From assembly GCA_036382775.1 (NCBI GenBank), contig DASVHD010000036.1, positions 18,657 through 82,656 on the forward strand: a DNA stretch of 64,000 nucleotides, written 5' to 3'. Shown here piece by piece: positions 1-64,000 of the stretch. Numbering within the stretch: position 1 is the first letter of the stretch; the number at the start of each line of letters is the position of its first letter. The notes below the pieces were generated by a model. It saw only the letters and a program-made list of their open reading frames with translations, did no database searches and was not told the DNA's origin. The translations under genes were made by a program, and so were the position numbers. This DNA comes from a bacterium (GTDB lineage Bacteria > Hydrothermota > Tepidihabitantia > SM23-42 > JAOAFX01).

Positions 1-13
1 TGATTCAGGATGG

Positions 14-1885
14 GTGGAAGTATCGACCAGCGGCGCGAACGGACCGTGGACCAAAGCCTCTCCGTCGTACCGCGGCACCAGCTCCGGCTGGATAAGAACA
101 AATGTGGACATTTCGTCAAGCACGAACACCAACCGCTTTCGCTTCAGATTCAGGTTCAAAAGCGATGGCAGCGTCGTTTACGCCGGGTGGTATATTGATT
201 CTGTGCGCGTATCGCTGGGCACGGTGACCGTGATCAATTCCTATGATTTCGAAGCGGACAACGGTGGTTTTACCGCGGACCCGCCGACCGGCGATGCAAA
301 TGAATGGCACTGCGGTAGTCCAACCTCGGGTCCGAACGCCGCTTACAGCGGATCGAATTGCTGGGCCACTGATCTGGCTGGCGATTATGAAAATAATGCC
401 GGCTGGGAGCTCAGAACACCGATGGTCGACCTGTCCGGTTTTGCCGCCGCCTCCTTGCAAGCTGCCAGCTGGTACAGTACCGAGACCGGCGCCGATCTCT
501 GCATCATCGAGGTCTCAAGCGATGGCGGTTCATCATGGAATGCCCTAAGGACTTATTCCGGGACTTCGGCAGGCTGGACCGTTGATACGCTTGATGTCAC
601 GCCTTTCATATCATCCACCTTCAAAGCGCGGTTCCGTTTCACCAGCAATTCCTCGGTCGTCTACCCGGGCTGGTACCTGGACGACGTCCGGATCGATACG
701 GTCGGCGGCTACATCGCGCAGGACCCGATAAAGATCGCCACGAACTGGATCGCACTTTACGTGTCGAACGACGCTACGACCGATGCCGGCACTTACACGG
801 CTGCCACTGAATCTGGTCACACTTACGGCGCCGATATCACGCTCCTGTACGGCGGCGAGTCGCACAATCCGTGGTCATCATATAACACGGTCCGGTCCTA
901 CCGAACGAACACCGATTACGTAACCAGGTCAAGCGGTGCCACGACCGAACCCGGGTTTACGGTCAGCCCGCTGACCAGCTATTACCGCGGCGCGAAATTT
1001 CTGGATGCCAGGACGCTCCAGCAGGACTGGCTGATCACTAACGGGCAGGATAACTTCGAACTCAGGCAGCGGTTCGGGACGCAGTTCTGGAACGATTCTT
1101 CCGGGCTGATGATATCGCTCGTTCTGGTCAACCGCGCCAGCCAGGATCGTATTTTCAGTTTTCGGTATGAATGGGACACGCACGTCGGGTCCCTGGACTC
1201 TCCTTTTCTCAGACGCTACTATTCCCTGACGCCCAACGCGTGGGAGCCGATCGAAACCAACTGGGCCGGTCTAAGCAGCCTGTGGTATACCGAAGAATCG
1301 AATGATGAACTGTCGACCCAGCGGCACTTCACTTCGGTCACTGCGCCCACGTTTTACAGTCCTCCGCCCACTTGCCCTGACTCCCTGTTCTACGTCCGCT
1401 GGGGCGGGACTTACAGCGGGTATGCCAATGCTTTCCAGGTGCCTTACCTGCAGGACGGCATAGCGGATAGCCTACCTGGATACTATGACGACTGCGTATG
1501 TTACATGTGGCTGAACCGGACACTGGCACCCCAGGATTCGGTCGTGCTGGCTCAATACCTGTTCTCACCGCTGGTTCTCGTCGGAACGCAGGAATCCAAC
1601 AGCGCGCCGGCACCATGGTCCGGTCTTGCACTCAGCTGCCCGTGCCCCCTTCGCCCTGGCCTAAAAATCGTGCTTTCCTCTGATATCTTTCGCCGCGACG
1701 CCCTGGTCACGGTCTATTCTGCCGATGGCCGGCGAGCCGCTGATATTTACCAGGGCGATCTCAAACCGGGACTGGTCATACTTTCATTGGACAACATGGG
1801 AGCTAAGTTCGCATCCGGCGTATATTTTGTCGTAGCCAAAGCCGGGGGTTGCATTGTCAGTCAAAAATTGATATACTTGAGATAG
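14..1885 (+). CDS. Secreted T9SS-sorted protein with choice-of-anchor-J-like beta-sandwich repeats. The 5' end is truncated by the window edge; the frame is open from nt 2.
   Basis: Motifs 'FRFRF..SD.S.VY.GWYIDSV/GWYLDDV' and 'ANEWH.GSP.SGP' recur. The C-terminus 'GVYFVVAKAGGCIVSQKLIYLR' is typical of a T9SS CTD. No stop codon lies upstream within the window. Confidence 0.75.
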   Translation: MEVSTSGANGPWTKASPSYRGTSSGWIRTNVDISSSTNTNRFRFRFRFKSDGSVVYAGWYIDSVRVSLGTVTVINSYDFEADNGGFTADPPTGDANEWHCGSPTSGPNAAYSGSNCWATDLAGDYENNAGWELRTPMVDLSGFAAASLQAASWYSTETGADLCIIEVSSDGGSSWNALRTYSGTSAGWTVDTLDVTPFISSTFKARFRFTSNSSVVYPGWYLDDVRIDTVGGYIAQDPIKIATNWIALYVSNDATTDAGTYTAATESGHTYGADITLLYGGESHNPWSSYNTVRSYRTNTDYVTRSSGATTEPGFTVSPLTSYYRGAKFLDARTLQQDWLITNGQDNFELRQRFGTQFWNDSSGLMISLVLVNRASQDRIFSFRYEWDTHVGSLDSPFLRRYYSLTPNAWEPIETNWAGLSSLWYTEESNDELSTQRHFTSVTAPTFYSPPPTCPDSLFYVRWGGTYSGYANAFQVPYLQDGIADSLPGYYDDCVCYMWLNRTLAPQDSVVLAQYLFSPLVLVGTQESNSAPAPWSGLALSCPCPLRPGLKIVLSSDIFRRDALVTVYSADGRRAADIYQGDLKPGLVILSLDNMGAKFASGVYFVVAKAGGCIVSQKLIYLR

Positions 1886-1930
1886 AAACCAATCCTTTGG
1901 CATCTTGCTCAAAGGATGAGGAGGATCTCA

Positions 1931-2101
1931 ATGCCCGAAAGAAGAAAGAAACCCGAACGCCGGACAAAAGATCGGCGCAAATTACTGAATGAAAATGAGT
2001 TCCGCCGTCTCATTGAGTCTGGCAAGGCGACCGCTGCCGACCATCGGAAATGGAACGAACGGCGGGGCAAGAAGAAACGAAAAAGACAGGTCGGCATATA
2101 G
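1931..2101 (+). CDS. Small, highly basic hypothetical protein of about 56 aa
   Basis: A GGAGGA Shine-Dalgarno sits 7 nt before the ATG at 1931. The product is a Lys/Arg-rich peptide with no recognisable family. Confidence 0.3.
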   Translation: MPERRKKPERRTKDRRKLLNENEFRRLIESGKATAADHRKWNERRGKKKRKRQVGI

Positions 2102-2204
2102 AATAATCACATGCATCCGGTGTCGGGACTATCCAGTCTTAAAACCAGGGATCAACCTTTCAAGTATTGACATTGCTTGAATTTTCGATATAATTCGCCA
2201 GGTT

Positions 2205-2429
2205 ATGCCAATTATAGAATTTTGGTGCGATAAATGCAATAAGAAATTCGAAGATCTGGTCTTTAAAAGAAGCGAAATACAATCGATGGGCTGCCCGGTT
2301 TGTAAGGGCACCAAAGTACGAAGGCTTTTTTCGACCTTTGGCTTCATTGGCAAAGCGGCATCAACGGGTTCATCCGCCAACTCCTGCACCAGTTGTGCAC
2401 GGCCATCATGTGCAGGGTGTGCGGGATAA
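2205..2429 (+). CDS. FmdB-family zinc-ribbon protein
   Basis: The N-terminus 'MPIIEFWCDKCNKKFE...CPVCKG' shows the paired CxxC zinc-ribbon pattern of FmdB-type small regulators. Confidence 0.6.
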   Translation: MPIIEFWCDKCNKKFEDLVFKRSEIQSMGCPVCKGTKVRRLFSTFGFIGKAASTGSSANSCTSCARPSCAGCAG

Positions 2430-2463
2430 AGACACATAATCATAATCATAATAAGGAGGTATC

Positions 2464-2763
2464 ATGAGAAGAGAGCTTTTGATCGAAACGATCTCCCAGA
2501 AATTCGGTTCAGTATACCCGAAGGTTGATATTGAAAAGATGATCGATATTTTTCTTGATACAATCGTCGAGATCTTGATCAGGGACAAGCGCGTTGAAAT
2601 AAGAAGATTCGGCACTTTTGAACTGAGGAAAAGACCGGGCCGCGTGGCCAAGGCTCCGAAATCCGGCAAGGATTACTCACTGCCGGACCGCTATGTACCG
2701 TTTTTCAAACCATCCAAGATCCTGAAAAAAGAACTGCTCGAAAAAGTAAAGGTAGGGACATAA
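2464..2763 (+). CDS. IHF/HU-family DNA-binding protein, closest in pattern to IHF beta
   Basis: The signature 'RFGTFELRKRPGRVAKAPKSGKDYSLPDRYVPFFKPSKIL' is the HU/IHF arm motif. AGGAGG lies 6 nt upstream of the ATG. Confidence 0.85.
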   Translation: MRRELLIETISQKFGSVYPKVDIEKMIDIFLDTIVEILIRDKRVEIRRFGTFELRKRPGRVAKAPKSGKDYSLPDRYVPFFKPSKILKKELLEKVKVGT

Positions 2764-2801
2764 TCGCCGCGACAACAGTCAAATAAGGTCATGCCGTAAG
2801 G

Positions 2802-4757
2802 GTGTCTAATTCACTTATCGATCTAAATAACGAACAGCGCAAGGCAGTGAACATTGCCCGGGGCCCGATCCTTATCCTGGCCGGCGCTGGCAGCGGCAAG
2901 ACCCGCGTCATAACCTACCGCATCGCCCACCTCATATCTGAATCGGGTGTCAAACCCAAGAATATCCTGGCGGTCACGTTCACCAACAAGGCTGCCGATG
3001 AAATGAAAAACAGAATCTATAACCTGCTGACCATCGTCCCCAACGATGACCAGGGCATCTGGATACGGACCTACCATTCTTCCTGCGCGAAGATACTGCG
3101 TGGCGCCGCCAAGAGGATCGGCATAAGCCAGAATTTCTCGATCTATGACGAAAGCGACCAGCTTTCCGTGGTCAAAGAATGCTTGAAGGAACTCGACATC
3201 AATTCCAAGGAACTCAAGCCCGATTTTGTCCTGGCGATGATCAGCCGGGCAAAAGAGAATCTGGTGTCGCCCCAAGACTACGATCCAAACCTGCCCGCGC
3301 ATCTGAAAAGCGTCATCCGTTCGCTGTATACACTGTACGACAAAAAACTCATCGAATACAACGCGCTCGATTTCGATGACCTTATATTCAAGACCGTATC
3401 CCTTTTCAAAGCGGACACCGGTGTCCTCGGTTATTACCAGGACCGTTTTCAGTACATCCTGGTGGATGAGTACCAGGATACCAACCGGGCGCAGTACGCA
3501 TTCACCAACCTCCTGGCCGCGAAACACCGGAACCTCTGCGTGGTCGGCGACGATGACCAGTCGATCTATTCCTGGCGCGGGGCCGAGATCCGGAATATCC
3601 TCGATTTTGAGAAGGACTATCCCGACGCCGCGGTCATCAAACTCGAGCAGAACTATCGATCCACTAAGAACATACTCAAGGCCGCATCCGAGGTGGTCAA
3701 GAACAACAAACAGCGCAAGAAAAAGGTGCTCTGGAGCGATAGTGAGGCGGGAGAGAAGATCGAATTTTTCGAAGCTGACGACGACAACAACGAAGCCGCC
3801 TACGTTGTGCGCAAAGTGGTGGAACTCAAACTTAACGGTCATGCCCTTGGCGGCATCGCCGTTTTTTACCGTCTGAACTACCAGTCACGGATCTTCGAGG
3901 AGTTTTTCGTCCAGCACAAGATACCGTACGAGGTCATCGGTGCCCTGAAATTCTACGAACGGGCGGAGATAAAAAATATCCTGGCTTATCTGAGGGTGGT
4001 CAACAATCCCAGCGACGGCGTCAGCCTGAAACGGATCATCAACCTGCCGCTCCGCAACATTGGCAAAGAAACCATTGAAAAGGTCGTCCAGTGCCAAACC
4101 CTGAACCATACCTCGTTCTTTGACGCCCTGAAAGCTGCGGATTCGATCCCCGGCATTGGCCAGAAAACGCGCCAGAGCATAAAAGATTTTGTCGCTCTGA
4201 TGGAGATGTTCCTGAAACTGCGGACGCAGCTCAACCTTTACGAACTGGCGCTGCGCGTGGCCCGGGAATCAGGCTACCTGGACAGCCTGAACCGAGGCCA
4301 GACCGAGGAAGAATTCAACCGCCGCAAGAACGTGGAACAGCTGCTCATTTCGATCAACGATTATATCAAAACCAATCCCCAGGCCACGCTCGAGGATTAC
4401 CTGGAAGGCGTTTCGCTGCGCAACGACATCGACGACTGGCGCGGTGACGCGAACCGTGTTTCTCTCATGACGCTGCATAACGCCAAGGGTTTGGAATTCG
4501 ACACGGTCTTCATCACCGGGGTGGAAGACGGGATCATCCCTCACTACAAATCGGTAGAAGAAGACCGGTACGAGGAAGAAAGGCGTCTCATGTATGTCGG
4601 TATCACCCGCGCCAAGAAAAAACTGTTCCTGACCGCCGCCGCTCAGCGCGAGACGTACCGCGGCGGTTACATGTTCACGCGCATCTCCCCGTTTGTCGAG
4701 GAGATCCCCTCAAGCGTGTTCGCCACGTCCTACGTGCGGTCACATCAGGAAATGTAG
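2802..4757 (+). CDS. pcrA: ATP-dependent DNA helicase of the UvrD/PcrA family
   Basis: Walker A 'AGAGSGKT', 'VDEYQDTN', 'VVGDDDQSIYSWRGA' and a C-terminal 'YVGITRA' are present. The start codon is GTG. Confidence 0.9.
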   Translation: MSNSLIDLNNEQRKAVNIARGPILILAGAGSGKTRVITYRIAHLISESGVKPKNILAVTFTNKAADEMKNRIYNLLTIVPNDDQGIWIRTYHSSCAKILRGAAKRIGISQNFSIYDESDQLSVVKECLKELDINSKELKPDFVLAMISRAKENLVSPQDYDPNLPAHLKSVIRSLYTLYDKKLIEYNALDFDDLIFKTVSLFKADTGVLGYYQDRFQYILVDEYQDTNRAQYAFTNLLAAKHRNLCVVGDDDQSIYSWRGAEIRNILDFEKDYPDAAVIKLEQNYRSTKNILKAASEVVKNNKQRKKKVLWSDSEAGEKIEFFEADDDNNEAAYVVRKVVELKLNGHALGGIAVFYRLNYQSRIFEEFFVQHKIPYEVIGALKFYERAEIKNILAYLRVVNNPSDGVSLKRIINLPLRNIGKETIEKVVQCQTLNHTSFFDALKAADSIPGIGQKTRQSIKDFVALMEMFLKLRTQLNLYELALRVARESGYLDSLNRGQTEEEFNRRKNVEQLLISINDYIKTNPQATLEDYLEGVSLRNDIDDWRGDANRVSLMTLHNAKGLEFDTVFITGVEDGIIPHYKSVEEDRYEEERRLMYVGITRAKKKLFLTAAAQRETYRGGYMFTRISPFVEEIPSSVFATSYVRSHQEM

Positions 4758-4760
4758 ACG

Positions 4761-5924
4761 ATGGCCAGGGATCCCGTTCAATCCCGAACCCAATCGCGAT
4801 CTTTGGAAGAGATCAGAGAACTGTTCCCGATAACTAAAGATCTGGTCTATTTTGATCACGCCTCGACCGGCCCCATGACCGCGCCCGCGAGAAAGGCAAT
4901 CGAAGAATGCATTGACGTTTACACGCGCCGGGCGCAATTCGATTTCAGCGCTTATTTTTCAAAACTGGCGCGCTGCCGCCTGACCGTGGCCCGTCTGATC
5001 GGTGCCGAACCCGAGGAGATCGCATTCGTCACCAATACCTCGGAAGGCGTTTACATCGCCCTCATCAACATCCCCCTGCGCCCGGACGATAAGGTCCTGG
5101 TCATGGATGAGGTCTTTCCGACCGTGCGGTATGTCACGGACTACAATATCCCCCAGGCGCAAAAGATCTACGTACCCATGTGCGGCCGGGATCCGGTCGA
5201 TGCCCTGCACCCCCATGTCGACAACAATGTCAAAGCCGTGGTGATAGATCTGGTACAGTTCGCCACCGGTGAAATGGTGGATCTGCCCAGACTGAGTGCG
5301 TTCCTTGATGAAAACGACATATCGCTCGTGGTTGACGGCATGCAGGCGATCGGCTCGCTCAACATGAAAGTGTCTGATGCCAATATTGATTTTCTCGCTT
5401 GCGGCGCTTCAAAATGGCTGTTCTGCCCGAACGGGATCGGGTTTTTGTACGTGAACCAAAAAAAATTCGGAACGCTCAACAAGCTGCATACGGGATGGCT
5501 CGGGGCAAGCTGGAAAAGTTTTGAGGATTTCGCGGTAAATCCGCCTTTGTTCGAGGACGCCCGGATGTTCGAGCAGGGTACCAGGAATGTCATCGGCATC
5601 AGCGCGCTGAGCGCCAACTGCAAGCTGTTACACGATCAGGGTCTGGTCAATGTCGAAAACCGCATCCAGCAGGTCAAAACCGCTCTGCGCAAGGGTTTGG
5701 GAAATATGGGGTATGATATCCTGACGCCGGCTTCCGGCCGGCAGTCAGGTATTATAACGGCCCGGCCCGACCGAATGAAGCACCACGATGTCAGGCAGCT
5801 CTATGATTCGCTCAAGGACAACAAGATCGTCGTGTCATTACGCAACCAGGCGATCCGTTTTTCACCGCATTTTTACAATACCACAGAAGAGGTCAACATA
5901 ATCCTCGATATCCTGAAGAAGTAA
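4761..5924 (+). CDS. Class V aminotransferase-fold PLP-dependent enzyme, resembling cysteine desulfurase or selenocysteine lyase
   Basis: The N-terminus 'VYFDHASTGPM' and the PLP-lysine region 'ACGASKWL' fit the class V fold type. Confidence 0.7.
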   Translation: MARDPVQSRTQSRSLEEIRELFPITKDLVYFDHASTGPMTAPARKAIEECIDVYTRRAQFDFSAYFSKLARCRLTVARLIGAEPEEIAFVTNTSEGVYIALINIPLRPDDKVLVMDEVFPTVRYVTDYNIPQAQKIYVPMCGRDPVDALHPHVDNNVKAVVIDLVQFATGEMVDLPRLSAFLDENDISLVVDGMQAIGSLNMKVSDANIDFLACGASKWLFCPNGIGFLYVNQKKFGTLNKLHTGWLGASWKSFEDFAVNPPLFEDARMFEQGTRNVIGISALSANCKLLHDQGLVNVENRIQQVKTALRKGLGNMGYDILTPASGRQSGIITARPDRMKHHDVRQLYDSLKDNKIVVSLRNQAIRFSPHFYNTTEEVNIILDILKK

Positions 5925-5969
5925 GTCGCGGGATCCTGCAATTACTTACGCAGGGCGATGAGCCCTGCA

Positions 5970-8900
5970 CTATTTCAGCAAAACGACCTTTTTCAACTGT
6001 TTAAAGTCACCGCTTTCAAGCGCAACGAAATATACACCAGCCGGAACCAGCCTGCCGATTTCATCGGCACCATCCCAAATGATCTGGTTAATTGGTTGAA
6101 TAGTTAAATGGCTAAATTGCTTTACCAGCCGCCCAGCTGCGTCGTATATCTTAAGTGCCGCTTGGGATTTGGAATTTGTTTGGAATTTGGTGCTTGGGAT
6201 TTGGTATTTGATAACTAGATTTTTATAAAATGGATTAGGAAAAACTGAAAAACCAAGTGCTGAAAGATCGCCTGATAGTGCATCGCCCTCACTGACCGCC
6301 GTGATATATTCGATATTCACGTTATCGATGTAAAATCCTTCCCCGATGCTGTTGGTGTCGCTTATGAACGCGATCCGGACCAGGATAGTCTCTCCCGCCG
6401 GATAGTCTGCGAGAGAATACTTCTCCTCGAACCAGTCACTTTGAATGCCGTTCAATCCCAGGGCGCCGCCCGTGCCGATAAAGTCGAGCGTGTCAGCGGT
6501 CCCCGTGCGGTTGTCGATGACAATGACGTAAATACCGTCGCTGCCGTAGAGCGGAACGCTGAACCAACGGTAGAACTTAAGCATGGAGTTCGGCTGGATC
6601 ATGAACGCGACCGACTGGATATAACAGTCCATGTCATTTATGTAAGTGCCCAGTGTTTCGCTGCCACAGTACAACGCATGGGTCGGCGAGAACGCCCTCC
6701 TTTCTGAAATGTGCCAGAGGTTGTTCGAACCAGCCGTTGTCCACTGGCCGGTGCCCGATTCCATGTCATCGGAAAAGCCGGTGTTGCCGATCAGCAATGA
6801 TATCGTATCGGCGAACTGATAATTTTCGGAATGAAAGGTTACAAGCAGACGCGCGCAGTACGATGCCGGACAAGACGCACTGACCGCGATCACGAAAGGC
6901 TGAGTCGCCGCCTTGACGCTTTCCGGATCGACTTCACCGTACCAGGAGCCGTTAACGGCAACGGTCACATAAGGATCAGACGACGTAAGCTGGGCCCATG
7001 TTGAATGGCCGTATCCATGGCCGGCGTTCTCCACATCGACATACAATGATTCCGTTTCGCCGGGCAGGGTCGGTGCAGCGGGAATATCGATCTGGTCAAT
7101 AGACAGAACCGGCGCGCCGATCATAATAGCCGGGGAAAAATCCAGCGTATCGGCGGCGGAGACCACCTGCATGTCAAACCCGACAGCATGACCGTCGGGC
7201 GCAGCCCCAATCTCGATCCCAAAAGCGTTTTCCAGCAGAAGCGAGTCCCCGGGTCCGAGATAATTGACCTGCGCCGTGCTGTCGGGGATAATGGTCAGCG
7301 GATCACTGTCGCGCAACCGCATTTCAATGTTCTGCGCTGCCGCCGTGCCGCAGTTTTTGATGCGCACTGACAGCAATATGTCTTCGCCGGGGTTCGCGAT
7401 GGAGTCGCTATTCCCGAACATGTCATTCAGGACCCAGCCCTGGAAGTTTACATAACTGCCACTCGCGACGGGCACGGTATGCTCCGCGCAAAGATAGTTA
7501 TGCGCGGTCACGGTCAGGTCAAAACTGCCCGCGGATGCCGGGGTCGCAAAAAGGTATACCTGCCCCTGCGCGTCAGTGAAATCATAAGCGTAGGATTCAG
7601 AGCCTTTCATCAGGCACACGAGCGCGCCTGCCACGGGCAGGCCGCTATTGGCGTCGCGGACCGAAATCAGGATCGTACTGGAACCCAGGGGAATAGTTTG
7701 GGGATGATATACGATCGTAGATTCGGGCATGCTGGACCAGACCGGCAGTTCCGGGTCGCCCAGCAGATTAAGCTCGTACTGATGCCAGCGGTACACGTTC
7801 TTTTCGCGCGAGAACGGGATGTAATGGGCCTTGGCCAAGCTCAGCGCCTGTCCCAGATGCCAGTGATCTTCATTGAACAACGAATGGAAGAACCGGGTGT
7901 CAAAACGGTCCGAATAGCCGAACCCGGGGTTGCCCGGTGAACCCCACCCATAACTGGAATTGCCGATATAAGCCACTCCCCCGCCAGACGGGCTGTTCAC
8001 GTATGCTTCCGCCACGCAGGCATAATCGAATGCCGCGGTCCAGCAGCCGATCGAATAAAGGATACCGTTGTACGGATCATTGGTGATCGTGTCGAAGTCT
8101 GCGATATAGATGCGGTTGGGCCAGCCGCCGACCGATATCAGGTCGATCCAGCCGTGACCGTCATGGTTGAACAACCCCTGCCCATCCCGGATCGCGGTCA
8201 TGACGCTTTCTTTGGTCTCATTGCCCAGGCTCTGGTAGAGCTTGGTCAGTTGAAAATCCGGAGGAAAAGATTCCTCGCCGATCTTATTTTTATGCACACC
8301 CTGATCAGTATAGGGATCGGTCCACAGGACCTCGGCCGTGAACAATGCTTTGTCCAGATAACCAGTCGCCGGATCGCGCTCGTAAGTGAGGACTTTATCT
8401 ACGAACCGCTGCGCCTGGGCGATCGTACTCACCGGGGCGCGGCCGACATACAAATCCGGATACAAATCGATGTTGTCCTCGATCTCGCCGTAAGAACCGT
8501 CATTATCCAAGTCCCAGTCACCTTGCAGGTCCGCATAATAGAGATCGCACGGCAAAGTGTCCTCGCGTCCCGGCGCAAAACCCGCGCTGCAGGTCATTGC
8601 GAACGCGAAGCGGCACGGGATGAACGCCGTGTCGCCGCCGAGCAGTACGTATTCAACGCTGGAATCCGGCAGGGTTTTGATGTAATTTCGGATCCTGGCC
8701 GCGTTATCTTCGCCTGGATAATTGGTTACGATCCAATCTTTTGTGCGCACGCACGCGCGCATGCCTTTCTTTGTCTTCCAATCGGCAATTCGCTGAAAAA
8801 CCGTATCCAGCGGCGGATTCGTGATGATCACATAACGATATTCGCCCCGGTCCCGGGTCGCCGCATAACCCGGGATATTGCTGCTGTTGTAGGCAAGGCT

Positions 8901-9437
8901 TTTACCCATGGTACCCCGGGCGGGCACAGCCGTACCACCCTCATAGTTGACTTCGAACCTGACCATAGAATGGAATACCAGTTTTCCGGACCTGGGGCGG
9001 TACTGAACCGGGTAGATCATTAGCTCCAGCATCAGCTGACCGTCGCAGATACCGGACCCGGTCACATTAATGGCCTGCGCCGGAAAGGGATCGTTGGAAA
9101 AATAGATCTGCGCGTCCGGAACTGCATTGACCACACGGTTGACCGAAAGGATCATGGGCGGACGGCAGCACATGACCCGGTATATGCCGGGCAGCTCATG
9201 AGAATCCAACGACGTTACGATGACATCTTTGACCACGGCGCCGGCAGGTAAAGCGATCATGACGCTCCTTGCCGGCAGCTCGGGAGCACCAACCTGGTCC
9301 GTGATATCGAGACCCTGATATCTTACCTTGACCAATGTATCTGTCCGGTCAACGCTGATCATGGACTCATCAAAACGCATCTCGCCGGTATAGGTATTCC
9401 CCAGGATCACCAGTCCGATCATCGCAATGCACGTCAT
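5970..9437 (-). CDS. Gingipain-like cysteine peptidase of family C25 with a propeptide-like N-domain and a T9SS C-terminal sorting domain, 1155 aa
   Basis: The C25 catalytic-domain start 'YRYVIITNPPL...YVLLGGDTAFIPC' is present. Candidate catalytic His is near residue 428 ('LFNHDGHGW') and Cys near 465 ('YSIGCWTAAF'). The CTD reads 'GVYFVALESGDFKQLKKVVLLK'. An AAGGGGG ribosome-binding site precedes the ATG. Confidence 0.8.
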   Translation of the reverse strand: MTCIAMIGLVILGNTYTGEMRFDESMISVDRTDTLVKVRYQGLDITDQVGAPELPARSVMIALPAGAVVKDVIVTSLDSHELPGIYRVMCCRPPMILSVNRVVNAVPDAQIYFSNDPFPAQAINVTGSGICDGQLMLELMIYPVQYRPRSGKLVFHSMVRFEVNYEGGTAVPARGTMGKSLAYNSSNIPGYAATRDRGEYRYVIITNPPLDTVFQRIADWKTKKGMRACVRTKDWIVTNYPGEDNAARIRNYIKTLPDSSVEYVLLGGDTAFIPCRFAFAMTCSAGFAPGREDTLPCDLYYADLQGDWDLDNDGSYGEIEDNIDLYPDLYVGRAPVSTIAQAQRFVDKVLTYERDPATGYLDKALFTAEVLWTDPYTDQGVHKNKIGEESFPPDFQLTKLYQSLGNETKESVMTAIRDGQGLFNHDGHGWIDLISVGGWPNRIYIADFDTITNDPYNGILYSIGCWTAAFDYACVAEAYVNSPSGGGVAYIGNSSYGWGSPGNPGFGYSDRFDTRFFHSLFNEDHWHLGQALSLAKAHYIPFSREKNVYRWHQYELNLLGDPELPVWSSMPESTIVYHPQTIPLGSSTILISVRDANSGLPVAGALVCLMKGSESYAYDFTDAQGQVYLFATPASAGSFDLTVTAHNYLCAEHTVPVASGSYVNFQGWVLNDMFGNSDSIANPGEDILLSVRIKNCGTAAAQNIEMRLRDSDPLTIIPDSTAQVNYLGPGDSLLLENAFGIEIGAAPDGHAVGFDMQVVSAADTLDFSPAIMIGAPVLSIDQIDIPAAPTLPGETESLYVDVENAGHGYGHSTWAQLTSSDPYVTVAVNGSWYGEVDPESVKAATQPFVIAVSASCPASYCARLLVTFHSENYQFADTISLLIGNTGFSDDMESGTGQWTTAGSNNLWHISERRAFSPTHALYCGSETLGTYINDMDCYIQSVAFMIQPNSMLKFYRWFSVPLYGSDGIYVIVIDNRTGTADTLDFIGTGGALGLNGIQSDWFEEKYSLADYPAGETILVRIAFISDTNSIGEGFYIDNVNIEYITAVSEGDALSGDLSALGFSVFPNPFYKNLVIKYQIPSTKFQTNSKSQAALKIYDAAGRLVKQFSHLTIQPINQIIWDGADEIGRLVPAGVYFVALESGDFKQLKKVVLLK

Positions 9438-9489
9438 TGGTTATCCCCCTTGGTTATCATTCCGTTTATGTTATACTCCGGTCGATCGT

Positions 9490-11496
9490 TCATTGCTTTT
9501 CGCGGTGGGCGAAATTGACCCTGTTGCCCCCCATCTGTTTTGCTTCGTAGCATGCCTGGTCAGCCAGATGTATCAACATCACGCTGTCTTTGCCGTCGAG
9601 AGGGAACGTGGAAATGCCGATGCTGAGAGTAACAGGAGGGTCGATGTCCTGGGCTAAGATCTTACCCCGCATGCGGTCTGCTGCCTCGAGCGCAAAAGTC
9701 GCCTCGGTCTCGGGTAGGATCGCCACGAATTCATCGCCTCCGTACCGGCACAGGAAGTCAACATCCCTGATCGATTCCTTCATTATCTGGCTGAGCTTGA
9801 TCAGGATCTTATCCCCGGCCAGGTGTCCGTACGCGTCGTTATAGGATTTAAAATTGTCAAAGTCAATCATCAGCACGGCGAAGGGCCGGCGGTACCGCTC
9901 GGCGCGTTTGATCTCAGCATCGATCAGGACCTCGAAGTTACGGCGGTTTGGCAGGGTGGTCAGGGGATCGGTCAGCGACAGCCTTCTTGCTTCTTCATAC
10001 AGCCGCGAGTTCTCGAGCGCGATCGCGATCTGCGCGCTGAGCGTGGAAAGCAGGTTGATGTCATCCTGGGTAAAACCGTCGAATACCGGGCTTTCGACAT
10101 CGAGCACGCCGACCAGCCGTTCGCCGATCATCAGCGGTAAGCAGACCTCGCTCTTCGCTTCCTTGACCCCCACGACATAATGCGGCTCCTTGGTCACATC
10201 CGGGGCGTAATGCATCTGCCGTGTCGCGGCCACATGCCCGGTGACCCCGACTTCGCCGATCTTGATCTTCATGTTCTTTACCGCTTCGGGATAGTTGATG
10301 TATGACCTCAGCTTAAGTTCCTGGTTCTCCTCATCGACCAGGAAGACCGCCAGGTTCAAATATCCGAAAAGATTGACCAGCCGTCGCAAGATATTGTTAA
10401 GCAGCTGGTCAAAATCCAGCGTGGAAATAAAGCTCTGCCCCACTTCATACAAGATCGCCATGTCCATGGCTTCACGGCTGATGCGCCGGTACAGGGAAGT
10501 GTTGTCGAGCGCGATCGCGGCCTGGCTGCAAAGCATGGAAAGATAATCGACCTCGTTGCGCGAGAATTCATGACGCTGGGTCGACTCCACGTACAGTATC
10601 CCGATTAGTTTCTCGCGGGCGATCAGCGGAAAGCCCGCGATCGACGCCCGCTGCTTCATGATCGATACGGGATTGGCGATATCATGTTCTTTGATATCGT
10701 TCATGATGACCGGCCGGCGCGTCCGGATCAACTCGCCGGACATGCCCTCGGAAAGCCGCGTCGGCGACACGTACTGCTGGTGCGTGAACTTGCCGTTGGC
10801 ATATTCAAATGCATCGGTGATTTTTTTGCTCATCTCATCGACCAGGATCAGAGTGCCGCTGTCGACCCTGGTGATGGCGACCGCGGTGGACAAGAACACT
10901 TCCACGATCTTTTCGACCTCAAATGATGACGTCAGCAGGATGCCGATCTCCTCAAGACCCGTGACGATCTGGCTTTTCTCTTCGGTCTCGCCCAGCAATT
11001 TGATGTGCTCGATCGCCAGGGCCGACAGCTTCGTGAAAAAATCAAGGCTTTCCTCATCCTGGAATTTTTCCTGCGGCGTGCGATAGTAGATGTTCAGACA
11101 TCCGATCGCCTCGCTCTTTAATATCAGCGGCGCGCAGACCAGCGACACCAGCCCCTCTTTCTCGATCCAGTCGACGGTGAAGTGATTTCCAATATTCTCA
11201 AATATCGACATAACATTGGGTACGAACCTAAATTTTTTCTTCTGGCATACGACCCCGGCGATCTCTTCGTCCTTGCGCACGCGCACGGCCTTAAGGTACT
11301 CGGGCGACAGATTGAAGGAACGAGCGATCGTCAGGTATTCGCGGTTTGAATCGAAGAGCATGATCGAAGACGCGGAGGCATTGAAGAACGAACAGGACGT
11401 CCTGGTGATCGTGTCCAGGACGCTGTCCAGCGTCTTGTTCTCAAGCAGCGCTTCGGCGATTTCGGCAAAACTTTTTGACCATTCGTGTGCGAACAT
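9490..11496 (-). CDS. Sensor diguanylate cyclase with multiple GAF domains and a GGDEF domain
   Basis: The C-terminal region 'PLTTLPNRRNFE...RYGGDEFVAILPET' is a GGDEF domain. Several GAF-like blocks lie upstream of it. Confidence 0.9.
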   Translation of the reverse strand: MFAHEWSKSFAEIAEALLENKTLDSVLDTITRTSCSFFNASASSIMLFDSNREYLTIARSFNLSPEYLKAVRVRKDEEIAGVVCQKKKFRFVPNVMSIFENIGNHFTVDWIEKEGLVSLVCAPLILKSEAIGCLNIYYRTPQEKFQDEESLDFFTKLSALAIEHIKLLGETEEKSQIVTGLEEIGILLTSSFEVEKIVEVFLSTAVAITRVDSGTLILVDEMSKKITDAFEYANGKFTHQQYVSPTRLSEGMSGELIRTRRPVIMNDIKEHDIANPVSIMKQRASIAGFPLIAREKLIGILYVESTQRHEFSRNEVDYLSMLCSQAAIALDNTSLYRRISREAMDMAILYEVGQSFISTLDFDQLLNNILRRLVNLFGYLNLAVFLVDEENQELKLRSYINYPEAVKNMKIKIGEVGVTGHVAATRQMHYAPDVTKEPHYVVGVKEAKSEVCLPLMIGERLVGVLDVESPVFDGFTQDDINLLSTLSAQIAIALENSRLYEEARRLSLTDPLTTLPNRRNFEVLIDAEIKRAERYRRPFAVLMIDFDNFKSYNDAYGHLAGDKILIKLSQIMKESIRDVDFLCRYGGDEFVAILPETEATFALEAADRMRGKILAQDIDPPVTLSIGISTFPLDGKDSVMLIHLADQACYEAKQMGGNRVNFAHREKQ

Positions 11497-11529
11497 TATA
11501 TGAATATTATAACAATGCTGGTTTTAATG

Positions 11530-13038
11530 TCAAGATACCCGGTCGCTCCGCGCTGGCGGGCCGTTCTTTTTGAAAGGCGCCACAATGCTCGCAAGCAGCA
11601 ACGCGGTCGCGATGATCAGCGAACCGACCGGCAGCAGGTCGCCGACGGTATTATATACGGTTTTTGAATGATCCGGATATATCTCCCGCACCAGAATGTC
11701 CTCTTTAAAGAGACCGCACGTGCCGAGGATCCGGCCATATTCGTCGGTCACCATTGATATACCCGTGTTGGCGCAACGGACCAGGGGGACACCGTTCTCA
11801 ACGGCTCTCAGGATCGCCATGTCATTATGCTGCTGGGACCCCGAGATACGGCCGAACCAGCCATCATTAGTGATGTTGACCAAAAAATGAGCGCCCTCTC
11901 TGACAAACCGGCGCGACAGCTCGGGGAATATCGATTCGAAACAGATAAGACACGAGAAAGCGGCGTTTTTTAACCGGAACACCGTAAAATCAGATCCCGG
12001 GTCGTAATCGCCTTCGCCCAGGTCGACTTTTCTGAACAAGGGCACGTACCGGTCGTAAGGGATATGTTCGCCGAACGGCACCAGGTGCACCTTTCTGTAT
12101 TCCTGCCGCAGCACCGAACCCGGTTCCATCAGCACGGCGCCGTTATAGATATTCTTGTGGTTCTGGTCGTAAATCGGCGTGCCGCTCAGCAGCGGCGTCT
12201 GCACCGAATCGACGAACGCAAAGACTTTTTTCTGAAACACGTTGGCCGATTTAAGGAAAATCGGCGTTGCACTCTCCGGCCAGATTATGATATCGCAGGG
12301 AGCACGGTATTGAACCCGAGCGTATTCAACGCACCGGGCTGACAGGTCCAGCAGGCGGTTGAAGGTCTGATCCCTTAGCTCGCGGGTGAATTTCAAATTG
12401 GGATCGATATTGGGCTGCACAATGCCCACCACCAGCCGGTGTCCGCCGGCTTGGCTTTTCATACGGAAGGCGCCGTACACGACCGGCGCGCAGAAGATCA
12501 ATATTGCCGCGATGGCGTACTGCCACTTTCTCGCGCGCAGCAGTTTGTATACCGCCACGTTCAGCAGCACGAGCCATAGGGATAACCCATACAGGCCATA
12601 TACCGAAGCCTGCTGGATAACGAGAGGGTAATGCGTCTGGCTATATCCAAGGGAAAGCCACGGGAACCCGATTTCACCGATACCCTTGACCAGCTCCAGC
12701 CCCGAAATGAACAGCGGCAGGCACCAGAGGCTGGTCTGCACGCTGGCCGCGAAGCTGACCGCGAAAAAAAGGCCGTGATAAAGGAAGAGCAGGACCACGC
12801 CGAAGATCATGATTAGCTTTACCGTGGCCGGGATCTGCAGGAAGATTATCCAGAACAGCGAGAACAGCGCGAAGCAAGAGCCGAATGCAAGCCCGATGGC
12901 GAACGCACGCCTCGGCGTTGCCCGGTCAATGACGAACAGGACCGGCACCAGGCCAACCCACGCCAGGAAATGCAGCGGCAAAGGATGGAACGAAAGGGAT
13001 AGGAGCAATGCGGAAAGAAGGACGAGAAAGACGGTCAA
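11530..13038 (-). CDS. lnt: Apolipoprotein N-acyltransferase
   Basis: An N-terminal block of eight transmembrane segments is followed by a CN-hydrolase domain with 'IIWPESA' and 'CFESIFPE...NITNDGWF'. Confidence 0.9.
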   Translation of the reverse strand: MTVFLVLLSALLLSLSFHPLPLHFLAWVGLVPVLFVIDRATPRRAFAIGLAFGSCFALFSLFWIIFLQIPATVKLIMIFGVVLLFLYHGLFFAVSFAASVQTSLWCLPLFISGLELVKGIGEIGFPWLSLGYSQTHYPLVIQQASVYGLYGLSLWLVLLNVAVYKLLRARKWQYAIAAILIFCAPVVYGAFRMKSQAGGHRLVVGIVQPNIDPNLKFTRELRDQTFNRLLDLSARCVEYARVQYRAPCDIIIWPESATPIFLKSANVFQKKVFAFVDSVQTPLLSGTPIYDQNHKNIYNGAVLMEPGSVLRQEYRKVHLVPFGEHIPYDRYVPLFRKVDLGEGDYDPGSDFTVFRLKNAAFSCLICFESIFPELSRRFVREGAHFLVNITNDGWFGRISGSQQHNDMAILRAVENGVPLVRCANTGISMVTDEYGRILGTCGLFKEDILVREIYPDHSKTVYNTVGDLLPVGSLIIATALLLASIVAPFKKNGPPARSDRVS

Positions 13039-13067
13039 ATTAACGGTGATTCAAGGAATAGCGGTTC

Positions 13068-14075
13068 TTAAATCTTGACGAGCTTCTGCTTCTTGGCTGA
13101 CTCATAAAAGGCATCGGTTATCTTCGCGATCATCAGGCCTTCTTCGCAGCCGAAAGGCATTTTAGCGTTCTTCAGCAGCGAATCAATGAAGAACTGCGTC
13201 TGCAGTTCATAGCTGACGCGGTAGATGTTCTTCTGCGGGAAAGTGGGCGTGACATTGACCAGCTCATTGTGCAACTCTTTCTGGATCTTCAGGGGGTTGA
13301 GCAGTGCAGCGCCCTTTTTACCGAAAGCATTGCAGTAGAGAAAATCCTTTTCGAAGATCAATGACCAGCTGACCTCGATGGTCAGCAGCGTGCCGTCGTC
13401 ATAATTGATGATGCACATCGCGGTGTCCTCGACCGCGGCATCGATCTCCTTCTTGTGCGTCGAGGCGAAGATCGTCGACATGCTTTTATCTTCCAGCAAA
13501 TAGGTGGTAATATCGAGGAGCGCAGATCCCAGGCTCAAAAAAGCGCCGCCGCCGCTTTTCAGCTGGTCCTGGCGCCACGGGTGAAGTATCCATTCACTCG
13601 CGCCGATCAGCCAGCCCGCCTTGAGATAGTAGATATCCCCAAGCTCACCTTCCTCAATGAACTTCTTCAGCGTCTGGACGTCCGGACGCAGGCGGTTGTT
13701 CATGGCGACCGCCAGTTTCCGTTTTTCCTTGCGCGCGACGCGGACCATTTCCTGGGCATCCTTGTAAGTCGTCGCCATGGGCATCTCGACGAGCACATCC
13801 TTCCCGAATTCCATCGCTGCGATGGCCATCGGTGCGTGAAGGAAGTTCGGCGTGGCGATGACAATGGCGTCCAGCTGGTCGTTCTGGATCATCTCCTGGA
13901 AATCCTGGTAGCGGCTCGGGATATTGTATTTGGCGCCCAAATGGTCGATCTTTCGTATATCCGTGTCGCAGAGCGCCATCAAGTTGCACTGGGGGTTGGA
14001 CCGGAACACGGGGAAATGCACGATCTGGGCATGAGCGCCGCAGCCTGCGATCCCGATGTTAAGCGTGTTCTTCAT
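13068..14075 (-). CDS. Oxidoreductase of the Gfo/Idh/MocA family
   Basis: A Rossmann motif 'IGIAGCGAHAQIVHFP' and 'AIVIATPNFLHAPMAIAAMEFGKDVLVEMP' are present. Confidence 0.85.
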   Translation of the reverse strand: MKNTLNIGIAGCGAHAQIVHFPVFRSNPQCNLMALCDTDIRKIDHLGAKYNIPSRYQDFQEMIQNDQLDAIVIATPNFLHAPMAIAAMEFGKDVLVEMPMATTYKDAQEMVRVARKEKRKLAVAMNNRLRPDVQTLKKFIEEGELGDIYYLKAGWLIGASEWILHPWRQDQLKSGGGAFLSLGSALLDITTYLLEDKSMSTIFASTHKKEIDAAVEDTAMCIINYDDGTLLTIEVSWSLIFEKDFLYCNAFGKKGAALLNPLKIQKELHNELVNVTPTFPQKNIYRVSYELQTQFFIDSLLKNAKMPFGCEEGLMIAKITDAFYESAKKQKLVKI

Positions 14076-14085
14076 TAACGGGCGT

Positions 14086-15447
14086 TCAGACCCCTAAATA
14101 AAGCGTGAATTCATAGGGATGGGGACGGATATGGATCTCTTCGAACTCTTTTGTTTTCACTTCGATCCAGCGCTCGATCAGATCGCTGTTGAAAACATCG
14201 CCCTGGAGCAGAAAACTATTGTCCTTTTTCAGAGCGTTGATCGCCTCATAGGAGTTGGTCGGCAGTTTCTCCTTCCGGTCCGGATGCAGGTCGTTCTTTA
14301 TACCGTCGATCCCGGCAAGGAGGATCGCCGCGAGGGCAAGGTACGGATTGGCTGTGGCGTCGGGGATACGGTATTCAATGTCCATCATCTGCGTGTTTTT
14401 AAGGTATCCCGGCACGCGGATCGCGGACACCCGGCTGCCCATGGCAAAATCAGTGTAGGTCGGCGCCTCAAACCCAGGGATCAAGCGTTTATAAGAATTG
14501 GTGCTGGGGTTGGTAAAAGCGCACAGTGCTCTGGAGTGACTCAGGATGCCGCCGATATACCGGAGGCTGAGTTCGCTCAAGTTATACTTTTTGTTGCGGC
14601 CAAAGAACAACGACCTGGTGGGTGTCCCAAGGTACTGGTGCAGGTGCAGGCCATTGCCCGGTTCACCCAGCAGCGGCTTGGGCATGAACGTTATCCACTT
14701 ATTATTCCTCTGCCCGATCGATTTGATCAGGTACTTGGCAAGGAATATGCTATCCGCGGCCTTGACCAGCGGTTCGAACAACAGTTCGATCTCCATCTGG
14801 CCCTTGGGTCCTACCTCATGATGATGGTATTTGGACTTGATATCGCACGCGGCCAGGACCTCCACGATCGCGTTGCGCAGGTCCGAGTACCGGTCTTCAG
14901 GCGGTCCGATATGGTAACCACCGCGGTGCCGGATCGGGTAGGTCGGCACCAGCTGTTCGCGATCGCCGGACTCGAGCCGGAAATAAGCAAAACCAGGCCC
15001 CTCGCCATGATTGCATTTTTCAAAAAGATAGAATTCCAGTTCAGGCTGGAAAAAAGCTTCGGTGCTCAGTTCTTTTTTCAAAAATCGAGCGGCTTTATGA
15101 GCAATCGAGCGCGCGTCGCGCTCGAACGGCTCCAGGGTGGAGGGCACATGGACGCTGCACAGAAAAGAAATAGTCTTTTGTTCGAAAAAGGGGTCAAAAA
15201 AGCCGGTCGCGAGGTCAGGGAAAAGCAGCATGTCGCCCTTCTCCACGCCCTTGTAACCGGGGAGGCTCGACCCGTCGACGCCCACGCCGTCCGATGCGAC
15301 CTCATCAAAACGCTCAAAGGGGACAATTATGTGATGGAGCGTGCCGATCAGGGACGCGTATTTAAGATCGACGTATTTCACCCGCATGACCGCGAGTTTT
15401 TTCTTCAGTTTATTGATCTGCGCGTGAGATATTACTATCCGTGCCAT
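14086..15447 (-). CDS. glnA: Type I glutamine synthetase
   Basis: The GS catalytic signature 'KPLLGEPGNGLHLHQ' is present and the 453 aa length is typical of a GSI-type enzyme. Confidence 0.85.
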   Translation of the reverse strand: MARIVISHAQINKLKKKLAVMRVKYVDLKYASLIGTLHHIIVPFERFDEVASDGVGVDGSSLPGYKGVEKGDMLLFPDLATGFFDPFFEQKTISFLCSVHVPSTLEPFERDARSIAHKAARFLKKELSTEAFFQPELEFYLFEKCNHGEGPGFAYFRLESGDREQLVPTYPIRHRGGYHIGPPEDRYSDLRNAIVEVLAACDIKSKYHHHEVGPKGQMEIELLFEPLVKAADSIFLAKYLIKSIGQRNNKWITFMPKPLLGEPGNGLHLHQYLGTPTRSLFFGRNKKYNLSELSLRYIGGILSHSRALCAFTNPSTNSYKRLIPGFEAPTYTDFAMGSRVSAIRVPGYLKNTQMMDIEYRIPDATANPYLALAAILLAGIDGIKNDLHPDRKEKLPTNSYEAINALKKDNSFLLQGDVFNSDLIERWIEVKTKEFEEIHIRPHPYEFTLYLGV

Positions 15448-15498
15448 CCGAGGTATTATAGGCGAAAAAATGCGCTTGTCAATCTCTGTGTATTGCGG

Positions 15499-18444
15499 TT
15501 ATTTCAGCAATATGATCTTGTGTATACTACAGCGTTTTGTTGTTTCAAAACGCAGAAAATAGATGCCAGAAGATATGCCTTTCAAATCTAATCGATAATC
15601 TTTTACGCCCGGTTCCGCTTCAATCTTGAATTTCCTTATAATAACCCTGCCCACGACATCATATAATATAACGGCTACTTTTCCCTTTTCAGAAGCAGTG
15701 ACCCTTAAATTCATTGAGGTTCTTGCCGGATTGGGGAATACTTCAAACCTCTGTTCCCGAGGATGCGAAGCGAGTTTGTATTCAGCGATTCCTACACTCC
15801 TCCCGAAAAAGTGCATTATCGAATCGAGCAATGCAGATCTTGTCGATGGCGGGGTACTGTCGACCAGAAATCCCAATTCAAATGAGGATCCAATTGTTTG
15901 ATATGGCCCTGCATCATAAGCAATACCGCAATTGAAATTATCATTACTATCAAGGAATAATACAAACCCGCCTCCACTATCAGGACCCAGATGATCCATG
16001 TATTGATTCTCGCCCGCATACTCGAAATCCATATCGCTTGCGAACGATCCGGCCTGCCCCTGGATGGGTCCCATATTATTGTTGCCGTCGGCCATTGCCA
16101 GCAGATCGAATAAAGGACTGAAATCAAAACCGTTATTATAATGAGGATCATAGTACCAGACATCACCGCCTTCAAGATATGCGCACCCGCCGTATATAAT
16201 GAAATCAGACAGGGCGCTGGCTTGTGGACTGCCGTTTAATATGATATGATTATTGGGATAGACGCCGCAACATACAAAGATCGACTTGTATTTATTCAAA
16301 TCTTGAGGCAGCGTCGAATCATGATCGCCGATATATCCAAGGTCTTGCAGGATAAGATGAATATTCTCGCCTGAAGCCGGAGTATGGTCCGGGTTCCAGA
16401 TAAAGTAATCGCCCTTGCCGACCAGTATGGAAAAATCTAAAGTATCGTTGCAGTAACCTGCGCTGACGTTCATTTGCATGTCAACATATGTCATGGGTGG
16501 CGTACCGGGATCTGAACATAATATAAATAGATCGGATCCGTTGCACGCACTGCTGTCCGGTCCGATATGGTCGAATGATCCGGAAGAATCTATCACATCG
16601 ATATATGGAGAAAGCGAACGCAAACATGCTGTGACGCTGTCGATCGCCGCTGATCCTTGATTTTTTATCGTGACCATACAGGATACTGTCTCGCCGCATT
16701 CGAAGGAATTATTTCCGTTACCGCCAGCGATGGTCGCATATTGATATACTAAATCGGCTGCATGAACCTGCTTTTCAAAATAAGAACTCCAGGTGTTGTT
16801 ATTCGTGTCACGACAGATCAGTGTACAATTGATAATATGACAATCCGGGCAATCGGGCAAAATATTGAACCGGTAACCGCTATCGCCGGTGCATGCCGAA
16901 TCAAACGCGGCGATATCGCCAAATGCTCTCACCGAATCGTAAGGAGCAATGAATTCATCATTGGTCCGTAAACAACCGACAGTATTAATGCTACTGCTGT
17001 CACCAAAGTTTTCAACCCACGTCGGCAGGTTGATATCCTCACCCGGATTGATAATGTGGTCGTGATTGCCGCCGAGTGAATCATCAATAAATGATTTCTT
17101 ATAGATGACGTATGAACCAACTGCATGTTTAACAATCATAAAACCTTCATAGGGTTGAAGGTTCTCACCGGTCACAGTGATGTATATAGTATCGCGCAAT
17201 ATATGAGGATAAATGTCAAACCGTATAAACCCTGCCATATCGGTGCTGTCCAGGTAATATATTGCACTGTCAAGACCACCTGTCAAACAAACACAAGCAT
17301 CGCTAATCGGCGTCAGGTCGGCAGCTCTTTTTATGAAGACGGGAACCGAGGCATAAGCATATGTGACCGATTCAGGATACTGCACTATAATGGAACACGG
17401 CGTGGCGGTCCACAAATTCATCTCCGGATCTCCGATCGTTGTAAAGCCTAAATATTCAGCGGCATTCAACGGATATACCCTTTTGCGTGCCTTTTCGCAG
17501 CATTCCCCAAAAGTGCTTTTTTGATCGACAAACAATGCATCAAAAAATCCTTTGGTCAAAGCACTCCGATAATAAGCCGTTGAACCGGTCGAAGTGGCAA
17601 AATAACCTGCTGCCCCTCTCAAATTTGCAGGTGAACCGGTTAAAAACCATTTTTCCGCCATCGCAGGAGTTGCGCTCGTACCTAATGTAAAGCATGTCAT
17701 CGAGAGCACGATCGGCAACCTAGTTCCGTTTGCTGTCAGGTCTGCGTTAACATTGAAAGGTTCATACCAGTTATTCGTCGCCGATCCCCGGTAAACGACG
17801 ATAGACCTTCCGGCATTCACCGCATTGATAACGGAATCGTCATTATCACCATGAGTGTTTATAAAAGTATCGATCACGCTAAAACCGCTTTGTATCATTA
17901 ACGCCGCCATGTGTGCAATATCTGACCAATATATGGAATCAGACTGGCTGCCATCCATTCTGCTGATTAAAGATGCTTTGTTAAACCATGAAGTGTCCAT
18001 ACGGTTCGGTCTTTCTTCATAAGCAAGGATCTTATTGATAACCGTTTGGGCTTCCGTAGTATTATGAACGGTCAGCCGTCCTGACAGTATGTCATTGAAT
18101 ATTGTGCCGATAGTATTGGTGTAATAATTATCCGAATGCACGTCGGCAACTATCGGAAACGGCAGATAGTTGGGCGCACCAACGAGCAAAAGGTATTCCG
18201 GCTTTACTTGCCACGTATTATAGGCATCTGCAACATAGCTTTTTATCGCTGTTGAGTCGGCACCGATCTCAGACAATTTAACGATCTTTGATCTCATTCC
18301 TTTTCGATACTTCCATTGTGCCAGCGCGATCACTTGATTATAGTACGCATCATTGGTAATGATCAAATACCTGGCACCGAGATCCTGACCGTAGGACACA
18401 GTAAATAACATGATAAATATCATTAACTTATATATCATATACAC
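15499..18444 (-). CDS. Second C25-family gingipain-like peptidase, with no propeptide and with a T9SS C-terminal sorting domain, 981 aa
   Basis: A signal peptide is followed directly by 'ARYLIITNDAYY...YLLLVGAPNYLP', which parallels the upstream paralog. Candidate His is at 198 ('THGD') and Cys at 251 ('SMTCFTLG'). The CTD reads 'GIYFLRFETTKRCSIHKIILLK'. Confidence 0.65.
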   Translation of the reverse strand: MYMIYKLMIFIMLFTVSYGQDLGARYLIITNDAYYNQVIALAQWKYRKGMRSKIVKLSEIGADSTAIKSYVADAYNTWQVKPEYLLLVGAPNYLPFPIVADVHSDNYYTNTIGTIFNDILSGRLTVHNTTEAQTVINKILAYEERPNRMDTSWFNKASLISRMDGSQSDSIYWSDIAHMAALMIQSGFSVIDTFINTHGDNDDSVINAVNAGRSIVVYRGSATNNWYEPFNVNADLTANGTRLPIVLSMTCFTLGTSATPAMAEKWFLTGSPANLRGAAGYFATSTGSTAYYRSALTKGFFDALFVDQKSTFGECCEKARKRVYPLNAAEYLGFTTIGDPEMNLWTATPCSIIVQYPESVTYAYASVPVFIKRAADLTPISDACVCLTGGLDSAIYYLDSTDMAGFIRFDIYPHILRDTIYITVTGENLQPYEGFMIVKHAVGSYVIYKKSFIDDSLGGNHDHIINPGEDINLPTWVENFGDSSSINTVGCLRTNDEFIAPYDSVRAFGDIAAFDSACTGDSGYRFNILPDCPDCHIINCTLICRDTNNNTWSSYFEKQVHAADLVYQYATIAGGNGNNSFECGETVSCMVTIKNQGSAAIDSVTACLRSLSPYIDVIDSSGSFDHIGPDSSACNGSDLFILCSDPGTPPMTYVDMQMNVSAGYCNDTLDFSILVGKGDYFIWNPDHTPASGENIHLILQDLGYIGDHDSTLPQDLNKYKSIFVCCGVYPNNHIILNGSPQASALSDFIIYGGCAYLEGGDVWYYDPHYNNGFDFSPLFDLLAMADGNNNMGPIQGQAGSFASDMDFEYAGENQYMDHLGPDSGGGFVLFLDSNDNFNCGIAYDAGPYQTIGSSFELGFLVDSTPPSTRSALLDSIMHFFGRSVGIAEYKLASHPREQRFEVFPNPARTSMNLRVTASEKGKVAVILYDVVGRVIIRKFKIEAEPGVKDYRLDLKGISSGIYFLRFETTKRCSIHKIILLK

Positions 18445-18457
18445 CGAGTTTCAGTTA

Positions 18458-18486
18458 ATTATAAGGTCATTGATTATAATTGTCAA
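18458..18486 (-). promoter_or_regulatory. Consensus sigma70-type promoter for the C25 paralog at 15499..18444
   Basis: The minus strand reads TTGACA, then 17 nt, then TATAAT, and the ATG at 18444 follows about 17 nt later. A 9-bp inverted repeat TTGTCAAGG/CCTTGACAA overlaps the -35 element. Confidence 0.5.
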
Positions 18487-18589
18487 GGGCCAGGCGTCAT
18501 ATTTACCAGCGTTGGGCACCTTGACAATTTACATTCGAAATGACCCTGTGAAATGTTACCTTCAGGGTGTATAAAGTGGCGTGAACAAC

Positions 18590-19300
18590 TTATGGTTTGC
18601 GGCTGGACCGCAGGGATATCCGCGCGGCCAGGATGCTCAGTTCGAACAAAATGATGAGCGGTACCGAAATGATGAGCAGGGTGAACATGTCTGCGGTCGG
18701 CGTAATGACCGCGCAGATGATCAGGATCGCGACGATCGCCTCAGCCCGGTGCTTCGTGACCGTCGCTATTCGAACGATATCAAGCCTGATCAAAGTGAAG
18801 ACCAAAAGCGGCAATTGGAACATGATCCCGCATCCGAGCAGGCACCACAGCACGAAGGACAGGACCCCGCTGATGTTCATGATCGGCTTTAAGTTTTCCG
18901 AGCCGAACGAAAGCAGGAACCGCAACCCGAACGGAATAAGGATAAAATAAGCGAAGGTAACGCCGATCAGGAACAAAAGGATCCCGGATATGATATAACC
19001 CATGGAAACCTTCTGCTCTTTTTCGGTCAGGCCCGGTCCGATGAACAGCCAGGTCTGGACAATAATGAACGGGAAGGCGGCGAAGATCCCGAGGAACAAC
19101 GCAACCTTAACCTGCGCCGTGAACGCCTCGGTGGGAGAGAAAAAGTACGCGCTCCCGACATTGACGCGCTGGATTATGAAATCAAGCACGGGTTTCGCCA
19201 CGAAAAACCCGGCAACGGCAAAAATTCCGGCGACCGCGATCGAGTACAGGATCCGTTTGCGCAGTTCCTCAAGGTGGTCGATGAATGAGGCTTTGTTCAT
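18590..19300 (-). CDS. tatC: Twin-arginine translocase subunit TatC
   Basis: The protein shows six transmembrane segments and the TatC N-terminus 'FIDHLEELRKRIL'. Confidence 0.9.
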   Translation of the reverse strand: MNKASFIDHLEELRKRILYSIAVAGIFAVAGFFVAKPVLDFIIQRVNVGSAYFFSPTEAFTAQVKVALFLGIFAAFPFIIVQTWLFIGPGLTEKEQKVSMGYIISGILLFLIGVTFAYFILIPFGLRFLLSFGSENLKPIMNISGVLSFVLWCLLGCGIMFQLPLLVFTLIRLDIVRIATVTKHRAEAIVAILIICAVITPTADMFTLLIISVPLIILFELSILAARISLRSSRKP

Positions 19301-19346
19301 TACAGGATCATGGTGCCGCTGCGATCGGCCTGCCCGGTCAGGATCC

Positions 19347-20903
19347 CTAGTCCCTCAGCCGCGTCGGCAGCCGGTATATGCCCAGGCTTGATACGGCCAG
19401 GATCTCGCTGTCGCAGATATAAACGGCCGTGAATGGGATGCGGGGTAGGTTATAGATCGTCTTGTACAGCTGGTCAGCGGGGTCATAATATGCGACCCCG
19501 GCATAGGAAGCGCAGTACAGCACCTCGCTGTCCGCGTCGATATCATACACGTTGAAATAAGGCAACAGGGTCCAGCTTGTATCACTATTGCCGCCGCCGG
19601 AAAGAGAATCCGGTCCCGGCTCGCGGTAGCGTATCAATTGGTTGTTAACGCTGAGCAAGTACAGTTCGTTCTTGACCGGCACGATGTCCTTGATCCCGTG
19701 GTTGATGATCTTGGACCACTTTTCAGCGCTGCGCTCATAACGGTACAGCGCCATTTCGCCGCCGGCGTATATATGATCCGCAGTCGCATAGACGGCGTAA
19801 ACAGGCAGCCGGTCCGGTCCGAATTCATAGGGTTCCCTGGTATTTAAGAGCAGGCCGAACATTCCGTCTGACGTGCCGATATACAGATGTGACTGGTCGG
19901 CCGTAAGCGACAGGATCTTTGACTGGAAATCAGCGATCGGGAAAACAAGCGTGCCGCTTAAATTGTCCAGCTCGCTGCCGGTGCTGATGACGAGCTGGTC
20001 ATTGATCCTTACCAGCGTGCTGATCTCATGCTGGGTCCGGAGATAACCCCAATGCCAGACGCCGGTCTCACCAACCCCGGTCATCGATATTATAGAGATG
20101 CCGCCCGGTGACAGCAGGTAAATATCGTTCCCGATCCTTACAGCCCGCTGCACCACGGGATCGACCGGGCCATAGATCACCCGCTGCTTTGCCCAGGTGA
20201 TAGTGCTGTACTTGAGTAAACCATAACCATCAGTCCCGACGTACAGTTCAGTGCCGTCATCATAGAGCGCGGTGATCGGAAAGCGCGTAAACGGCGCCTG
20301 CGACACGGCTATTTCGTCGGTATAATAAAACGGGTTTAACAACGGGTATTTCCTGACATCTTGCTCGCTCGACGGCCGGTACCAGCGCAGATCCGCGGGG
20401 AATGATCCGACCGACTGCAACGCGCCCGTGGTCCGGTCGAACCGGAACCTTAGTCCGTCATCGGTTTTGAGATACAGGTATTCGATCCCCACGCCCAGCG
20501 CGCTGGTGTGTTTTGAAATGTCATATTCGCGCGCCATACCGGATGTCAGGTTCAAGCGAAAAAGGCTGGTGGTGGAGGTGATCCAAAGGTCATCAAACCA
20601 TTGATCGTACGCGGCTAAGTCGATCTCTGCGTCGAACGCATAAGTCCGCTCCAGATCCATTGTGTTCTTGTCGAACACCAGCACGTAATCATCGCTTACG
20701 GCAAAAACGGCGACCGTTGACGTAGCTATGGATTTGACCGTTCCCAGCGGCGGTATTATCGTATAGCGGTCCAGCCATGGATTCTGCGGAAAGATCGATG
20801 TTCCGGACAACAAACCAGACCACGCTGCCGCGAGGCCCAATATCAGGGCGATCAATGACAGAATTTTTCTATTTCCAAGATCCTGTTTATTAGAAGTGAT
20901 CAC
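19347..20903 (-). CDS. Secreted hypothetical protein carrying beta-propeller repeats of the regulator-propeller (Y_Y_Y) type
   Basis: A signal peptide is present. Repeats 'LYVGTDGYGLLKY', 'LYIGTSDGMFGL', 'IYAGGEMALYRY' and 'GVAYYD' recur. There is no C-terminal sorting domain. Confidence 0.5.
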   Translation of the reverse strand: MITSNKQDLGNRKILSLIALILGLAAAWSGLLSGTSIFPQNPWLDRYTIIPPLGTVKSIATSTVAVFAVSDDYVLVFDKNTMDLERTYAFDAEIDLAAYDQWFDDLWITSTTSLFRLNLTSGMAREYDISKHTSALGVGIEYLYLKTDDGLRFRFDRTTGALQSVGSFPADLRWYRPSSEQDVRKYPLLNPFYYTDEIAVSQAPFTRFPITALYDDGTELYVGTDGYGLLKYSTITWAKQRVIYGPVDPVVQRAVRIGNDIYLLSPGGISIISMTGVGETGVWHWGYLRTQHEISTLVRINDQLVISTGSELDNLSGTLVFPIADFQSKILSLTADQSHLYIGTSDGMFGLLLNTREPYEFGPDRLPVYAVYATADHIYAGGEMALYRYERSAEKWSKIINHGIKDIVPVKNELYLLSVNNQLIRYREPGPDSLSGGGNSDTSWTLLPYFNVYDIDADSEVLYCASYAGVAYYDPADQLYKTIYNLPRIPFTAVYICDSEILAVSSLGIYRLPTRLRD

Positions 20904-22462
20904 GCTTGTTTCTTTTCATATTCCCGGTTCACAATATACCTTATAGCTTTAGGCAGGTACCGTATCAGATCGCCGGCCATGATCGAATATTTACCCATCG
21001 TGTCGAGCAGAAGGTCCGCGCACAGACCATGCAGGAAAACACCCGCGACCGAAGCGTAGAACAGCGGGACTTTCTGGGCGCATAGGCCTGCGATCATGCC
21101 GACCAGAACATCGCCGGTACCGGCTTTTGCCAGCCCGGAATTACCCGTGGGATTGACATAAACCTCGCTTTGTGGGGAAGCGATCGCGGTTGGTACTCCT
21201 TTCAAGACCATGACCGCCCCGAATCTCCTGGCATATTTCGCGGCAACATCAATGCGATCATGGTTGATCAATCGGGTGTCCTGCTTGATCAAACGGGAAA
21301 GCTCGCCGGGATGAGGTGTCATGGTAAACGGCGTCCTGATGGTCTTCAAGACCGCTAATTTTTTAGCGATTATATTAATCGCGTCGGCATCGATGATTAA
21401 AGGGACCTTAACACGGGGTAGCAATTGGAACAAGAAATCTGCGGTCTCCGGGTGCGTCGTGATACCCGGGCCGACCACGACCACGTCGGTCTTGTCCAGG
21501 AGCGGCGCAAGCTTCGCGAATGCCCGGCTGCTGATCGTACCCTCCGCGGTCTGGGCAAGGGGAACCTTTACGACCTCGAGGAGCTTCGGATCCAGTTTAT
21601 CGATCACAACTTCCGGAGCGGCAAGGCGCACGTAACCGGCGCCGATCTTCAGCGCGGATAACGCTGACATCGCCGCCGCGCCCGAGAACCCGCGCGCACC
21701 GGCTATGACCAGCACGTTCCCGAAAGTCCCCTTATTACCGTCAGGGAGCCGGCTGGGCATGATCTTGAAAATATCTTCGTGCCCGGCGACCCGGGGATAG
21801 CCCGGGTCGATCATCGAGTATGGGATCCCAATGTCGACAACGTGGAGGTCGCCTGCGAAACCGCGGCCCGGGTACAGAAAGTTACCGCGCTTGGGCAGGC
21901 ACATCGTGGCGGTGGCGTCAGCGTGCACGCACGCCTTTTCACAGCCGCCCGTGTTGCCGTCGATGCCGGATGGGATATCAACGGAAAACACGAAACCGCC
22001 GCAGGTATTAATCAGTTCGATGACGTCGAGAAAAATCCCTTTGGGCGCGCCTCTGAACCCGGTGCCGAAGATCGCATCCACTATGCAATCGGGTTTGAAA
22101 TCGTTGCACAGCCTGCGCGCGACCCGAACCGATGATATCTCCCGGATGGAAATGGATGCGGCTTTCGCGGTCCGGTAATTGATCAGCGCTTCGCCCTTGA
22201 ATTCCCTTCCCTTGCCAAGCAGCAGCACTTCCACGCGGCTGCCTGCGTTCGTCAGATGCCGCGCCATAACCAGACCGTCTCCCCCGTTGTTGCCCTGACC
22301 GCACACGATCAGGACCTTCAAACCCCTCAATCTAAAATATTCCTTAAGCACCTCAGTGCATCCGCGGCCGGCGTTTTCCATTAGTACGGCGCCGGCAATG
22401 CCCAGGGCTTTCTTGGCCCAGCCGTCGATCTTCTGCATTTCTTTGGTTGTCAGCAATCTCAC
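20900..22462 (-). CDS. nnr: Bifunctional NAD(P)H-hydrate repair enzyme (epimerase/dehydratase)
   Basis: The YjeF-N region 'LIVCGQGNNGGDGLVMARHL' is followed by a C-terminal carbohydrate-kinase-like domain 'VLKGVPTAIA...GTGDVL'. Confidence 0.9.
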   Translation of the reverse strand: MRLLTTKEMQKIDGWAKKALGIAGAVLMENAGRGCTEVLKEYFRLRGLKVLIVCGQGNNGGDGLVMARHLTNAGSRVEVLLLGKGREFKGEALINYRTAKAASISIREISSVRVARRLCNDFKPDCIVDAIFGTGFRGAPKGIFLDVIELINTCGGFVFSVDIPSGIDGNTGGCEKACVHADATATMCLPKRGNFLYPGRGFAGDLHVVDIGIPYSMIDPGYPRVAGHEDIFKIMPSRLPDGNKGTFGNVLVIAGARGFSGAAAMSALSALKIGAGYVRLAAPEVVIDKLDPKLLEVVKVPLAQTAEGTISSRAFAKLAPLLDKTDVVVVGPGITTHPETADFLFQLLPRVKVPLIIDADAINIIAKKLAVLKTIRTPFTMTPHPGELSRLIKQDTRLINHDRIDVAAKYARRFGAVMVLKGVPTAIASPQSEVYVNPTGNSGLAKAGTGDVLVGMIAGLCAQKVPLFYASVAGVFLHGLCADLLLDTMGKYSIMAGDLIRYLPKAIRYIVNREYEKKQA

Positions 22463-22481
22463 GATCTCATTCCTTCCGCTC

Positions 22482-22799
22482 CTACAATTTTATGTAAGGC
22501 AGCATCTTAGTCAGCAGTTTGTCACTGATGCCCTTGACGTTCTTCAGGTCCGTGATCTTGCCAAAGCCGCCGTGTTTTTGCCGGTACGTAATAATGCGCT
22601 GCGCCATTACCGGTCCGATGCCGGGCAACTCCTCGAGTTCGGAAGAATCCGCGCGGTTCACCGAGATCTGCACATCGACTTTCTCGACGACGAGCGCCAT
22701 GTTCCTTTTCAGGTTCTCGCGGCGCAGGTAATTGACCAGATTGAGTGCGACCAGGACAAGAATGAGCGTCCCGATGATGACCGTATCCCGTTTTTTCAT
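22482..22799 (-). CDS. comEA: Helix-hairpin-helix DNA-binding protein of the ComEA family
   Basis: An N-terminal transmembrane segment is followed by 'ELEELPGIGPVMAQRIITYRQKHGGFGKITDLKNVKGISDKLL'. Confidence 0.85.
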   Translation of the reverse strand: MKKRDTVIIGTLILVLVALNLVNYLRRENLKRNMALVVEKVDVQISVNRADSSELEELPGIGPVMAQRIITYRQKHGGFGKITDLKNVKGISDKLLTKMLPYIKL

Positions 22800-22807
22800 G
22801 ATCCCCT

Positions 22808-23593
22808 TTAGTACAGCGGATAAACGATCTTAAGAAGAAATTTATACATGGTATCAAGACTCTGGGCGCTGCATTTATCGATGGTATCGTCATCGGTATG
22901 CCAGTAGGAGTAGTCAAAGTCGATGACATCGACCGCGCGAATGCCGTACCTGATGAGCGCCATGTGATCATCCTTTATATAATACCGGACTTCATTCGAA
23001 AAAATGTTGGGCGCGGTCTCGGCGCCGATCTCCCATAACGAATCAACAAGCTCGGGGAAAAATTTATAGGAATTGCCTTCCTTGTAGAGCTTCAGGTCCT
23101 TGTCGCCGACCATGTCGACGACAAGGAAAAACGAGAAAGCCTCAATGCACTGGGCGGCGTAATGGAGTGACCCCACGAGCTCGGCCTCATCGATATCCTC
23201 GCCGTCAAAAAAGACAAGTTCCACGCCGATGTCCGGTGCGTATTTTTCCAGGGTATCAGCAAGGGATAAAAGCAAGGCTACGCCTGAACCGCCGTCGTTG
23301 GCGCCCGGGCTCCCTTTTTCTGAATCCCAGTGGGCGCCGATCCCGATGATCCGCCCCTTGCCGCCGAACGATTTGCTTACGTTATAGAACCAGGCACCGC
23401 GCTCGAAAAAAGAATCGATCGCCGGGTTGTTCAAATTTTTAACGATATAATCTTTAGCCGCGCGGTGACCCGCGGTGCCGGGAACCCGTTCGCCGGCAGC
23501 GCAAAATCCTTTCAGGTATTCAATCGGCGTCTCTGCATGGGCCAAGCCCGCGATCATCAACAAAGCTAAACCCGCCGCACCCGGCCGTGCCAT
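22808..23593 (-). CDS. Secreted M28-family zinc peptidase, possibly aminopeptidase- or glutaminyl-cyclase-like
   Basis: The signal peptide is 'MARPGAAGLALLMIAGLAHA'. M28 motifs 'GAHWDS', 'GANDGGSG' and 'FFDGED' are present. The ATG at 23593 avoids overlap with the upstream stop codon. Confidence 0.75.
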   Translation of the reverse strand: MARPGAAGLALLMIAGLAHAETPIEYLKGFCAAGERVPGTAGHRAAKDYIVKNLNNPAIDSFFERGAWFYNVSKSFGGKGRIIGIGAHWDSEKGSPGANDGGSGVALLLSLADTLEKYAPDIGVELVFFDGEDIDEAELVGSLHYAAQCIEAFSFFLVVDMVGDKDLKLYKEGNSYKFFPELVDSLWEIGAETAPNIFSNEVRYYIKDDHMALIRYGIRAVDVIDFDYSYWHTDDDTIDKCSAQSLDTMYKFLLKIVYPLY

Positions 23594-23595
23594 TC

Positions 23596-26500
23596 TTAGA
23601 AGCTGATATTCGCCCATACGCTCACGCCCACGCGTTTGGAATCCTGGTTTGAGACCGTTTCCCTGTTCTGCGAATAGTCAAAGTTCGCGCCCCCGTTGAC
23701 GCTCGAGGAAAAATTGTAAGTAAGCGCGATCAGGGTCGTCAGCGTGGTGGTATTATTGACCGGGGTTTCCATGTCGATCGCATACGAGGTTGTCCGGTTG
23801 TACCCGACGCTGAGGTTGGTGGTCAGGTTGGAATTGAACTTCAATCCCTTTAAGAACGGCAGGTTTACCCCCCGCGGTGCGCTGAACGTGTAGCCCATGG
23901 AAACAGTGCCGCCGCGGCTTAGTGTCCTCGATTCATTGACATTGCCGGCATCGTACTGGCGTCCCCGGGTTTCAGAGTACGTCACTTCCGTGGATGATGT
24001 TATCCCCCTAAGCCAGTTCGTCTGCCAGTTCACTAGCGGCGTGAAGCTCAGCATCCGCGAATCCGAATCAAGGGTCGTGCTGTCATCGATCGTGTAGCGG
24101 TATTCGTTCGTCTGGTTGTAACCCGAACTTACCGACGACGACTGCGTGTATTTTTTCAGCACCGGCAACGCTCCGATCCCTGACACGCGTACCATGGCGT
24201 TGGGGTAGGAATTCGACGTGGTCCGGTTCTCGCCGCCGGAAGGCAGGTATATCCGCTGGACCTGCCCGTTGTAACCTCCGGACAGGCTCAGGATCCGGTA
24301 ATTCATACCGGAATTGACGCCGTAATTGTCAGCCATGCCGCGGCCCGGGTAACTATTCGGCGAATAACCGCTCCTCGGGATGGAATCCTGCAACCCCCAC
24401 TGGTATTGAAGCGAGGGCCGGTCATAGGCCTGGAGATAGCTCGAGGTTTTCTGCCGCGTAAAGGAAAGCGAAGGGTTTTGCAGGTAATCGACGAACTGTT
24501 CGACCTGCTTCAGTACCCACGACGGCGAACCCGCGATCTGCAGGGAATCCTTTGATTCGTCCCGCAACCGCGTGATCATCTTCAGGACGCGCTTGACATC
24601 AACAGTGCCCGTGGCTCCGTACCGCACGGTATTGGAAATGTTGCGGTAATTGAAAGTATCACGGATCTCGAACCGGTAGTCCTCGTTGTACGTATTGCCG
24701 AAAGTGAGCGACGGCGTTACCAGCACCAGACTTTTCGTAATACTGCCGTTGAACGCCTGGTTGCGCGATACTTCCTGACCGATCCGCTCGCGGCCCATGA
24801 CCGAGTCGCGGTTCTGCGAAAAATTGAAGGTCGTGCTGACAATGGAGTGGGGCGAGTAGTTGGTCGAGAAGGAAGAGTTCAGGGTCCGGCGGCGCGGGAT
24901 ATCCTGCAGATGCCGCCACGACGAATCAATGTTCGAACGGTAATAAGATTTGGGATAATTATCGGAATACATGGTGGAGAACGACAGGTTCTGCGGCATG
25001 ACCGAGAATACCTGGCCCACCACCTTGAAAGATACTTTTGGATCAAGCGTGTAACTCGCGCGGTGATTGATGTTCTCGGAAGTATCGACGTACTGCGGCG
25101 AATGCGAGAAGGTCTGCGTCCGGTCGTGGCCATAGCTCAGCCGGTCGAGCGTGTTCTTCATCAGCCAGTTCTTGGAATTTGATTTGGATACGCTGAGCGT
25201 GTAAGACCGCGAAACGTTCGTCGAGATCTCGCGCTCCTGGTCTAAGGGATTGAGTTCAATGTCATCGGCCTGGGTGCCGTACCGGGGCAGCTGTTTTGAT
25301 TTGCGGTAACTCAGCCCCAGTGGAAGGACGAAACCCCAGGACTCGGGCAGGAGCTTGTTCAGGCTGATATCTTCGCCGAATGCGTAGTTCTCGCCCTGCC
25401 CCTGGGTCGACATGTCCTTGGTATCGGACAGGCGCTTGAACCGGCCGTTGGAACGGTCATAGGCAAAGGTGAAATTGGAAAAATCCGCCAGGTTGAAAGA
25501 CCCGTTGGACCGCATGGTCTGTCCGACCTCGTTGCGGGGCGAGATCAGGCGGATGTCATTGAACCACATCGTGTCCGAGAGCGGCGTGATATCGGCGTTG
25601 GTCAGGCTGACCTCGAAGAAACGGTTCTGCGCCAGGGACGGCTTGCCGCGGACCGAGTATGTGCCGTCGCTTACCAGGCTCGAATCATCGGCGCGTCCCT
25701 TTTTAAGCTCGGCAAAACGGGCCATGTCGATCTGGAATGTCCGGTAACCATTGATGGCAAGACCCACGGTCCCATTGGTGTAACTGGTGCTGTATTCGTA
25801 GTAGTTGCTGGAATCGGTGCCGATCCGCATGGTGATCCTGGGATCGCGCCGGAACGATTTAAGAAAAAACGTCAGCGTGTCGTACGCCCGGTAATCCTCG
25901 TATTCCTCGGTCCGGCGGTAGACCGTGCAGGTGTGATTATTTTTGATGGCTTTCAGCACAAATTCAAGACCGCCCTCGGGCTTGGGCTGGTTCGTGGTAG
26001 GATCGTATTGGATCGGTGTCGGAGACCGGTATGACGGGTGGGTTTTCGTGTTCACCGGAGTTATCTGAAAAACCTCGGACGTATCCACGCCGAACGCGCC
26101 GGTCACGCCCCGGTTCTTCCACCGGCTTCCGGTCAGGCTCAGCTTGTAGACCAGCATTGTTTCCGGTTCCGCCGCGCTGTCGAACCACACGCGGATATAC
26201 CTGATGTTGTGCCAGTCCGGCTGGCCGACCATGGAATCCCACTTCAGCGAATCCTTGATCGGCACGCGGTACATCTTCCACCCCGGCTGCAGGCCGGCGT
26301 TTTCCTCGTCCACCTGGAACAAGGTGTCGCCAAGGTTCAACGAATAACTGTAATACTCGTTCTTGGCATTGAGCGAACCGTTGTTGTCGAGATCCTCGGA
26401 ATCCCAGATCTCGTTCCTCTCGGTACCGTTTATCCCGCCGGAATAATCCTGGGTATAGTAATCGTCGTCGCCGTCGTCCCCCGCGATATTATCGTCGTCA

Positions 26501-28992
26501 TCGCCGAACACACCGTCCAGCCCGGTATCCTCGGTCTGCTGGGTCCACGAGTTGGGCGGCGACAGTCTATCCTCGTCCTGCATTTGCCCGATGCCCTGGA
26601 GCGCGCCCGCCGCGTTCCTCCTCAGCTGGTCCTCGTTGATCCACGTACCCAGGTCAACATGGATCCGACCGCTATTCCCTTTAATGACGAGCTCCAGGTT
26701 CTCGGTTTCCTCGAGGTTCTTGCCAAAGACGTACTGCGTGAGCCCGGCAAACGTTGCCAGGCTGTCGGGCCGGTAGATTATTTTCAAGACCTCGGCGATC
26801 TCGGCCGGGTCCAGGGGATCTTGATAAATATCATTGGCCTGGAGCCGGTCATTGCCCTGCGGGTTATACCAGATCAACCGCTGCCGGACAAAGTTGCTGT
26901 CATTAAGACCGGCCGGTTTGGAACTGGGAACCCACAAGATCCTGGTCACCGTGGCGTCATCGCTGATCGTTGACGATTCAAGGTCATCCAGGTAAACCTT
27001 GCCTTGGGAATTAAGGTCGGAGAATGAATAGGCGTTCTCAAAATTGATATTGAACTTTGATTCGGTTTCGGTCTGGATCAAGGGCAGCCAGTCGACCGCC
27101 TGGGTCACGGCGGGAAGGTTCACCGGCAGGGCGAAATCGGTCTCAAAGACCATCCGGTTGAACGGTTCTTCCCTGAGCCCGACATGGTCCACGCCCGGAT
27201 ACCCCTCGGTCCGGTAAAAGAACGACGAACCCAGGGTTCCCTGGCCCAGCGCCTGCATGCTGCCCCGCACGCCGACCAGCGATTTCTGCGACAGCGAAAA
27301 GAACGGCGCGTACTCGGCGACGATGCGTACCTGAGCCGTGGGTGGTATCGGTTTCCTGAACTCCAGTTTTCCTTCGATGTAATCGACGTGATAATCCTTG
27401 ATCGAATCTTGTTCCTGACCATTAAGGTACACCTTCACGCCGATCACGTTCTCGGGCAGGTCATAAATCGCTTTGGCTTCGATGGTCTTTTTATAGAGGA
27501 AATATTTGCCCGTCCCCACCATGTAGTAGGGATTCGAATATATCTCGGAATCAGGCTCGGGCAGGACGCTCGATACGAACGGCAGGGCTTGAGGGAACCT
27601 TAGGAGCCCGCGGTCCCTGAGCCAGACCCCCGTGTTCTCATCCGGCAGCTCGTCGTTGTTTTCGTCAATGCCGAGCAGCTTGTTGTAAGTCGTGCCTTCG
27701 GCGTTGCGGTCCTGCGGCTGCTGGTCCGAAGGATCGTAGTAGACCCTCAGCGAATCAAGCTTGGAACCGGCCGATACAACCTGGTAATAGTTTTTCTGTT
27801 CATAGTATTTCCAGGTCACGGACGACGTATCCATGCTGCGCGGGCAGATCAGCTTCAACTGGATCGTATCCCCGGTGGTCACGGGTTGGATCCCGACCTC
27901 GACCGTATCGCCATTACTCAGCTTTCTATACCAGACACCCAGGGCATACTGGTCCGTGCTCAATCCGGAGTTAAGTTCAAGGACCAGCCCGTATAACGTG
28001 TAATTGTCCGGCTCGCGCTGCAGGGTGAAATAGCCTTCTTCGTACTCCATCGTATCATCCGGTACATTATCGTCATTGGCGTCCAGGATCGCCCTCGCGT
28101 AATAGGTGATGCCGTCATTGTTGTTAAGACTGTTATTGTCGTCAATATAGACTTTAAGGTCAAGCAGGGTTTCACCGGGACCAAGTCCGAGCCAGAAGAA
28201 TTGCCGCTTGGCGTATTCATTATCCCACATGATGCTGGTATCCGATTTAATGCCGCCCTCAATGACCATTTCCTGGGACGAGGTCTGCTCGTTGGAAGCG
28301 ATCGCGACGATATCAACGGGGCCGACCTTGGCCATCGATTTTATGCCGAACAATCCGCTGTGCGACGGGATGTCACCGGTATAAGCCGTGCCCGGGATCG
28401 ACAGCTGGGTGTCACCGCCCTCGATCTCCCGGATGATCTCGTCTTCCTTGCCCTTGTACGTAACCGTGATCTTGTTTTGAGTATCGTCTATCCTTTCCGA
28501 GTTATGGTCGATATAGACCTTCATGCGGTCGCCGACCTCGCCGTCCAGGTTGATCGCCATCTCCTGCTTCATCTCCAGCTCCGGGAAGAACGACGGCTGT
28601 TGTGAACCGGCTATGCTGGACACGAAAGTCTGGCTGCCGCCCATCGTGATCTTCACGTAACCGCCGACATCGAGCTTTCCGGTCTCGCCCATGAATTCGC
28701 TGAATCCGCCCTTGGGCAGCGGTATCTCGAAAGTTCCGATTAATCCCTTGCTCGCGTACCCGCCCTGCTTGACCATGTCCTTTTTCAACTCTTCCAGGAG
28801 CGATTTTTGGTTGTTGTACAACAGGTTCGCCGCAAAATAATCATCCAGCGACTTGATACTGTCAATGGCGAAAACCTGACCCTGGATCGTACGCGCGAAA
28901 ACGACAAAATTGTCTTCCAGGTTGATGAACACCTTGGTCTCGTAAGGGGACGCCAATTGCGCGAAAAATACCAGCGCGAACACGGTTGTCAT
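23596..28992 (-). CDS. Very large outer-membrane protein of about 1800 aa, provisionally a SprA/Sov-like T9SS translocon
   Basis: A signal peptide beginning 'MTTVFALVFFAQLA' is present. The C-terminal region has an alternating beta-strand pattern and ends in 'WANISF' with a terminal Phe, as beta-barrels often do. The size is comparable to SprA homologues outside the Bacteroidia, and the neighbourhood is rich in T9SS cargo. I could not verify a diagnostic SprA motif by eye. Confidence 0.45.
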   Translation of the reverse strand: MTTVFALVFFAQLASPYETKVFINLEDNFVVFARTIQGQVFAIDSIKSLDDYFAANLLYNNQKSLLEELKKDMVKQGGYASKGLIGTFEIPLPKGGFSEFMGETGKLDVGGYVKITMGGSQTFVSSIAGSQQPSFFPELEMKQEMAINLDGEVGDRMKVYIDHNSERIDDTQNKITVTYKGKEDEIIREIEGGDTQLSIPGTAYTGDIPSHSGLFGIKSMAKVGPVDIVAIASNEQTSSQEMVIEGGIKSDTSIMWDNEYAKRQFFWLGLGPGETLLDLKVYIDDNNSLNNNDGITYYARAILDANDDNVPDDTMEYEEGYFTLQREPDNYTLYGLVLELNSGLSTDQYALGVWYRKLSNGDTVEVGIQPVTTGDTIQLKLICPRSMDTSSVTWKYYEQKNYYQVVSAGSKLDSLRVYYDPSDQQPQDRNAEGTTYNKLLGIDENNDELPDENTGVWLRDRGLLRFPQALPFVSSVLPEPDSEIYSNPYYMVGTGKYFLYKKTIEAKAIYDLPENVIGVKVYLNGQEQDSIKDYHVDYIEGKLEFRKPIPPTAQVRIVAEYAPFFSLSQKSLVGVRGSMQALGQGTLGSSFFYRTEGYPGVDHVGLREEPFNRMVFETDFALPVNLPAVTQAVDWLPLIQTETESKFNINFENAYSFSDLNSQGKVYLDDLESSTISDDATVTRILWVPSSKPAGLNDSNFVRQRLIWYNPQGNDRLQANDIYQDPLDPAEIAEVLKIIYRPDSLATFAGLTQYVFGKNLEETENLELVIKGNSGRIHVDLGTWINEDQLRRNAAGALQGIGQMQDEDRLSPPNSWTQQTEDTGLDGVFGDDDDNIAGDDGDDDYYTQDYSGGINGTERNEIWDSEDLDNNGSLNAKNEYYSYSLNLGDTLFQVDEENAGLQPGWKMYRVPIKDSLKWDSMVGQPDWHNIRYIRVWFDSAAEPETMLVYKLSLTGSRWKNRGVTGAFGVDTSEVFQITPVNTKTHPSYRSPTPIQYDPTTNQPKPEGGLEFVLKAIKNNHTCTVYRRTEEYEDYRAYDTLTFFLKSFRRDPRITMRIGTDSSNYYEYSTSYTNGTVGLAINGYRTFQIDMARFAELKKGRADDSSLVSDGTYSVRGKPSLAQNRFFEVSLTNADITPLSDTMWFNDIRLISPRNEVGQTMRSNGSFNLADFSNFTFAYDRSNGRFKRLSDTKDMSTQGQGENYAFGEDISLNKLLPESWGFVLPLGLSYRKSKQLPRYGTQADDIELNPLDQEREISTNVSRSYTLSVSKSNSKNWLMKNTLDRLSYGHDRTQTFSHSPQYVDTSENINHRASYTLDPKVSFKVVGQVFSVMPQNLSFSTMYSDNYPKSYYRSNIDSSWRHLQDIPRRRTLNSSFSTNYSPHSIVSTTFNFSQNRDSVMGRERIGQEVSRNQAFNGSITKSLVLVTPSLTFGNTYNEDYRFEIRDTFNYRNISNTVRYGATGTVDVKRVLKMITRLRDESKDSLQIAGSPSWVLKQVEQFVDYLQNPSLSFTRQKTSSYLQAYDRPSLQYQWGLQDSIPRSGYSPNSYPGRGMADNYGVNSGMNYRILSLSGGYNGQVQRIYLPSGGENRTTSNSYPNAMVRVSGIGALPVLKKYTQSSSVSSGYNQTNEYRYTIDDSTTLDSDSRMLSFTPLVNWQTNWLRGITSSTEVTYSETRGRQYDAGNVNESRTLSRGGTVSMGYTFSAPRGVNLPFLKGLKFNSNLTTNLSVGYNRTTSYAIDMETPVNNTTTLTTLIALTYNFSSSVNGGANFDYSQNRETVSNQDSKRVGVSVWANISF

Positions 28993-29002
28993 GAAGAGCT
29001 CG

Positions 29003-30871
29003 CTACTCTTTCCTGGTTTTAATTCTATCCACGATCGACTGGGCGTCAAGGCCGACCGTCTTGAGCAGCACCTCGCGCGGTCCGTGCTCGACGAAATTGT
29101 CGGGCAGTCCGATCGTCGTGATCGAGACGCCGGAGCTCATCGACCGGCAGAAATCGGTAACCGCGCTGCCAAAGCCGCCGATCATCGCGTTCTCCTCGAT
29201 CGTTACGATGCGCGCGGCTTTTTTCAACAGGTCTTTCAACATTTGGGTGTCCAGCGGCTTAGCGAAACGGGCATTGATGATCAAAGGATCATACCCTTTT
29301 GCCTGGAGCAATGGCAATGCTTCGACGGCTTTTTGCACCATCGAGCCGATCGCGAGGATCGCCAGGTCATTTTTCCCGCCCTGGTGAATAACCTCCCAGG
29401 TGCCGATCTTAAGCTCAGCCGGATCGCTGTTCTTGATCACGCTGCAACTTCCCCTGGGATAGCGGATAACAAAAGGCCCTTTGCGGTAATTAACCGCGGT
29501 TTTGAGCAGGGCGATCAGTTCCTCGCCGTCCTTGGGCGCGCTGACCACGGTATTGGGCACGCAACCGAAGAACGAAAGGTCGAACGGACCGTGATGCGTG
29601 GGCCCGTCCTCGCCGACCAGACCGGCGCGGTCAACGCAGAAGACCACCGGCGCTTTCTGCAGGCACACGTCATGGATTATCTGGTCATAGGCGCGCTGGA
29701 GGAACGTCGAATAGATCGCGCAAACCGGGATATAACCAGCAAGGGCGAGCGCGCTGGCCGTCGTGACCGCGTGTTGTTCGGTTATTCCCACGTCGAAGAA
29801 GCGGTCGGGCAGTTCCTCGCGGAACCTCGCCAATCCGGTGCCCAGGCACATCCCCGCCGTGATGGCGACGATCTTCGGGTTCTGCTTCGCAAGTGCGAGC
29901 AGGGCGTCGCCGAACACATCGGTGTACGAAATTTGTTTTGGTTTTTCCTTGCCGGTCAAAACATCGTAAGCGCCGATACCGTGGAACCGTTCGGGCTCGT
30001 CCTCGGCCGGCTTGTAGCCCTTGCCTTTGCGGGTCACGACATGGACTAAACGGGGTCCTTTCATATCCTTGACCCTGGTCAGCGTGTCGATCAGATCGTT
30101 GAGCTTGTGACCGTCCAACGGTCCGATATACCGGAAACCAAGTTCCTCGAAGATCACGGCCGGCGCGTAGAGACCCTTAAGGCCTTCCTGAATCCGCTTC
30201 GCGAAATTCCTGCCGCGCTCGCGCATATAGGGAGGAAATTTCCCTATGAACATCCACAGATCGTCGCGGAACCGGTTATAGGTCCGCGTCGTGATGATCT
30301 TGGTCAGATACTGGGAGAGCGCGCCGACCGATTCGCCGATCGACCGCTCGTTGTCGTTGAGGACGACCATTACGTCCTTTTTCATATGGCCTATATGGTT
30401 CAGCGCTTCAAATGCCATGCCCGTGGCCAGCGATCCGTCGCCGATCACGCTGATGATCTTGTACTTTTCATTGTTCAGGTCGCGGGCCAGGACGAACCCC
30501 GCGGCCGCGGACAAAGAGGTCGATGAATGTCCGGTATCGAAAACGTCGAACCGGGATTCCTTGCGCTTGGGAAATCCGCTGATGCCCTTGTGTTTGCGCA
30601 GGGTCTTGAACGCTGCATACCTGCCGGTCACAAGCTTCTGGGCATAGGTCTGGTGACCCACGTCCCAGATGATCTTATCCTGTTCCGCGTCAAAGACGCG
30701 GTACAGCGCAAGCGTCAGTTCCACGACGCCCAGAGAGGGCGCGAGGTGCCCGCCCGTCTTCGAGCAGGTCTGGATCATTTCATTGCGGATCTCCTGGCAT
30801 AGAACCTGGAGCTGTTCCAGTGACAGTTCTTTTAGGTCATTGGGATTTTTGATATTTTCAAGGATAGACAT
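29003..30871 (-). CDS. dxs: 1-deoxy-D-xylulose-5-phosphate synthase
   Basis: The N-terminus 'GGHLAPSLGVVELTLALYRVFD..DVGHQTYAQKL' and a transketolase-like thiamine diphosphate fold are present across the full length. Confidence 0.95.
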   Translation of the reverse strand: MSILENIKNPNDLKELSLEQLQVLCQEIRNEMIQTCSKTGGHLAPSLGVVELTLALYRVFDAEQDKIIWDVGHQTYAQKLVTGRYAAFKTLRKHKGISGFPKRKESRFDVFDTGHSSTSLSAAAGFVLARDLNNEKYKIISVIGDGSLATGMAFEALNHIGHMKKDVMVVLNDNERSIGESVGALSQYLTKIITTRTYNRFRDDLWMFIGKFPPYMRERGRNFAKRIQEGLKGLYAPAVIFEELGFRYIGPLDGHKLNDLIDTLTRVKDMKGPRLVHVVTRKGKGYKPAEDEPERFHGIGAYDVLTGKEKPKQISYTDVFGDALLALAKQNPKIVAITAGMCLGTGLARFREELPDRFFDVGITEQHAVTTASALALAGYIPVCAIYSTFLQRAYDQIIHDVCLQKAPVVFCVDRAGLVGEDGPTHHGPFDLSFFGCVPNTVVSAPKDGEELIALLKTAVNYRKGPFVIRYPRGSCSVIKNSDPAELKIGTWEVIHQGGKNDLAILAIGSMVQKAVEALPLLQAKGYDPLIINARFAKPLDTQMLKDLLKKAARIVTIEENAMIGGFGSAVTDFCRSMSSGVSITTIGLPDNFVEHGPREVLLKTVGLDAQSIVDRIKTRKE

Positions 30872-30934
30872 TTCAGTTATTGGTTATCGCGATAGTATGT
30901 TATATCTATATAGAAATCTATACTGGGTTACCTG

Positions 30935-31798
30935 TTAAAATGTTCGGTTTAAAATGAAATCCGTGAGTTCGCTGAAAACATTGAAACGCGCGCCCAATTT
31001 CAGGAAACGTTTTTTTGCCAGGGCCGCATACCGCTGGGCGCGGAACCGCGCACCGTCGAGCCCGTATACGCGGAGCGCCGTCAATTTTCCCGCCTTGTCG
31101 TCTTTCCCAGGTGTCTTACCGAGACTGTCCTTTTTACCGACCATGTCGAGGATATCATCAGTGTACTGGAACAGGATCCCCATGAAGATCCCGGCAGAAT
31201 AAAGGGTATCTATCACTGCCCGCGCGGCCCGCGCCATGATCGCGCCCGCCTGGATCGATACCGCGATGAACTTCGCGGTCTTATTCAGATGGATAAGTCT
31301 CAATGTCTTCGGGTTCAATTCCTTGTGTTCCTCGATATCCAGGACCTGACCATAAACGATCCCTTTGGGCCCGACCGCCCGGCTGACGGTCGCGACCACT
31401 TCCATTTTTTCAGGGGCATGGTCGGCACCTGCGGTCATAAGTTCATAAGCGTAGGCGTATAACCCGTCGCCGGCAAGGATCGCCCTGGCTTCGCCAAATT
31501 TCTTGTGGGACGACTCGCGCCCGCGGCGAAAATCATCGTTGTCCATGGACGGCAGGTCATCATGGATGAGCGAGTACGTATGGATGAGCTCCAGGCTGCA
31601 CGCGACACCCATGATCCCGGCAGTATCGGTACCGCCGCTGGCTTCATAGCTGGCGATCGCCAATATCGGACGGATCCTTTTGCCTTGTTCCAGGGAATAC
31701 TGCATGACATTGTAGAAAGGATTTCCGCCGGCGAAATATCTTTTTAGAGCGTCGTCAACCACTGCCTTCTTTTCTTTCAAATACATATTTATGTCCAT
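30935..31798 (-). CDS. ispA: Polyprenyl diphosphate synthase (farnesyl or geranylgeranyl)
   Basis: The first aspartate-rich motif 'LIHDDLPSMDNDDFRRG' and the second motif 'FQYTDDILD' are both present. Confidence 0.9.
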   Translation of the reverse strand: MDINMYLKEKKAVVDDALKRYFAGGNPFYNVMQYSLEQGKRIRPILAIASYEASGGTDTAGIMGVACSLELIHTYSLIHDDLPSMDNDDFRRGRESSHKKFGEARAILAGDGLYAYAYELMTAGADHAPEKMEVVATVSRAVGPKGIVYGQVLDIEEHKELNPKTLRLIHLNKTAKFIAVSIQAGAIMARAARAVIDTLYSAGIFMGILFQYTDDILDMVGKKDSLGKTPGKDDKAGKLTALRVYGLDGARFRAQRYAALAKKRFLKLGARFNVFSELTDFILNRTF

Positions 31799-31868
31799 CT
31801 TAAGTGTTATAATTTTAACGCAAAATGGCCTTTTGTCAAGAGGTACTGCAGAGATTTCTGCTCTGCCT

Positions 31869-31983
31869 TACCTCCCCCTTGATGGGGGAGGATAGAGGTG
31901 GGGTTGACTGTTGTATCTTATTCGTTACCCTTTTATGTATTTCACCCTCCCCTTTATCCCCTCCCGTCAAGGGAGGGGAAGTG
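31869..31983. repeat. Copy A of a G/C-homopolymer palindromic mini-element, with two terminal hairpins
   Basis: The left hairpin is CCTCCCCC-ttgat-GGGGGAGG at 31871-31891. The right hairpin is CCCCTCCC-gtcaa-GGGAGGGG at 31957-31978, flanked by CACCCTCCCC and GAAGTG. The copy is intergenic, between ispA and lpxB. Confidence 0.5.
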
Positions 31984-32075
31984 TTGGAGGAACATATATT
32001 TTAATGTAGAGAGCATTAAAAATTAAAAAATCTGGGCATTGATTTATGAGTTAAGATATATATTGTATATAATAT

Positions 32076-33083
32076 ATGGAATTTTTGGATAGAAACTTAA
32101 ACGGTTCGGTGTTCATATGCGCGGGAGAACCATCCGGCGATCTCTATGGAGCGTATTTCGCTGATCTGATCAAAAAAGATCATTCAAAAATAAAGTTCTA
32201 TGGTATCGGCGGACCCAGAATGGCCCGGTCCGGTGTTGAGATCCTTGGTGATTATCAGGGAATGTCCATGATGACCTTTGGATTTTCCGCTGGTTTATCA
32301 GGGATCGTCCAAAATTACCGGGCGTATCGCAAGATCTGCCGTTTGATCCGGAGAACAAAGCCGGAGACCTTTATCGCGGTCGCTTACCCGGGCGTGAACC
32401 TCCTGCTTGGCAGGTACGCGAAAGATCATGGAATGAAAGTCTACTATCTCATGCCGCCCCAGATCTGGGCGTGGGGCGCTTTCAGGAAATATTTTCTGAA
32501 AAAATGGACCGACCAGGTGATATCGCTTTTTCCGTTCGAGCACCGGTTTCTTCAGCAACTGGGCATGCATTCCATCCTGCTGGAAAATCCACTCCGCCAG
32601 GAATTGCAGAAATACCGGCGCCGCGATCACAAGAAACGCATTGGCTTCATGCCTGGTTCGCGTCCCGGCATGATCAGGCGGAATATGACCGTTATACAAA
32701 AGTTAGCGGCTGCCATGAAAGCTCAAAAAGCCGGCGCTGGCACTGAATATGTTCTCATCTTTCCCCCATCAATGGATAGCTCCCCGTTCCCGCTTCCCAG
32801 CCCCAACCCATTCATTATATCTTATGATCATTACCAGGCAATGCGCGACTGCGATCTTCTGGTCACCTGCTCGGGCACGGCGTCCCTGGAAGCCGCGTTC
32901 ATGGGTATCCCCCAGGTCTTTTTCCATCGGCCTTCGTTCTTTGACTACCACATCGCCCGGCATTTTATCCGCTTGAAGGAATACAACCTTGCGAACCTGT
33001 ATTTTGAAAAAAAAATTGCACCATCATATATCTGCCGGAGCATCAAAGACCTGGTCGCGCTGTTGACTAAGCACCTGATTTGA
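32076..33083 (+). CDS. lpxB: Lipid-A-disaccharide synthase
   Basis: Four motifs match LpxB: 'GEPSGDLYGA', 'GIGGPRM', 'MPPQIWAWG' and 'GFMPGSR' (E. coli has GEASGD, VAGPRM, SPSVWAWR and LLPGSR). Confidence 0.8.
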   Translation: MEFLDRNLNGSVFICAGEPSGDLYGAYFADLIKKDHSKIKFYGIGGPRMARSGVEILGDYQGMSMMTFGFSAGLSGIVQNYRAYRKICRLIRRTKPETFIAVAYPGVNLLLGRYAKDHGMKVYYLMPPQIWAWGAFRKYFLKKWTDQVISLFPFEHRFLQQLGMHSILLENPLRQELQKYRRRDHKKRIGFMPGSRPGMIRRNMTVIQKLAAAMKAQKAGAGTEYVLIFPPSMDSSPFPLPSPNPFIISYDHYQAMRDCDLLVTCSGTASLEAAFMGIPQVFFHRPSFFDYHIARHFIRLKEYNLANLYFEKKIAPSYICRSIKDLVALLTKHLI

Positions 33084-33101
33084 GGTATAATTAATCAGGC
33101 A

Positions 33102-33950
33102 ATGGAAATCGCTAACCTGGTGACCCATCCTTTCGGCATCGGTGAAAAACTTATTTTAGAATTGATGAAGCAGGGCGAGACCGTCCACACGGTCTACGCT
33201 TCGCCCAAGGACGTGCCCATGTCCTTGCTCGGCAAACCGCGGTTGAAATGGGGATTTTACAAGTTCGAGGGCGACAAGGATCTGAACATGGAAAAAGGCC
33301 TACCCCGGAAAGTGGAGACTGTTTTCCATATCTTCGACCTTTACGGCGGTTCCATCCCCCGACTGATGATGGCCAACACCATGACTACGGTCCTACTCCT
33401 GGATTGGGCGAAAAAGGTCGGCGCCAAACAGTTCATCTTCGTTTCCACGGGCGAGGTTTACGGTAATGGCAGGGCGTGTTCTGAGACCACGCCATATAAC
33501 CCCCGCAGCGCCTACGCAACCACGAAATTCCAATCCGAGATCATTTCGCGCTATTATAGCCGGAGCATTGCGCTCAAGACCGTGCGGCTGTTCTTCCCTT
33601 TCGGAAAAGGCATGAACCAGGGATACATACACAACCTAGTCGAGTCCGTGAAAACGAACGGCACGATCGAAACCGAATACGGAACGATAACGCCGACCTA
33701 CGCAGATGACGTTATCGGACCGCTGATCAAAGTCCGCGGTGTCAATGACGTCATCGGCTTCAATTTCTGCGGGAATCCCATGGCTGTGGCCGACGTGGTC
33801 AAAGTCATTGAAGGCGCGCTCAACAAAACCGCCAAAAAAGTCGTCATGGGTAAGGCGGAGTTGACCGGGAACAATGCCAAGGCGAGAGAATTGCTCGGAT
33901 TCAGGGAAACGCCGTTTGACCAGGCAGTGCGGCAATCGTTCGGTTCCTAA
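33102..33950 (+). CDS. Protein of the NAD-dependent epimerase/dehydratase (extended SDR) family
   Basis: A degenerate GxxGxxG is followed by a catalytic 'YATTK' (YxxxK) and 'FIFVSTGEVYG'. Confidence 0.65.
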   Translation: MEIANLVTHPFGIGEKLILELMKQGETVHTVYASPKDVPMSLLGKPRLKWGFYKFEGDKDLNMEKGLPRKVETVFHIFDLYGGSIPRLMMANTMTTVLLLDWAKKVGAKQFIFVSTGEVYGNGRACSETTPYNPRSAYATTKFQSEIISRYYSRSIALKTVRLFFPFGKGMNQGYIHNLVESVKTNGTIETEYGTITPTYADDVIGPLIKVRGVNDVIGFNFCGNPMAVADVVKVIEGALNKTAKKVVMGKAELTGNNAKARELLGFRETPFDQAVRQSFGS

Positions 33951-34028
33951 ATCCGCGGTTTTGGCTATGATCCATTCTTTGATCCATCATTAGATGCATC
34001 ATCCTCTGTTCACAGCCAGTCTGCCATT

Positions 34029-35468
34029 ATGATCGACATCCTGCTGGTCAATCCCCGGGAAACCGGAAGGTTCTTTGAAAAAATGCCGCCGCTGGGCCCG
34101 GCATCGATCGCCGCAAACCTGGAAAAAAACGAATACTCGGTAAAGATCATCGATTTCGAGATCGAAAAGCAACCGCTTGAATACTGGTTGAACCGTTTTC
34201 ATCCGCGGTTTCTTGGTATCTCAGGGACGACCCACACGCGTTTTGAAGCGTTCCGGCTCGCGCGTGAAGCCAAGGCCTTTGATAAAACGATCACCGTCGT
34301 TTATGGCGGCGTTCACGCCTCATGCGCTGCGGTTAACACGCTCAACAAAATTCCTGAGATCGATTTTATCGTCCGCGGCGAGGGTGAAGAGACGGTCGTC
34401 AACATGATCAAGGCGTATAAGACCGACCTTGACTTCTCCATCATCCGGGGGCTTGCTTACCGGGGGGATGGCGTGATAATTGACAACCCCCAGGCGCACC
34501 GCGCCGATCTTAATGACCTCCCCATGCCCGCGTACCATCTCCTTGACATGAAACGTTACTCGCTCAGGATGCCGTTCAATAACCGGAAAGGGATCTCCCT
34601 GATCACGTCGCGCGGCTGCCAGGCGCGATGCACCTTCTGCTCGGCAAGCCATATGTTCAGCCATCTGGTCACGACAAGATCAGCTCCGCTCGTGGCCGAC
34701 GAGATCTCCCGGCTTTTCACGGCTTATGGTTATGAAGCGGTCAAGATCTTCGACAGCACATTCACGATAGATCGCGATCACGCGCTCGGATTCTGCCGTG
34801 AGATCACAAACCGCGACCTGAAATTCCCCTGGGAATGCGAGATCAGGGTTGGTACGGTCGATATAGAACTCCTCGAAAAGATGCAGGAAGCGGGCTGCTA
34901 TCATGTCGACGTCGGCATCGAATCCGGCAGCCAGAAGGTCCTCGACCTGATGCGCAAGGGCATAACCGTGGAACAGGCGCATGATACTCTCCAGCTGTGT
35001 CATAAGATCGGTCTCAAGATCAAAGCGTTCTTTTCCTATGGACATATCGGCGAAACCATGAAAGATGTGGATATGACCTTCGCCTTCATTGAAAAGCATA
35101 AGGACATGATCGACGTGGTCGCCAGCGGCGCCGGCGTGAGGATCTATCCCGGAACATATCTGGAAACATACGCCCGCAAGAACGATCTGCTCCCGGCTGA
35201 TTTTGAGTGGAGCCTGCCGTACGAGGATGAGCGACTCGAGTCGATCTTCCAGACGCCATCCGTACCGGTTTTGATCCAGGCGCAGCTGGGGTATGCCGAA
35301 CTGGAGAAGATCGCGCTCCGGATATATGGTAACCGATATCGCGGCTGGGACGGATTCAAGCTTGGGCTGACCAAAGTGACCGATCCGGTCAAGCTGCGTA
35401 AGTTAACCCGGGTCATGAAATTAAAGTTGAAGGATAGATTTAAAAAGCCAGATCCAGACAAAACTTGA
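34029..35468 (+). CDS. Radical SAM protein with an N-terminal B12-binding domain
   Basis: The N-terminus 'ILLVNPRE' and the B12-binding region 'VVYGGVHAS' are followed by a radical SAM cluster motif 'SRGCQARCTFCS' (CX3CX2C). Confidence 0.8.
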   Translation: MIDILLVNPRETGRFFEKMPPLGPASIAANLEKNEYSVKIIDFEIEKQPLEYWLNRFHPRFLGISGTTHTRFEAFRLAREAKAFDKTITVVYGGVHASCAAVNTLNKIPEIDFIVRGEGEETVVNMIKAYKTDLDFSIIRGLAYRGDGVIIDNPQAHRADLNDLPMPAYHLLDMKRYSLRMPFNNRKGISLITSRGCQARCTFCSASHMFSHLVTTRSAPLVADEISRLFTAYGYEAVKIFDSTFTIDRDHALGFCREITNRDLKFPWECEIRVGTVDIELLEKMQEAGCYHVDVGIESGSQKVLDLMRKGITVEQAHDTLQLCHKIGLKIKAFFSYGHIGETMKDVDMTFAFIEKHKDMIDVVASGAGVRIYPGTYLETYARKNDLLPADFEWSLPYEDERLESIFQTPSVPVLIQAQLGYAELEKIALRIYGNRYRGWDGFKLGLTKVTDPVKLRKLTRVMKLKLKDRFKKPDPDKT

Positions 35469-36538
35469 AGATCCTGCACGTGACGTTCGAGAATTTTCAG
35501 GATGTACCCGGGCTCCTGAGCCGCAGCCACGCTTTTTTCGGCGATCAGGGAGCATTGGTAACGATGTCGCGCTCAAAACTGGGGTTTCCGAACGGCATTC
35601 TGCTTAATTATCCGATGCTGAACTCGCCGGTCATACGCCGCATGCGTTCGCTGACCGGCCGGGAGAACGTGAACGTGCCGGGCGACCGGCTCAGTCTGCG
35701 CATCCGGGGAAACCACTGGGGCAAGCGTCTTTTTCTGAAAACACGGGACCTGCTTTGGCTCCAGCGCCTGCATAATGCGTGGCAGCAGGATGAACTCGAT
35801 AGTTATGATATCTACCATTTTGACGGTGACATGCCGTTCATCTTCGGTGACCGGATCCTCAAAAAACTAAAGGACAAAAAAAAACACCTGGTAACGCACT
35901 TCTTCGGCACTGATCTGCGCAAATGGGGTATGAACCCCTATCTCAAAAACGATGCCGAGCTCAGGTTCACGTCCGAGGTTGACCATACAAAGATCGATCC
36001 TTCATTGATATTTGTGCCCATACCTTACGAGGCTGACCGCGTGATGCCCCGGGATAGTGAAAACGCAGTTCTCAGGATCGGGCATTCGCCGACCCGGCGC
36101 ACCGCTAAAGGTACGCAGGATATCATGGATTCGATCGCCCGGATCCAGCGAAAAAGCAAGCCCAGGTTCGAGTTCGTGCTCATCGAGAACGTCTCCCACC
36201 GCCGGTGCATGGAGATCAAGGCGACCTGCGACATCGGCATTGACCAGGTCGGGAATTACGCGGGCACGGCGTATGGCCGGAGCGGATTGGAATTCCTCGC
36301 CCTTGGCAAACCGACGATCACCGAGATACCGGATGAATATGAACATCTTCTACCCGGCCATCCTTTTATAAAAGCCACCAAGGATACTCTGACCGGCGTG
36401 ATCGCAAGGACGCTGGAAAATGGCGATCTGCGGCGGCAAAAACGAAAACAGGGTATTGACTGGGTTAGAACATTCCCCCATCCCCGGCGCATCATCTCCC
36501 TCATGTATGATGAATACCACAGGCTGGGTTGGAAGTGA
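35465..36538 (+). CDS. Hypothetical protein, possibly a GT-B glycosyltransferase
   Basis: The C-terminal half 'IGHSPTRRTAKGTQDI...FEFVLIENVSH...YGRSGLEFLALGKPTIT' resembles a GT1 C-domain. The TTG start overlaps the upstream stop codon. Confidence 0.45.
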   Translation: MKILHVTFENFQDVPGLLSRSHAFFGDQGALVTMSRSKLGFPNGILLNYPMLNSPVIRRMRSLTGRENVNVPGDRLSLRIRGNHWGKRLFLKTRDLLWLQRLHNAWQQDELDSYDIYHFDGDMPFIFGDRILKKLKDKKKHLVTHFFGTDLRKWGMNPYLKNDAELRFTSEVDHTKIDPSLIFVPIPYEADRVMPRDSENAVLRIGHSPTRRTAKGTQDIMDSIARIQRKSKPRFEFVLIENVSHRRCMEIKATCDIGIDQVGNYAGTAYGRSGLEFLALGKPTITEIPDEYEHLLPGHPFIKATKDTLTGVIARTLENGDLRRQKRKQGIDWVRTFPHPRRIISLMYDEYHRLGWK

Positions 36539-37692
36539 ACATTGTCGCCGATGAGCAGATCGCCTTTGTCCGTGAAGTATTCAGCCGCATCGGTAAGGTC
36601 CAGACCCTGCCGGCTGGCGCTATCACGGCAACGGCGGTGCGGCATGCCGACCTGCTTATCATCCGATCGGTAACAAAAGTTTCGGACGCGCTTCTCCGCG
36701 GTTCACGGATCAGGATCATCGGTACGGTCACGAGCGGTATTGACCATGTGGATGCCGGTGCCCTGCGTGGCCGCAGGATCAAGTTGATCCGCGCGCCGGG
36801 CTGTAACGCGCGGGCAGTGGCTGAATACGTCCTTGCCGGCATCATTGCGGTCGCGGAAAAAAAGGGTTTTGTACTGAACGGCAAGACCATTGGGATCATT
36901 GGCGTCGGTCATGTAGGGTCCCTGGTCGCCCGGTTCTGCCGGGCCATGGGAATGAAACTGATGCTTAACGACCCACTGCTCGCGGCAAGATCAGGAATTA
37001 AAAAACACCGGTTCAAACCGATCGCCGAGATCCTGAATAATGCCGATATCATTACCCTGCATGTGCCCCTGACCACTATTGGCAGATACGCCACCCGGCA
37101 TATGGTCAATGATGAATTTTTCGCGCGGTTAAAGAAAAAAGCCGTCCTTATTAACACATCGCGGGGAGCGGTCATAGATGAAAACGCTCTGATCAGAGCC
37201 ATACGGATGAGCAAGATCAGCGCGCTTGTGCTTGATGTCTGGGAACATGAACCCGGGATCAACCGTGCCGTGCTCGATATCGCCGATATCGGAACTCAAC
37301 ATATCGCCGGGCATTCATTCCTGGGCCGGCTTCGCGGTACAGCCATGGTCTATGACCAGTTCTACCGGGTCCTTGGTCTTAAAAGTTCAGGGGGCTGGTC
37401 TCCCCTGAGCCTTGCTCCGGCAAGCCGTCTCCAAACCGTATCAGTTACGTGGCGCGAAAATCCGGAGGAAGAAGCAATCCGGAAACTTGTTCATAAGATC
37501 TACGATCCAGTGTCAGATGGCCGTAAATTGCGAAAGTATCTGAAATTACCGCGGTCAGAGCAGTCCCGGTATTTTGAACGCTTGCGCGATTCTTATCCTC
37601 TACGCCCCGAATTTGGAGAAATCCGGATCGCCTGCCGGCAATGTCCTGAAGGTCTAATAAAAAAGTTGACCACACTTGGGTTTATCGTCTGA
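36529..37692 (+). CDS. pdxB: Erythronate-4-phosphate dehydrogenase
   Basis: The sequence is collinear with PdxB: 'FVREVFSRIGKV...HADLLIIRSVTKV..GTVTSGIDHVD...APGCNARAVAEYV...GIIGVGHVGS'. The length is about 380 aa. Confidence 0.8.
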   Translation: MEVNIVADEQIAFVREVFSRIGKVQTLPAGAITATAVRHADLLIIRSVTKVSDALLRGSRIRIIGTVTSGIDHVDAGALRGRRIKLIRAPGCNARAVAEYVLAGIIAVAEKKGFVLNGKTIGIIGVGHVGSLVARFCRAMGMKLMLNDPLLAARSGIKKHRFKPIAEILNNADIITLHVPLTTIGRYATRHMVNDEFFARLKKKAVLINTSRGAVIDENALIRAIRMSKISALVLDVWEHEPGINRAVLDIADIGTQHIAGHSFLGRLRGTAMVYDQFYRVLGLKSSGGWSPLSLAPASRLQTVSVTWRENPEEEAIRKLVHKIYDPVSDGRKLRKYLKLPRSEQSRYFERLRDSYPLRPEFGEIRIACRQCPEGLIKKLTTLGFIV

Positions 37693-37702
37693 GCATTGTC
37701 CA

Positions 37703-37800
37703 ATCCCCCCCACCCTACGCTCCTCCCACAGGGACACCAATTATCATGAAAGGTCCTTTTCCACGTCGCCCTCGAGGGGGGAGGAAAAAGGAGGGGGTGA
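37703..37800. repeat. Copy B of the G/C-homopolymer palindromic mini-element, a longer form with a roughly 48-nt core
   Basis: The left arm is ATCCCCCCCACCCTACGCTCCTCCC. The right arm is GGGGGGAGGAAAAAGGAGGGGGTGA, which is approximately the reverse complement of the left arm. The copy lies between pdxB and the tRNA-Gly promoter. Confidence 0.5.
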
Positions 37801-37848
37801 ATTTTTTGTTTATGATAGGTTGTTGTCTGTTACTGGATTTACCGCGCA

Positions 37849-37876
37849 TTGACATTTTTGCGCGATTGCATATAAT
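37849..37876 (+). promoter_or_regulatory. Consensus sigma70 promoter for tRNA-Gly
   Basis: TTGACA lies at 37849-54, a 16-nt spacer follows, and TATAAT lies at 37871-76. The mature tRNA 5' end is 12 nt downstream. Confidence 0.6.
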
Positions 37877-37887
37877 ATAAGTTATTC

Positions 37888-37959
37888 GCGGGAGTAGCTC
37901 AGTGGTGGAGCATCACCTTGCCAAGGTGAGGGTCGCGGGTTCAAATCCCGTCTCCCGCT
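37888..37959 (+). tRNA. tRNA-Gly with anticodon GCC
   Basis: A hand-folded cloverleaf is consistent. The acceptor stem GCGGGAG pairs with CTCCCGC. The D-arm is GCTC/GAGC and the anticodon stem TCACC/GGTGA. The anticodon loop TTGCCAA carries anticodon GCC. The T-arm is GCGGG-TTCAAAT-CCCGT. The molecule is 72 nt and has no encoded CCA. Confidence 0.9.
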
Positions 37960-38208
37960 GTAAATTCGGCCCACAGTCACCAAACGTAGTGCAGGTGAAT
38001 GTGGTAGCCGAATTTAAATCAGCCTTCCTAATATCTTTATCAAAGGACTGATTTAGTCTCGTCCTCATCATTATTATAACAATAGAAAAGACGAGGCAAC
38101 ATCCCGTTACTGCGGTCTTTTGCAGTAAACGGGATTTCCTATTTATATGATAAAATCGAATAATAACGAATAATACTAATTCGTAACATTCGCTTTTCTT
38201 ATTCCTCT

Positions 38209-38370
38209 TTATGTCGGGAACCGGTTTTTGCTTTCTTCTTCCTTCGCCTTTTCTTCCTTATGCTTTCTTATGACATCTTCCCGTCGCTTCTGTTCGCCTT
38301 TTTGCAGCGCTGAAATGATGATCCACAGCACCGCCAGAACGATCACCAAGCCGATTATGATAAATAGCAT
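38209..38370 (-). CDS. Small 53-aa single-transmembrane protein, not in the supplied ORF track
   Basis: AAGAGGAGG sits 8 nt before the ATG. The product is MLFIIIGLVIVLAVLWIIISALQKGEQKRREDVIRKHKEEKAKEEESKNRFPT. The gene is immediately downstream of the 236-aa gene on the same strand. Confidence 0.4.
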   Translation of the reverse strand: MLFIIIGLVIVLAVLWIIISALQKGEQKRREDVIRKHKEEKAKEEESKNRFPT

Positions 38371-38397
38371 ATTAAATACCTCCTCTTATTAGCATTG

Positions 38398-39108
38398 TTA
38401 TTTCTTTTCCTTTTGTCCTTCATCCTTATCTTTATCCTTACCCTTCAGACCTTTGATCATCCGGTCCAGCCATTGAGACATTTGTTTTTGTGATTCTTTC
38501 TGTTGTTTCAGTATCTTTGGTTCTTTGTCCCGGTCATGGACCGACGGATCATAAAGGCAGTTCAGAAGATCGGTTATCTTCCAGAGAACCGGGATGATCA
38601 GAGTTGGTGCGTAGACATCGACACTGCGCAGGTGAATAGTGTCGTTCCGCAACTGTCTGATGAGCTCGATCTCTTTCTTGCCGATCCGTTCAGGCAATAC
38701 TCCGTTCTTTTTCAGCCACTTGAGGATCGACCATATAGACGAGTTGACCTCTTCAAAACCAACCAAGACCCAGCCTTCCCACAGCCGCTGCATTACGATA
38801 TCGTAATTCCTGTTAACGATCAGCGATTCCTTACCGCGGATCAAGTGGCACTTGTCAGGCAGACCACCGATGAACCGGTCCCTGATCGCCGTTTCGGTCA
38901 GCAGAAAAAGGTATGCGGCGCAAAGCGAATAGAATTCATATTCATAATACCCATATAGGCATATTTGCTTGGCGAAATCGAGCAATTCACGGGTCCGGGC
39001 CGGTACTTTGTTGCTTACTGGCACCTGAGATAAGAGATCTTTCAGCGTATCAAGATCGATCCCGTGTTCTAAGTTCCGTTTATCAGGCTGGCATAATGTC
39101 TTCGCCAT
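38398..39108 (-). CDS. Hypothetical protein with a C-terminal Lys/Asp-rich tail
   Basis: The ORF is 236 aa and lies in an AT-rich segment 3' of tRNA-Gly. No recognisable family was found. Confidence 0.5.
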   Translation of the reverse strand: MAKTLCQPDKRNLEHGIDLDTLKDLLSQVPVSNKVPARTRELLDFAKQICLYGYYEYEFYSLCAAYLFLLTETAIRDRFIGGLPDKCHLIRGKESLIVNRNYDIVMQRLWEGWVLVGFEEVNSSIWSILKWLKKNGVLPERIGKKEIELIRQLRNDTIHLRSVDVYAPTLIIPVLWKITDLLNCLYDPSVHDRDKEPKILKQQKESQKQMSQWLDRMIKGLKGKDKDKDEGQKEKK

Positions 39109-39277
39109 AATATTTATTTGTTTTATTGTATCGATTTTCTTGAAATAATCAAGACGTAGATGGGAGTTAAGCCATAAGGCTTTTATTAAACTCTTACGAG
39201 TTAATTCCTTTCATCCCTTCATCTCCTTATCCCTGCTTCCCTGCTTCTCTTCTTCTCTTCTTCTCTTCATCCCTGCA

Positions 39278-39640
39278 TCACTTCATTATTTCTTCGCACT
39301 CCGGTTCCCAGGCTGGATCAACGATGCATAAAAAATCAAGCGTTCTTTTCCCGATGTTTTCCACCCATTGCACCGTACCCGGCGGAATATAAACCGCATC
39401 GTTCTCCCTGACCACGTTTTCCTCTTTGTCAATATGCATAATGCCGACGCCCCTGAGTACATAATAGATCTCAGAATACTTCAGTTTGTGCGGTTTGGTC
39501 TTTTGCCCGGTTTGAACCTGCGCCTGGGCTAGACTGTAGCGGATGTTCAAATTGTCTTTTTTAGGATTGAAGACTTCCCGCAGGAATGACCCGTCACCGA
39601 CGGTGAATTGTTTACAGTCTTTCAAATTTATTATTTTCAT
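39278..39640 (-). CDS. Cupin-domain protein
   Basis: The cupin barrel motifs 'EIYYVLRGVGIMHID' and 'VYIPPGTVQWVENIG' are present. The likely start is the internal Met 'MKIINLK', because upstream codons overlap the tandem-repeat region. Confidence 0.65.
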   Translation of the reverse strand: MKIINLKDCKQFTVGDGSFLREVFNPKKDNLNIRYSLAQAQVQTGQKTKPHKLKYSEIYYVLRGVGIMHIDKEENVVRENDAVYIPPGTVQWVENIGKRTLDFLCIVDPAWEPECEEIMK

Positions 39641-39682
39641 CTGTAATTCTAACCATATTATATTAAAAATCAAGATAATAAC

Positions 39683-39738
39683 ACCTGGTCTTTCAGGTTT
39701 TTCTGGTCTAGCCAGTCTTTCTGGTCTAGCTGGTTTTT
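39683..39738. repeat. Three tandem 18-bp direct repeats upstream of the cupin gene
   Basis: The three units are CTGGTCTTTCAGGTTTTT, CTGGTCTAGCCAGTCTTT and CTGGTCTAGCTGGTTTTT. Confidence 0.45.
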
Positions 39739-39826
39739 TAATTTTTACCTGATATCCTGATACTCTGATATACTTTTTTATTATTCCCGTCATTGATTTT
39801 TTCTTGTACGCGTATATAATCGCTCT

Positions 39827-41116
39827 ATGTTCGATCTATTCGCATCCGGACTTAAACTGAAAAGCCAAAAGATAACAAGCGGTCAGGCGATCGAAGTCAT
39901 GCCCCCGCCAAAAAAAGTTCATATCCCATTTTCCCAGCACCAGGGCAACCCAGCCCGGCCTGTCGTCAGCATCGGCGATCATGTCAAAGCCGGCACCGTG
40001 ATCGCAGAGGCCGAAGGGTTTGTATCGGTACCAGTGCATGCCAGCATTTCCGGCACGGTCACCGCCGTTCAAAGGCACCCCCATCCGGTCCTGGGACATA
40101 GCCTGGCCTGCACCGTGGAAGCGGATGAAAGCGATGAATGGAAAAATCCTGCGCAGACTCATCAATCCTATGAAAACCTTCCAGTCCCGGAACTGCTCAA
40201 GAAGATAAAAGGAGCCGGTGTGGTCGGCCTGGGCGGCGGTGCCTTCCCGACCCATGTAAAACTTGCGCCCCCCGATGACATCAAGATCGACACGCTGCTT
40301 ATCAACGGCTGTGAATGCGAACCCATGCTTACCGCAGATTACCGCCTTATGCTGGAATACCCGGTGGGCATCGTGGAGGGCGCGAAAATATTCCAGAAAA
40401 TACTGGGGACACCGAAACTTGTCTTTGTGCTCGAAAACAACAAAACCGGCGCTGCCCACGCCCTGGAAAAAGAAGGGGCGGTAGTGCGCATCATAAGAGC
40501 ACGCTACCCGGCTGGTCATGAAAAACAACTCATCAAGAGCGTTCTAAGGCGCACCGTGCCTCTCGAGAAATTACCCTGGCACGCCGGTTGTGTCGTTCAG
40601 AATATCGCGACCTGCCATGCCGCGTTCCAGGCGATCCGTTTCGGCAAACCGCTGATCGAGCGGGTAATAACGGTCTCGGGCGAAGGGGTCAGAGAACCGA
40701 AGAACATCATGGTGCGCATCGGGACACCGCTCGAAGATATCATAAACTTCTGCGGCGGCTATGCGGCGAAACCGCGGAAAATAATTTTCGGCGGACCGAT
40801 GATGGGTATCGCCCAGTTCGCTCCTGACGTGCCGGTCATCAAGTGCACGACCGGCATAATCGTAAAATTACGGGAACGTTCTGAACCGGAAACCTCCTGC
40901 GTCCGGTGCGCGCGGTGCGTCGATGTCTGCCCGATGAAACTCATGCCCTGCGAAATGGTCAAATATGTCAAACACAACGAATTCAACAAGGCCGATGATC
41001 TCGGTACGCGCGCCTGCATTGAATGCGGCTGCTGCGCTTATGTCTGCCCGGCTAAGATACCGCTCGTCCATTACTTCAAATACGGCAAGACCGAGATCCA
41101 GAGAATAAGGTCATGA
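39827..41116 (+). CDS. rnfC: Rnf electron-transport complex subunit C
   Basis: An NADH-binding region 'GAGVVGLGGGAFPTHVKL' is followed by two 4Fe-4S motifs, 'CVRCARCVDVCP' and 'CIECGCCAYVCP'. Confidence 0.9.
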   Translation: MFDLFASGLKLKSQKITSGQAIEVMPPPKKVHIPFSQHQGNPARPVVSIGDHVKAGTVIAEAEGFVSVPVHASISGTVTAVQRHPHPVLGHSLACTVEADESDEWKNPAQTHQSYENLPVPELLKKIKGAGVVGLGGGAFPTHVKLAPPDDIKIDTLLINGCECEPMLTADYRLMLEYPVGIVEGAKIFQKILGTPKLVFVLENNKTGAAHALEKEGAVVRIIRARYPAGHEKQLIKSVLRRTVPLEKLPWHAGCVVQNIATCHAAFQAIRFGKPLIERVITVSGEGVREPKNIMVRIGTPLEDIINFCGGYAAKPRKIIFGGPMMGIAQFAPDVPVIKCTTGIIVKLRERSEPETSCVRCARCVDVCPMKLMPCEMVKYVKHNEFNKADDLGTRACIECGCCAYVCPAKIPLVHYFKYGKTEIQRIRS

Positions 41117-42201
41117 AACAAACTAAGGACCAGGGCCCTGGAACGAGTCGGTCCCGGTCTGGGGACCGGGAAAACGATCTGCTGACTGTATCAGCATCGC
41201 CACACATGCGCGCGCCCTACAGCACGCGCCGGGCAATGCAGCTGGTGATCATTGCGCTGGTTCCCGTCTTTGCGGCCAGTGTGTTTTTCTTCGGTTACAA
41301 AGCCCTGCTGGTCACGCTGGTAAGCGTCGCGTCGTGCATCGGCTGGGAAGTGCTTAGCCAGCGAGTCATGAACCGGCCGGTCACGGTTTCTGATGGCAGC
41401 GCGGTCATCACCGGCATGCTGCTGGCATTTAACCTGCCGCCAGGCGTGCCGTTATGGATACCCGTTGCCGGCTCCTTTTTCGCGATCGTCGTCGTGAAGC
41501 AGCTGTTCGGCGGACTGGGCAGCAATTTTGTGAATCCAGCCTTAGCTGGACGGGTGTTCCTCATGGCATCCTGGCCTGCCCTGATGACAACCGGGTGGCT
41601 GGCGCCGGCTTATGGTACGGTATCGGGCATGGACGCGGTCACCGCCGCGACGCCGCTGTCGCTGATGAAAAATGCCGCGCTGTACGGCGATCCGAGCTAT
41701 ATTATCCAGGGCCTTAATTCATGGTCCACCCTGCGGCACCTTTTCCTTGGTTCGGTGGGCGGTTGCACCGGCGAAACATCGGCGCTTGTGCTCATTATAA
41801 CAGGCTTGTTCCTTGTCATAGTCCGATTGACCGATTTCCGGATTGTCACCGGCTATCTTGCAACTTTTATCGTTCTCGTCCTTGTTCTGCCGGTCCACGG
41901 GAACCTTTGGTTCCAACTTTTTTCCGGAGGACTGCTCCTGGGTGCTTTCTTCATGGCAACCGACTGGGTAACAACGCCCGTGACCAAAACCGGACGCTGG
42001 ATATTCGGGATCGGCTGCGGCATTTTTACGGTCTTGATCCGTTTGTGGGGCAGTTATCCGGAAGGCGTATCCTACGCCATTCTACTCATGAATATCTGCA
42101 CGCCGCTGATTAACCAGCTGACCGGGGAAAGGATCTTCGGCACACCGGCGCGCATACCGTTCTGGACGCGTCATATTAGATCAGTGGAGGTAAAAAAATG
42201 A
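41113..42201 (+). CDS. rnfD: Rnf complex subunit D
   Basis: The protein is a polytopic NqrB/RnfD-family membrane protein with the conserved 'SPHMRAPYSTRR' N-terminus. Confidence 0.9.
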   Translation: MKQTKDQGPGTSRSRSGDRENDLLTVSASPHMRAPYSTRRAMQLVIIALVPVFAASVFFFGYKALLVTLVSVASCIGWEVLSQRVMNRPVTVSDGSAVITGMLLAFNLPPGVPLWIPVAGSFFAIVVVKQLFGGLGSNFVNPALAGRVFLMASWPALMTTGWLAPAYGTVSGMDAVTAATPLSLMKNAALYGDPSYIIQGLNSWSTLRHLFLGSVGGCTGETSALVLIITGLFLVIVRLTDFRIVTGYLATFIVLVLVLPVHGNLWFQLFSGGLLLGAFFMATDWVTTPVTKTGRWIFGIGCGIFTVLIRLWGSYPEGVSYAILLMNICTPLINQLTGERIFGTPARIPFWTRHIRSVEVKK

Positions 42202-43109
42202 AACTAAGTGGAAAAGTGATACCGCTGATCATGCTGGCTGCGGTCATTTGCCTTAGCATTTTTGTACTATCATTCGTCTATGCCTTTACCGAAGCGCCGG
42301 CCGATACAGCAGCCAACAGGATCGCTTTCGCTGACCTTCACCGGGTAATCGACGCTTACGATTTTGTATCGATCAGACCCGATACGGTATGGCAAGCCGT
42401 GGATTCGACAAAAAATCCGGTCGGGATCGTATTTCGCCTTTTTCCCAAGGGCTATGCAGGGAAGATCCCGGTCACGGCCGGCATCGATCTCGCAGGGATC
42501 ATCACCGGGATCACGATCGCCGGTCAGGGAGAGATCCTCAAGGAAACACGCGGTCTGGGCAGCCGCATCCTTGAACCATGGTTCGCAGAGCAGTTCAAGG
42601 GCAAATCCGAATACCAGGTTAAGCTCAAAAAAGACGGCGGGGACATCGACGCGATAACCGGCGCCACTGTTTCCTCGCGGGCGGTCTGCAATGGTATCAA
42701 CAAAGGCACCGCCGCGTTTAAGTGTTTTCTCGCTGACACGACAAAGAAAGGTTTCATCAGCAAGGTGCTCCCGGATGCCGGACAGACGATCGATATTATC
42801 AAGGACACCGCGTGGTACGCCCTGCGGGGCTGCGATACCCTGGGCATCGCGTTTGTCGGGTTCTGCTTCGGATACCTGGACACGATCTCGTTCCTGGTCG
42901 GCGTGGGCAGGGACTCGAATATCACGGGTATCGAGATCCAGCAGTCACAGGAAACCGAGGGAATGGGTGAGCTGATCAGAGAGAGCGAGTTCCTCGATAA
43001 GTTCAAGCAGGGAAAACCCGAAGCCATTACCGGCGCGACGATCTCTTCAAGCGCCGTGATCAAGGCTGTCGATGAAGCGATGAAGCGCTTCATAGTTTAT
43101 ATCAAGTGA
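42198..43109 (+). CDS. rnfG: Rnf complex subunit G with a tandem-duplicated FMN-binding domain
   Basis: There are two FMN_bind units, 'ETRGLG...DAITGATVSSRAV' and 'ETEGMG...EAITGATISSSAV'. The 303 aa length compares with about 200 aa for a typical RnfG. Confidence 0.8.
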   Translation: MKLSGKVIPLIMLAAVICLSIFVLSFVYAFTEAPADTAANRIAFADLHRVIDAYDFVSIRPDTVWQAVDSTKNPVGIVFRLFPKGYAGKIPVTAGIDLAGIITGITIAGQGEILKETRGLGSRILEPWFAEQFKGKSEYQVKLKKDGGDIDAITGATVSSRAVCNGINKGTAAFKCFLADTTKKGFISKVLPDAGQTIDIIKDTAWYALRGCDTLGIAFVGFCFGYLDTISFLVGVGRDSNITGIEIQQSQETEGMGELIRESEFLDKFKQGKPEAITGATISSSAVIKAVDEAMKRFIVYIK

Positions 43110-43720
43110 AACAACCCGCGCTTATCCCGTTTTCAGCCGCTGACACAAAAGAAAATCCCTCAATGTGCTGGCTCCTGGGTCTGTGTCCGGTCCTTGCAGT
43201 CACAACTTCGACCATAAACAGCATCGCGATCAGCGCTGTTTTTTTCATCGTTCTTGTCATGACGAAACTGGCCATGGCGGTGACCAGGAAATGGACTGAT
43301 CCCGGTGCCGGCATCACTGTTTTTCTGCTCCTGATCATAAGTTCAACACTGACCGCGACCGCAGATATGGGCACAAAGACATTTTTCCCCGATTTGCACA
43401 TCTCACTGGGTATATACCTGTCATTGATCGCCGTTAATTGTATGATCATTTCGCGACCGAATAAAAGGACCATTACTGACGCTTTAAAAACCGGCCTGGG
43501 TTATGTAGTGATCATTGTGATCATAGGAATCGCGCGGGAAGTGCTGGGCAAGGGCACCCTGCTCGGTGATACAATACTGGGAAGCGGTTTCCGGGCATCA
43601 CCCGTATCATTCTTTATTCTGCCGTCGGGCGCTTTCCTGGTCATGGCATTTATAATTGCCTTTATCAATTCACACCACGGACAGCGCAAACTACAAGAAC
43701 AAAACCGTGGTAAAACATAA
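43106..43720 (+). CDS. rnfE: Rnf complex subunit E
   Basis: The N-terminus 'CWLLGLCPVLAVTTSTINSIAISAVFF' is of the NqrD/RnfE family. Confidence 0.85.
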   Translation: MKQPALIPFSAADTKENPSMCWLLGLCPVLAVTTSTINSIAISAVFFIVLVMTKLAMAVTRKWTDPGAGITVFLLLIISSTLTATADMGTKTFFPDLHISLGIYLSLIAVNCMIISRPNKRTITDALKTGLGYVVIIVIIGIAREVLGKGTLLGDTILGSGFRASPVSFFILPSGAFLVMAFIIAFINSHHGQRKLQEQNRGKT

Positions 43721-43732
43721 AGAATAGACTGT

Positions 43733-44329
43733 ATGCAGGCGGCCATGAAGTACGCATGGTTCATCATCATAGGGTCGGTCTTTGTCAACAACCTGATCCT
43801 GGTGCGGTTCTTGGGGATATGCACGCTTTTCTGTCCCGGCGCGAAGCTGAAAGAATTCCTCAAGATCAGCATAACGCTCATGGCGGTCATGATCGCCTCA
43901 TCATGGCTCGGCTGGATTGCCTACTACGGGATCCTGAAACCCTTGAACCTGATTTTTCTTAAACTCCCCGTGTTCGTGCTGCTTACCGCCGTTTTGGTGC
44001 AAGCAGCGGTCTTTTTCTTTAGGAAAAAAATGCCGGGTCTGCACGTGTTACTGGGTGGTTATCTGCTTTTATTCACAGCTCATTGCGCGGTACTGGGGAT
44101 AATATTACTGGCTATTGAACAAAACCTGGATTTCCTGCAGACCACAGCATTCACCCTGGGCAGCGGTCTGGGCGGACTCCTGGTCATGCTGGTGTTCTCT
44201 GCGATCAGGGAAAGTGTCAAATTCGCACCGGTTCCGCGCGCGTTCAAGGGCTACGCTATCGACTTTGTTGCCTTAAGCCTTATGTCTCTGGCGTTTTTGG
44301 GGTTTATCGGCTTTCTGGGAATATTTTAA
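43733..44329 (+). CDS. rnfA: Rnf complex subunit A
   Basis: The N-terminus 'IIGSVFVNNLILVRFLGICTLF' is of the NqrE/RnfA family. Confidence 0.85.
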   Translation: MQAAMKYAWFIIIGSVFVNNLILVRFLGICTLFCPGAKLKEFLKISITLMAVMIASSWLGWIAYYGILKPLNLIFLKLPVFVLLTAVLVQAAVFFFRKKMPGLHVLLGGYLLLFTAHCAVLGIILLAIEQNLDFLQTTAFTLGSGLGGLLVMLVFSAIRESVKFAPVPRAFKGYAIDFVALSLMSLAFLGFIGFLGIF

Positions 44330-44583
44330 CAGTTTAAACCAATACAGAATTAATTGAATTTTATTTTAGAATTGATAATATTGTAAAGCTCATCGTGCGA
44401 TGGTTTTTAATCCAATTAGTTGGCTCTGGTCTTTTATCGACTGGCGGATATGTAGTCCGCTGGCCGGCTAGCCTTTCGAATACTTCCGATATTCTATTGA
44501 TTTTGAAGTGCAGAATGCAACAAAAATTTCAGAAAATTACTGATTTATCCAAACAAAACTATATTCGACTGCGCATAATAAAA

Positions 44584-45078
44584 TTATTTACCCGGCCCGT
44601 GCTTTGACGGCGGGACCGTCTTTTTGGGTTCGGCTTTCCGCGTTTTACTGTCCTTGTCCTCGTCTTTGTTATCATCCTTATCATTATCTTTATCTTTATT
44701 ATTATCCCGTCTGAACAGGTCCTTGAACTTTGACTCCAGCTGCTTTATCCTGTCAAAATCCTTTTCCCGCTGGTCATTGACGTTGTTCGAATCGATGTCG
44801 ATGATCTTGTCGCCGTTCTTGTCCGTGATGTTCTTTATCTTGCCCTTGAGGTCGAATTTCACTTCCTTGCCTTTTTCATCTGCATCATTCTTGTTATTGT
44901 CATCCTTACCCTTGCCTTCTTTGATAATATCTCCATCCTTGTTGGCCTCTTCGTTCTTTACCACGGTTTTTGTATTACCGTCGTCTTTAATGTTTCTGGC
45001 CGACTTGGGCACCGGCTGGACCGCAAAGGACAAACTCAGCAAAAGCAGTAATGTCAGGAGTAATATTTTTATCTTCAT
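44584..45078 (-). CDS. Secreted Lys/Asp/Asn-rich low-complexity protein
   Basis: AAGGAG precedes the ATG at 45078. The signal peptide is 'MKIKILLLTLLLLLSLSFA', and the remainder is roughly 40% K/D/N/E. Confidence 0.55.
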   Translation of the reverse strand: MKIKILLLTLLLLLSLSFAVQPVPKSARNIKDDGNTKTVVKNEEANKDGDIIKEGKGKDDNNKNDADEKGKEVKFDLKGKIKNITDKNGDKIIDIDSNNVNDQREKDFDRIKQLESKFKDLFRRDNNKDKDNDKDDNKDEDKDSKTRKAEPKKTVPPSKHGPGK

Positions 45079-45136
45079 GGTCGCTCCTTGAATTATAAGG
45101 AAATTACATGCCTTGTCAACCGTTCGCGCGGACATG

Positions 45137-45826
45137 TCATTCCTCCCAAAGTTTCACGAACACGCGCCGGTGTTCACCCGGCTCAAGATAGATCCTGCGC
45201 GTGAGGGTCCGGTACCATGTCTTCCTGATCCTCACGACGTACTCTCCGGGTTTCAGTTCGATCGTGTACGGCGCCTTGCCGACGTATTCCTCATCACCGG
45301 TCCCGACGTTTTCAATGTAGATGCGGCATTTCTTGGGGTTCGAGACGATCCGCAGCAGGACCGGCTCCGGTTCTCTGATATTCAGTTCCAAAGACCGCCT
45401 GACCACATCGTCTGTAACCGCCTCATCGCTTTCATATTCCGGCACGTCTTTTGTCGACACCAGCAGGACGATCGTCTCAGTGCCTCCTGGACCGTTGACT
45501 TCGTACTCGAAATTGTCGTCCGGCGATGGCAGCTCGTAGACTCGGCCGGCTTTGACCCATCCTTCTTCTTCATCGTCTGCCGACGGGAACAGCCGACTGC
45601 GCTCGCCCGAAACCTCGATGTCGTAGACCGCCACATAGCAGTCGTACGGAACCCTGAAATAGATCTTGAGCTTGTCGCCGGTCTGGTACGTCAGGTCACC
45701 ATTGTTTACCCAGAGCTCGATGCCGTCGCTGCTGGAAAGGGTCGCGGGAGACCCGCCCGCACCGGACGGGTCTCCTGCAGGGTTTAGGGAGGCGATCAAG
45801 CTAAGGACCAGCAATATTGCGTTCAT
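45137..45826 (-). CDS. Secreted protein with a DUF4384-like domain and a C-terminal PEGA-like domain
   Basis: A signal peptide is present. The DUF4384 pattern is 'GDKLKIYFRVPYDCYVAVYDIEVSGERSRLFP'. The PEGA-like region is 'PKKCRIYIENVGTGDEEYVGKAPYTIELKPGEYVVRI'. Confidence 0.55.
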   Translation of the reverse strand: MNAILLVLSLIASLNPAGDPSGAGGSPATLSSSDGIELWVNNGDLTYQTGDKLKIYFRVPYDCYVAVYDIEVSGERSRLFPSADDEEEGWVKAGRVYELPSPDDNFEYEVNGPGGTETIVLLVSTKDVPEYESDEAVTDDVVRRSLELNIREPEPVLLRIVSNPKKCRIYIENVGTGDEEYVGKAPYTIELKPGEYVVRIRKTWYRTLTRRIYLEPGEHRRVFVKLWEE

Positions 45827-45828
45827 TG

Positions 45829-46878
45829 TTATCTCCGCGCTCCCGGGGATGGTCTTGCCGAGCGTTCCCGGGAAGAATTATCCGTATTGCCGCCACCGTT
45901 ACCGCCTTTGTCGGGTATCGAGCTCCTGTTGTTGCGCGCCTTGCTGTTGTCATTCTCTTTTTCTCGATCGCTGTTGTTATTGTCATTCCGTTCGTATGAA
46001 TCATCCCGTTCCGGCTTGCGATTATCAGGCTTGTCATACTCTTCCTGATCCTGGTCGCCCTGGTCGTTCTTGTTCTGGTCCTCGTCTTCGTAATACTCGC
46101 TCCAGTCGCGCTTTTCCACGTTCGGATTCTTCGACTTGTCATTATTACCGTTATCATTGTTATATTTGCGGCCTTCCAGGTTCTTCGTCGTATTGGTCTC
46201 CTTATCAATGACCCGGTCGCTGCGCTCGTCGGCGAAGTTCTTTTCCTCAAGGTTAACCTTGCTCTTGCTGAGCTGGTATTCCTCGTTCTTGACCTCGATC
46301 TCTTTGCGCTGTTTGACTTCGTAATCCTTGCGCATCTTTTCAAGGTTGCCGCTCTTTTCCTCTTTTTGCAGCCGCTTGTACAGATCAGGGTCTTTCTCTT
46401 TTGTCAAACGCATCACTTCCTTCTCGTTGTAGGGTACGTCGATCTGACGCGGCGGCTTGTCCGGCAGGCTAATACCGTACTCGTGCGCCTTGTACTTGAA
46501 GTCGTTGTACGAATAATGCAGCTCGTACCTGACGTATCGGCCGTAACGCGGCCGCCAGTAGCAGTGTCCGCCTTCATACCACACGATGTAGTAGCCGGCA
46601 CCGAAGAAATGCCAGTCCCAATTATGGCACCAATGGCAGCGGTACCAGTACCAGTCCCACCACCACGGGTGATACCACACGTAGTAGACGCAATAGTACC
46701 CGTGCGGGTAATACGCCCAGTAGTGGTCGTAGTGATGGTAGTACGGATCGTCTTGCCAGTACTCGTCGTACCAGTAATCATCACCATATTCATCTCCGTC
46801 ATAATGCGCGTAGGCGAAGTTCAGGCCAAACACACCAAAAGATATGGCTGCTAGGCCCAACAAAATGATGTTCTTCAT
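45829..46878 (-). CDS. Secreted protein with an extreme Trp/Tyr/His/Cys-rich domain and a long Lys/Glu/Asp/Asn-rich tail
   Basis: AAGGAGG lies 7 nt before the ATG. The signal peptide is 'MKNIILLGLAAISFGVFGLNFAYA'. Residues about 25-135 are dominated by W, Y and H with 4 Cys. The remaining roughly 215 aa are charged and disordered. Confidence 0.55.
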   Translation of the reverse strand: MKNIILLGLAAISFGVFGLNFAYAHYDGDEYGDDYWYDEYWQDDPYYHHYDHYWAYYPHGYYCVYYVWYHPWWWDWYWYRCHWCHNWDWHFFGAGYYIVWYEGGHCYWRPRYGRYVRYELHYSYNDFKYKAHEYGISLPDKPPRQIDVPYNEKEVMRLTKEKDPDLYKRLQKEEKSGNLEKMRKDYEVKQRKEIEVKNEEYQLSKSKVNLEEKNFADERSDRVIDKETNTTKNLEGRKYNNDNGNNDKSKNPNVEKRDWSEYYEDEDQNKNDQGDQDQEEYDKPDNRKPERDDSYERNDNNNSDREKENDNSKARNNRSSIPDKGGNGGGNTDNSSRERSARPSPGARR

Positions 46879-46894
46879 GGCATCCTCCTTTATG

Positions 46895-47674
46895 TTAATG
46901 CCCAATGACCAACTCTGGATTGCCGGGATCGATCTGGTATGCCCAGTCAAACACCATGTGCTCTGGTCCGACTTCGGTCACGCGGAGTTTGGCAAAATGA
47001 TTGTCCCAGGTCCAGAAAACGTAAGTATGCCCCTCAACCGCCTCAACCACACCAGACGGCGACCAACCCTGGTCTGGAGCATACGTGATATCATCCATTG
47101 ATTCTGTATATCCCATGTCCTGGATCAAACCGCCGCTCTTGTATACAAGCAGGTACGGGATATCGCTCGGCGAATCATAATCATAATAAATATCGCTCTG
47201 CGAATAATTCCAGGACACGATCTCGTATTCGCTGAAATCCCAGCCGGCATAAACCGGATATTCATCGACATCGTACAGCCTTATATTATACCCCTCAGGC
47301 CTCGGCGTATCGAAAACCAGCTCGTATGAAAGATCGCTCTCGTTCCCGTTTTCGTCGAAAGCCGTGATCGCGTAAAAATACGTAAGGCCGTTTTCCAATC
47401 CGTAATCAAGGAAGTAATCAAAGTTCGTTTCGCCGATCAAATAGTACGGGCCTTCCGGATCATAACTCCGGTATATTCGGTACGCTTCAAGGTCAGGTTC
47501 GTTATTCGCATACCAGTAAAGCATGACTTCTTCATCACCAGTCACCGAGGTTAATCCCCTGGGTATGGCTGGTGGTTCATTATCAGCTTCCTCATAGCAG
47601 CAAGGAGCATATATAAGGGCTCCTGCTATCAGTATCATTTTCAGAGAATTTGTTATTTTTTTAATGTTTTTCAT
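46895..47674 (-). CDS. Secreted or lipid-anchored protein containing a fibronectin-III domain
   Basis: The signal peptide is 'LIAGALIYAPCC'. The FN3 pattern is 'LTSVTGDEEVMLYWYANNEPDLEAYRIYRS...YFYAITAFDENGNES'. Confidence 0.6.
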   Translation of the reverse strand: MKNIKKITNSLKMILIAGALIYAPCCYEEADNEPPAIPRGLTSVTGDEEVMLYWYANNEPDLEAYRIYRSYDPEGPYYLIGETNFDYFLDYGLENGLTYFYAITAFDENGNESDLSYELVFDTPRPEGYNIRLYDVDEYPVYAGWDFSEYEIVSWNYSQSDIYYDYDSPSDIPYLLVYKSGGLIQDMGYTESMDDITYAPDQGWSPSGVVEAVEGHTYVFWTWDNHFAKLRVTEVGPEHMVFDWAYQIDPGNPELVIGH

Positions 47675-47859
47675 GGTCAGCTCCTGCCTTATTTATATGC
47701 AAGGGCCATGCCAACTAAAAGCATTGAAAAACAATCACTTTTTTGATACCGTCGCACAAAAAAAGTGCAGTTTGCACAAAAGACGTGATAGACACGACTT
47801 ACATCCATATGGAATATTTCCTCAGGTCCATTGTATAATATAGCATAAAGGAGGCTACA

Positions 47860-48885
47860 ATGAAAAAGGTTCTGCTTTTAGTCTTGATACTAGCTGCATC
47901 AGTATTTTCCAAAGAAGATACGGCACCGATCGAGAAATACATTGATAAGATCAGCGTCGGCGATCCCATTGAATACAAGAATCTGAAAATATTCCCTTTG
48001 AACGTGCTTTCCGCGCTTAGCACCATGGACTATGTTACGCTTGACCAGGCCATGGATAAAGGCTGGTTAAAAATAAAGGAAAGCGGCGAAGGCGAAGTGA
48101 ACACGGTCATGGTTAAGAATAATGGCGACGCGCCGGTCTTTTTACTCACTGGCGAGATGATAACCGGTGCCAAGCAGGACCGGATGCTCGAAAAAGACCT
48201 GCTCCTGCCATCGAACAGTGGCTGGGTGGAAGTTCCCGTATACTGCGTGGAACATGGCCGCTGGGTATCGGTCTCCTCTGAATTCAAGTCTGGCGGTTAT
48301 GTGGTGCCCAACGCGGTGCGTCAGGCGGCCAAGATTAACCCCAGCCAGTCAGAAGTGTGGGACAAAGTGGCCGAGAACCAGGAACAACTGGGTGTCGCTT
48401 CGGGGACAGGTACTGCCCGCGATACTTATGAGGACTCGGATGTCCAGAAACGATTGGACGATTATGAGGTTAATCTCGGCAAAGTCCCGAAACTTTCAAG
48501 CACCACGATCGGAGTGGTCGTAACGACCGGCGACCGGATAATCTGCTTCGACCTGTTTGCCAACAACGGTCTGCTCAAGAAACTCTGGAAAAAACTGGTC
48601 AAGTCCTATGCCATGGACGCGCTGACCGGCGAGAAGAGCACGCTGACCAAATCCGATATCAGGGAATTGCTCGAGGTCTTCGAGGACGCTCGGTTTGTCT
48701 CGACCGGGACAGCCGGTTTGGGCGATCTTTTTACGATCGAGTCGACGGTCGGTAAGGGTTCAGCCCTGACCTATGGTAAAGCCGTGGTTCACATGGACTT
48801 CTTCCCCAGTGAAGACCTCCCGACCGATGATGAAGGTGATGGACTGCGCCTTGATTTCAGACGGGATCAGAGGAACGACGACTAG
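47860..48885 (+). CDS. Secreted hypothetical protein, possibly DUF6569/ARPP-1-like, but I could not confirm that
   Basis: AAGGAGG precedes the ATG, and a signal peptide is present. The protein is 341 aa and transcribed divergently from the low-complexity operon. Confidence 0.55.
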   Translation: MKKVLLLVLILAASVFSKEDTAPIEKYIDKISVGDPIEYKNLKIFPLNVLSALSTMDYVTLDQAMDKGWLKIKESGEGEVNTVMVKNNGDAPVFLLTGEMITGAKQDRMLEKDLLLPSNSGWVEVPVYCVEHGRWVSVSSEFKSGGYVVPNAVRQAAKINPSQSEVWDKVAENQEQLGVASGTGTARDTYEDSDVQKRLDDYEVNLGKVPKLSSTTIGVVVTTGDRIICFDLFANNGLLKKLWKKLVKSYAMDALTGEKSTLTKSDIRELLEVFEDARFVSTGTAGLGDLFTIESTVGKGSALTYGKAVVHMDFFPSEDLPTDDEGDGLRLDFRRDQRNDD

Positions 48886-48905
48886 AATATAAAAAAACTT
48901 GACAG

Positions 48906-48934
48906 AAAACCCCGCGTCTTGCCGCGGGGTTTTC
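48906..48934. terminator. Bidirectional rho-independent terminator between convergent genes
   Basis: The hairpin AAAACCCCGCG-tcttg-CCGCGGGGTTTT is followed by a T-run and preceded by an A-run. Confidence 0.7.
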
Positions 48935-48978
48935 TGTTTTTCTGTTAATTACTTAATTACCAATTACCATTAACTATA

Positions 48979-51381
48979 TTACTTTACCAAAACCGCCTTT
49001 TGCGTCACGCTCTTGCCATCAGATTTAGACTCCAACCGGTAAAAATACACGCCCGGACTTACCTCTCTTCCCTTTCCATCCCTGCCATCCCACGTGACCG
49101 TCTGCCAGCCGGTTCTTTGCGCAGATCCCTGCCAGAGGATCGCGACCAGACTTCCGCTGGCGTTGTAGATTTTCAGTGCGTAGTCTTTATCAATGGCTGG
49201 CAAGCTGAATCTCACGCGGTGGCTGCCAATCCGTACCGGATTCGGGAAGAAGCTTCCAAGATCGAACCGCGCGGTATGCACTGGACTGCTGCTTTCCTCA
49301 ATACCTGGCTCGGGTTCGAACGCACCGGTCAGCACCACGGCAAAAGGCTGGCGCGCGGTCACCACATTTGCCGCCATGATCCTGATCTGCCATAAGCCTG
49401 TCCTGGGGACATTTATCCGGAAACATTCGTAGGGATTGAGGCTATCATAGCGCGCCGTGGGATTGATAATAGACTGACCGCCTGTATACACGCTGCCTTT
49501 GAACGAATCTCCGTAAGCGTTGACCATCCTGACGTCCAGATTGTTGATCAATACGCGCGCGGCGCCGGCTGCGGCCGCGGTGTCGGTCCAGCAGACAACA
49601 GCCCTTAACGGTACGGTTGAATCATCGACATTGAACTGGTATTCCGCAAATTGCCCAGTGGCAAGGCCGGTCGTGTCATCATCCAGCAGCAATTCCCTTT
49701 TTTCGGGCGTCGGCAAGGCAAAATAAAGAACGGAATCGAGATCGATCCGGCCCCAGCCGATATATTCGCTGGGCACGACATATGCCCCGACATTCGGATC
49801 GCAGGATACGATGATCATCGCCTTGAGCAGGGCACCGCTGACATAATCCATGCTGTCTGCCGGATCGAGCGTGCCGCTCGGATACCAGCCTTTTCTCAGG
49901 TATTCGCGGATCAGACCGATGCAGCCGTTGCACGAAGGCGCCGCCATTGACGTGCCGCTCATGCTGGTGTACGAGTTAGTCGTGCCTTCCATGGCTGAAT
50001 AGACATTACTCCCGATCGTCGAACAATCCGGTTTCACCCTGCCATCGGGTCCGGGGCCGCGGCTTGAATAAGTAGCCAGGGTTGTGGCGCTCGTACCGTT
50101 GCCCAGCGCGGCCATGGCGATGACCGATTTCGCGTTGCCGGGCTCGGTGATCCGGTACTGCGATGACTGACCCTGGTTGCCGCATGATTTTATCAGCACC
50201 ACATCCTTGTTTCTCCAGCAGAACATGTCAAACTCCATTGATTTCGCCGAATATACGCCCATGGTTCCGGTCCACCAGGAGTTGGAGATAGTGTGCGTGC
50301 GCAGCTGAGGATTGCGAAGGGTATTGGTAAGCATGTCCAGGATAGTAATGTAATTATAAGACGAACTCGGGATCGGGCTCAGGTGCGAAATACGCGCTTT
50401 CTTGGAATGGCCATCCCGCACGTCTGTGCCGCCCATGGCTGAATCATTGCCCACGGTCGTGCCGCCCACATGAGTGCCATGACCGTCAGGATCACCCACG
50501 CCGCTGGCCGGCGGATAATGTTTGAACACCACGACTTTTTGATGGGTCGGGAATTCACCCGTGTCCGTAATGGAAAATGCCGGATCGCCGAATGCCCAGT
50601 GATTAACATCAAGTCCAGTGTCAGTGTATCCCAGGATCTCGTCGGTGCCGAAAATCCCCTGGCGCCAGATCGACCGGGTCGTATCATTCGGCGGCAACCC
50701 CTTCTGGTTCACCCATTGCGCAAGATCGTTCTCCGGTGCCGAGGGAAACCACTCCTCGATCCAGCAAACCGAGGGCAAACGCGTCATTTCTGGCAGCTGC
50801 GACCGTAGGCAGCTCACAAAGAAAAATTTTATTTCCGCGGTATTGGATAGATCAAGGATCTTGACCTTAAGCGCTTCCAGGGCTCCGCGCGTATCATTAA
50901 CGCTTTCAGTATGGAAAATATAGACCAGGAATCTTGATTCCCGGCTGCCATTCAGGATGTTTTTGTATAATTTAAAGGCCGGCTGATAGATCCCGCTCCA
51001 GCGCACCATAGATAACTTATCGACCTCGGCCCTCACCCTGTCGTTCATCTTCACGATGAACATATTCTGCGAATGGCATCCGAGTAAGACCGCTCCGGTA
51101 TTATGAAGTTGGTCGATCATGCTTGCATATATTGGACCGCGCAATTGGACGAGATAATATCCATCGCCGTCGCCCGGGTATTTGTCGCATTTCAGGTCAA
51201 GGTCATCGGGTAGAATTGGCTGCGATACGAGCGGATCAAAAGTATGATCAGTGATCCTGATAACCGCCGCGTCACCGGCAGGTTCAGGTACGTAATATCC
51301 CCTGGCCGAAGGCTGGAACGGGTTGTTAAGTGCGAACACCCACATTCCCGCAATCAGGGTTAACAACGCGATATTTTTCAT
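48979..51381 (-). CDS. S8 subtilisin-family serine peptidase with a T9SS C-terminal sorting domain
   Basis: The catalytic triad motifs 'DTGLD', 'HGTHVGGT' and 'GTSMAAP' are present. The CTD reads 'GVYFYRLESKSDGKSVTQKAVLVK'. AGGGAGG precedes the ATG at 51381, and the signal peptide is 'MKNIALLTLIAG'. Confidence 0.9.
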   Translation of the reverse strand: MKNIALLTLIAGMWVFALNNPFQPSARGYYVPEPAGDAAVIRITDHTFDPLVSQPILPDDLDLKCDKYPGDGDGYYLVQLRGPIYASMIDQLHNTGAVLLGCHSQNMFIVKMNDRVRAEVDKLSMVRWSGIYQPAFKLYKNILNGSRESRFLVYIFHTESVNDTRGALEALKVKILDLSNTAEIKFFFVSCLRSQLPEMTRLPSVCWIEEWFPSAPENDLAQWVNQKGLPPNDTTRSIWRQGIFGTDEILGYTDTGLDVNHWAFGDPAFSITDTGEFPTHQKVVVFKHYPPASGVGDPDGHGTHVGGTTVGNDSAMGGTDVRDGHSKKARISHLSPIPSSSYNYITILDMLTNTLRNPQLRTHTISNSWWTGTMGVYSAKSMEFDMFCWRNKDVVLIKSCGNQGQSSQYRITEPGNAKSVIAMAALGNGTSATTLATYSSRGPGPDGRVKPDCSTIGSNVYSAMEGTTNSYTSMSGTSMAAPSCNGCIGLIREYLRKGWYPSGTLDPADSMDYVSGALLKAMIIVSCDPNVGAYVVPSEYIGWGRIDLDSVLYFALPTPEKRELLLDDDTTGLATGQFAEYQFNVDDSTVPLRAVVCWTDTAAAAGAARVLINNLDVRMVNAYGDSFKGSVYTGGQSIINPTARYDSLNPYECFRINVPRTGLWQIRIMAANVVTARQPFAVVLTGAFEPEPGIEESSSPVHTARFDLGSFFPNPVRIGSHRVRFSLPAIDKDYALKIYNASGSLVAILWQGSAQRTGWQTVTWDGRDGKGREVSPGVYFYRLESKSDGKSVTQKAVLVK

Positions 51382-51584
51382 AAAGCCTCCCTTACTATTT
51401 TTATCTAATTTAGGCACGAATTCTTTAAGGTAACAATTGTGTTTAGATTCTTCCCCTTCGCTGCACTCAGGGTCAGAATGACAATCTTGCAGGTCATTCT
51501 GAGGGTTTCGCCAGAAACCCGAAGAATCTCTATTCGTCAAGCAGTTATACCAAAACAACGGATTGAAAGCCACCATGAATCTGC

Positions 51585-53240
51585 CTACCTTTCCCCCTCT
51601 TCGATCTCGGTTATGCACTGGAGGATCTCCAGTTCATCGGCGTCGAACCAGATCAGACCACATGTCCAGCATTCATCGATCTCAACGTGGTGCGCGTAGC
51701 TGTAGAACTTATGCACCATTGGTTTGCCGCATTTCGGGCAGTTGCGCGGTTGAGCCGTGGCGATGCGGAGCTCGCATTTGTAACCGTGCTCTTTCGACTG
51801 TTTCCTGATGACGTCGGCCAGGTGCTGAACCCTTTTTGAGAAACCTTTTTCCTTGCGCGTGATTATGCGGGGGATCTTGTCGCGCTCGACCAGAATGCCC
51901 CGGCAGAACGCGCATTCTGACACGTACATCCCTTCGTATGGCAGTACGATCAGCCATTGCCGGCACAGCGGGCACAGCCGCCTGATCTTCCACATCGGTT
52001 CTTTTCTGACTTCAAAGAAAAAAGTGAGTGCCGGGACCTCCACGGCGGCGATTACCTCGGTGCTGCCGTCCACGCGTAGCCTGGTCTCAGGGATGAGCCA
52101 ATCCAAGCCCATAAGCTGGAGCATTGAGAACGGCCCGTACCATTCGTCATTTTTCTCGGCATAGAATACGGGACCGGTCTCTGGTATGTCGGCCTCGGTC
52201 TTGACCGTGATCTTTTTCTGGATCTGTTCGGTCAGCTGACTTATCTCGCCATGGCCCAGGTCAAGCAGGACTTGGAGCCGCTTGGTGAAAGGCGGGTGCG
52301 TGGAAAAAAGGGTCGGCCAGAAACCTTCGGATTCTTCCATAAGGTTGTGCTCAGGGCTCATGATGAAGATCGCGGACAGCCGGTCGCCGCTGTAACCGGC
52401 GCCGCGCCAGCGCAGGGCGATCTTGTACAGCGCGCTCGCCAGGCTCATCGGATCGCGGCTCAGCCTTGCTGCCGCGGCATCAGCCCGGTATTCCTTTTCC
52501 CTGGAAATGAACATGTTAAGCAGCGAACCAAAACACTCGAAAACGAACAGCGCCAGCAGAACGGGCATGGATGCCGCCACTGCGGAACTCGCCCGGCGCT
52601 GATTTTGCTCTCCGCGGTCAAAGGACGCTAATTGTGGAGCCCGTGCCAGCGCTTCTTCGTATACGTTAAACAGCGAGCAGACGATAGTCGTCAGGAGACA
52701 GTCGCCGGAGACGATGTGCGCCATTTCGTGCGCCACCACGGACTGCAGTTCTTCGCGCTTGAGCCGCGAGATCAAACCTTCGGTCACGCCGATGACCATA
52801 CGGCCGCTCAGGTCGGCCAGGGCGAAAGCGTTCATCGCGCCGGTCGGGATGACATACCTTTCGACCTGCAGGCCGCCGGCGGCCGCTTGCAGTTCATCGA
52901 CCACGTTTTCGAAGACGTGATGGTAATTATCGTGTTTGTCCGGATGCCTGACGCCAAGACAACCCAGGATCTTGTCGACCACGATCTTGTTGGAGTGATA
53001 CCAGTGGAACCACGTGACAATTAGCGCGACCAGCATGACAATAACCGTATCCCAGTCGAACAGGCTGAACTTCATGGCCTGCCACGTGAGGAAGAGTCGG
53101 TTGGAGAGCACAAGTTTAACGATCAGCCAGGCGACCCAGATGAATATAAAATGGATTAAAAGCAAAAAGGAAAAAACGGCGTAGATCCGCCACGTTTTTT
53201 CCTTTTCAATGTCCCAGAATGTCTTGATCGTTTCAGCCAT
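51585..53240 (-). CDS. M48-family (HtpX-like) membrane zinc metallopeptidase with a C-terminal GYF-like domain and multiple CxxC zinc ribbons
   Basis: M48 motifs 'HEMAHIV', 'EYRAD' and 'STHPP' are present. The C-terminal extension carries 'CPLCRQ', 'CAFCRG', 'CPKCGK' and 'CWTCG' plus 'NDEWYGPFSMLQL'. Confidence 0.75.
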   Translation of the reverse strand: MAETIKTFWDIEKEKTWRIYAVFSFLLLIHFIFIWVAWLIVKLVLSNRLFLTWQAMKFSLFDWDTVIVMLVALIVTWFHWYHSNKIVVDKILGCLGVRHPDKHDNYHHVFENVVDELQAAAGGLQVERYVIPTGAMNAFALADLSGRMVIGVTEGLISRLKREELQSVVAHEMAHIVSGDCLLTTIVCSLFNVYEEALARAPQLASFDRGEQNQRRASSAVAASMPVLLALFVFECFGSLLNMFISREKEYRADAAAARLSRDPMSLASALYKIALRWRGAGYSGDRLSAIFIMSPEHNLMEESEGFWPTLFSTHPPFTKRLQVLLDLGHGEISQLTEQIQKKITVKTEADIPETGPVFYAEKNDEWYGPFSMLQLMGLDWLIPETRLRVDGSTEVIAAVEVPALTFFFEVRKEPMWKIRRLCPLCRQWLIVLPYEGMYVSECAFCRGILVERDKIPRIITRKEKGFSKRVQHLADVIRKQSKEHGYKCELRIATAQPRNCPKCGKPMVHKFYSYAHHVEIDECWTCGLIWFDADELEILQCITEIEEGER

Positions 53241-53288
53241 AAGTTTTAAGCCATTGGCTATTGGCTATCAACTATATGTTATCGGCCA

Positions 53289-55826
53289 TTAGCCATAGAT
53301 CGGCATTTGTTCGCGCAGTGCCTCGTATAACTTTTTACCTTTCTTTTGCAGGGCTTCATCCGCTTTTTGCAGATCCTTGATCAGGTCGGCGAACGTGGCC
53401 TTATGACCCGCGGTTTTTCCGCCATTAGCCTGGATGACCTTTACCAGCGCAGCCTTCATCTCCTCGCGCATGAGCTGCCACAGGTCCTTACCCTGGACGT
53501 GCGCGATCAGCCGGCCCATCGCCAGCGACATGGACAATACCGCGTTCATACCCAGATTCCCTTTTCTCTGCATCACCTCGATGACCTCATCGCGCGACGC
53601 GTTCTGGGTTATTTTGCCGCGTTTTATCGCCGTTTCCTTTTCCAAGTTCAAAAGCAGCCGGTCCACGGTTGTGATCGCCGTGAAATCCGAGACCTTTTTG
53701 CCGATGAACTCTTTGGCAATGATATTCAGCACGTTGTTAACCGCGTTCTGACAGCCCTTGCCTTCATAGCGCTGCACTGACTTCCACAGCGCGTTAAGCT
53801 CAGTGTCGTTCTTCGCGCTGACTGCGGCTTCGTTCGTGCCTTTCTTGAATTTGAAGGTCTTGTCGGCCTGGGCCGTGAACAGATCGGGGTACTTGTCAAC
53901 GACCCCAGACCTTTCGATCGTGCTGTCGATCAGGTGGATCGCCTCGCCGGTGCCGGCAGACGTGCCCAGCGGCGTTGAACCGGTGAATTTAAAGATCTTG
54001 CGGTATTGCTCGCTGCCCGCGATGCCGGCGTATAGATCAACACCGACCGACGGGATACCCGCGTTCGTGGGTTCCTCGTACGCGATGACCTCGGTGATCA
54101 CCAGATCCTGGATTATGCCCGCAATCTTAGTGACATCGCTTTTAGTAAAACCGCCCTTGGCAACCCGTTCCATCTCTTTCATTGTCTTTGTGACTGAACC
54201 GTATTTATACAGCCTTTCCGTGTTCGCGCCACCACCCGCTTTCAGGCCCAGCGAATTGACCGCCAGCGCGATCTGTGCTTCCATGTCGTCGTTAGGTGAT
54301 TTGGAACGGTGCGAAACGACCAGATCAAGTCCCTTACCCAGTGCGACGAGCATGGCGATAAGGCACTCAGATAGGGTGCCGATCTGATTCGCCTTGATAA
54401 GCGCCGTGTTGATCAGCCCTTTAGATGCGCACTCCTCGATCGTGGAATCCTTGGTAGTCACCAGGTCATCGCCGATAATGAAGACCTTGTCGCCCAGTTC
54501 CTTCATGAGCAGACGCCAGCCCTCGTGATCGTCTTCTGCGAACGCGTCTTCGAGCGATACGATCGGTACCTCCTCGACCGCTTTTTTGAACAGCTCGACC
54601 AGCTGGTCACGGGACATCACGACCTTCTCCTCGCCCCGCCAGAAATAATACATTCCGACGCTGTCCGGCTGATTGAATTCTTCCCGGTAGGCGTTGCTCA
54701 ATTCGCTTAACGCCGGATCGAACGCGATCGCGATGTCGTCGCCGGGTTTGTAGCCGATATCCCTGATCGCCTGCACGGCCATGCGCCACATCCGCTGTTC
54801 AGGGACCTGATCCTGAGGTTCTTTGGCGACAAAAGGGGCGAGACCGCCCTCCAGGCCGATACCCATGACCCGGGCGCCTTCGGATTTTTCCATGATCTCC
54901 TTCAAACGCGTCTGCAACGCGACCGTGATCATCTGCGCTTCCTCGTAATTTTTAGCGCACAGCGGCACGAACATCATTTCCTGCATGCTGATATTGCTTT
55001 CCGGATATTCCTTTTCCGTATGCCTGCCGCCCATGCCGCAGTTGCGATACTGCCAGGGCGCCCTGAGCATATCGCCGTCTGGCAGCGGTACTTCCTGGAT
55101 CCTTTTGTTCATCATCATCTGTTTCACGCTCTTGACTTTGTTCATCCAGGTGTCCTTGCTGATCTCGACCGTTTCGGCTTTTTCCTTTGCCTTAGCTTCG
55201 CGTGCCCGGAATTCGCGGTACTTACCCGGATCAGCCAACAAAAAGTCCAGCAATCCTACCAGTCCGATACCCAGAGATAGACGTCCAAAGTATATCATGA
55301 TCTCGATGTTCTGGATCAAGCCAATGATCAAAAGAACCGCGGCGATCGGCAGCATGACCAAAGACATGTTCCCGCTGCTCGCAGGACCAGCCGCAGCGAC
55401 CGCGAGGTTGAATGGAGCGTCCGGATAATAGGTCAGACCTTCCCGTTTCACGCCCGCAAACGCGCCGTATGGAATAAGTAAGTACATTTTGATATACCAC
55501 AGCAGTTTAGTGAAAAAGTCGGCTTTGATCTTTTTTTGCGCTTCAGGCAGAAGGTTTTCCTTCAGGGCGTTCAAGCGCACGGCCTGCAGGTAGTGACCCA
55601 TTTCATGGATCGCGATGCCCGTGTGGAAACTTAAGAACCAGAATACCGCAGAAACGATCGTTTCCGTGCTCGTGAAAACAAAACCGAGCACGTCCCTGCC
55701 CGCGATCCCTTCCCTGATGCACAGGATCGATGAAATGAACGCAACATGGAATGAAACCAGGATGTGGTTCGCGATGACCCACCCAGAGTGTAAGTTTTGC
55801 TTTATCGTACTTATTAAGTTTTTCAT
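53289..55826 (-). CDS. Fusion protein with three parts. An N-terminal polytopic membrane domain carries an HEMGH zinc-protease-like motif. It is followed by an enolase TIM-barrel domain and then an enolase cap (N-terminal) domain, that is, an enolase that appears circularly permuted.
   Basis: Five transmembrane helices with 'HTGIAIHEMGHYL' come first. The barrel follows with 'GIGLEGGLAP', 'IAFDPA', 'PIVSLEDAFAEDDHEGW', 'IIGDDLV', 'LIKANQIGTLSE', 'VVSHRS' and 'GLKAGGGANTERLYKY'. The C-terminal region 'AGIPSVGVDL...PLGTSAGTGEAIHL...GKGCQNAVNNVL...LGMNAVLSMSLAMG' matches the enolase 'RGNPTVEV..SGASTG..GKGV.KAV..GANAILAVSLA' cap domain. AAGGAAGG precedes the ATG at 55826. Confidence 0.7.
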   Translation of the reverse strand: MKNLISTIKQNLHSGWVIANHILVSFHVAFISSILCIREGIAGRDVLGFVFTSTETIVSAVFWFLSFHTGIAIHEMGHYLQAVRLNALKENLLPEAQKKIKADFFTKLLWYIKMYLLIPYGAFAGVKREGLTYYPDAPFNLAVAAAGPASSGNMSLVMLPIAAVLLIIGLIQNIEIMIYFGRLSLGIGLVGLLDFLLADPGKYREFRAREAKAKEKAETVEISKDTWMNKVKSVKQMMMNKRIQEVPLPDGDMLRAPWQYRNCGMGGRHTEKEYPESNISMQEMMFVPLCAKNYEEAQMITVALQTRLKEIMEKSEGARVMGIGLEGGLAPFVAKEPQDQVPEQRMWRMAVQAIRDIGYKPGDDIAIAFDPALSELSNAYREEFNQPDSVGMYYFWRGEEKVVMSRDQLVELFKKAVEEVPIVSLEDAFAEDDHEGWRLLMKELGDKVFIIGDDLVTTKDSTIEECASKGLINTALIKANQIGTLSECLIAMLVALGKGLDLVVSHRSKSPNDDMEAQIALAVNSLGLKAGGGANTERLYKYGSVTKTMKEMERVAKGGFTKSDVTKIAGIIQDLVITEVIAYEEPTNAGIPSVGVDLYAGIAGSEQYRKIFKFTGSTPLGTSAGTGEAIHLIDSTIERSGVVDKYPDLFTAQADKTFKFKKGTNEAAVSAKNDTELNALWKSVQRYEGKGCQNAVNNVLNIIAKEFIGKKVSDFTAITTVDRLLLNLEKETAIKRGKITQNASRDEVIEVMQRKGNLGMNAVLSMSLAMGRLIAHVQGKDLWQLMREEMKAALVKVIQANGGKTAGHKATFADLIKDLQKADEALQKKGKKLYEALREQMPIYG

Positions 55827-55948
55827 AACAGTCCTTCCTTTCATTTTATTTCTTATATGCTCAAATCTTCAGTACATTAAATATGCGCCATTCAAAGGTT
55901 TAAACCTATATAATACCAACATGAATTATATCTGAAATTGCCGATTTG

Positions 55949-57340
55949 TCAACGATTTTTCGGGTAAAGGTAAAAAGAACCGAAGATTATTGTTGCTGAA
56001 TTTTTTGTGATCCTGGTTTTTAGATACTCCAATGCCTTTTTTACAGTTCCGGCAATAATGATGTTTTTCTGATACTTTTTTGCACTTTTGAAGATCTCAA
56101 CCGGTTCCATTGCCCGGGGATGGTCGGCTTTTACAAGCAGGACTTCTCGGGCTTTGGGGAAAATATGCTTGATCGCGTAATTTATATCCTTCTCCGTGCT
56201 GCAGCCGAAGATGAGAAAAAGACCGCGCTTTGGAGTAGGGTCTTTAGCCCCGTCTTTCATGAGCCTGAAGGCTCTACTCCAAAAAACCTCATTCAGATTT
56301 TGTTCCAGCGCCCGAAACGAATCTTCGTTATGAGCCACATCAAAAATCACCAGCGGCTTTTTCGAGATAACCTCAAAACGGCCCTGCAATTTAGTATTTG
56401 CGATCCCTGCTTTCACCGCCGGTATATTTATCTCTATGCCTTGATCCCTCAACCGGCTCACCACTGCCAGCGCGAGCGAGAGATTCTCGACCTGATGTCT
56501 ACCTGCCATAGGCAGGTGCGCGTCGAACTCACCCCGCCTGCCTTTGATATGGACATCCATGCCGGTCATATCCATGCGCAGGACCTTTATCCTGTGGAGG
56601 TCATTGGCAAAAATGACCGCATGTTTTCGCTTTCTGGCAACCTTTCTTAAAACCTTTTCAACAACAGATCGCTGGTGGATGGTGATGACTGTGGGTTCAA
56701 GTATCCGCCTTGTCACCCCCCACCCTTCCCTCCCCCGCAGGTGGGGAGGGATTAAGGGAGGGGGGATTTTTTTAATGATCCCCGCCTTCTCGCGTGCGAT
56801 CCGCTCCAATGTCTTGCCCAGCATGTTCATGTGATCATACCCGATCCTGGTAATTACCGGAATAACAGGACCGGTAACGACGTTCGTCGCGTCCAGACGT
56901 CCGCCAAGACCGACTTCCAGTACCGCGATATCGACCTTGTGCCGGGCGAAATGAATGAACGCCATGGTTGTGAGGACTTCAAAGAACGTCCGCGCGCCGA
57001 TCCTGGTCTTATGGTCGATCAATGGTTTTATGATCTTTATATATCGATCAAGCTCTTTATTGGAAATTTCCTTATTATTTATCCTGATCCGCTCGTTGAT
57101 CCTGCGCAGGTGCGGCGAGGTGTACAAACCGGTCTTGTAGCCATTGGCGATCAGACAGGAATTGACCATCGCCGCGGTCGATCCCTTGCCTTTTGTGCCG
57201 GCGATCAAGACAATATTCTTGAGTTTTTTCTGTGGTGAACCGAGTTTTCTTAAAAATTTTGTATATGCATCGAGGTCATAATGATAGCCGGGGACTTTTT
57301 CGTAGTTGATTAATGAACCGAGAAAAGAAACAACGTTCAT
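55949..57340 (-). CDS. folC: Bifunctional folylpolyglutamate synthase/dihydrofolate synthase carrying an in-frame 19-aa insertion
   Basis: The P-loop 'IAGTKGKGST' and the Mur-ligase-family layout are present. The insert 'IPPPLIPPHLRGREGWGVT' is encoded by repeat copy C. Confidence 0.8.
   Translation of the reverse strand: MNVVSFLGSLINYEKVPGYHYDLDAYTKFLRKLGSPQKKLKNIVLIAGTKGKGSTAAMVNSCLIANGYKTGLYTSPHLRRINERIRINNKEISNKELDRYIKIIKPLIDHKTRIGARTFFEVLTTMAFIHFARHKVDIAVLEVGLGGRLDATNVVTGPVIPVITRIGYDHMNMLGKTLERIAREKAGIIKKIPPPLIPPHLRGREGWGVTRRILEPTVITIHQRSVVEKVLRKVARKRKHAVIFANDLHRIKVLRMDMTGMDVHIKGRRGEFDAHLPMAGRHQVENLSLALAVVSRLRDQGIEINIPAVKAGIANTKLQGRFEVISKKPLVIFDVAHNEDSFRALEQNLNEVFWSRAFRLMKDGAKDPTPKRGLFLIFGCSTEKDINYAIKHIFPKAREVLLVKADHPRAMEPVEIFKSAKKYQKNIIIAGTVKKALEYLKTRITKNSATIIFGSFYLYPKNR
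56713..56767. repeat. Copy C of the G/C-homopolymer palindromic mini-element, the short form, lying inside the folC coding sequence
   Basis: The sequence is TCACCCCCCACCCTTCCCTCCCC-cgcaggt-GGGGAGGGATTAAGGGAGGGGGGAT. It is an imperfect palindrome whose left arm matches copy B's left arm. Confidence 0.5.
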
Positions 57341-57449
57341 TTTTCCGAATTACACGAATGACAGCTAATATTCCGAATTCGATTCATTCGGTATCATTCG
57401 CATTATTCGTTTTGTTTTCATTCGCTGCCATTCGTCCCATTCGTAATAA

Positions 57450-58184
57450 CTATTCGCCCAAGCTTTTCATTTTTAACGCGATGTCGATCGCCGGCGCCGA
57501 GTGTGTGAGCGCGCCGATCGAAATATAATCAGCCCCGCAGTCGGCATACTCTTCGATATTGTCCAGGTTGACGCCGCCGCTGATCTCGGTCTCGAGTTTG
57601 TCCGAAGACAACTTGACCATTGTCACTGCTTGTTGGGCAAGTTCGATCCGCATATTATCCAGCATCAGGCGGTTGACCGGCAGGCGCATCGCTTCCTTGA
57701 CCTCATCCATGGTCCTTACTTCCACTTCGATGTATGCTCTCTTTTTTTTCTGCCTGACCGCCTGAACCGCCTTGGTAATACTCCCCGCGATCTGGATATG
57801 GTTATCCTTGATCAGGACCATGTCGTAAAGCCCGAACCGGTGATTAAATCCGCCGCCCGTGCGCACCGCGTATTTTTCCATCAACCTCAGTCCCGGCGTC
57901 GTTTTTCTCGTGTCCAGGATCTTGGTCCGGCCCGCAGCAGCATCAACGAACTTTCTGGTTAGGGTCGCGATCCCGCTTAATTGCTGCATGAAATTCAGCG
58001 CCGTTCTCTCGGCCTTGAGGCATGACGCAGCCGACCCGATGACCGTGGCGATGGTCTGTCCCGGACTCAGCCGGTCGCCGTCTTTCATTTTGGGTTCGAA
58101 CTTCACCTGGTCATCGACTTTGGCAAAGACCATGCGTGCGATCTCCACCCCGCACAGCACACCTTCTTCTTTTGGGAAGATCAC
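57450..58184 (-). CDS. nadC: Nicotinate-nucleotide pyrophosphorylase (carboxylating), with a start codon that probably lies further upstream than annotated
   Basis: The QPRTase core 'TRKTTPGLR...LIKDNHI' and C-terminal 'YISIGALTHS' are present. The same frame stays open upstream to 58421 and encodes the canonical N-terminal 'LKEDIGRGDITTNAIV', but no ATG, GTG or TTG exists there. Confidence 0.8.
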   Translation of the reverse strand: MIFPKEEGVLCGVEIARMVFAKVDDQVKFEPKMKDGDRLSPGQTIATVIGSAASCLKAERTALNFMQQLSGIATLTRKFVDAAAGRTKILDTRKTTPGLRLMEKYAVRTGGGFNHRFGLYDMVLIKDNHIQIAGSITKAVQAVRQKKKRAYIEVEVRTMDEVKEAMRLPVNRLMLDNMRIELAQQAVTMVKLSSDKLETEISGGVNLDNIEEYADCGADYISIGALTHSAPAIDIALKMKSLGE

Positions 58185-58341
58185 GCCGAGCGTTCTTTTG
58201 TCGCTGCTGACGATCGCGTTGGTGGTGATATCGCCCCGGCCGATATCCTCCTTAAGCGCCCTGACGACGATCTTCAGGAATTCTCTGTTATACCATTCTT
58301 CCGTAACGATAGTGGTAATGGTTCCCCCTTTGCCTGTCGGC

Positions 58342-60366
58342 CTACGGCCTGCGCCCGCGATCCCGGGTGCGTACGCCTGGATCGCTGCTGGCTTTTGTTC
58401 CCTGCTTTTCCAGTTTGCGCCTTATCAGTTTTATCTGATCGCGCAGCTTGGCCGCCTGCTCAAACTCCATGAGCGATACCGCATCGGCCATTTCCCGGTA
58501 CAGATTTTCGATCTCCTCGATGCCACTATCACTCGCTGGTTCTTTCTCCACGGCGCGATCCGCCACCGAAGTCGCCTTCAATATCTCCTCGGGCGATTTC
58601 ACGATGCTTTTCGGAATTATATGGTATTTTTCATTATATTCAAGCTGACGCTTGCGCCGACGCTCCATCTCCTCGATCGCCCGTTTCATGGAATCGGTCA
58701 TCGTGTCCGCATACATGATCACTTCGCTCCGGACATTGCGGGCGGCCCGGCCCGCGGTCTGGATTAACGAACGCTCGCTGCGCAGAAAACCTTCACGGTC
58801 GGCGTCCAGGATAGCCACCAGCGCGACTTCGGGCAGGTCCAGACCCTCGCGCAGCAGGTTTATCCCCACGAGCACGTCGAACTCGCCAAGCCGTAGTCCC
58901 CGCAAGATCTCCACGCGCTGGATCGCGTCGATCTCGGAGTGCATGTACCTTACTCTTATGCCGAGCTCGTTCAGGTATTGCGCCAGATCTTCGGCCATGC
59001 GTTTAGTCAGCGTCGTCACCAGCACGCGCTCATGCACGCTAACCCTCTTTTGAATCTCGTTTATCAGATCGTCGACCTGATTGTTCGCCGGTTTGATCGT
59101 CACCATGGGGTCAATGATGCCGGTGGGCCGCACGATCTGTTCGATGATCCGTTTGCCCGACCGCTCGATCTCCCACTGCGCCGGTGTCGCCGAAATACAG
59201 ACGGCCTGGTTGACCAGCGATTCAAATTCGTCAAACTTCAAGGGCCGGTTCTCCAGTGCCGACGGCAACCGGAAACCGTATTCGACCAACGTCGTCTTCC
59301 GCGAATGGTCGCCCGCGTACATGCCCTCGATCTGCGGAATCGTGACATGGGATTCGTCGATGACCAGGAGAAAATCCTTAGGGTAGTAATCGATCAAACA
59401 AAACGGCCTTTCGCCCGGGTTGCGGCCGGACAGATGCATGGAATAATTTTCAATGCCCGGGCAGTAACCCAGTTCCGTGAGCATTTCGATATCAAAACGG
59501 GTCCGCTGGATGAGTCGCTGGGCTTCCAGGAACTTACCCTGTGTTTCCAGGGCCTTGACGCGGTCTTCGAGTTCCTGTTCGATCCTGCCCACCGCCTCCT
59601 CGATCCGGGGCTGGGTCGTGATGAAATGTTTTGCCGGGAAGATCACTGTCTGTTCCAGTTCCTTCTTTATATAGCCGGTAAGGGGGTCGAAGACCTGGAT
59701 CTTTTCCACCACTTCACGGTCACCGGACAACACGATCCTGACGCCGTCCCTTTCATCGGCCGGATGCACGTCGATGATCTCACCACGCACCCGGAACGTG
59801 CCGGGCAGGAACTGAATGTCATTGCGCGAATACTGGATCGAAACCAGGCCGCTCATGATCGATTCGCGGCTTTTCTCTTTATGCTTTACGATTTCCACCA
59901 CGAGTTCGCGCACCTCGTCCGGTGAGCCGATGTTGAAAATACACGACACCGACGCCACGATGACCACGTCTTCCCGCGTGAGCAGGGCCGATGTCGCCTT
60001 CAGCCGAAGCCGGCTTATCTCCTCGTTGATCGATGCGTCCTTCTCAATGTACAGGTCGCTTGCCGGCACATAAGCCTCGGGTTGGTAATAATCATAATAG
60101 GATATGAAATACTCTACGCTGTTTTCCGGGAAGAAAGACTTGAATTCGCTGTACAGCTGGGCCGCCAATGCCTTGTTGTGCGAAATGACGAGGGTCGGCT
60201 TCTGGATCTTTTCTATGACATTGGCGATCGTGAACGTTTTGCCCGAACCGGTCACACCCAGAAGTGTCTGGTATTTACAGCCGTCGCTTATGCCTTGTGC
60301 CAGTTGTTCGATCGCTTCCGGCTGGTCGCCGGCCGGCTTAAAGTCCGCGTGTAATTTAAGGCTCAC
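58342..60366 (-). CDS. uvrB: Excinuclease ABC subunit B
   Basis: The N-terminus '[14 protein letters not shown]', Walker A '[10 protein letters not shown]' and a C-terminal UvrB/UvrC interaction motif are present across the full length. Confidence 0.95.
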
Positions 60367-62041
60367 GCCGGAAAACGCGGTATGATTTTGGAGCGATGGA
60401 TACTTTAAGCTGCTGCTGGAAAACGGTTATTTTTTCACCGCTCAGCAGATCGGCATACGTGCCATCCCAGGCCGGCAGCATGACAAAAGCCGGAGCCTCC
60501 CCGGAATTGAGGACCGTGATCAGACCCCCGCGATCGTACGCGTAGACCTGCGTGATATCATTCGCCAGGAGCGTGTAGAAATACTTGCTCGCGATCTGTC
60601 CATTGGCTTTCCGGATCCCGATGAGCCGCTTGATCTCGGAGAGCAGGTTCAGGTCCTGCCCTGCTGGGTTGGAAACAAAACTCCCCAGGTTCAGGGATTC
60701 GGCTTCGGTCATGCCGATCTCGTCGCCGTAAGTGATGACCGGCGATCCGCAGAACGTCATTATGAACGCGTACAGGTTCTTGATGTCGCCTGCGTCGACA
60801 AATTCCCTGATCCGGTAGTCGAACGTGCTGGCGGCCATGAGGTTGAACGCGTTCGCCTGCGAAGGCGTCCAGAAAAGGATCTTGTGCAGCGCTTGGTCGA
60901 ACTGCGACACGGGGATCGTCTTGCGGCCGAAATAATTGAGGATCAGTTCGGTCATTGCGGGCTTGAGGCTTCCGTCAAGTCCGTCTCCCGTGAGCGGCCT
61001 GGAATCGGTACCGACAAGAAGCAAACTGGGATATTTCGCCTTGATGAACGCGCGGAGATCCTTTAAAAAATCGACATTGATTGCGGGATCCTCGCCGATA
61101 TAAAACCCGTCGATACCGAACTGGCGCCAGTATTCGATGTAACCCATCAGGTAACTTCTCACCTGCGGATCCTTCAGGTTTAATTTTGGAAAATGCGGGT
61201 CCCCGCGCCAGCATTCAAAGTACGTACTGGACAGTTTTACCGGCCTGGTCTTGACCTGGTACCAGTTCAGGTATTTGGAACTATCCTGCGCGTGGAGGAT
61301 GTCCGTAAATGCCGGGAAATCGCTACCCGTGTGCGTAGCGATGAACATCAGGACGACTTTTTTATTGCGCCGGTGCGTTTCAACAATAAGGGAGCGAAGT
61401 GCGGCCGTGTCGCCGAACACGGGATCGACCGAGCCGAAATCGAAAAAATTGAACTTGTGATTGGAATTCGCGGTCCCGACCGGTGACAGCAGCAAAATGT
61501 CTATATTCAGCGAATCAAGATAATCGAGCTGGTCCTTGACCCCTGAAAGATCGCCGCCATAAGATGCCCAGTCCTGCGGTTTGCTTCCCCACGACCTCAT
61601 ACCCGGCGGCTCACTGACCAGATCACCGTTCCTGAAACCGTCTATAAAGATCAGGTAGTATACCTTGCTTGCGGCCCAGGCCGGCGGTGCGAACATCGTT
61701 ACTTGCGGCCGGAAAGCACCAACCGGCGGGAAAACGAGCGAATCAGCCCCGGCCTTGACCACAAAATAATAAACGAGAGTAGTATCGAATGCCCCGATAT
61801 CAGCGGTGAAATAATCAAAGTAATCATCCTGGTAAGCTATATCCATCCGCGCCGCCAACGAATCCCGCATTAAAAAAGCTTGCTTCACGGTGTTTTTCCT
61901 GGCTTTCAGACGGATCTCGCCGGCCACCGGGTTCACATAGAAAAGTTCGCGGTTATTGTGCGCAACGTCATCGACGGCAAGCGCCATACCGAGCGCGCAT
62001 AAACTTAACAGCAACACAACAGATCTTTTTACATGTCCCAT
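60356..62041 (-). CDS. Secreted glycoside hydrolase of the GH13 alpha-amylase family
   Basis: The signal peptide is '[22 protein letters not shown]'. GH13 regions '[12 protein letters not shown]', 'GFDGFRIDA'-like 'GIDGFYIGE' and '[11 protein letters not shown]' are present. The start could alternatively be upstream at 62134. Confidence 0.75.
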
Positions 62042-62158
62042 AATTAATAGTGTATCTAATTTCCCAAACTTGTCAACAAGAAAAAGCATACCACGATAAA
62101 GACTTAAGTGCAAATTCATCCACTTGACGCGCATCGAAATTTAACTATCATTTCATAT

Positions 62159-63100
62159 ATGCTCGTGAATAATGAAGAAAAGAAATTACTGCTGAAGAAG
62201 AAAATTGGTGTTCTATGCGGCGGGTGGTCATCCGAACGCAAGATCTCGCTGGGCACCGGTGCCTGCGTTGTCGCTTCACTCGCAAAGCAGGGATTCAACA
62301 TGAAAGAGATCGATGTCGACAAGAACCTGATAAAAAAACTAAAGGATATCGACATCGCCTTCATTGCCCTCCACGGAAAATTCGGCGAGGACGGCACGGT
62401 CCAGGGGATCCTGGAATTCTTAGGTATTCCCTACACCGGCTCCGGCGTGATCGGCTCGGCCGTCGGGATGGACAAGATCGTCTCCAAGACGGTATTCACC
62501 GGCGCCTCTATCCCAACCCCGGAATATTACCATGAAAAAGACGCGAACCTCGACGAGATGGTGGAAAAACTCGGTTATCCGGTCGTCATTAAACCCTGCG
62601 CCGAAGGTTCCAGCGTCGGCGTGATCATCGCCCGGACGAAAAAACAATTGACGAACCACTACGCCAGGCTTTCAGCACAATTCCCGGATCTTTTCTTTGA
62701 AAAATTCATCAAAGGGATGATGGCAACCTGCGGGATCCTTAACGATGTTCCCCTTCCGATCCTGGAGATCGCGCCCAAAGAGCGGGCGTTCTATGATTAC
62801 AAATCAAAATACACGAAGGGCATGACCGAATACATCGTGCCGGCGCGGATACCGGAAGAGCAGTACAAAAAGACCCAGGCTTACGCCCTTGCCGCTCACC
62901 AAGCGATCGGTGCGTGTGGTTTTTCCAGGGTCGACTTCATGCTCGACCAGTCACAAAATCCGTATGTTCTGGAAGTCAACACGATCCCTGGACTGCTTCC
63001 TGAATCCAACCTTCCGCTGGAAGCGCGGGCGATCGGTCTGACCTATGATGAACTTATCTTCGAGATCCTAAAAACCGCTTTGCCGCGTATCCAAAAATAG
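62159..63100 (+). CDS. ddl: D-alanine--D-alanine ligase
   Basis: The N-terminus 'KIGVLCGGWSSERKISL', 'HGKFGEDGTVQGILEFLGIPYTGSG' and an ATP-grasp C-terminus 'GFSRVDFML...LEVNTIPG' are present. Confidence 0.9.
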   Translation: MLVNNEEKKLLLKKKIGVLCGGWSSERKISLGTGACVVASLAKQGFNMKEIDVDKNLIKKLKDIDIAFIALHGKFGEDGTVQGILEFLGIPYTGSGVIGSAVGMDKIVSKTVFTGASIPTPEYYHEKDANLDEMVEKLGYPVVIKPCAEGSSVGVIIARTKKQLTNHYARLSAQFPDLFFEKFIKGMMATCGILNDVPLPILEIAPKERAFYDYKSKYTKGMTEYIVPARIPEEQYKKTQAYALAAHQAIGACGFSRVDFMLDQSQNPYVLEVNTIPGLLPESNLPLEARAIGLTYDELIFEILKTALPRIQK

Positions 63101-63261
63101 CTTTACTTAATCCCCATAACCACGAATCCACATTTATCCACGAGTTTTATCCACTTTTTATGGCAGGGCGGATTTCGTCCTACGCTATAGACAAAAGAAT
63201 CGACCAGGGTGGCGCCGTTTCGGCGTTTAACAAGATTCTCGCCATTATTATAATGTAAGCG

Positions 63262-63999
63262 TCATGGAAATTCTGTTGGAAACTTCTTCTTCAGTATCTG
63301 CTTGACAATCTTTGGCATGTCGACCTTCACGGTTCCGTCCTCATTGACCTGAACCTGCCAATTTAACACCCTGCGTTTGCCATCGATTATGCCGATTGTC
63401 GTTGTTTTCACCAGATAATGATTATTCATTCTACATACCCAGGTTCGCCATTTCTCAGAGGTTAATTGCTTTTTTAAACCTTTATTATAACATTCAGTCA
63501 TCGGCTTGAAAAAATCTGGTTCCAATGATCCAATCTCACTTCTGGAATTTGCAACTTCATTATAATTTTTGTTGACCTCCTCAGCAAATAATTGTGGTTC
63601 CCAAGATAGATATGGCATAACTAAACGCACAAACAACTTTGCTACGTTAATAGCTACCTCATAGTTGTTTACGTGGATCGCTTCCGATGCGATCATTCTG
63701 TTGAAATTACTTTCAAAATCGTCATTTACAATTATCATATTGAGACAAGTATCAATTATGCACACAATACCTGTTCTAGGTGGACGAGAATAATAATGAG
63801 GAAGCAATAATAATAATAGATTATTATGCATAAAAGGGGCTTCAATTGTACTCTGAAATCTATAAGTGGCATTGGTTTTAGTCGATATAGTTGAACACGC
63901 CTTCATCACTATCGAGTCGAAGACAACTGCAGTGTTCGCAAATTGCGGGTAAGTCATACTGTCGTCATGTGAAATAACATTATTCAATCCAGTTACCAT
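63262..63999 (-). CDS. Hypothetical protein in an AT-rich segment, with its N-terminus possibly beyond the window
   Basis: The ORF is 245 aa in a region of clearly lower GC than its neighbours. No family was recognised. Confidence 0.35.
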   Translation of the reverse strand: MVTGLNNVISHDDSMTYPQFANTAVVFDSIVMKACSTISTKTNATYRFQSTIEAPFMHNNLLLLLLPHYYSRPPRTGIVCIIDTCLNMIIVNDDFESNFNRMIASEAIHVNNYEVAINVAKLFVRLVMPYLSWEPQLFAEEVNKNYNEVANSRSEIGSLEPDFFKPMTECYNKGLKKQLTSEKWRTWVCRMNNHYLVKTTTIGIIDGKRRVLNWQVQVNEDGTVKVDMPKIVKQILKKKFPTEFP

Positions 64000-64000
64000 A

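Follow-up and report, generated by a model that had tools for sequence, protein, structure and literature searches.

A predicted inducible, lipoprotein-anchored cell-envelope module in WOR-3 bacteria

We suggest that four consecutive genes, g1 to g4, on the minus strand of this DNA encode an inducible, lipoprotein-anchored cell-envelope assembly, a previously undescribed module and not a proven matrix or adhesion system. Judging from the sequence, we would give this interpretation an even chance. The genes span positions 47674–44584 of the window, that is, of the whole 64-kb stretch of DNA that was analysed. The intergenic gaps are 16, 2, and 58 nt, in agreement with the sequence-only reading, which had described four consecutive genes separated by 60 nt or less. 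The four genes are real and are co-conserved in every related WOR-3 bacterium examined.

The four genes and their products

Gene g1 (46895..47674, minus strand) encodes 259 aa and has the Shine-Dalgarno sequence AGGAG; g2 (45829..46878, minus strand) encodes 349 aa from an ATG that follows AAGGAGG; g3 (45137..45826, minus strand) encodes 229 aa, with GGAGA; and g4 (44584..45078, minus strand) encodes 164 aa, with AAGGAG. Shine-Dalgarno-like sites, initially recognized before three of the genes, are thus seen before all four. The coordinates agree with the gene calls on identical public contigs. A 373-aa ORF for g2 with a TTG start is an over-extension, the real ATG being the one after AAGGAGG. 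All four genes are under purifying selection, with dN/dS of 0.09 for g1, 0.20 for g3, 0.18 for g4 and, for g2, 0.075 in the core and 0.205 in the tail. The plus-strand ORFs that overlap the operon (e.g., 44624..45091 and 45113..45787) are unsupported and most likely mirror-frame artefacts, because the minus-strand frames are the ones conserved and under purifying selection.

Export signals are found on all four proteins, as had been claimed, although that of g3 is only a short, hydrophobic, uncharged N-terminus; longer homologues of g3 have canonical signals. The description of the products as low-complexity proteins suits only one of them, since conserved folded domains make up g1, g3, and the first 200 residues of g2.

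The product of g1 is a predicted bacterial lipoprotein, with a signal peptide that ends in a lipobox and an invariant cysteine. This residue, Cys-25, is invariant in an alignment of 54 homologues, which has 42 invariant columns. The lipobox is Y-A-P-C in the window and L-A-G-C, F-A-S-C, or L-T-G-C in relatives, and Lnt is also encoded within the window. The AF2 model of g1 has a mean pLDDT of 92, with an FN3 domain at about residues 34–129 and a conserved C-terminal β-sandwich at about 130–259. There was no match to Pfam fn3 at E ≤ 0.1. The PDB entry 3mpc matches the FN3 domain with E 6.6e-6 by sequence and E 4.5e-10 by profile, and a Foldseek comparison of the AF2 model with 3mpc gave a TM of 0.80 and an rmsd of 1.7 Å over 92 columns, so the FN3 domain that had been assigned to the first gene is borne out by both sequence and structure. 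The g1 family comprises 1319 proteins, and a confirmed relative is encoded by at least 361 species genomes. The C-terminal domain also has invariant His and Asp residues, which might belong to a catalytic or metal site that has gone unrecognised.

In g2, a classical signal peptide is followed by a W/Y/H-rich domain with a C-x2-C-H motif, two or three helices, and a charged disordered tail of about 150 aa ending in Arg. Residues 25–150 (126 residues) include 30 Tyr, 14 Trp, and 12 His, and the alignment of 83 sequences has 21 invariant columns. Thus, the second gene does encode the W/Y/H-rich protein with a charged tail that had been described, and its aromatic domain is strongly conserved. The C-terminal Arg is present in 73 of the 83 members and the CxxCH motif, C81-H-W-C84-H85 in the window, in 61. 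Across all 83, C81 is kept in 98%, W83 in 100%, H85 in 95%, and C84 in 77%; the second Cys is lacking in 22, with His in its place in 12 and Val in 6, and two complete genomes are among the carriers of g2 without it. The AF2 model has pLDDT values of 83–97 over residues 65–220. No match to g2 was found in Pfam, even at E ≤ 10, or in the PDB or BFVD. Only 19 matches were found among 1.84 billion representative proteins, and an exhaustive profile search with g2 gave no relatives beyond its own family.

Both domains that had been named for the third gene exceed their Pfam gathering cut-offs in g3, DUF4384 (PF14326) with 74.8 bits against 27 (E 5.8e-21) and PEGA (PF08308) with 44.5 bits against 20.8 (E 1.4e-11). 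The fourth protein was also described correctly as 164 aa long and K/D/N-rich, with 34 Lys, 26 Asp, and 16 Asn; it has a classical signal peptide. The conserved loop of g4, F-x-D-x-D-S-N-x-V-N-D-x-R-E-x-D-F-x-x-I-K, has a motif that recurs in small proteins occupying the corresponding place in the operons of WOR-3, Zixibacteria, Hydrothermota, and Ignavibacteria; the homologues of g4 found by database search are in WOR-3 only. The family consensus, D-x-[DN]-x-[DN]-G-[VIL]-[ND]-D, is similar to the Dx[DN]xDG calcium-binding loops (Rigden et al. 2011, PMC3123361). Homologues have D-N-D-S-N-G, D-K-N-S-D-G (L020), and D-K-D-K-D-G (L024), the last two being strict matches, and one homologue has about 7 tandem copies. 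However, the loop of g4 in the window is D-I-D-S-N-N, in which N takes position 5 and also replaces G at position 6, and this putative binding site is the only loop of its kind in g4, which is polybasic and disordered elsewhere.

Predicted promoters and regulation

The unit has two predicted promoters, a σ54-dependent one before g1 and a separate σ70 one before g4, both of which the sequence-only reading had missed. The first, TGGCATGGCCCTTGCA (47698..47713, minus strand), is of the −24/−12 type and is located 23 nt upstream of the g1 ATG, with GG at −24 and GC at −12 in the fixed spacing and at a suitable distance from the gene. This element is the single match to TGGCAY-N5-TTGCW on both strands of the 64 kb. 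All 16 WOR-3-type loci have it 20–23 nt ahead of g1, and across phyla it precedes g1 in 31 of 88 loci, compared with a background of 0.017 per kb.

A candidate enhancer (UAS) for a σ54 activator, TTTTGTGCAAACTGCACTTTTTTTGTGCGAC (47754..47778, minus strand), consists of a TGTGC-N5-GCAC palindrome, the sole site of its kind in the window, and a third TGTGC half-site; it too had been overlooked in the sequence-only reading. The palindrome is kept in the window and in the loci L090 and L010, and GCACA-N5-TGTGC with an extra TGTGC is present 65–105 nt upstream of the −24 element in all 16 WOR-3-type loci. The palindrome also scored as terminator-like. Neither rpoN nor a σ54 activator gene was found in the window or in the WOR-3 loci. 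In 10 loci from four other lineages or phyla, genes for σ54 activators of the REC-AAA+-HTH_8 or TPR-GAF-AAA+-HTH_8 type are located directly upstream of g1. The σ54 regulons of bacteria centre on the exterior of the cell (Francke et al. 2011, PMC3162934).

The predicted σ70 promoter (45092..45119, minus strand) has the perfect consensus TTGACA-16-TATAAT and ends 13 nt upstream of the g4 ATG. It matches at 12 of 12 positions in 15 of the 16 WOR-3-type loci and at 11 of 12 in the other, L014, and its −35 element often overlaps the stop codon of g3. The same consensus precedes the tRNA gene at 37888. With only 13 nt from the −10 element to the ATG, most of the Shine-Dalgarno site would be missing from a g4 transcript that starts at this promoter.

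Gene neighbourhood and relatives in other phyla

Wherever a WOR-3-type locus extends far enough to show it, the gene order is g1-(x)-g2-g3-g4, even though the flanking genes differ. The sequence-only reading had proposed neighbourhood conservation as a check and had named a lack of synteny, together with evidence that the ORFs are not expressed, as the finding that would count against it; because synteny is kept across the WOR-3-type loci, that objection falls away. The claim that the genes form a dedicated set also holds, since they are exported, co-inherited, and constant in order despite different flanks.

The S8 protease gene (51381..48979, minus strand), which had been placed just downstream, in fact lies on the upstream side of the operon, past the divergent gene. 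That gene is indeed divergent, as had been stated, but it is not a hypothetical one, since its product belongs to a family (Pfam ARPP-1, E 2e-75). We place both genes outside the module, because the S8 protease is missing in the close relative L090 and ARPP-1 is the divergent neighbour only in the sub-lineage of the window. The S8 protease has a T9SS tail (26.7 bits against a cut-off of 23), and the TIGR04183 and PF18962 matches occur only there; no T9SS C-terminal sorting domain (TIGR04183, PF18962, PF13585) was found on g1–g4 by Pfam or NCBIfam at E ≤ 0.1. The default location of these proteins in a diderm would therefore be the periplasm or a membrane anchor. The PADLOC and PHROGs models gave no families for g1–g4 or the ARPP-1 neighbour, and none of the searches of g1–g4 against Pfam, NCBIfam, PADLOC, and PHROGs turned up a catalytic family.

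Of 89 loci, 40 have a gene for a DUF4384 protein directly behind g1, and these come from WOR-3, Zixibacteria, Eisenbacteria, KSB1, Hydrothermus, and Ignavibacteria; about 34 loci go on to a small g4-like protein. Against this, about 35 loci of Ignavibacteria and Melioribacter have g1 but no DUF4384 gene beside it. In 36 of 46 loci, the product of the gene behind g1 reaches 25% Trp plus Tyr or more in some 60-aa window, where the 99th percentile of the background is 0.25. In Zixibacteria, Eisenbacteria, KSB1, Ignavibacteria, and Hydrothermota, this slot is occupied by long DUF4384 proteins and FecR-DUF6600 proteins, which likewise combine a β-sandwich domain with a W/Y-rich stretch and a long tail that is charged and disordered; next comes a small protein whose loop is Dx[DN]xDG-like. 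Of 24 long DUF4384 proteins, 13 carry the CxxCH motif, with varying inner residues (CYDCH, CVGCH, CASCH, CYQCH, CRDCH). The same slot, the W+Y-rich windows, and CxxCH in both suggest that g2 and g3 together are equivalent to a long DUF4384 protein. However, WOR-3 splits the parts into g2 (aromatic region and tail) and g3 (DUF4384 and PEGA), and the likeness of g2 is at the motif level only, with a weak hhalign match of 22 columns to the aromatic region of the long proteins (E 0.004, probability 8%). The Hydrothermota proteins in the g2 slot match DUF6600 (PF20245) with E 3.7e-27, whereas g2 itself is not detectably homologous to DUF6600, with no Pfam match at E ≤ 10 and an hhalign probability of 0.3% against a DUF6600 protein. 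We found no literature on DUF6600 and little on DUF4384, and the long DUF4384 and FecR-DUF6600 proteins are uncharacterised.

Proposed assembly and alternative explanations

In the model that we favour, drawn from gene order and domain types, a σ54 activator (enhancer-binding protein) would bind the upstream palindrome and switch on g1-g2-g3, while g4 would also be made independently, probably at a higher level. Lipid-anchored g1 would provide a membrane-proximal platform of FN3 and C-terminal β-sandwich domains, on which the β-sandwich protein g3 and the aromatic-rich g2 may assemble. The helices and long polyampholyte tail of g2, together with small polybasic g4, could then give a hydrated, ion-bridged layer in the periplasm or at the membrane surface, to which the calcium-loop-like motif of g4 may contribute. 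Since no catalytic family was found and the domains are β-sandwiches, helices, and disordered tails, this would be a structural or binding assembly and not an enzyme pathway. In other phyla, the jobs of g2 and g3 may fall to one long protein that joins DUF4384 to a Cys-rich aromatic region and a charged tail. The zraP-zraSR and psp operons of Escherichia coli are envelope operons controlled by σ54 and enhancer-binding proteins. The g1–g4 unit resembles them in its −24/−12 promoter and upstream palindromic site, in its exported envelope products, and, in other phyla, in the NtrC-type response-regulator activator gene beside it. It differs from them in encoding four different proteins, including a lipoprotein, with no sequence or fold relationship to ZraP or Psp proteins, and in the separate σ70 promoter of its last gene.

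The sequence-only reading had envisaged an extracellular matrix, coat, or adhesion module, that is, proteins beyond the outer membrane in a surface layer or adhesive, whose Tyr, Trp, and Lys chemistry sticks or cross-links. The Y/K/D-rich composition is reminiscent of Tyr-rich coat and adhesive proteins; adhesin-type repeats, however, are absent. PEGA and FN3 are domains typical of the cell surface (cf. Adindla et al. 2004, PMC2447325), and biofilm and surface traits are often under σ54 (PMC3162934). Like the surface-exposed lipoproteins of Bacteroidota (Lauber et al. 2016, PMC5080379), g1 is a lipoprotein of the same superphylum with Ig/FN3-like domains and acidic residues just past the lipidated Cys (C-C-Y-E-E-A-D). 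The resemblance to the Bacteroidetes export signal, K-(D/E)2 or S-D-D-D-D at +2 to +6 (PMC5080379), is a loose one, since these acidic residues are not at the defined +3 to +5, K/Q/S does not consistently precede them, and the stretch varies in homologues (E-G, E-K); furthermore, g1 has no SusC/TonB-dependent partner. With no recognisable outer-membrane export signal on g2, g3, or g4, a T9SS domain on the protease and none on g1–g4, and that protease itself not a conserved neighbour, the matrix or coat interpretation is not supported, and we regard it as unlikely.

We think somewhat less of a periplasmic metal- or haem-binding stress system, with logic like that of σ54/ZraR-controlled ZraP, in which g2 would bind through C81-x2-C84-H85 and nearby His, Tyr, and Asp, and g4 would bind Ca2+. 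The near-universal C81, W83, and H85, the replacement of C84 by another metal ligand, His, in 12 of 83 members, and the acidic, Tyr-, and His-rich N-terminus of g2 are consistent with it, as are the recurrence of CxxCH in the long DUF4384 proteins, the NtrC-type response-regulator activators adjoining g1, and the Dx[DN]xDG-type loops of the g4 family (cf. PMC3123361), tandem in one relative. However, the second Cys is lost in 22 of 83 g2 proteins, among them the ones from two complete genomes, which is unusual for the attachment of haem c; CxxCH is missing from the Zixibacteria and Ignavibacteria versions, and the g4 loop of the window is not a strict Dx[DN]xDG. No cytochrome, metal-binding family, or fold match was found for g2, and in the 64-kb window neither genes for cytochrome c maturation nor further CxxCH-rich proteins were noticed. 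Least probable, and in our opinion very unlikely, is that the K/D/E/N-rich disordered tails of g2 and g4 are envelope hydrophilins, LEA-type protectants against desiccation, osmotic, or thermal stress, with the folded domains only as anchors. The tails are 43% charged, with 84% disorder-promoting residues, and are under purifying selection (dN/dS 0.18–0.21), and 10 of 14 distinct WOR-3 loci have a gene for an LEA_2 lipoprotein upstream, on the same strand. That gene is absent from the window, LEA_2 is itself a folded domain of obscure bacterial role, neither g2 nor g4 matches an LEA family, and the folded domains, not the tails, are the most conserved parts of the module.

The analysis makes a defined module of four "hypothetical proteins", with a predicted, conserved lipoprotein anchor, a conserved DUF4384 partner, an orphan aromatic family, and a predicted σ54 circuit of promoter, enhancer site, and adjacent activators, and it places DUF4384 and PEGA in a genomic setting that can be found again. 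Few members of WOR-3, Zixibacteria, Eisenbacteria, Hydrothermota, and KSB1 have been cultured, and next to nothing has been studied of their envelopes. The promoter and regulator offer a handle for experimenters, and cultured Ignavibacteria are possible test organisms. As a much more speculative proposal, which we consider rather improbable, the module might be the WOR-3 form of a widespread, undescribed σ54-induced envelope structure of FCB-related candidate phyla, in keeping with the number of species that encode g1 relatives. The aromatic CxxCH proteins (g2 and the middles of the long DUF4384 proteins) might then be a new extracytoplasmic class that binds metal or haem or interacts with minerals or polymers, with a fold absent from the PDB. 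The predicted structure of g2 is confident, yet the protein has no known relative; should haem or metal prove to bind to its CxxCH-aromatic domain, this would be a new fold for binding cofactors outside the cytoplasm.

Arrangement and inheritance of the four genes

The four minus-strand genes were defined from the ORF list and the sequence as g1 (47674..46895, 259 aa), g2 (46878..45829, 349 aa, starting at the ATG behind AAGGAGG), g3 (45826..45137, 229 aa), and g4 (45078..44584, 164 aa, starting at the ATG behind AAGGAG). They are separated by gaps of 16, 2, and 58 nt, as expected from the sequence-only reading of consecutive genes at short spacing, and the identical public contigs (131-kb ENA and 42-kb JGI) carry the same gene calls; the source samples are ERZ27256988 and JGI 3300030613. 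Comparison with a close relative, L090, whose proteins are 67–90% identical in amino-acid sequence to those of the window, gave dN/dS values of 0.09 for g1, 0.165 for g2 (core, 0.075; tail, 0.205), 0.20 for g3, and 0.18 for g4. These values, together with the gene calls on the public contigs, show that all four are real coding genes, disordered parts included; plus-strand ORFs over g1–g4 have no comparable support. A longer g4 from the ATG at 45135 was rejected, since this ATG is out of frame or missing in several relatives, and the apparent conservation of the upstream peptide FLIIKG is an in-frame reading of conserved −10 and Shine-Dalgarno DNA. A repeat check gave trivial repeats only, so an origin of the g2 and g4 tails by tandem DNA repeats was also rejected.

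The gene-neighborhood check upheld the grouping of these genes as a unit. Complete genomes and long scaffolds of WOR-3 always keep the order g1–(x)–g2–g3–g4 while the flanks differ, and each of the 17 WOR-3-, Stahlbacteria-, or TA06-type loci with sufficient sequence has the four genes in this order. Complete WOR-3 genomes with the operon include CP070664, CP070834, CP070802, and CP070795. The optional gene x, of 85–100 aa, lies between g1 and g2 in some WOR-3 genomes (loci L005, 5697-5999; L006, 5698-5985; L013; L015; L017). Its protein has no Pfam match and is probably cytoplasmic because it has no signal peptide; no x gene was found elsewhere in the window.

When the genome collection was scanned with the g1 profile, relatives were confirmed in at least 361 stretches, of which the 80 best loci were returned. 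A DUF4384 protein directly follows g1 in 40 of 89 loci. Outside WOR-3, this protein is long (330–630 aa), with DUF4384 followed by an aromatic Cys-rich region (often YPRY-x-C-Y-D-C-H) and then a long charged tail. In Hydrothermota, the slot after g1 is occupied by a FecR-DUF6600 protein, and the tail of this protein has KPERP repeats. In 36 of 46 loci, the protein after g1 contains a 60-aa window in which W+Y make up 25% or more (background 99th percentile, 0.25), and a small g4-like protein is usually next. Cultured carriers of the g1-DUF4384-g4-like version are Ignavibacterium and related Ignavibacteria. Alignment of g2 with the long DUF4384 proteins by hhalign covered 22 columns (E 0.004), a weak homology. 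We infer that g2 and g3 together would correspond to the single long DUF4384 protein of other phyla. The idea that g2 is a split-off piece of the long proteins was rejected as a finding, because the alignment is limited to the 22-column motif, and we infer it at most. At locus L028, a 348-aa protein between g1 and the DUF4384-PEGA gene has 50% W+Y in a 60-aa window, and the g2 profile gives no match to it. In about 35 Ignavibacteria and Melioribacter loci, g1 lacks the partners described above and is flanked on one side by pyrimidine-synthesis genes and on the other by a DUF4783 protein, after which comes a large histidine kinase.

Several neighbors fall outside the module. The S8 protease gene (51618-48979, minus strand), with a T9SS tail that scores above its cut-off (26.7 versus 23 bits), is missing in L090. 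Its longest ORF, 879 aa from the GTG at 51618, is probably an over-extension, since the ATG at 51381 is where the signal peptide (MKNIALLTLIAG...) begins. The secreted ARPP-1 protein (47860-48885, plus strand; PF20208, E 2e-75) is under strong purifying selection (dN/dS 0.04), and its gene is divergent from g1 in the window, L090, and a further relative, L010, only. A defense-system or phage origin, raised by this neighbor, was rejected when neither PADLOC nor PHROGs gave a match. Of 14 WOR-3 loci, 10 have a LEA_2 lipoprotein gene upstream, which is likewise placed outside the module; the window has none. An Rnf-type operon (39827-44329, plus strand) is transcribed toward the 3′ end of g4. It encodes RnfC and RnfD, an RnfG-like protein with FMN_bind, and two Rnf-Nqr subunits, and this neighborhood is not kept in other WOR-3 genomes.

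The proteins and their export signals

Although g1 has no Pfam match, the FN3 domain assigned to it earlier is confirmed: residues 34-129 match PDB 3mpc, a Clostridium FN3-like protein (E 6.6e-6; profile E 4.5e-10), and the AF2 model (mean pLDDT 92) superposes on it with a TM of 0.80. We assign g1 as a lipoprotein because Cys25, invariant in 54 homologues, closes a lipobox. The window also encodes the apolipoprotein N-acyltransferase Lnt (13038-11530, minus strand), which fits a diderm-type lipoprotein pathway. In the AF2 model, residues 130-259 form a second β-sandwich, for which a PDB profile search gave no sequence relative; its many invariant polar residues include D161, D186, H216, Y218, D224, H226, K229, R231, and E254. 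The family of 1319 proteins extends far beyond WOR-3, with members in Hydrothermota, Zixibacteria, Eisenbacteria, KSB1, Ignavibacteria, and Melioribacter.

The g2 protein has a classical signal peptide, and W, Y, and H make up 44% of residues 25-150. It had been described as low-complexity, a description that does not hold for this region: in the 83-sequence family alignment, 21 columns are invariant and 46 nearly so, and AF2 gives a confident fold (pLDDT 83-97 over residues 65-220). No Pfam family was found for the window protein or any of the 83 members, and there was no NCBIfam match, no relative in a PDB profile search, and no fold match by Foldseek in PDB (best E 1.1) or BFVD. When 1.84 billion representative proteins were searched exhaustively with the profile for remote homologues, just 19 matches were obtained, all family members or fragments, and the members with names belong to candidate division WOR-3. 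UniRef names two members as DUF6600/DUF3300/DUF5667-type; this assignment was rejected, since none of the 83 matches these families in Pfam at E ≤ 0.01 and hhalign against a DUF6600 protein was negative. Residues C63, C81, W83, and H85 are conserved at 95–100% among the 83 members, and C84 is kept in 77%, with His instead in 12. The tail (median 134 aa) is 43% charged and unconserved in sequence. Behind this disordered tail, the last residue is Arg in 73 of the 83 proteins, usually within [KR]R or GR (45829-45834 in the window), and this ending may serve as a signal for C-terminal processing or recognition.

Both domains reported for g3, DUF4384 and PEGA, score above the Pfam cut-offs. Besides its signal peptide, the g4 protein carries two conserved elements, the motif (Q/P)VP(K/R) and a loop, F-x-D-x-D-S-N-x-V-N-D-x-R-E-x-D-F-x-x-I-K, which in relatives reads D-x-[DN]-x-[DN]-G-[VIL]-[ND]-D. 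At the level of sequence motif, the family loop is similar to the Dx[DN]xDG calcium loop (PMC3123361), although the window protein, with D-I-D-S-N-N, is not a strict match. A 284-aa g4-like protein at L028 (8870-9724) repeats the unit D-x-[DN]-x-D-G-x-[ND]-D about seven times in tandem.

Two promoter types

In none of the WOR-3 loci do the 260 nt preceding g1 contain a σ70-like site (≥10/12). Alignment of the g1 leaders of the window, L090, and L010 led to a σ54 −24/−12 element, TGGCATGGCCCTTGCA, at 47713..47698, 23 nt 5′ of the g1 ATG and the sole match to the pattern in 64 kb. The element lies 20–23 nt 5′ of g1 in all 16 WOR-3-type loci and precedes g1 in 31 of 88 loci overall, against a background of 0.017 per kb. 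A further 65–105 nt upstream, all WOR-3 loci have GCACA-N5-TGTGC with an extra TGTGC (47778..47754 in the window), an arrangement that we take to resemble NtrC-type activator sites. A terminator-like hairpin at 47777..47765 was accordingly re-read as this candidate activator palindrome, conserved across WOR-3 loci; the intergenic region that holds it is shared with the ARPP-1 gene. In Zixibacteria, Ignavibacteria, Hydrothermota, and Eisenbacteria, genes for σ54 activators immediately precede g1 homologues (loci L034, 4359-5702; L041, 4286-5713; L051, 4436-5839; L025, 121-855; L036, 2155-5235; L078, 2045-5221), and encode either NtrC-type response regulators (REC-AAA+-HTH_8) or TPR-GAF-AAA+-HTH_8 proteins. 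This adjacency in other phyla would be independent support for σ54 control. Neither rpoN nor an activator gene was found in the 64-kb window.

The g4 gene is preceded by a perfect TTGACA-16-TATAAT at 45119..45092 (minus strand), 13 nt 5′ of its ATG. The match is 12/12 in 15 of 16 WOR-3-type loci and 11/12 in the remaining one, and the g3 stop codon is often part of the −35 element. Seven perfect sites with N16-18 spacing occur in the window, against 0.02 expected: 2167-2194(+), 11533-11506(−), 15482-15455(−), 18486-18458(−), 37849-37876(+), 45119-45092(−), and 55952-55925(−). Because of this excess, and because one site is 11 nt 5′ of a tRNA gene, TTGACA/TATAAT is a working promoter type in the lineage. 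Several perfect sites end 7–15 nt 5′ of starts (glnA 15447, a GGDEF/GAF gene 11496, an ORF 18444, and g4), which implies very short or near-leaderless transcripts. The glutamine synthetase gene occupies 15447-14086 (minus strand). The leader contains no Rfam element; one tRNA is the sole Rfam match in the whole window.

A proposed envelope assembly

The co-inheritance of g1–g4, their export signals, the g1 lipobox, the absence of T9SS tails, and the two conserved promoter types are all direct observations. We propose that a σ54 activator would induce g1–g3, with g4 made separately; that g1 would anchor a complex with g3 and g2; and that the charged tails and g4 would make up a hydrated layer, bridged by ions, that lies either in the periplasm or at the membrane. 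We give this proposal as a whole about an even chance. The set behaves like σ54-controlled envelope operons, and the proposal agrees with the finding that σ54 regulons center on the cell exterior (PMC3162934).

That the same genes specify a matrix or adhesin that is truly extracellular is an unlikely reading: g2–g4 have no recognizable signal for export beyond the outer membrane, g1 bears only a loose likeness to the lipoprotein export signal, and carriage as T9SS cargo was rejected when no CTD was found in Pfam or NCBIfam. Somewhat less probable still is a metal- or heme-binding stress system, for which the CxxCH motif of g2 would be the ligand-bearing candidate; it is conserved in 61 of the 83 members, but degenerate in the other 22. 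That the proteins act as LEA-like hydrophilins seems to us improbable.

No characterized system matches the g1–g4 set, and nothing on it was found in the literature. The domains that it uses, FN3, DUF4384, and PEGA, are known but uncharacterized, and in WOR-3 they are joined by g2, from an orphan protein family of extreme aromatic content.

What the first reader, a model, noticed from the sequence alone, without database searches (positions are those of the whole stretch)
45829..46878. Secreted protein whose N-domain is about 60% Trp/Tyr/His with four Cys, followed by a K/E/D/N-rich disordered tail
After a clean signal peptide, the sequence reads 'HYDGDEYGDDYWYDEYWQDDPYYHHYDHYWAYYPHGYYCVYYVWYHPWWWDWYWYRCHWCHNWDWHFF...'. 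Such aromatic and histidine density is extremely unusual for a bacterial protein. It suggests metal or redox chemistry, adhesion through pi-stacking, or templating of a mineral or matrix. The gene has a strong AAGGAGG ribosome-binding site and is tightly packed within an operon, so it is unlikely to be a spurious ORF.
Basis: seen in the sequence. Interest (0 to 1): 0.75.

Follow-up and report, generated by a model that had tools for sequence, protein, structure and literature searches.

The report
Trp/Tyr-packed orphan envelope protein of WOR-3
This is a real, exported protein found only in the uncultured bacterial phylum WOR-3; about half of its ~100-residue core is tryptophan, tyrosine or histidine, it matches no known family or solved fold, it always lies in the same four-gene cell-envelope cassette, and its function is still unknown.

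Summary
Window 45829..46878 (-) encodes a 349-aa protein with a signal peptide. Its 100-aa core is 52% W+Y+H (14 W, 27 Y, 11 H) with 4 Cys. A conserved helical charged segment and a 144-aa K/E/D/N-rich tail follow.

Codon statistics and substitution rates across 40 orthologues (0.14/0.13/0.43 by codon position) show the frame is under purifying selection.

About 100 homologues exist, all from WOR-3/Stahlbacteria MAGs. A profile search of 1.84 billion proteins, Pfam, NCBIfam, the PDB and fold searches found nothing related. The "DUF3300/DUF5667" auto-names are unsupported.

The conserved features are:
- about 45% W+Y+F, with 12 invariant or near-invariant Trp;
- a Cys/His cluster: H59, C63, C81-H82-x-(C/H)84-H85-H86.

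High His density is not conserved.

The gene is always second in a four-gene cassette:
- g1, a lipoprotein (FN3 plus an HmuY-like β-sandwich);
- g2, this gene;
- g3, DUF4384+PEGA;
- g4, a small charged protein with its own perfectly conserved consensus promoter.

Zixibacteria have the same module without g2. There an aromatic linker and a disordered tail sit on the DUF4384-PEGA protein.

Best reading, inferred only: an envelope adaptor or tether subunit with a metal- or disulfide-stabilised aromatic docking domain. It is a new family with a moderately high level of interest.

The parts
46895..47674 (-). g1: lipoprotein of 259 aa. It has a signal peptide with a lipobox, an FN3-like domain (res 34-129) and a C-terminal beta-sandwich (res ~130-255) whose best non-FN3 structural match is an HmuY-family protein.
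46884..46890 (-). AAGGAGG ribosome-binding site of g2, 5 nt upstream of the ATG.
   Evidence: Read directly from the sequence.
45829..46878 (-). g2: the finding. A 349-aa exported protein made of an aromatic Cys/His domain, a helical charged segment and a disordered tail.
46807..46878 (-). g2 signal peptide, res 1-24 (MKN / IILLGLAAISFGVFGL / NFAYA). The cleavage site is uncertain and could lie between residues 18 and 24, because the NF-x-Y motif is conserved.
   Evidence: By inspection. The n/h/c regions are conserved in all homologues. No signal-peptide predictor was available.
46507..46806 (-). g2 aromatic domain, res 25-124. It consists of an acidic/aromatic N-segment (res 25-55) and an ultra-aromatic core (res 56-124).
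   Evidence: It contains 14 W, 27 Y, 11 H and 4 C per 100 aa. Invariant or near-invariant Trp are W41, W54, W68, W72, W73, W74, W78, W83, W89, W100, W106 and W107. AF2 pLDDT is below 50 for res 25-68 and 83-96 for most of res 85-174.
46621..46704 (-). Conserved Cys/His cluster of g2, res 59-86: H59, C63, C81-H82-W83-C84-H85-N86. The family consensus is C-H-W-[C/H]-H-H. This stretch includes the CXXCH-like motif.
   Evidence: Column occupancies in 95 sequences. CXXCH is intact in only 71 of 99 cores.
46264..46431 (-). g2 conserved charged helical segment, res ~150-205 (DPxLYxRxxKExKSGNLEKMR...KNxEY).
   Evidence: Conserved in alignments A1 and A2. AF2 predicts helices at trimmed positions 128-180 with pLDDT 69-89.
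45832..46263 (-). g2 hypervariable disordered tail, res 206-349, ending in Arg-Arg.
   Evidence: Across the family the tail is 57-195 aa, a median 84% polar, with a charged fraction of 0.43. The last residue is Arg in 74 of 83. A basic short motif occurs in 49 of 87 tails against 0.8 expected. The window copy lacks that motif.
45137..45826 (-). g3: exported DUF4384 + PEGA protein of 229 aa. Its start codon lies 2 nt after the g2 stop.
   Evidence: Pfam DUF4384 E 5.8e-21 and PEGA E 1.4e-11. Present directly downstream of g2 in 43 of 46 loci; the absences are at contig ends.
45092..45119 (-). Perfect sigma-70 consensus promoter TTGACA-N16-TATAAT in the g3-g4 gap.
   Evidence: 12/12 match. Both hexamers and the 16-nt spacer length are invariant in 39 loci while the spacer sequence varies. 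The -10 element ends 10-16 nt before the g4 ATG.
44584..45078 (-). g4: small exported protein of 164 aa. It has a signal peptide, an AVQPVP motif, a K/D/N-rich region and a D/N-rich loop (DIDSNNVNDQRE).
   Evidence: The ATG is at 45078. Homologues occur in 42 of 46 loci. There is no Pfam match.

Best explanation
What it is (shown): g2 is a genuine Sec-type exported protein of a previously undescribed family confined to phylum WOR-3 (Stahlbacteria and relatives). It is always the second gene of a conserved four-gene envelope cassette:
- g1, a lipoprotein with an FN3 domain and an HmuY-like beta-sandwich;
- g2, this protein;
- g3, a DUF4384+PEGA protein;
- g4, a small charged protein with its own consensus promoter.

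g2 has three parts:
1. A unique, non-repetitive domain of about 100 aa. About 45% of its residues are W, Y or F, with 12 invariant or near-invariant Trp. It holds a Cys/His cluster: H59, C63, C81-H82-x-C/H84-H85-H86.
2. A conserved charged helical segment of about 55 aa.
3. A hypervariable, highly charged tail of 57-195 aa that looks intrinsically disordered. It usually carries one basic short motif and ends in Arg.

How it most likely works (inferred): g2 stays in the envelope of this diderm organism as a stoichiometric partner of g1 and g3. The tight spacing of the genes suggests coupled translation. The aromatic core is a compact fold held together by a bound metal ion and/or a C63-C81 disulfide. 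It serves as the docking module, attaching either to its lipoprotein or PEGA partner or to the membrane interface. The helices and the long polyampholyte tail project away as a flexible tether or spacer that contacts another envelope layer or polymer.

The sister phylum Zixibacteria has the same module without g2. There the DUF4384-PEGA protein itself carries an aromatic-rich linker and a long disordered tail. This suggests that 'aromatic segment plus disordered tail' is a required function of the module, and that WOR-3 supplies it on a separate polypeptide.
For: Real gene:
- Codon log-likelihood and GC3 favour this frame.
- Substitution rates across orthologues are 0.14/0.13/0.43 by codon position.
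- 67 homologues have E-values down to 1e-88.

Lineage restriction and orphan status:
- The family occurs in 41 species-representative genomes, all WOR-3, Stahlbacteria or 'TA06 DG_78' where the title names a phylum.
- A profile search of 1.84e9 representative proteins returned only family members and fragments.
- There is no Pfam or NCBIfam hit in any of 24 members, even at E<=1.
- There is no PDB sequence hit.

Cassette:
- The order g1-g2-g3-g4 holds in 42-46 of 46 loci while the flanks differ.
- In the window the gaps are 16 nt and 2 nt.

Envelope location:
- All four products have signal peptides, and g1 has a lipobox.
- A WOR-3 isolate is diderm with a thick wall (PMC12285271).

Docking and interface propensity:
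- The best 19-mer, YYCVYYVWYHPWWWDWYWY, has a Wimley-White interfacial free energy of -15.9 kcal/mol. The best transmembrane-like segment in the window scores -11.1.

Cys/His cluster: column occupancies and the lack of an even-number bias in Cys counts.

Disordered tail: composition, length variation and the short motif.

Zixibacteria module:
- Its g1-like lipoprotein is 40% identical to window g1 (E 1e-57).
- Its roughly 500-aa protein combines DUF4384, an aromatic linker, PEGA and a tail, and belongs to a family of at least 268 members.
- It has a g4-like protein with the same D/N-rich loop.
Against: - No experiment or structure supports any binding activity.
- AF2 is unconfident for the most aromatic part, res 25-68. 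No coordinates were available to check the geometry of the Cys/His cluster.
- g2 shows no detectable homology to the Zixibacteria aromatic linker: hhalign probability is 0.05% and 0.39%. The functional-replacement argument therefore rests only on position and composition.
- The window copy has a net-negative tail without the basic motif, unlike most of the family. Any tail function that depends on charge is therefore not uniform.
- The periplasmic versus cell-surface location was not determined.
- The functions of DUF4384, PEGA, g1 and g4 are themselves unknown.
Confidence: 0.4

Rival explanations
1. The primary function is metal binding or redox chemistry. The Cys/His cluster, with the acidic and aromatic N-segment, would bind a transition metal (Cu, Zn, Ni or Fe). 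g2 would then act as a periplasmic metallochaperone, buffer or sensor. Alternatively the dense Trp/Tyr array would act as an electron- or hole-hopping relay or a radical sink.
For: - The cluster H59, C63, C81-H82-x-[C/H]84-H85-H86 is conserved, with Cys and His interchanging at position 84 (C 71, H 15 of 95). Such interchange is typical of metal ligands.
- Cys counts show no bias towards even numbers, so some Cys are unpaired.
- The domain carries 8-17 Asp+Glu per 100 aa, concentrated at the mature N-terminus.
- Trp and Tyr are the redox-active aromatic residues, and 12 Trp are invariant or near-invariant.
Against: - Overall His content is not conserved: 3-12 per 100 aa, mostly as Y<->H swaps.
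- No known metal-binding family or motif matched.
- No metal transporter, oxidoreductase or regulator is linked in 46 loci.
- Position 84 is Val or Ala in 9 sequences.
- A single structural metal site would fit the best explanation equally well.
Confidence: 0.2
2. Capture of a tetrapyrrole or another planar ligand. The HmuY-like domain of lipoprotein g1 and the aromatic Cys/His core of g2 would together bind haem, a porphyrin, a corrinoid or another flat aromatic molecule by ring stacking and His/Tyr/Cys ligation. This would resemble a haemophore hand-off.
For: - That structure is HmuY Bf-2, which binds the porphyrin ring without coordinating iron (PMC12106395).
- One g1 homologue gives a weak Pfam HmuY hit at E 0.029.
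- g2 has a CXXCH-like motif, conserved His and extreme aromatic content.
- g1 and g2 are adjacent in every locus.
Against: - HmuY is undetectable by sequence in 46 of 47 g1 members, and a PDB profile search finds only FN3.
- Some HmuY homologues bind nothing.
- No TonB-dependent receptor or hmu-type transport genes are linked.
- Zixibacteria have g1 without g2.
Confidence: 0.12
3. g2 is a c-type cytochrome, with haem covalently attached to C81-x-x-C84-H85.
For: CXXCH is present in the window copy and in 71 of 99 distinct family cores. His follows the motif in 95 of 99. AF2 places the motif in a short helix. The protein is exported.
Against: - The motif is not conserved. The second Cys is His in 16 cores and Val or Ala in 9. 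The first Cys is Ser or Ala in 3.
- There is no cytochrome family or fold match.
- Cytochrome-c-dependent respiration in WOR-3 is reported only in 16 MAGs of one subgroup and is mutually exclusive with Rnf (PMC12542636).
- This window encodes an Rnf subunit.
Confidence: 0.03
4. g2 is a self-assembling matrix, fibre or biomineral-templating protein. It would act as a functional-amyloid-like or adhesive surface material built through aromatic stacking.
For: The aromatic density is extreme and an acidic segment is present. The tail is disordered. PEGA domains are found in some surface-layer proteins (my own knowledge, not tested here).
Against: - The domain is a unique sequence without repeats, and most of it is predicted to be a defined alpha/beta fold.
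- It has no secretion signal beyond the Sec signal peptide. There is no T9SS C-terminal domain, although other proteins in the window have one.
- No amyloid-secretion genes are linked.
Confidence: 0.05
5. The ORF is spurious or in the wrong frame. The aromatic 'protein' would be a by-product of biased DNA or of a gene on the opposite strand.
For: Long overlapping ORFs exist at 46366..46854 (+) and 46413..46802 (-). They stay open in 37-42 loci.
Against: Codon log-likelihood and GC3 favour the g2 frame. Third-position substitutions are three times as frequent as first- and second-position ones in this frame. A strong RBS and a signal peptide are present, and protein-level conservation reaches E 1e-88.
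Confidence: 0.01

Closest known systems
Zixibacteria DUF4384 / aromatic-linker / PEGA / tail proteins and their three-gene module (unnamed; annotated only as 'DUF4384 domain-containing protein')
   Same: The neighbours are the same: a g1-like FN3 lipoprotein 40% identical to window g1 (E 1e-57), a DUF4384 domain 35-42% identical, and a g4-like small protein with the same D/N-rich loop. Both modules also include an aromatic-rich segment and a long disordered tail.
   Different: There is no separate g2 gene. The aromatic segment is a linker of about 75 aa inside the DUF4384-PEGA protein, is far less Trp-rich and is not detectably homologous to g2. The tail is S/K/G-rich. The conserved g4 promoter is absent.
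c-type cytochromes (CXXCH haem attachment)
   Same: g2 is exported and has a C-x-x-C-H motif in a short predicted helix.
   Different: The motif is intact in only 71 of 99 family cores. There is no cytochrome fold or family match, and the host lineage is of the Rnf type without cytochrome-c respiration.
HmuY-family haemophore-like lipoproteins (relevant to partner g1, not to g2)
   Different: There is no sequence-level relationship, g1 has an extra FN3 domain, and no hmu transport genes are linked. Ligand binding is untested.
Trp-rich membrane-interface segments such as the gp41 MPER and the peptides indolicidin and tritrpticin (analogy from my own knowledge)
   Same: They contain runs such as PWWWDWYW, which have a very favourable interfacial partitioning energy. 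The best g2 19-mer scores -15.9 kcal/mol.
   Different: Those are peptides of 13-25 residues. g2 has a conserved domain of about 100 aa with a Cys/His cluster, most of which is predicted to be a defined fold. No homology was tested or expected.
Aromatic beta-hairpin repeat modules (choline-/cell-wall-binding repeats, YXWGXW repeats; analogy from my own knowledge)
   Same: g2 has a predicted aromatic beta-hairpin, G-[FY]-Y-V-V-W-Y-E-D-G-x-W-W (res 97-110).
   Different: No Pfam or NCBIfam repeat family hits g2, and it has no internal repeat.

Membership tests
c-type cytochrome | CXXCH haem-attachment motif essentially invariant across the family | tested here: not met
   The motif is intact in 71 of 99 distinct cores. 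The second Cys is His in 16 and Val or Ala in 9. The first Cys is Ser or Ala in 3 (columns).
c-type cytochrome | Recognisable cytochrome c family or fold | tested here: not met
   [not shown]
c-type cytochrome | Host genome encodes a cytochrome c maturation system (Ccm or CcsBA) | not tested
Indirect evidence from the literature: cytochrome-c respiration occurs only in a WOR-3 subgroup that lacks Rnf, and this window has an Rnf subunit.
DUF3300 (the UniRef auto-name of homologue P0001) | Match to the Pfam DUF3300 model | tested here: not met
   No hit in the window protein or in any of 24 family members at E<=1.
DUF5667 (the UniRef auto-name of homologue P0029) | Match to the Pfam DUF5667 model | tested here: not met
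   No hit in 24 members at E<=1.
Aromatic beta-hairpin repeat proteins (YXWGXW, choline-binding repeats) | Tandem copies of a repeat unit of about 20 aa, detectable by a family model or by self-comparison | tested here: not met
   No Pfam or NCBIfam hit. hhalign between sub-segments of the domain finds only trivial overlaps.
Intrinsically disordered polyampholyte region (the g2 tail) | Low hydrophobicity, high charge, and hypervariable sequence and length with conserved composition | tested here: met
   The tail is a median 84% polar and 13% hydrophobic, with a charged fraction of 0.43 and a length of 57-195 aa. It cannot be aligned across the family. No disorder predictor or AF2 run covered the tail.
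Bacterial lipoprotein (g1) | Signal peptide ending in a lipobox L-x-[AGS]-C | tested here: met
   By inspection in 41 orthologues, for example LVFASC, ILAGCC and VLISCC. The window has IYAPCC.
FN3 domain (g1 N-terminal domain) | Sequence and fold match to fibronectin type III | tested here: met
   [not shown]
HmuY family (g1 C-terminal domain) | Match to the HmuY model, or the HmuY fold with a haem/porphyrin pocket | tested here: inconclusive
   [not shown]
DUF4384 + PEGA (g3) | Pfam matches above the gathering thresholds | tested here: met
   DUF4384 at E 5.8e-21 (74.8 bits, cut-off 27). PEGA at E 1.4e-11 (44.5 bits, cut-off 20.8).
EF-hand Ca2+-binding loop (g4) | Canonical 12-residue loop D-x-[DNS]-x-[DNS]-G-x-[ILV]-x-x-x-E | tested here: inconclusive
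   The conserved loops are D-x-D-x-N-[NG]-V-N-D-Q-R-E in WOR-3 and D-K-N-N-N-G-I-D-D-R-R-E in Zixibacteria. They fit positions 1, 3, 5, 6, 9 and 12 but not the hydrophobic position 8. This was judged by inspection. No Pfam EF-hand hit.

The most novel reading that the evidence does not exclude
The g2 core would be a new protein fold in which about a dozen conserved Trp and about twenty Tyr pack around a Cys/His metal centre. It would form a redox-active, electron- or hole-hopping module, or a tetrapyrrole-stacking module. Together with the HmuY-like lipoprotein g1 it would make a previously unknown periplasmic system for handling ligands or electrons, specific to the anaerobic phylum WOR-3.
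Probability: 0.12. Interest if true: 0.85.

Novelty: categorically new. Interest (0 to 1): 0.62.

Why it matters
Composition. A domain with 14-19% Trp and about 45% aromatic residues, conserved under purifying selection across a whole phylum, lies far outside normal protein composition. The window's own genes contain 1.3% Trp. The domain has no relative in 1.84 billion representative sequences and no match in the PDB. It is therefore a good candidate for a new fold and a useful test case for how such sequences fold and stay soluble.

Biology. The protein marks a conserved envelope module shared by WOR-3 and Zixibacteria, two poorly understood FCB-group phyla. The module consists of a lipoprotein, a DUF4384-PEGA protein and a small charged protein. 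No function has been assigned to DUF4384 or PEGA.

Testability. Working out this module would give these widespread domains a first functional context. The protein is small, and its domain boundaries, candidate ligand residues and partners are now defined. Binding and structure experiments can therefore be designed directly.

Tried and rejected
1. The UniRef names 'DUF3300' and 'DUF5667' for two homologues. Current Pfam gives no hit in 24 members at E<=1. Rejected as old or weak auto-annotation.
2. Remote homology. A profile search of 1.84e9 representatives found only the family itself plus one spurious repeat protein, P0094. The PDB profile search found nothing; the best hit had E 0.41.
4. 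The haem-c reading of CHWCH. The motif is not conserved and the lineage is of the Rnf type. Kept only as a 3% rival.
5. An HmuY relationship for g1 by sequence. Only 1 of 47 members hits and the PDB profile search finds only FN3. Kept only as a fold-level lead.
6. Origin of g2 by fission from the Zixibacteria aromatic linker. hhalign probability is 0.05% against a single sequence and 0.39% profile against profile. Unsupported.
7. Internal repeats in the aromatic domain. None found.
8. Disulfide pairing of the variable Cys. No even-number bias and only weak co-occurrence, with phi at most 0.52. Inconclusive.
10. Literature searches found nothing on this family or module. The terms were DUF4384, WOR-3 with tryptophan-rich, PEGA with lipoprotein, and Zixibacteria with DUF4384.
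Full report
**1. The observation**

Window 45829..46878 on the minus strand is an ORF that starts with ATG at 46878.

After a typical signal peptide (MKN / IILLGLAAISFGVFGL / NFAYA), composition is as follows:
- Mature residues 25-124 contain 14 Trp, 27 Tyr, 11 His and 4 Cys.
- W+Y+H is 52% over those 100 residues and 55% over residues 25-100. 'About 60%' is therefore slightly high.
- Residues 141-349 are N/K/E/D-rich (13.4, 12.9, 12.9 and 11.5%) with almost no aromatic residues.

AAGGAGG lies 5 nt before the ATG and 4 nt after the stop of the upstream gene. The downstream gene starts 2 nt after the g2 stop.

The window's confident genes contain 6.9% W+Y+H. Against that background, 52 in 100 residues has binomial P = 1.6e-33. 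No other long ORF in the window exceeds 21 per 100.

**2. Is it a real gene in this frame?**

Yes, on three lines of evidence.
- Codon log-likelihood against the window's own genes is +0.29 per codon in this frame and +0.01 or less in the other five. GC3 is 0.70, like the neighbours.
- A 54-codon ungapped core from 40 distinct orthologous loci shows 0.14, 0.13 and 0.43 pairwise differences per site at codon positions 1, 2 and 3. That is the signature of purifying selection on this frame.
- The long overlapping ORFs at 46366..46854 (+) and 46413..46802 (-) are shadow frames of TGG/TAC/CAC-rich DNA.

No different frame is favoured, and the protein does not belong to a known low-complexity family.

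**3. The family**

A word-indexed search of 5.8 billion proteins returned 67 homologues at 50-71% identity with E-values down to 1e-88. Every one that carries a name is from candidate division WOR-3. A scan of one genome per GTDB species found the gene in 41 genomes. All of those whose title names a phylum are labelled WOR-3, Stahlbacteria or 'TA06 DG_78' (the rest say only 'bacterium'), and nearly all have a single copy.

An exhaustive HMM search of 1.84 billion representatives with a trimmed domain profile found only the family, its contig-end fragments and one spurious repeat protein.

No related family or structure turned up:
- Pfam and NCBIfam give no hit for the window protein, nor for any of 24 members at E<=1.
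- The UniRef names 'DUF3300' and 'DUF5667' carried by two homologues are therefore unsupported.
- A PDB profile search gave nothing.

**4. Anatomy from conservation and modelling**

Alignments A1 and A2 show a conserved block from about residue 36 to 205, followed by a tail that cannot be aligned.

Across 83 distinct members, counts per 100 residues of the aromatic domain are:

| Residue(s) | Range | Median |
|---|---|---|
| Trp | 14-19 | 17 |
| Tyr | 17-28 | 22 |
| W+Y+F | 38-50 | 45 |
| His | 3-12 | 6 |

The window copy, with 11 His, is at the top of the family range. Most of its His occupy Y<->H swap columns.

Twelve Trp are invariant or near-invariant: W41, W54, W68, W72, W73, W74, W78, W83, W89, W100, W106 and W107. 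The motif R109-P-R-Y-G113 is also invariant.

hhalign between sub-segments finds no internal repeat, so this is a unique-sequence domain and not low complexity.

A Cys/His cluster is conserved. In 95 sequences the counts are:
- H59: 72
- C63: 94
- C81: 92
- H82: 80
- position 84: Cys 71, His 15, Val 8, Ala 1
- H85: 91
- position 86: His 83 (the window has Asn)

Cys counts per domain range from 2 to 9 with no preference for even numbers.

AlphaFold2 on the 43-sequence alignment gave mean pLDDT 71 and pTM 0.65.
- Residues 25-68 fall below pLDDT 50.
- Most of residues 85-174 score 83-96.
- The confident part contains short helices around the CHWCH motif, a beta-hairpin (res 97-110), a third strand, a helix, and three helices over res 152-204.

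The tail has these properties:
- length 57-195 aa;
- a median 84% polar residues and a charged fraction of 0.43;
- net charge with a median of +10;
- Arg as the last residue in 74 of 83 members;
- a short basic motif, roughly [ST]-[RH]-I-[IQ]-[KR]-[KR]-x-[KR], in 49 of 87 tails against 0.8 expected from shuffles.

The window's tail is atypical. It has a net charge of -6 and lacks the motif.

**5. Gene context**

In three divergent loci the same four genes flank each other while the surroundings differ. tblastn and ORF clustering over 46 loci show the order g1-g2-g3-g4 in 42-46 of them. The absences are at contig ends.

*g1 (window 46895..47674, -)*
- It is a lipoprotein with a conserved lipobox.
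- It has an FN3 domain (PDB 3mpc, E 6.6e-6).
- It has a C-terminal beta-sandwich.
- Sequence methods do not support this relationship. Only 1 of 47 members gives a weak hit, and the PDB profile search finds only FN3. I treat it as a fold-level lead.

*g3 (45137..45826, -)* is DUF4384 + PEGA.

*g4 (44584..45078, -)* is a small exported K/D/N-rich protein. It has a conserved AVQPVP motif and a D/N-rich loop that fits most, but not all, positions of an EF-hand loop.

A LEA_2 lipoprotein lies upstream in 26 of 46 loci, but not in the window.

The literature mentions DUF4384 only as an accessory domain and says nothing on this cassette.

A cultured WOR-3 isolate is diderm with a thick wall. The window also encodes T9SS-type cargo proteins.

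**6. A sister module without g2**

The g1 C-domain has homologues outside WOR-3. In Zixibacteria genomes (L046, L049, L050) the arrangement is as follows:
- a g1-like lipoprotein, 40% identical to window g1 over its full length (E 1e-57);
- a protein of about 500 aa that combines DUF4384 (E 1e-21), a conserved Y/W-rich linker of about 75 aa, a PEGA-like domain and a long S/K/G-rich tail, from a family of at least 268 members;
- a g4-like protein of 96-148 aa with the loop F-x-D-x-N-N-N-G-I-D-D-R-R-E.

So the Zixibacteria module carries 'an aromatic segment plus a disordered tail' on the DUF4384-PEGA protein. In WOR-3, g3 lacks both and g2 supplies them.

g2 is not detectably homologous to the Zixibacteria linker: hhalign probability is 0.05% and 0.39%. 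The parallel is therefore one of position and composition only.

In two other non-WOR-3 loci the g1-like gene stands alone.

**7. What it most likely does**

Shown:
- It is a real exported orphan protein.
- It is restricted to one phylum.
- It is strongly constrained at Trp, Tyr, Cys and His positions.
- It is fixed in an envelope cassette.

Inferred: it is an envelope adaptor or tether subunit.
- The aromatic core is extraordinarily prone to partition into an interface. The best 19-mer scores -15.9 kcal/mol on the Wimley-White interfacial scale, against -11.1 for the best transmembrane-like segment in the window.
- The core is probably held together by a metal ion and/or a C63-C81 disulfide.
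- I propose that the core docks to g1, to g3 or to the membrane interface, while the helices and polyampholyte tail act as a flexible spacer.

I put this at about 0.4.

Rivals:
- Primary metal or redox function, 0.2. The Cys/His cluster and the C<->H interchange support it. The non-conserved His content and the lack of linked metal genes weigh against it.
- Capture of a tetrapyrrole or other planar ligand together with the HmuY-like g1, 0.12.
- Self-assembling matrix or biomineral template, 0.05.
- c-type cytochrome, 0.03. CXXCH is intact in only 71 of 99 cores. Cytochrome-c respiration in WOR-3 is limited to a subgroup that lacks Rnf, whereas this window encodes Rnf.
- Spurious ORF, 0.01.

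**8. Novelty and score**

No family, fold or described system accommodates g2. Its partners combine known domain types of unknown function. I rate the domain as categorically new, with the caveat that function is unproven and the AlphaFold database could not be searched.

Interest is 0.62. The composition and its phylum-wide conservation are very unusual. The domain boundaries, candidate ligand residues and partners are now defined well enough for direct experiments. No mechanism is demonstrated yet.

Noticed in passing
window 45092-45119 (-); also L001 7592-7619, L005 6517-6544 and 35 other loci: A perfect sigma-70 consensus promoter (TTGACA, 16 nt, TATAAT) lies in the short g3-g4 gap. Both hexamers and the spacer length are invariant in 39 loci across the phylum, while the spacer sequence drifts. 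The -10 element ends only 10-16 nt before the g4 ATG, with the SD-like AAGGAG/GCGAGG in between. This implies a very short leader and probably strong, independent expression of g4. The promoter is absent from the three Zixibacteria loci.
   Followed up: partly
window 44584-45078 (-); L046 7239-7529; L049 5563-6009; L050 5594-5902: The small exported g4 proteins share a conserved D/N-rich loop. It reads DIDSNNVNDQRE in the window, DxDxNGVNDQRE in most WOR-3, and FxDxNNNGIDDRRE in Zixibacteria. The loop fits EF-hand positions 1, 3, 5, 6, 9 and 12 but not the hydrophobic position 8, so it is a possible Ca2+ site. The AVQPVP(R) motif directly after the signal peptide is also conserved.
   Followed up: partly
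[not shown]
   Followed up: partly
L046 4781-7529; L049 3104-6009; L050 3127-5902: Zixibacteria carry a related three-gene envelope module downstream of a sigma-54 response regulator. It consists of a g1-like lipoprotein, a protein of about 500 aa (DUF4384, Y/W-rich linker, PEGA, S/K/G-rich tail; a family of at least 268 members) and a g4-like protein. In L046 the g1-like gene is split by an apparent frameshift (4781-5050 and 5001-5618).
   Followed up: partly
L001 4613-5053; L002 4348-4797; 26 of 46 loci: A lipoprotein of about 147 aa with a LEA_2 (WHy-type) domain lies directly upstream of g1 in 26 of 46 cassette loci. It is not present in the window, where a divergently transcribed ARPP-1 domain gene (47860-48885, +) occupies that side. 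ARPP-1 is also the neighbour in L003, L004 and L028.
   Followed up: no
L002 5698-5985; L026 1649-1954; L016, L018, L021, L022, L029, L040, L043: About ten loci, forming one sub-clade, carry an extra conserved ORF of about 95 aa without a signal peptide between g1 and g2 (50-76% identity among them). It is absent from the window.
   Followed up: partly
window 45832-46263 (-) and homologous tails: The disordered tail of g2 ends in Arg in 74 of 83 members. It carries a basic short motif ([ST][RH]I[IQ][KR][KR]x[KR]) in 49 of 87 members, against 0.8 expected by chance. The window copy lacks the motif and has a net-negative tail (-6, against a family median of +10).
   Followed up: partly
window 53289-55844 (-): An 851-aa ORF gives Pfam hits in an odd order: Peptidase_M50 (res 71-232), Enolase_C (res 272-561) and then Enolase_N (res 676-737). 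It could be a fusion or permuted enolase-like protein, or an ORF-calling artefact.
   Followed up: no
window 5970-9437 (-) and 48979-51618 (-): Two large secreted proteases carry T9SS-type C-terminal sorting domains. One is a C25 gingipain-like peptidase with Por_Secre_tail. The other is an S8 subtilase with FlgD_ig/CHU_C. This fits a diderm, FCB-type envelope. g2 itself has no such domain.
   Followed up: no
window 46366-46854 (+) and 46413-46802 (-): Long shadow ORFs overlap the aromatic domain. They remain open in 37-42 orthologous loci, simply because Trp/Tyr/His codons and their complements contain no stops in those frames. Gene callers could mis-annotate them.
   Followed up: yes

Follow-up and report, generated by a model that had tools for sequence, protein, structure and literature searches.

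How a G/C-homopolymer palindrome came to lie in frame inside folC of a WOR-3 bacterium, and whether it belongs to a dispersed family of repeats, are the questions raised by this locus. The gene, encoding folylpolyglutamate/dihydrofolate synthase, occupies positions 55949-57340 (minus strand) of the 64-kb stretch of DNA analyzed here (the window), comprises an intact ORF of 463 aa and is, according to the ORF list, the sole long ORF at the position of the palindrome. The palindromic G/C core, referred to as copy C, is the exact 50-mer CCCCCCACCCTTCCCTCCCCCGCAGGTGGGGAGGGATTAAGGGAGGGGGG at 56716-56765, which occurs only once in the window and is computed to form a nested hairpin (DNA fold, -21.2 kcal/mol; z, -2.6); either strand contains four C-tracts and, downstream of them, four G-tracts. 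On the folC coding strand, the site reads ...EKAGIIKK-IPPPLIPPHLRGREGWGV-TRRILEPTVITIHQ, and a 108-nt stretch of the mRNA containing the insert is predicted to fold at -46.4 kcal/mol. The initial annotation had placed the element at 56713-56767 and had given its length as a multiple of 3; the place of the palindrome stands, as does its in-frame reading on the coding strand as IPPPLIPPHLRGREGWGV, but the interval amounts to 55 nt and is thus not a multiple of 3.

Both strands of copy C follow the block layout of intrastrand triplex motifs. On the plus strand (56727-56763), a pyrimidine stem, TCCCTCCCC (56727-35), is followed by the loop CGCAGGT, a purine stem, GGGGAGGGA (56743-51), the loop TTA and a mirror third block, AGGGAGGGG (56755-63). 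On the minus strand, which is the sense of the folC mRNA (56718-56750), the corresponding order is CCCTCCCC, loop ACCTGCG, GGGGAGGG, loop AA and a third block, GGGTGGGG, the T of which explains why an A is conserved in the CCCCACCC head of the metagenome copies described below. Adjoining the hairpin on the plus strand is a T7 run (56767-56773), corresponding to A7 in codons K190-K191 of the coding strand. Since the empty-site allele of a relative has just A4, part of this run arrived with the insert; similar T-runs adjoin the G-rich end of copy D (see below) and of low-GC metagenome copies.

Alignment with orthologues revealed a lineage-specific, in-frame insertion directly behind the KAGIIK block, in agreement with the position originally proposed, although the expected 19-aa insertion turned out to measure 25 to 26 aa. 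Compared with the empty site of P0004/L001 (...ATAATAAAA/GGAACGGTC..., also given as ...ATAATAAAA/GGAACGGTCATT...), the full inserted segment extends from 56693 to 56770 (minus strand; codons K191-P216, KIPPPLIPPHLRGREGWGVTRRILEP) and puts 26 codons in place of one Gly codon, a net gain of 75 nt or 25 aa (FolC, 463 aa versus 438 aa in P0004), with sense frame 0 being the sole sense frame that is free of stops. The segment includes a non-hairpin tail of about 20 nt (56693-56715, minus strand; GTGACAAGGCGGATACTTGAACCC; peptide (V)TRRILEP), which is possibly the remnant of an older insert and which, judged by eye and without statistics, weakly resembles the right flank of the insert found in relative P0002 (TGACAGATTTGGGCGAGATCC).

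G/C-homopolymer palindromes are difficult to sequence and to assemble, and metagenome assemblies are the source of all data used here, two points in favor of reading the insert as an artefact, that is, a chimeric assembly at a low-complexity repeat; alternatively, folC might be a pseudogene that happens to be still open. However, four independent assemblies from different samples (ENA ERZ27256988, JGI 3300027740, JGI 3300030613 and Logan SRR10376092), with contigs of up to 131 kb, showed 0 differences across folC, and analogous inserts are present in the folC genes of relatives; the concern about misassembly that accompanied the initial annotation was thereby removed. Likewise, a dead gene is at odds with the intact 463-aa ORF, in which the orthologue alignment showed every conserved FolC column to be present, and with dN/dS values of 0.13-0.17 versus relatives: folC is under purifying selection. 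Given four identical assemblies and these dN/dS values, we reject both readings as largely excluded, their probability being very low.

The protein, annotated with 100% identity in NCBI, JGI and ENA, contains the Pfam domains Mur_ligase_M and Mur_ligase_C, and its top match among solved structures is T. maritima FolC (1o5z; E, 2.6e-54). An AlphaFold model (pLDDT, 80; pTM, 0.82), in which confidence was low solely at two inserts, could be superposed on 1o5z with a TM score of 0.85, and judged from this model and from dN/dS, FolC looks functional outside the insert, in line with the earlier impression of a normal FolC around the element. The KAGIIK-site insert was modeled as a loop (pLDDT of <50 at residues 196-212) between helix 178-188 and strand 217-220. 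The second low-confidence region (pLDDT of <50 at residues 360-369) belongs to another palindromic in-frame insert, unrelated to copy C, which is located at 56230-56282 (minus strand; TTGGAGTAG...CTACTCCAA; peptide FWSRAFRLMKDGAKDPTPK; RNA fold, -31.6 kcal/mol), between the two FolC domains, and is missing from basal WOR-3 FolC.

Relatives differ at the codon following KAGIIK, which is a hotspot with turnover of occupants. In P0002 (91% nucleotide identity in folC), the site holds an unrelated element with TGTCATTGCGAG inverted ends, in P0003 (87%) a shorter triplex-type hairpin and in P0004 (82%) no insert at all (KAGIIK-G-TVITIHQ); in about 60 WOR-3 FolC proteins that are more distant, it is occupied by a plain linker of 6 residues. 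Instead of being ancestral, the empty site of P0004 could itself have arisen by secondary deletion. The TGTCATTGCGAG motif recurs elsewhere, as inverted pairs in L017 (from a Chloroflexota MAG) and L099 and as single copies in four more loci. Between the hairpins of P0003 and P0010, 39 of 44 nt are identical by hand count (~89%), including seven consecutive codons with identical third positions, whereas folC third positions are just 39% identical. Palindromes were also found nested within each other: in Stahlbacteria-like FolC proteins, a PPPFPPPQV...GGG hairpin is split by a further insert, and in L099, a triplex-type unit lies within a GTCATTGCGAG element. Among the close relatives, the syntenic loci L001-L004 contain a single triplex hairpin, at the folC site of L002; L209 and L211 carry one each.

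Within the window, copy C is, by layout, a member of a repeat family with intergenic copies. Copy A (31871-31908, plus strand) consists of CCTCCCCC, TTGAT, GGGGGAGG, ATAGA and GGTGGGGT, followed by TTGAC, and copy B (31942-31979, minus strand) has the opposite orientation; together, they form a head-to-head inverted pair that is separated by an AT-rich spacer and located between divergent genes. A probable degenerate pair, copy D (37705-37807, plus strand; CCCCCCCACCC...GGGGGGAGGAAAAAGGAGGGGGTGAATTTTTT), lies between the end of a plus-strand ORF and a tRNA gene, but fails the strict triad scan, making its membership tentative. The 64-kb window thus holds three copies, or four with D, the coverage of the source genome being the window plus 3 kb.

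Several statistics bear on this family. A simple regular expression for C-run/G-run hairpins yielded 3 hits in the window versus 1.85 expected, which is not significant, and was replaced by a block pattern and a triad scan. The block pattern, CCCCACC-N3-8-CCTCCCCC-N4-8-GGGGAGG, matched A and C with 0 matches expected, a result that is circular in that the pattern was derived from these same two copies. The triad scan, by contrast, is free of any such pattern, requiring a pyrimidine stem, a purine stem and a mirror third block with at least 8 canonical purine-motif triads and at most 1 mismatch; across the entire window, its 4 hits were A, B and, on each strand, C, whereas 200 shuffles gave 0. 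Triads of a canonical type (G*G:C, A*A:T or T*A:T) accounted for 9 of 9 positions on the plus strand of C and 8 of 8 on its minus strand, for 9 of 9 in B (on the minus strand) and for 7 of 8 in A. In addition, the hairpin core occurs three times in the window, compared with a single occurrence, which is the level of chance, in 1.24 Mb of sequence from 80 unrelated genomes (loci listed from a FolC-alignment search of genome contigs, mostly non-WOR-3). The triad scan and the count of the core, together with the common block structure, bear out the original claim that A, B and C form one family. A repeat finder run on the whole window did not recover the family, since its copies differ by indels, and Rfam contained no family matching the element, with sub-threshold look-alikes (Pab91, miRNA precursors) taken as chance. 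No near-identical second copy of C was present in the window plus 3 kb, the closest being A (~75% by eye), and recent transposition is therefore not demonstrated.

In metagenomes, the head-plus-hairpin motif was found in at least 120 stretches, although part of the family consensus was imposed by the query, which had been built from A and C. Inverted pairs like A/B were observed in L192, L148, L129, L126, L200, L114 and L085, and similar units reside in contigs of 42 to 71% GC. MAFFT did not bring 16 full-form copies into register, owing to low complexity. Copies inside other ORFs, for which a search of the genome had been suggested along with the initial annotation, were found on unrelated metagenome contigs, where related motifs lie in frame in carA (CarA), dapF (DapF), polA (PolA), a polyprenyl synthase gene and an Lhr-like helicase gene.

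Regarding the means of mobilization, neither a target-site duplication at the junctions (relative to the empty site) nor terminal inverted repeats beyond the palindrome itself were found. As for the biochemistry of REP-RAYT systems, RAYT mobilizes REP elements. A Y1_Tnp gene located 8 kb from folC (L205 1402-2196) scored 29 bits against the RAYT model, for which the cutoff is 80, and no hairpins of the family were seen in its flanks. A true RAYT is encoded in relative L210, where it is flanked by its own, different GTAG-type REP array, and none of the 120 listed motif-bearing loci contained a Y1 or RAYT ORF. Mobilization by RAYT is thus not supported, with no RAYT adjoining any of the listed copies and the L210 enzyme associated with a different REP.

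Among known repeats, the closest counterpart of copy C is TM_ECO (earlier "PIT"), the G/C-rich intrastrand triplex motif repeats described by Holder et al. (2015; PMC4666352), who cite work by Hoyne and Maher, with the consensus CCCTCNCCC-N3-6-GGGNGAGGG-N3-GGGNGAGGG and a single-strand triplex fold studied by CD/NMR. Common to both are a 9-nt pyrimidine stem (CCCTCNCCC), a first loop, a complementary purine stem, a short second loop (often TTA) and a further G-rich block with the capacity for G*G:C, A*A:T and T*A:T triads. TM_ECO is a dispersed, multicopy repeat, as the present family would be; the two also share "palindromic" versions with the motif on both strands, loci that are hypervariable between close relatives and the lack of a linked transposase, and published work gives no evidence for mobility of TM_ECO (PMC4666352). 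The exact TM_ECO consensus had 0 copies in the window and 8 in the fetched loci, where these copies share metagenome loci with units of the present family, one of them in WOR-3 relative L212. Copy C contains CCCTCCCCC, but its purine block is the asymmetric GGGGAGGG, and in place of GGGNGAGGG, its third block has the mirror image, GGGAGGGG or GGGTGGGG; its first and second loops measure 7 nt and 2 to 3 nt, respectively. Moreover, TM_ECO has been reported only in Proteobacteria and is always intergenic in E. coli K-12 (PMC4666352), whereas copy C is translated within a housekeeping gene of a WOR-3 host, with A and B being intergenic. As a free strand, the element could form a hairpin, a G-quadruplex or a triplex, all of which are possible next to the duplex-type folding computed here, and triplex or quadruplex folding may take place in the cell. 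TRIP1 repeats of E. coli, elements of 146-273 bp, are unrelated.

REP, BIME and REPIN elements are mobilized by RAYT (Y1) transposases (PMC3733652, PMC6006769) and defined by a GTAG or CGTC tag at one end (PMC3733652). The family resembles them in consisting of 20- to 45-nt imperfect palindromes, mostly intergenic, with a conserved "head" beside the hairpin, which are either solitary or arranged in inverted pairs around a spacer, as in A/B and the metagenome pairs, and which leave no target duplication; it differs in its head, (T)CAC-CCCC(A)CCC instead of a GTAG/CGTC tag, and in the lack of a RAYT beside any of the listed copies, the L210 RAYT having its own GTAG-type array. Bacterial MITEs, several of which (Correia, ERIC, BOX, Nezha, QMITE1) fuse in frame with ORFs, are similarly small, nonautonomous repeats that can sit in genes and add peptide segments, but usually measure 100-400 bp and have IS-derived terminal inverted repeats and target-site duplications (PMC10969869, PMC3184786). 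With 50-78 nt and neither of these features, copy C was rejected as a MITE in the strict sense; of the "MITE/REP-like" label first given to it, only the REP-like half survives.

Insertion into coding sequence is best known from the Rickettsia palindromic elements (RPE; Ogata et al. 2000, 2002), which lie in frame in unrelated housekeeping genes (PMC10969869, PMC3184786) and which are about 105-150 bp long, AT-rich and Rickettsia-specific (PMC3184786). Copy C parallels these elements as an in-frame palindrome in a functional-looking gene, with a peptide in a region predicted to be tolerant and family copies in intergenic regions. Its length of 50 nt (78 nt with the tail), its G/C-homopolymer tracts, its WOR-3 host and the spread of its family across contigs of very different GC content nevertheless set it apart from RPE, to which its sequence has no apparent relationship. 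Yeast mitochondrial DNA contains optional G+C-rich palindromic clusters of ~30-60 bp, of which the var1 cluster is in frame. They resemble copy C in being short G/C palindromes in an AT-richer context, in their presence/absence polymorphism and in their in-frame location in a protein gene, but they belong to fungal mitochondria, have unrelated sequences and lack the triplex-type block symmetry. Overall, the most fitting description of copy C is that of a REP-like repeat with a G/C-rich intrastrand triplex motif.

On these grounds, we consider it probable (roughly 80%) that copy C is a unit of a dispersed, REP-like family of G/C palindromes with TM/PIT layout, that it was inserted into folC and is tolerated there as selfish or neutral DNA and that resident hairpins make the site a hotspot. 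The palindromic unit, together with about 20 extra nt, would have entered folC at the codon after EKAGIIK in the lineage of this WOR-3 bacterium, mobility of the element being inferred. Its survival there would be favored by a net gain that is a multiple of 3 and by the use of the only stop-free sense frame, and its C- and G-tracts would yield a Pro/Gly-rich peptide in a presumably flexible linker between helix and strand. As T7 stands behind the hairpin on the antisense strand alone and the mRNA has no U-run, termination of folC transcription by the hairpin is not expected. A terminator role for the element itself was also rejected, the consensus scan having made no terminator call and the T-run lying on the antisense side of folC. 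Length, frame, flexible linker and missing U-run considered together, we take the insert most plausibly for selfish or neutral DNA that the gene tolerates and not for a working part of the protein, its neutrality being presumed. Of the initial suggestion that the element is tolerated as a loop and had been "drafted" into coding sequence, we thus retain a translated, low-confidence loop in a constrained folC and set aside an acquired function for peptide or hairpin. As the reason for the hotspot, we propose that a hairpin already in place promotes additional insertion, deletion and replacement of palindromes, which would explain the different occupants in sister species.

An improbable alternative dispenses with mobility: a single old palindromic insert would have been remodeled in place by structure-induced replication slippage, template switching and small deletions or duplications, and the sequences in sister species would be its mutational descendants. 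TM_ECO loci provide a precedent, being hypervariable among E. coli strains through motif deletion or mutation and partial deletions of palindromic copies (PMC4666352); the flanks K...G-x-V are kept in all insert-bearing relatives, the tails of P0001 and P0002 are weakly similar by eye, and neither transposase nor target duplication was found. On the other hand, the insert of P0002 must have been imported, as its unrelated TGTCATTGCGAG family is present in other loci, including one from a Chloroflexota MAG. Also hard to reconcile with remodeling are the hairpin arms of P0003 and P0010, ~89% identical despite saturated folC synonymous sites, and the occurrence of very similar units across the GC range of 42 to 71%.

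Less likely still is co-option, in which A7 plus a stable hairpin, or an mRNA G-quadruplex formed by GGGGGAGGGAAGGGUGGGGGG, would pause ribosomes or promote frameshifting and so tune FolC output, or in which the Pro/Gly-rich loop would have a role in the protein. While A7 does lie directly upstream of the hairpin, the 108-nt mRNA stretch folds at about -46 kcal/mol, four sense-strand G-tracts are separated by loops of 1-2 nt and the insert is fixed in four samples, sister species under the same folC constraint have very different sequences, or none, at the site, and the loop itself is of low model confidence. The slippery-site phasing, T AAA AAA with a 3-nt spacer, is poor for -1 frameshifting. 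Furthermore, PIT motifs had neither promoter nor terminator activity in published tests (PMC4666352).

Going beyond the preferred reading of copy C as a tolerated insertion, we speculate, doubtful as this is, that triplex-motif G/C palindromes constitute a single class of mini-elements that is actively spreading in many phyla, recognized in hairpin or triplex form by an enzyme or by replication-linked copying and preferring existing hairpins and A/T runs. If true, this would explain the repeated colonization of the FolC loop and of linkers in CarA, DapF, PolA and other proteins, and bacterial proteins would generally be able to acquire Pro/Gly-rich loops from such elements. A further possibility is a switch between hairpin and quadruplex, operated by the G-tracts of the sense strand while the mRNA is translated. 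In-frame "selfish" palindromes, known mainly from Rickettsia, are now extended to the uncultured phylum WOR-3, and the folC site amounts to a natural experiment, in which one codon has at least three occupants or none among species 82-91% identical in folC, usable for studying the arrival, replacement and loss of elements as well as the tolerance of an enzyme for loop insertions. Finally, where proteins from metagenome-assembled genomes show Pro/Gly-rich or "SLRG...ARND"-type segments, these can be repeats that have been translated and that inflate alignments and domain boundaries.

A 50-nt palindrome in which C-tracts give way to G-tracts (CCCCCCACCCTTCCCTCCCCC-GCAGGT-GGGGAGGGATTAAGGGAGGGGGG), with a T7 run directly after it, lies at 56716-56765 inside a 463-aa open reading frame on the minus strand (55949-57340). 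On the basis of its Pfam domains (Mur_ligase_M and Mur_ligase_C) and of its best solved relative (T. maritima FolC, 1o5z; E 2.6e-54), this frame encodes FolC; public MAGs hold the identical protein, annotated as folylpolyglutamate synthase, and its closest named relatives belong to "candidate division WOR-3." The palindrome, here called copy C, folds into a nested hairpin (DNA, -21.2 kcal/mol; z -2.6), and the 108-nt sense RNA stretch that holds it has a folding energy of -46.4 kcal/mol. The initial annotation had the element translated within FolC, and the coding strand does read EKAGIIKK-IPPPLIPPHLRGREGWGV-TRRILEP-TVITIHQ. An A7 run (56765-56776; coding strand ATT AAA AAA ATC), 3 nt upstream of the very stable mRNA hairpin, bears a superficial likeness to a slippery site with its stimulator; phasing and spacing look poor, and a -1 shift there would meet a TAA six codons on. 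The gene downstream of folC (53289-55844, minus strand) encodes an 845- to 851-aa protein in which an enolase domain is fused to a long hydrophobic N-terminal region with an HEMGH motif, an unusual architecture that is kept in relatives.

To define the insertion, 30 FolC homologues were aligned, and DNA was compared for eight of them. Basal WOR-3 FolC proteins carry a 6-residue linker (e.g., RENGRL) between KAGII and the next strand, a type found in about 60 of the 120 best matches, and a close relative (P0004; 82% nucleotide identity) reads KAGIIK-G-TVITIHQ, with the DNA sequence ...ATAATAAAA|GGAACGGTCATT. Compared with this empty site, the window has 26 codons (K191-P216; 56693-56770) replacing one Gly codon, a net gain of 75 nt, or 25 aa, which agrees with the total lengths (463 versus 438 aa). 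The orthologues thus confirm an insertion after the KAGIIK block; the 19 aa and 55-nt interval (56713-56767) originally proposed were too small. P0004 may itself have lost an insert secondarily. About 20 nt of the insert (56693-56715; peptide TRRILEP) fall outside the hairpin. Only one sense frame of the insert is free of stops, and it is the one that is read. Since the folC DNA is identical in four assemblies from different samples (a 131-kb ENA contig, two JGI metagenomes, and a Logan assembly), misassembly is excluded and the insert is real.

The remainder of FolC appears normal, and the insert is tolerated as a loop, as had been suggested. Between the window folC and its three closest relatives, dN/dS is 0.13 to 0.17, and an AlphaFold model built on the homologue alignment (mean pLDDT, 80; pTM, 0.82) superposes on FolC crystal structures (1o5z; TM, 0.85). 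Only residues 196 to 212 (in the insert), residues 360 to 369 (in a second insert), and the last three residues have a pLDDT below 50. The model places the insert between helix 178-188, at the EKAGI end, and strand 217-220 (TVIT). The lysine of the equivalent motif in L. casei FPGS is the carbamylated active-site lysine, which puts the loop near the active site in sequence; evidently, the position is tolerant nonetheless. The second palindromic in-frame insert (56230-56282, minus strand; FolC residues ~352 to 372; TTGGAGTAG...CTACTCCAA; peptide FWSRAFRLMKDGAKDPTPK) is unrelated to copy C; it lies in the interdomain region and has no counterpart in basal WOR-3 FolC. Since an akin peptide (FPGSRAFRL...RKRPTPENRQP) is nested in the hairpin after KAGIIK in Stahlbacteria-like homologues (P0049 to P0054, P0063, and P0075), it looks like another repeat family.

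Two intergenic clusters of G/C runs in the window, A (31871-31908) and B (31942-31979), are relatives of copy C, and a third, also intergenic, D (37705-37807), is probably a degenerate one. About 80 nt downstream of copy D is a tRNA gene (37888-37959, plus strand; 71 bits), the sole Rfam match within the window. A block pattern modelled on A and C themselves (CCCCACC-N3-8-CCTCCCCC-N4-8-GGGGAGG) matches both in the window, where no match is expected, and at least 120 stretches in public metagenomes, where, by a rough estimate, few are expected by chance. Among the matches listed, contigs range from 42 to 71% GC, conservation extends beyond the positions forced by the pattern (5' (T)CAC, CCCTCCCCC, and GGGGGAGGG), and units often form inverted pairs with an AT-rich spacer, the arrangement also seen for A and B. 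Some of the metagenome copies share with C an identical fourth block, ...TTA-GGGAGGGGG. The hairpin core is not found everywhere: the 64-kb window has 3 copies, against a single one, no more than chance would give, in 1.24 Mb of sequence drawn from 80 unrelated genomes.

This build recalls TM_ECO, a G/C-rich intrastrand triplex motif with the consensus CCCTCNCCC-N3-6-GGGNGAGGG-N3-GGGNGAGGG, of which 3610 copies are known from 262 proteobacterial genomes (Holder et al. 2015, PMC4666352). Its loop 2 is often TTA, palindromic versions are known, its loci are unusually variable between strains, and in E. coli K-12 it is intergenic without exception; it has no transposon link and neither promoter nor terminator activity, and its triplex forms in vitro, with no in vivo demonstration (PMC4666352). 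Copy C has the layout TCCCTCCCC | CGCAGGT | GGGGAGGGA | TTA | AGGGAGGGG on the plus strand and CCCTCCCC | ACCTGCG | GGGGAGGG | AA | GGGTGGGG on the minus strand, and on both, the third block mirrors the purine block (9/9 and 8/8 canonical triads, respectively). The layout also accounts for the conserved A in the "CCCCACCC" head, otherwise odd: it is complementary to a T*A:T position of the third strand. When the window was scanned for this layout without a preset pattern, A, B, and C alone came up (0 in 200 shuffles), so that their proposed kinship holds. Copy C does not match the exact TM_ECO consensus; since it has the layout, and since the exact consensus is present both in a WOR-3 relative (L212) and in these metagenome loci, we class it as a variant member of the triplex-motif structural family.

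The codon after KAGIIK (site 1) has differing occupants among species whose folC genes are 82 to 91% identical: the window has copy C; P0003, a shorter hairpin of the triplex type (ATCCCTCTTGATCCCCCTTTAATAAAGGGGGAAACAGGGGGAT); P0002, an unrelated element of ~100 nt with inverted ends (TGTCATTGCGAG...CTCGCAATGACA; L004 1290-1383; translated as SLRG..RRSNL...IAALSSVARND); and P0004, nothing. The P0002-type motif is found in six other fetched loci (L017, L099, L035, L087, L121, and L209), one from a WOR-3 relative and one from a Chloroflexota MAG; four have single copies, and L017 (the Chloroflexota MAG) and L099 have inverted pairs. Its presence elsewhere indicates that this element was imported rather than generated in place. 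A peptide resembling it is seen at the second folC site of P0014. More distant relatives have further triplex-type variants at site 1 (e.g., FSPSPLSSPLRGEETVRGG and IPLNPPFIKGERGG; PPPFPPPQVGEDKGGG in Stahlbacteria-like FolC). The P0003 and P0010 hairpins are identical at 39 of 44 nt (hand count), including seven consecutive codons with identical third positions, versus 39% identical third positions folC-wide; either DNA-level constraint or independent arrival would account for this. Palindromes also nest in one another: in several Stahlbacteria-like FolC genes, the hairpin is interrupted after PPPQV by another insert, and L099 has a triplex-type unit within a GTCATTGCGAG element. Yet another type of short insert, with the peptide PDTRYQIPDNQ (CCTGATACCAGATATCAGATACCAGATAAT at the DNA level), occurs at site 1 in P0007 to P0009, P0012, P0015, P0017, and P0020, alone or stacked before the hairpin, so that insertions are layered at this site. 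Such nesting and turnover agree with the instability of triplex-motif loci (PMC4666352) and with the attraction of further insertions by REP-type hairpins (PMC3184786), and part of the variation may have arisen in place.

In-frame residence of the triplex-type motif is a general behavior. Among the metagenome loci examined (L096, L108, L111, L114, L199, and L128), Pfam-confirmed genes with in-frame copies encode a polyprenyl synthase (two elements), CarA (interdomain linker), DapF (two copies, in the interdomain segment), an Lhr-like DEAD helicase, and PolA (linker); another candidate, judged by eye only, is a type IIG-like methylase. The in-frame hairpins of these loci are always in linkers or between domains.

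For the insert at site 1, the best-supported reading is that of a tolerated passenger: its length is divisible by 3, it has no stop codon in the reading frame, and it encodes a flexible Pro/Gly-rich peptide within a linker; with the T-run on the antisense side, folC transcription should escape termination. A Y1_Tnp (IS200-like) gene (264 aa) lies just past the window end, 8 kb from folC (1402-2196 of locus L205, equivalent to about 65145-65939), followed by an RHS-domain gene and inserted between PALP and Ddl genes. The syntenic relative L001 lacks this gene, which matches RAYT weakly (29 bits versus a cutoff of 80) and is not flanked by G/C hairpins. A WOR-3 relative (L210 13763-14700) encodes a clear RAYT, that is, a REP-associated tyrosine transposase, which scores 120 bits and has its own GTAG-type REP arrays (GTAGGAGCGGTTTCTAACCGCGAC, 33-nt period) on both sides; the called ORF runs into the array, yielding an SRLETAPTGGE repeat tail. 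Among the matches listed, none of the 120 motif loci yielded a Y1 gene.

The initial label of MITE/REP-like element therefore holds in part: the G/C hairpin units are paired as in REP/BIME but lack a GTAG tag and a RAYT, and MITE hallmarks are missing. Copy C resembles TM/PIT repeats in build, albeit without the exact TM_ECO consensus, and shares in-frame insertion into a tolerant loop with Rickettsia palindromic elements (PMC10969869, PMC3184786), from which it differs in its much smaller size and its G/C richness and to which it has no sequence relationship. While these kinds of element are already known, this member, inside folC of a WOR-3 bacterium, is new, and its interest lies in the intragenic location of copy C and in the multi-occupant hotspot at site 1.
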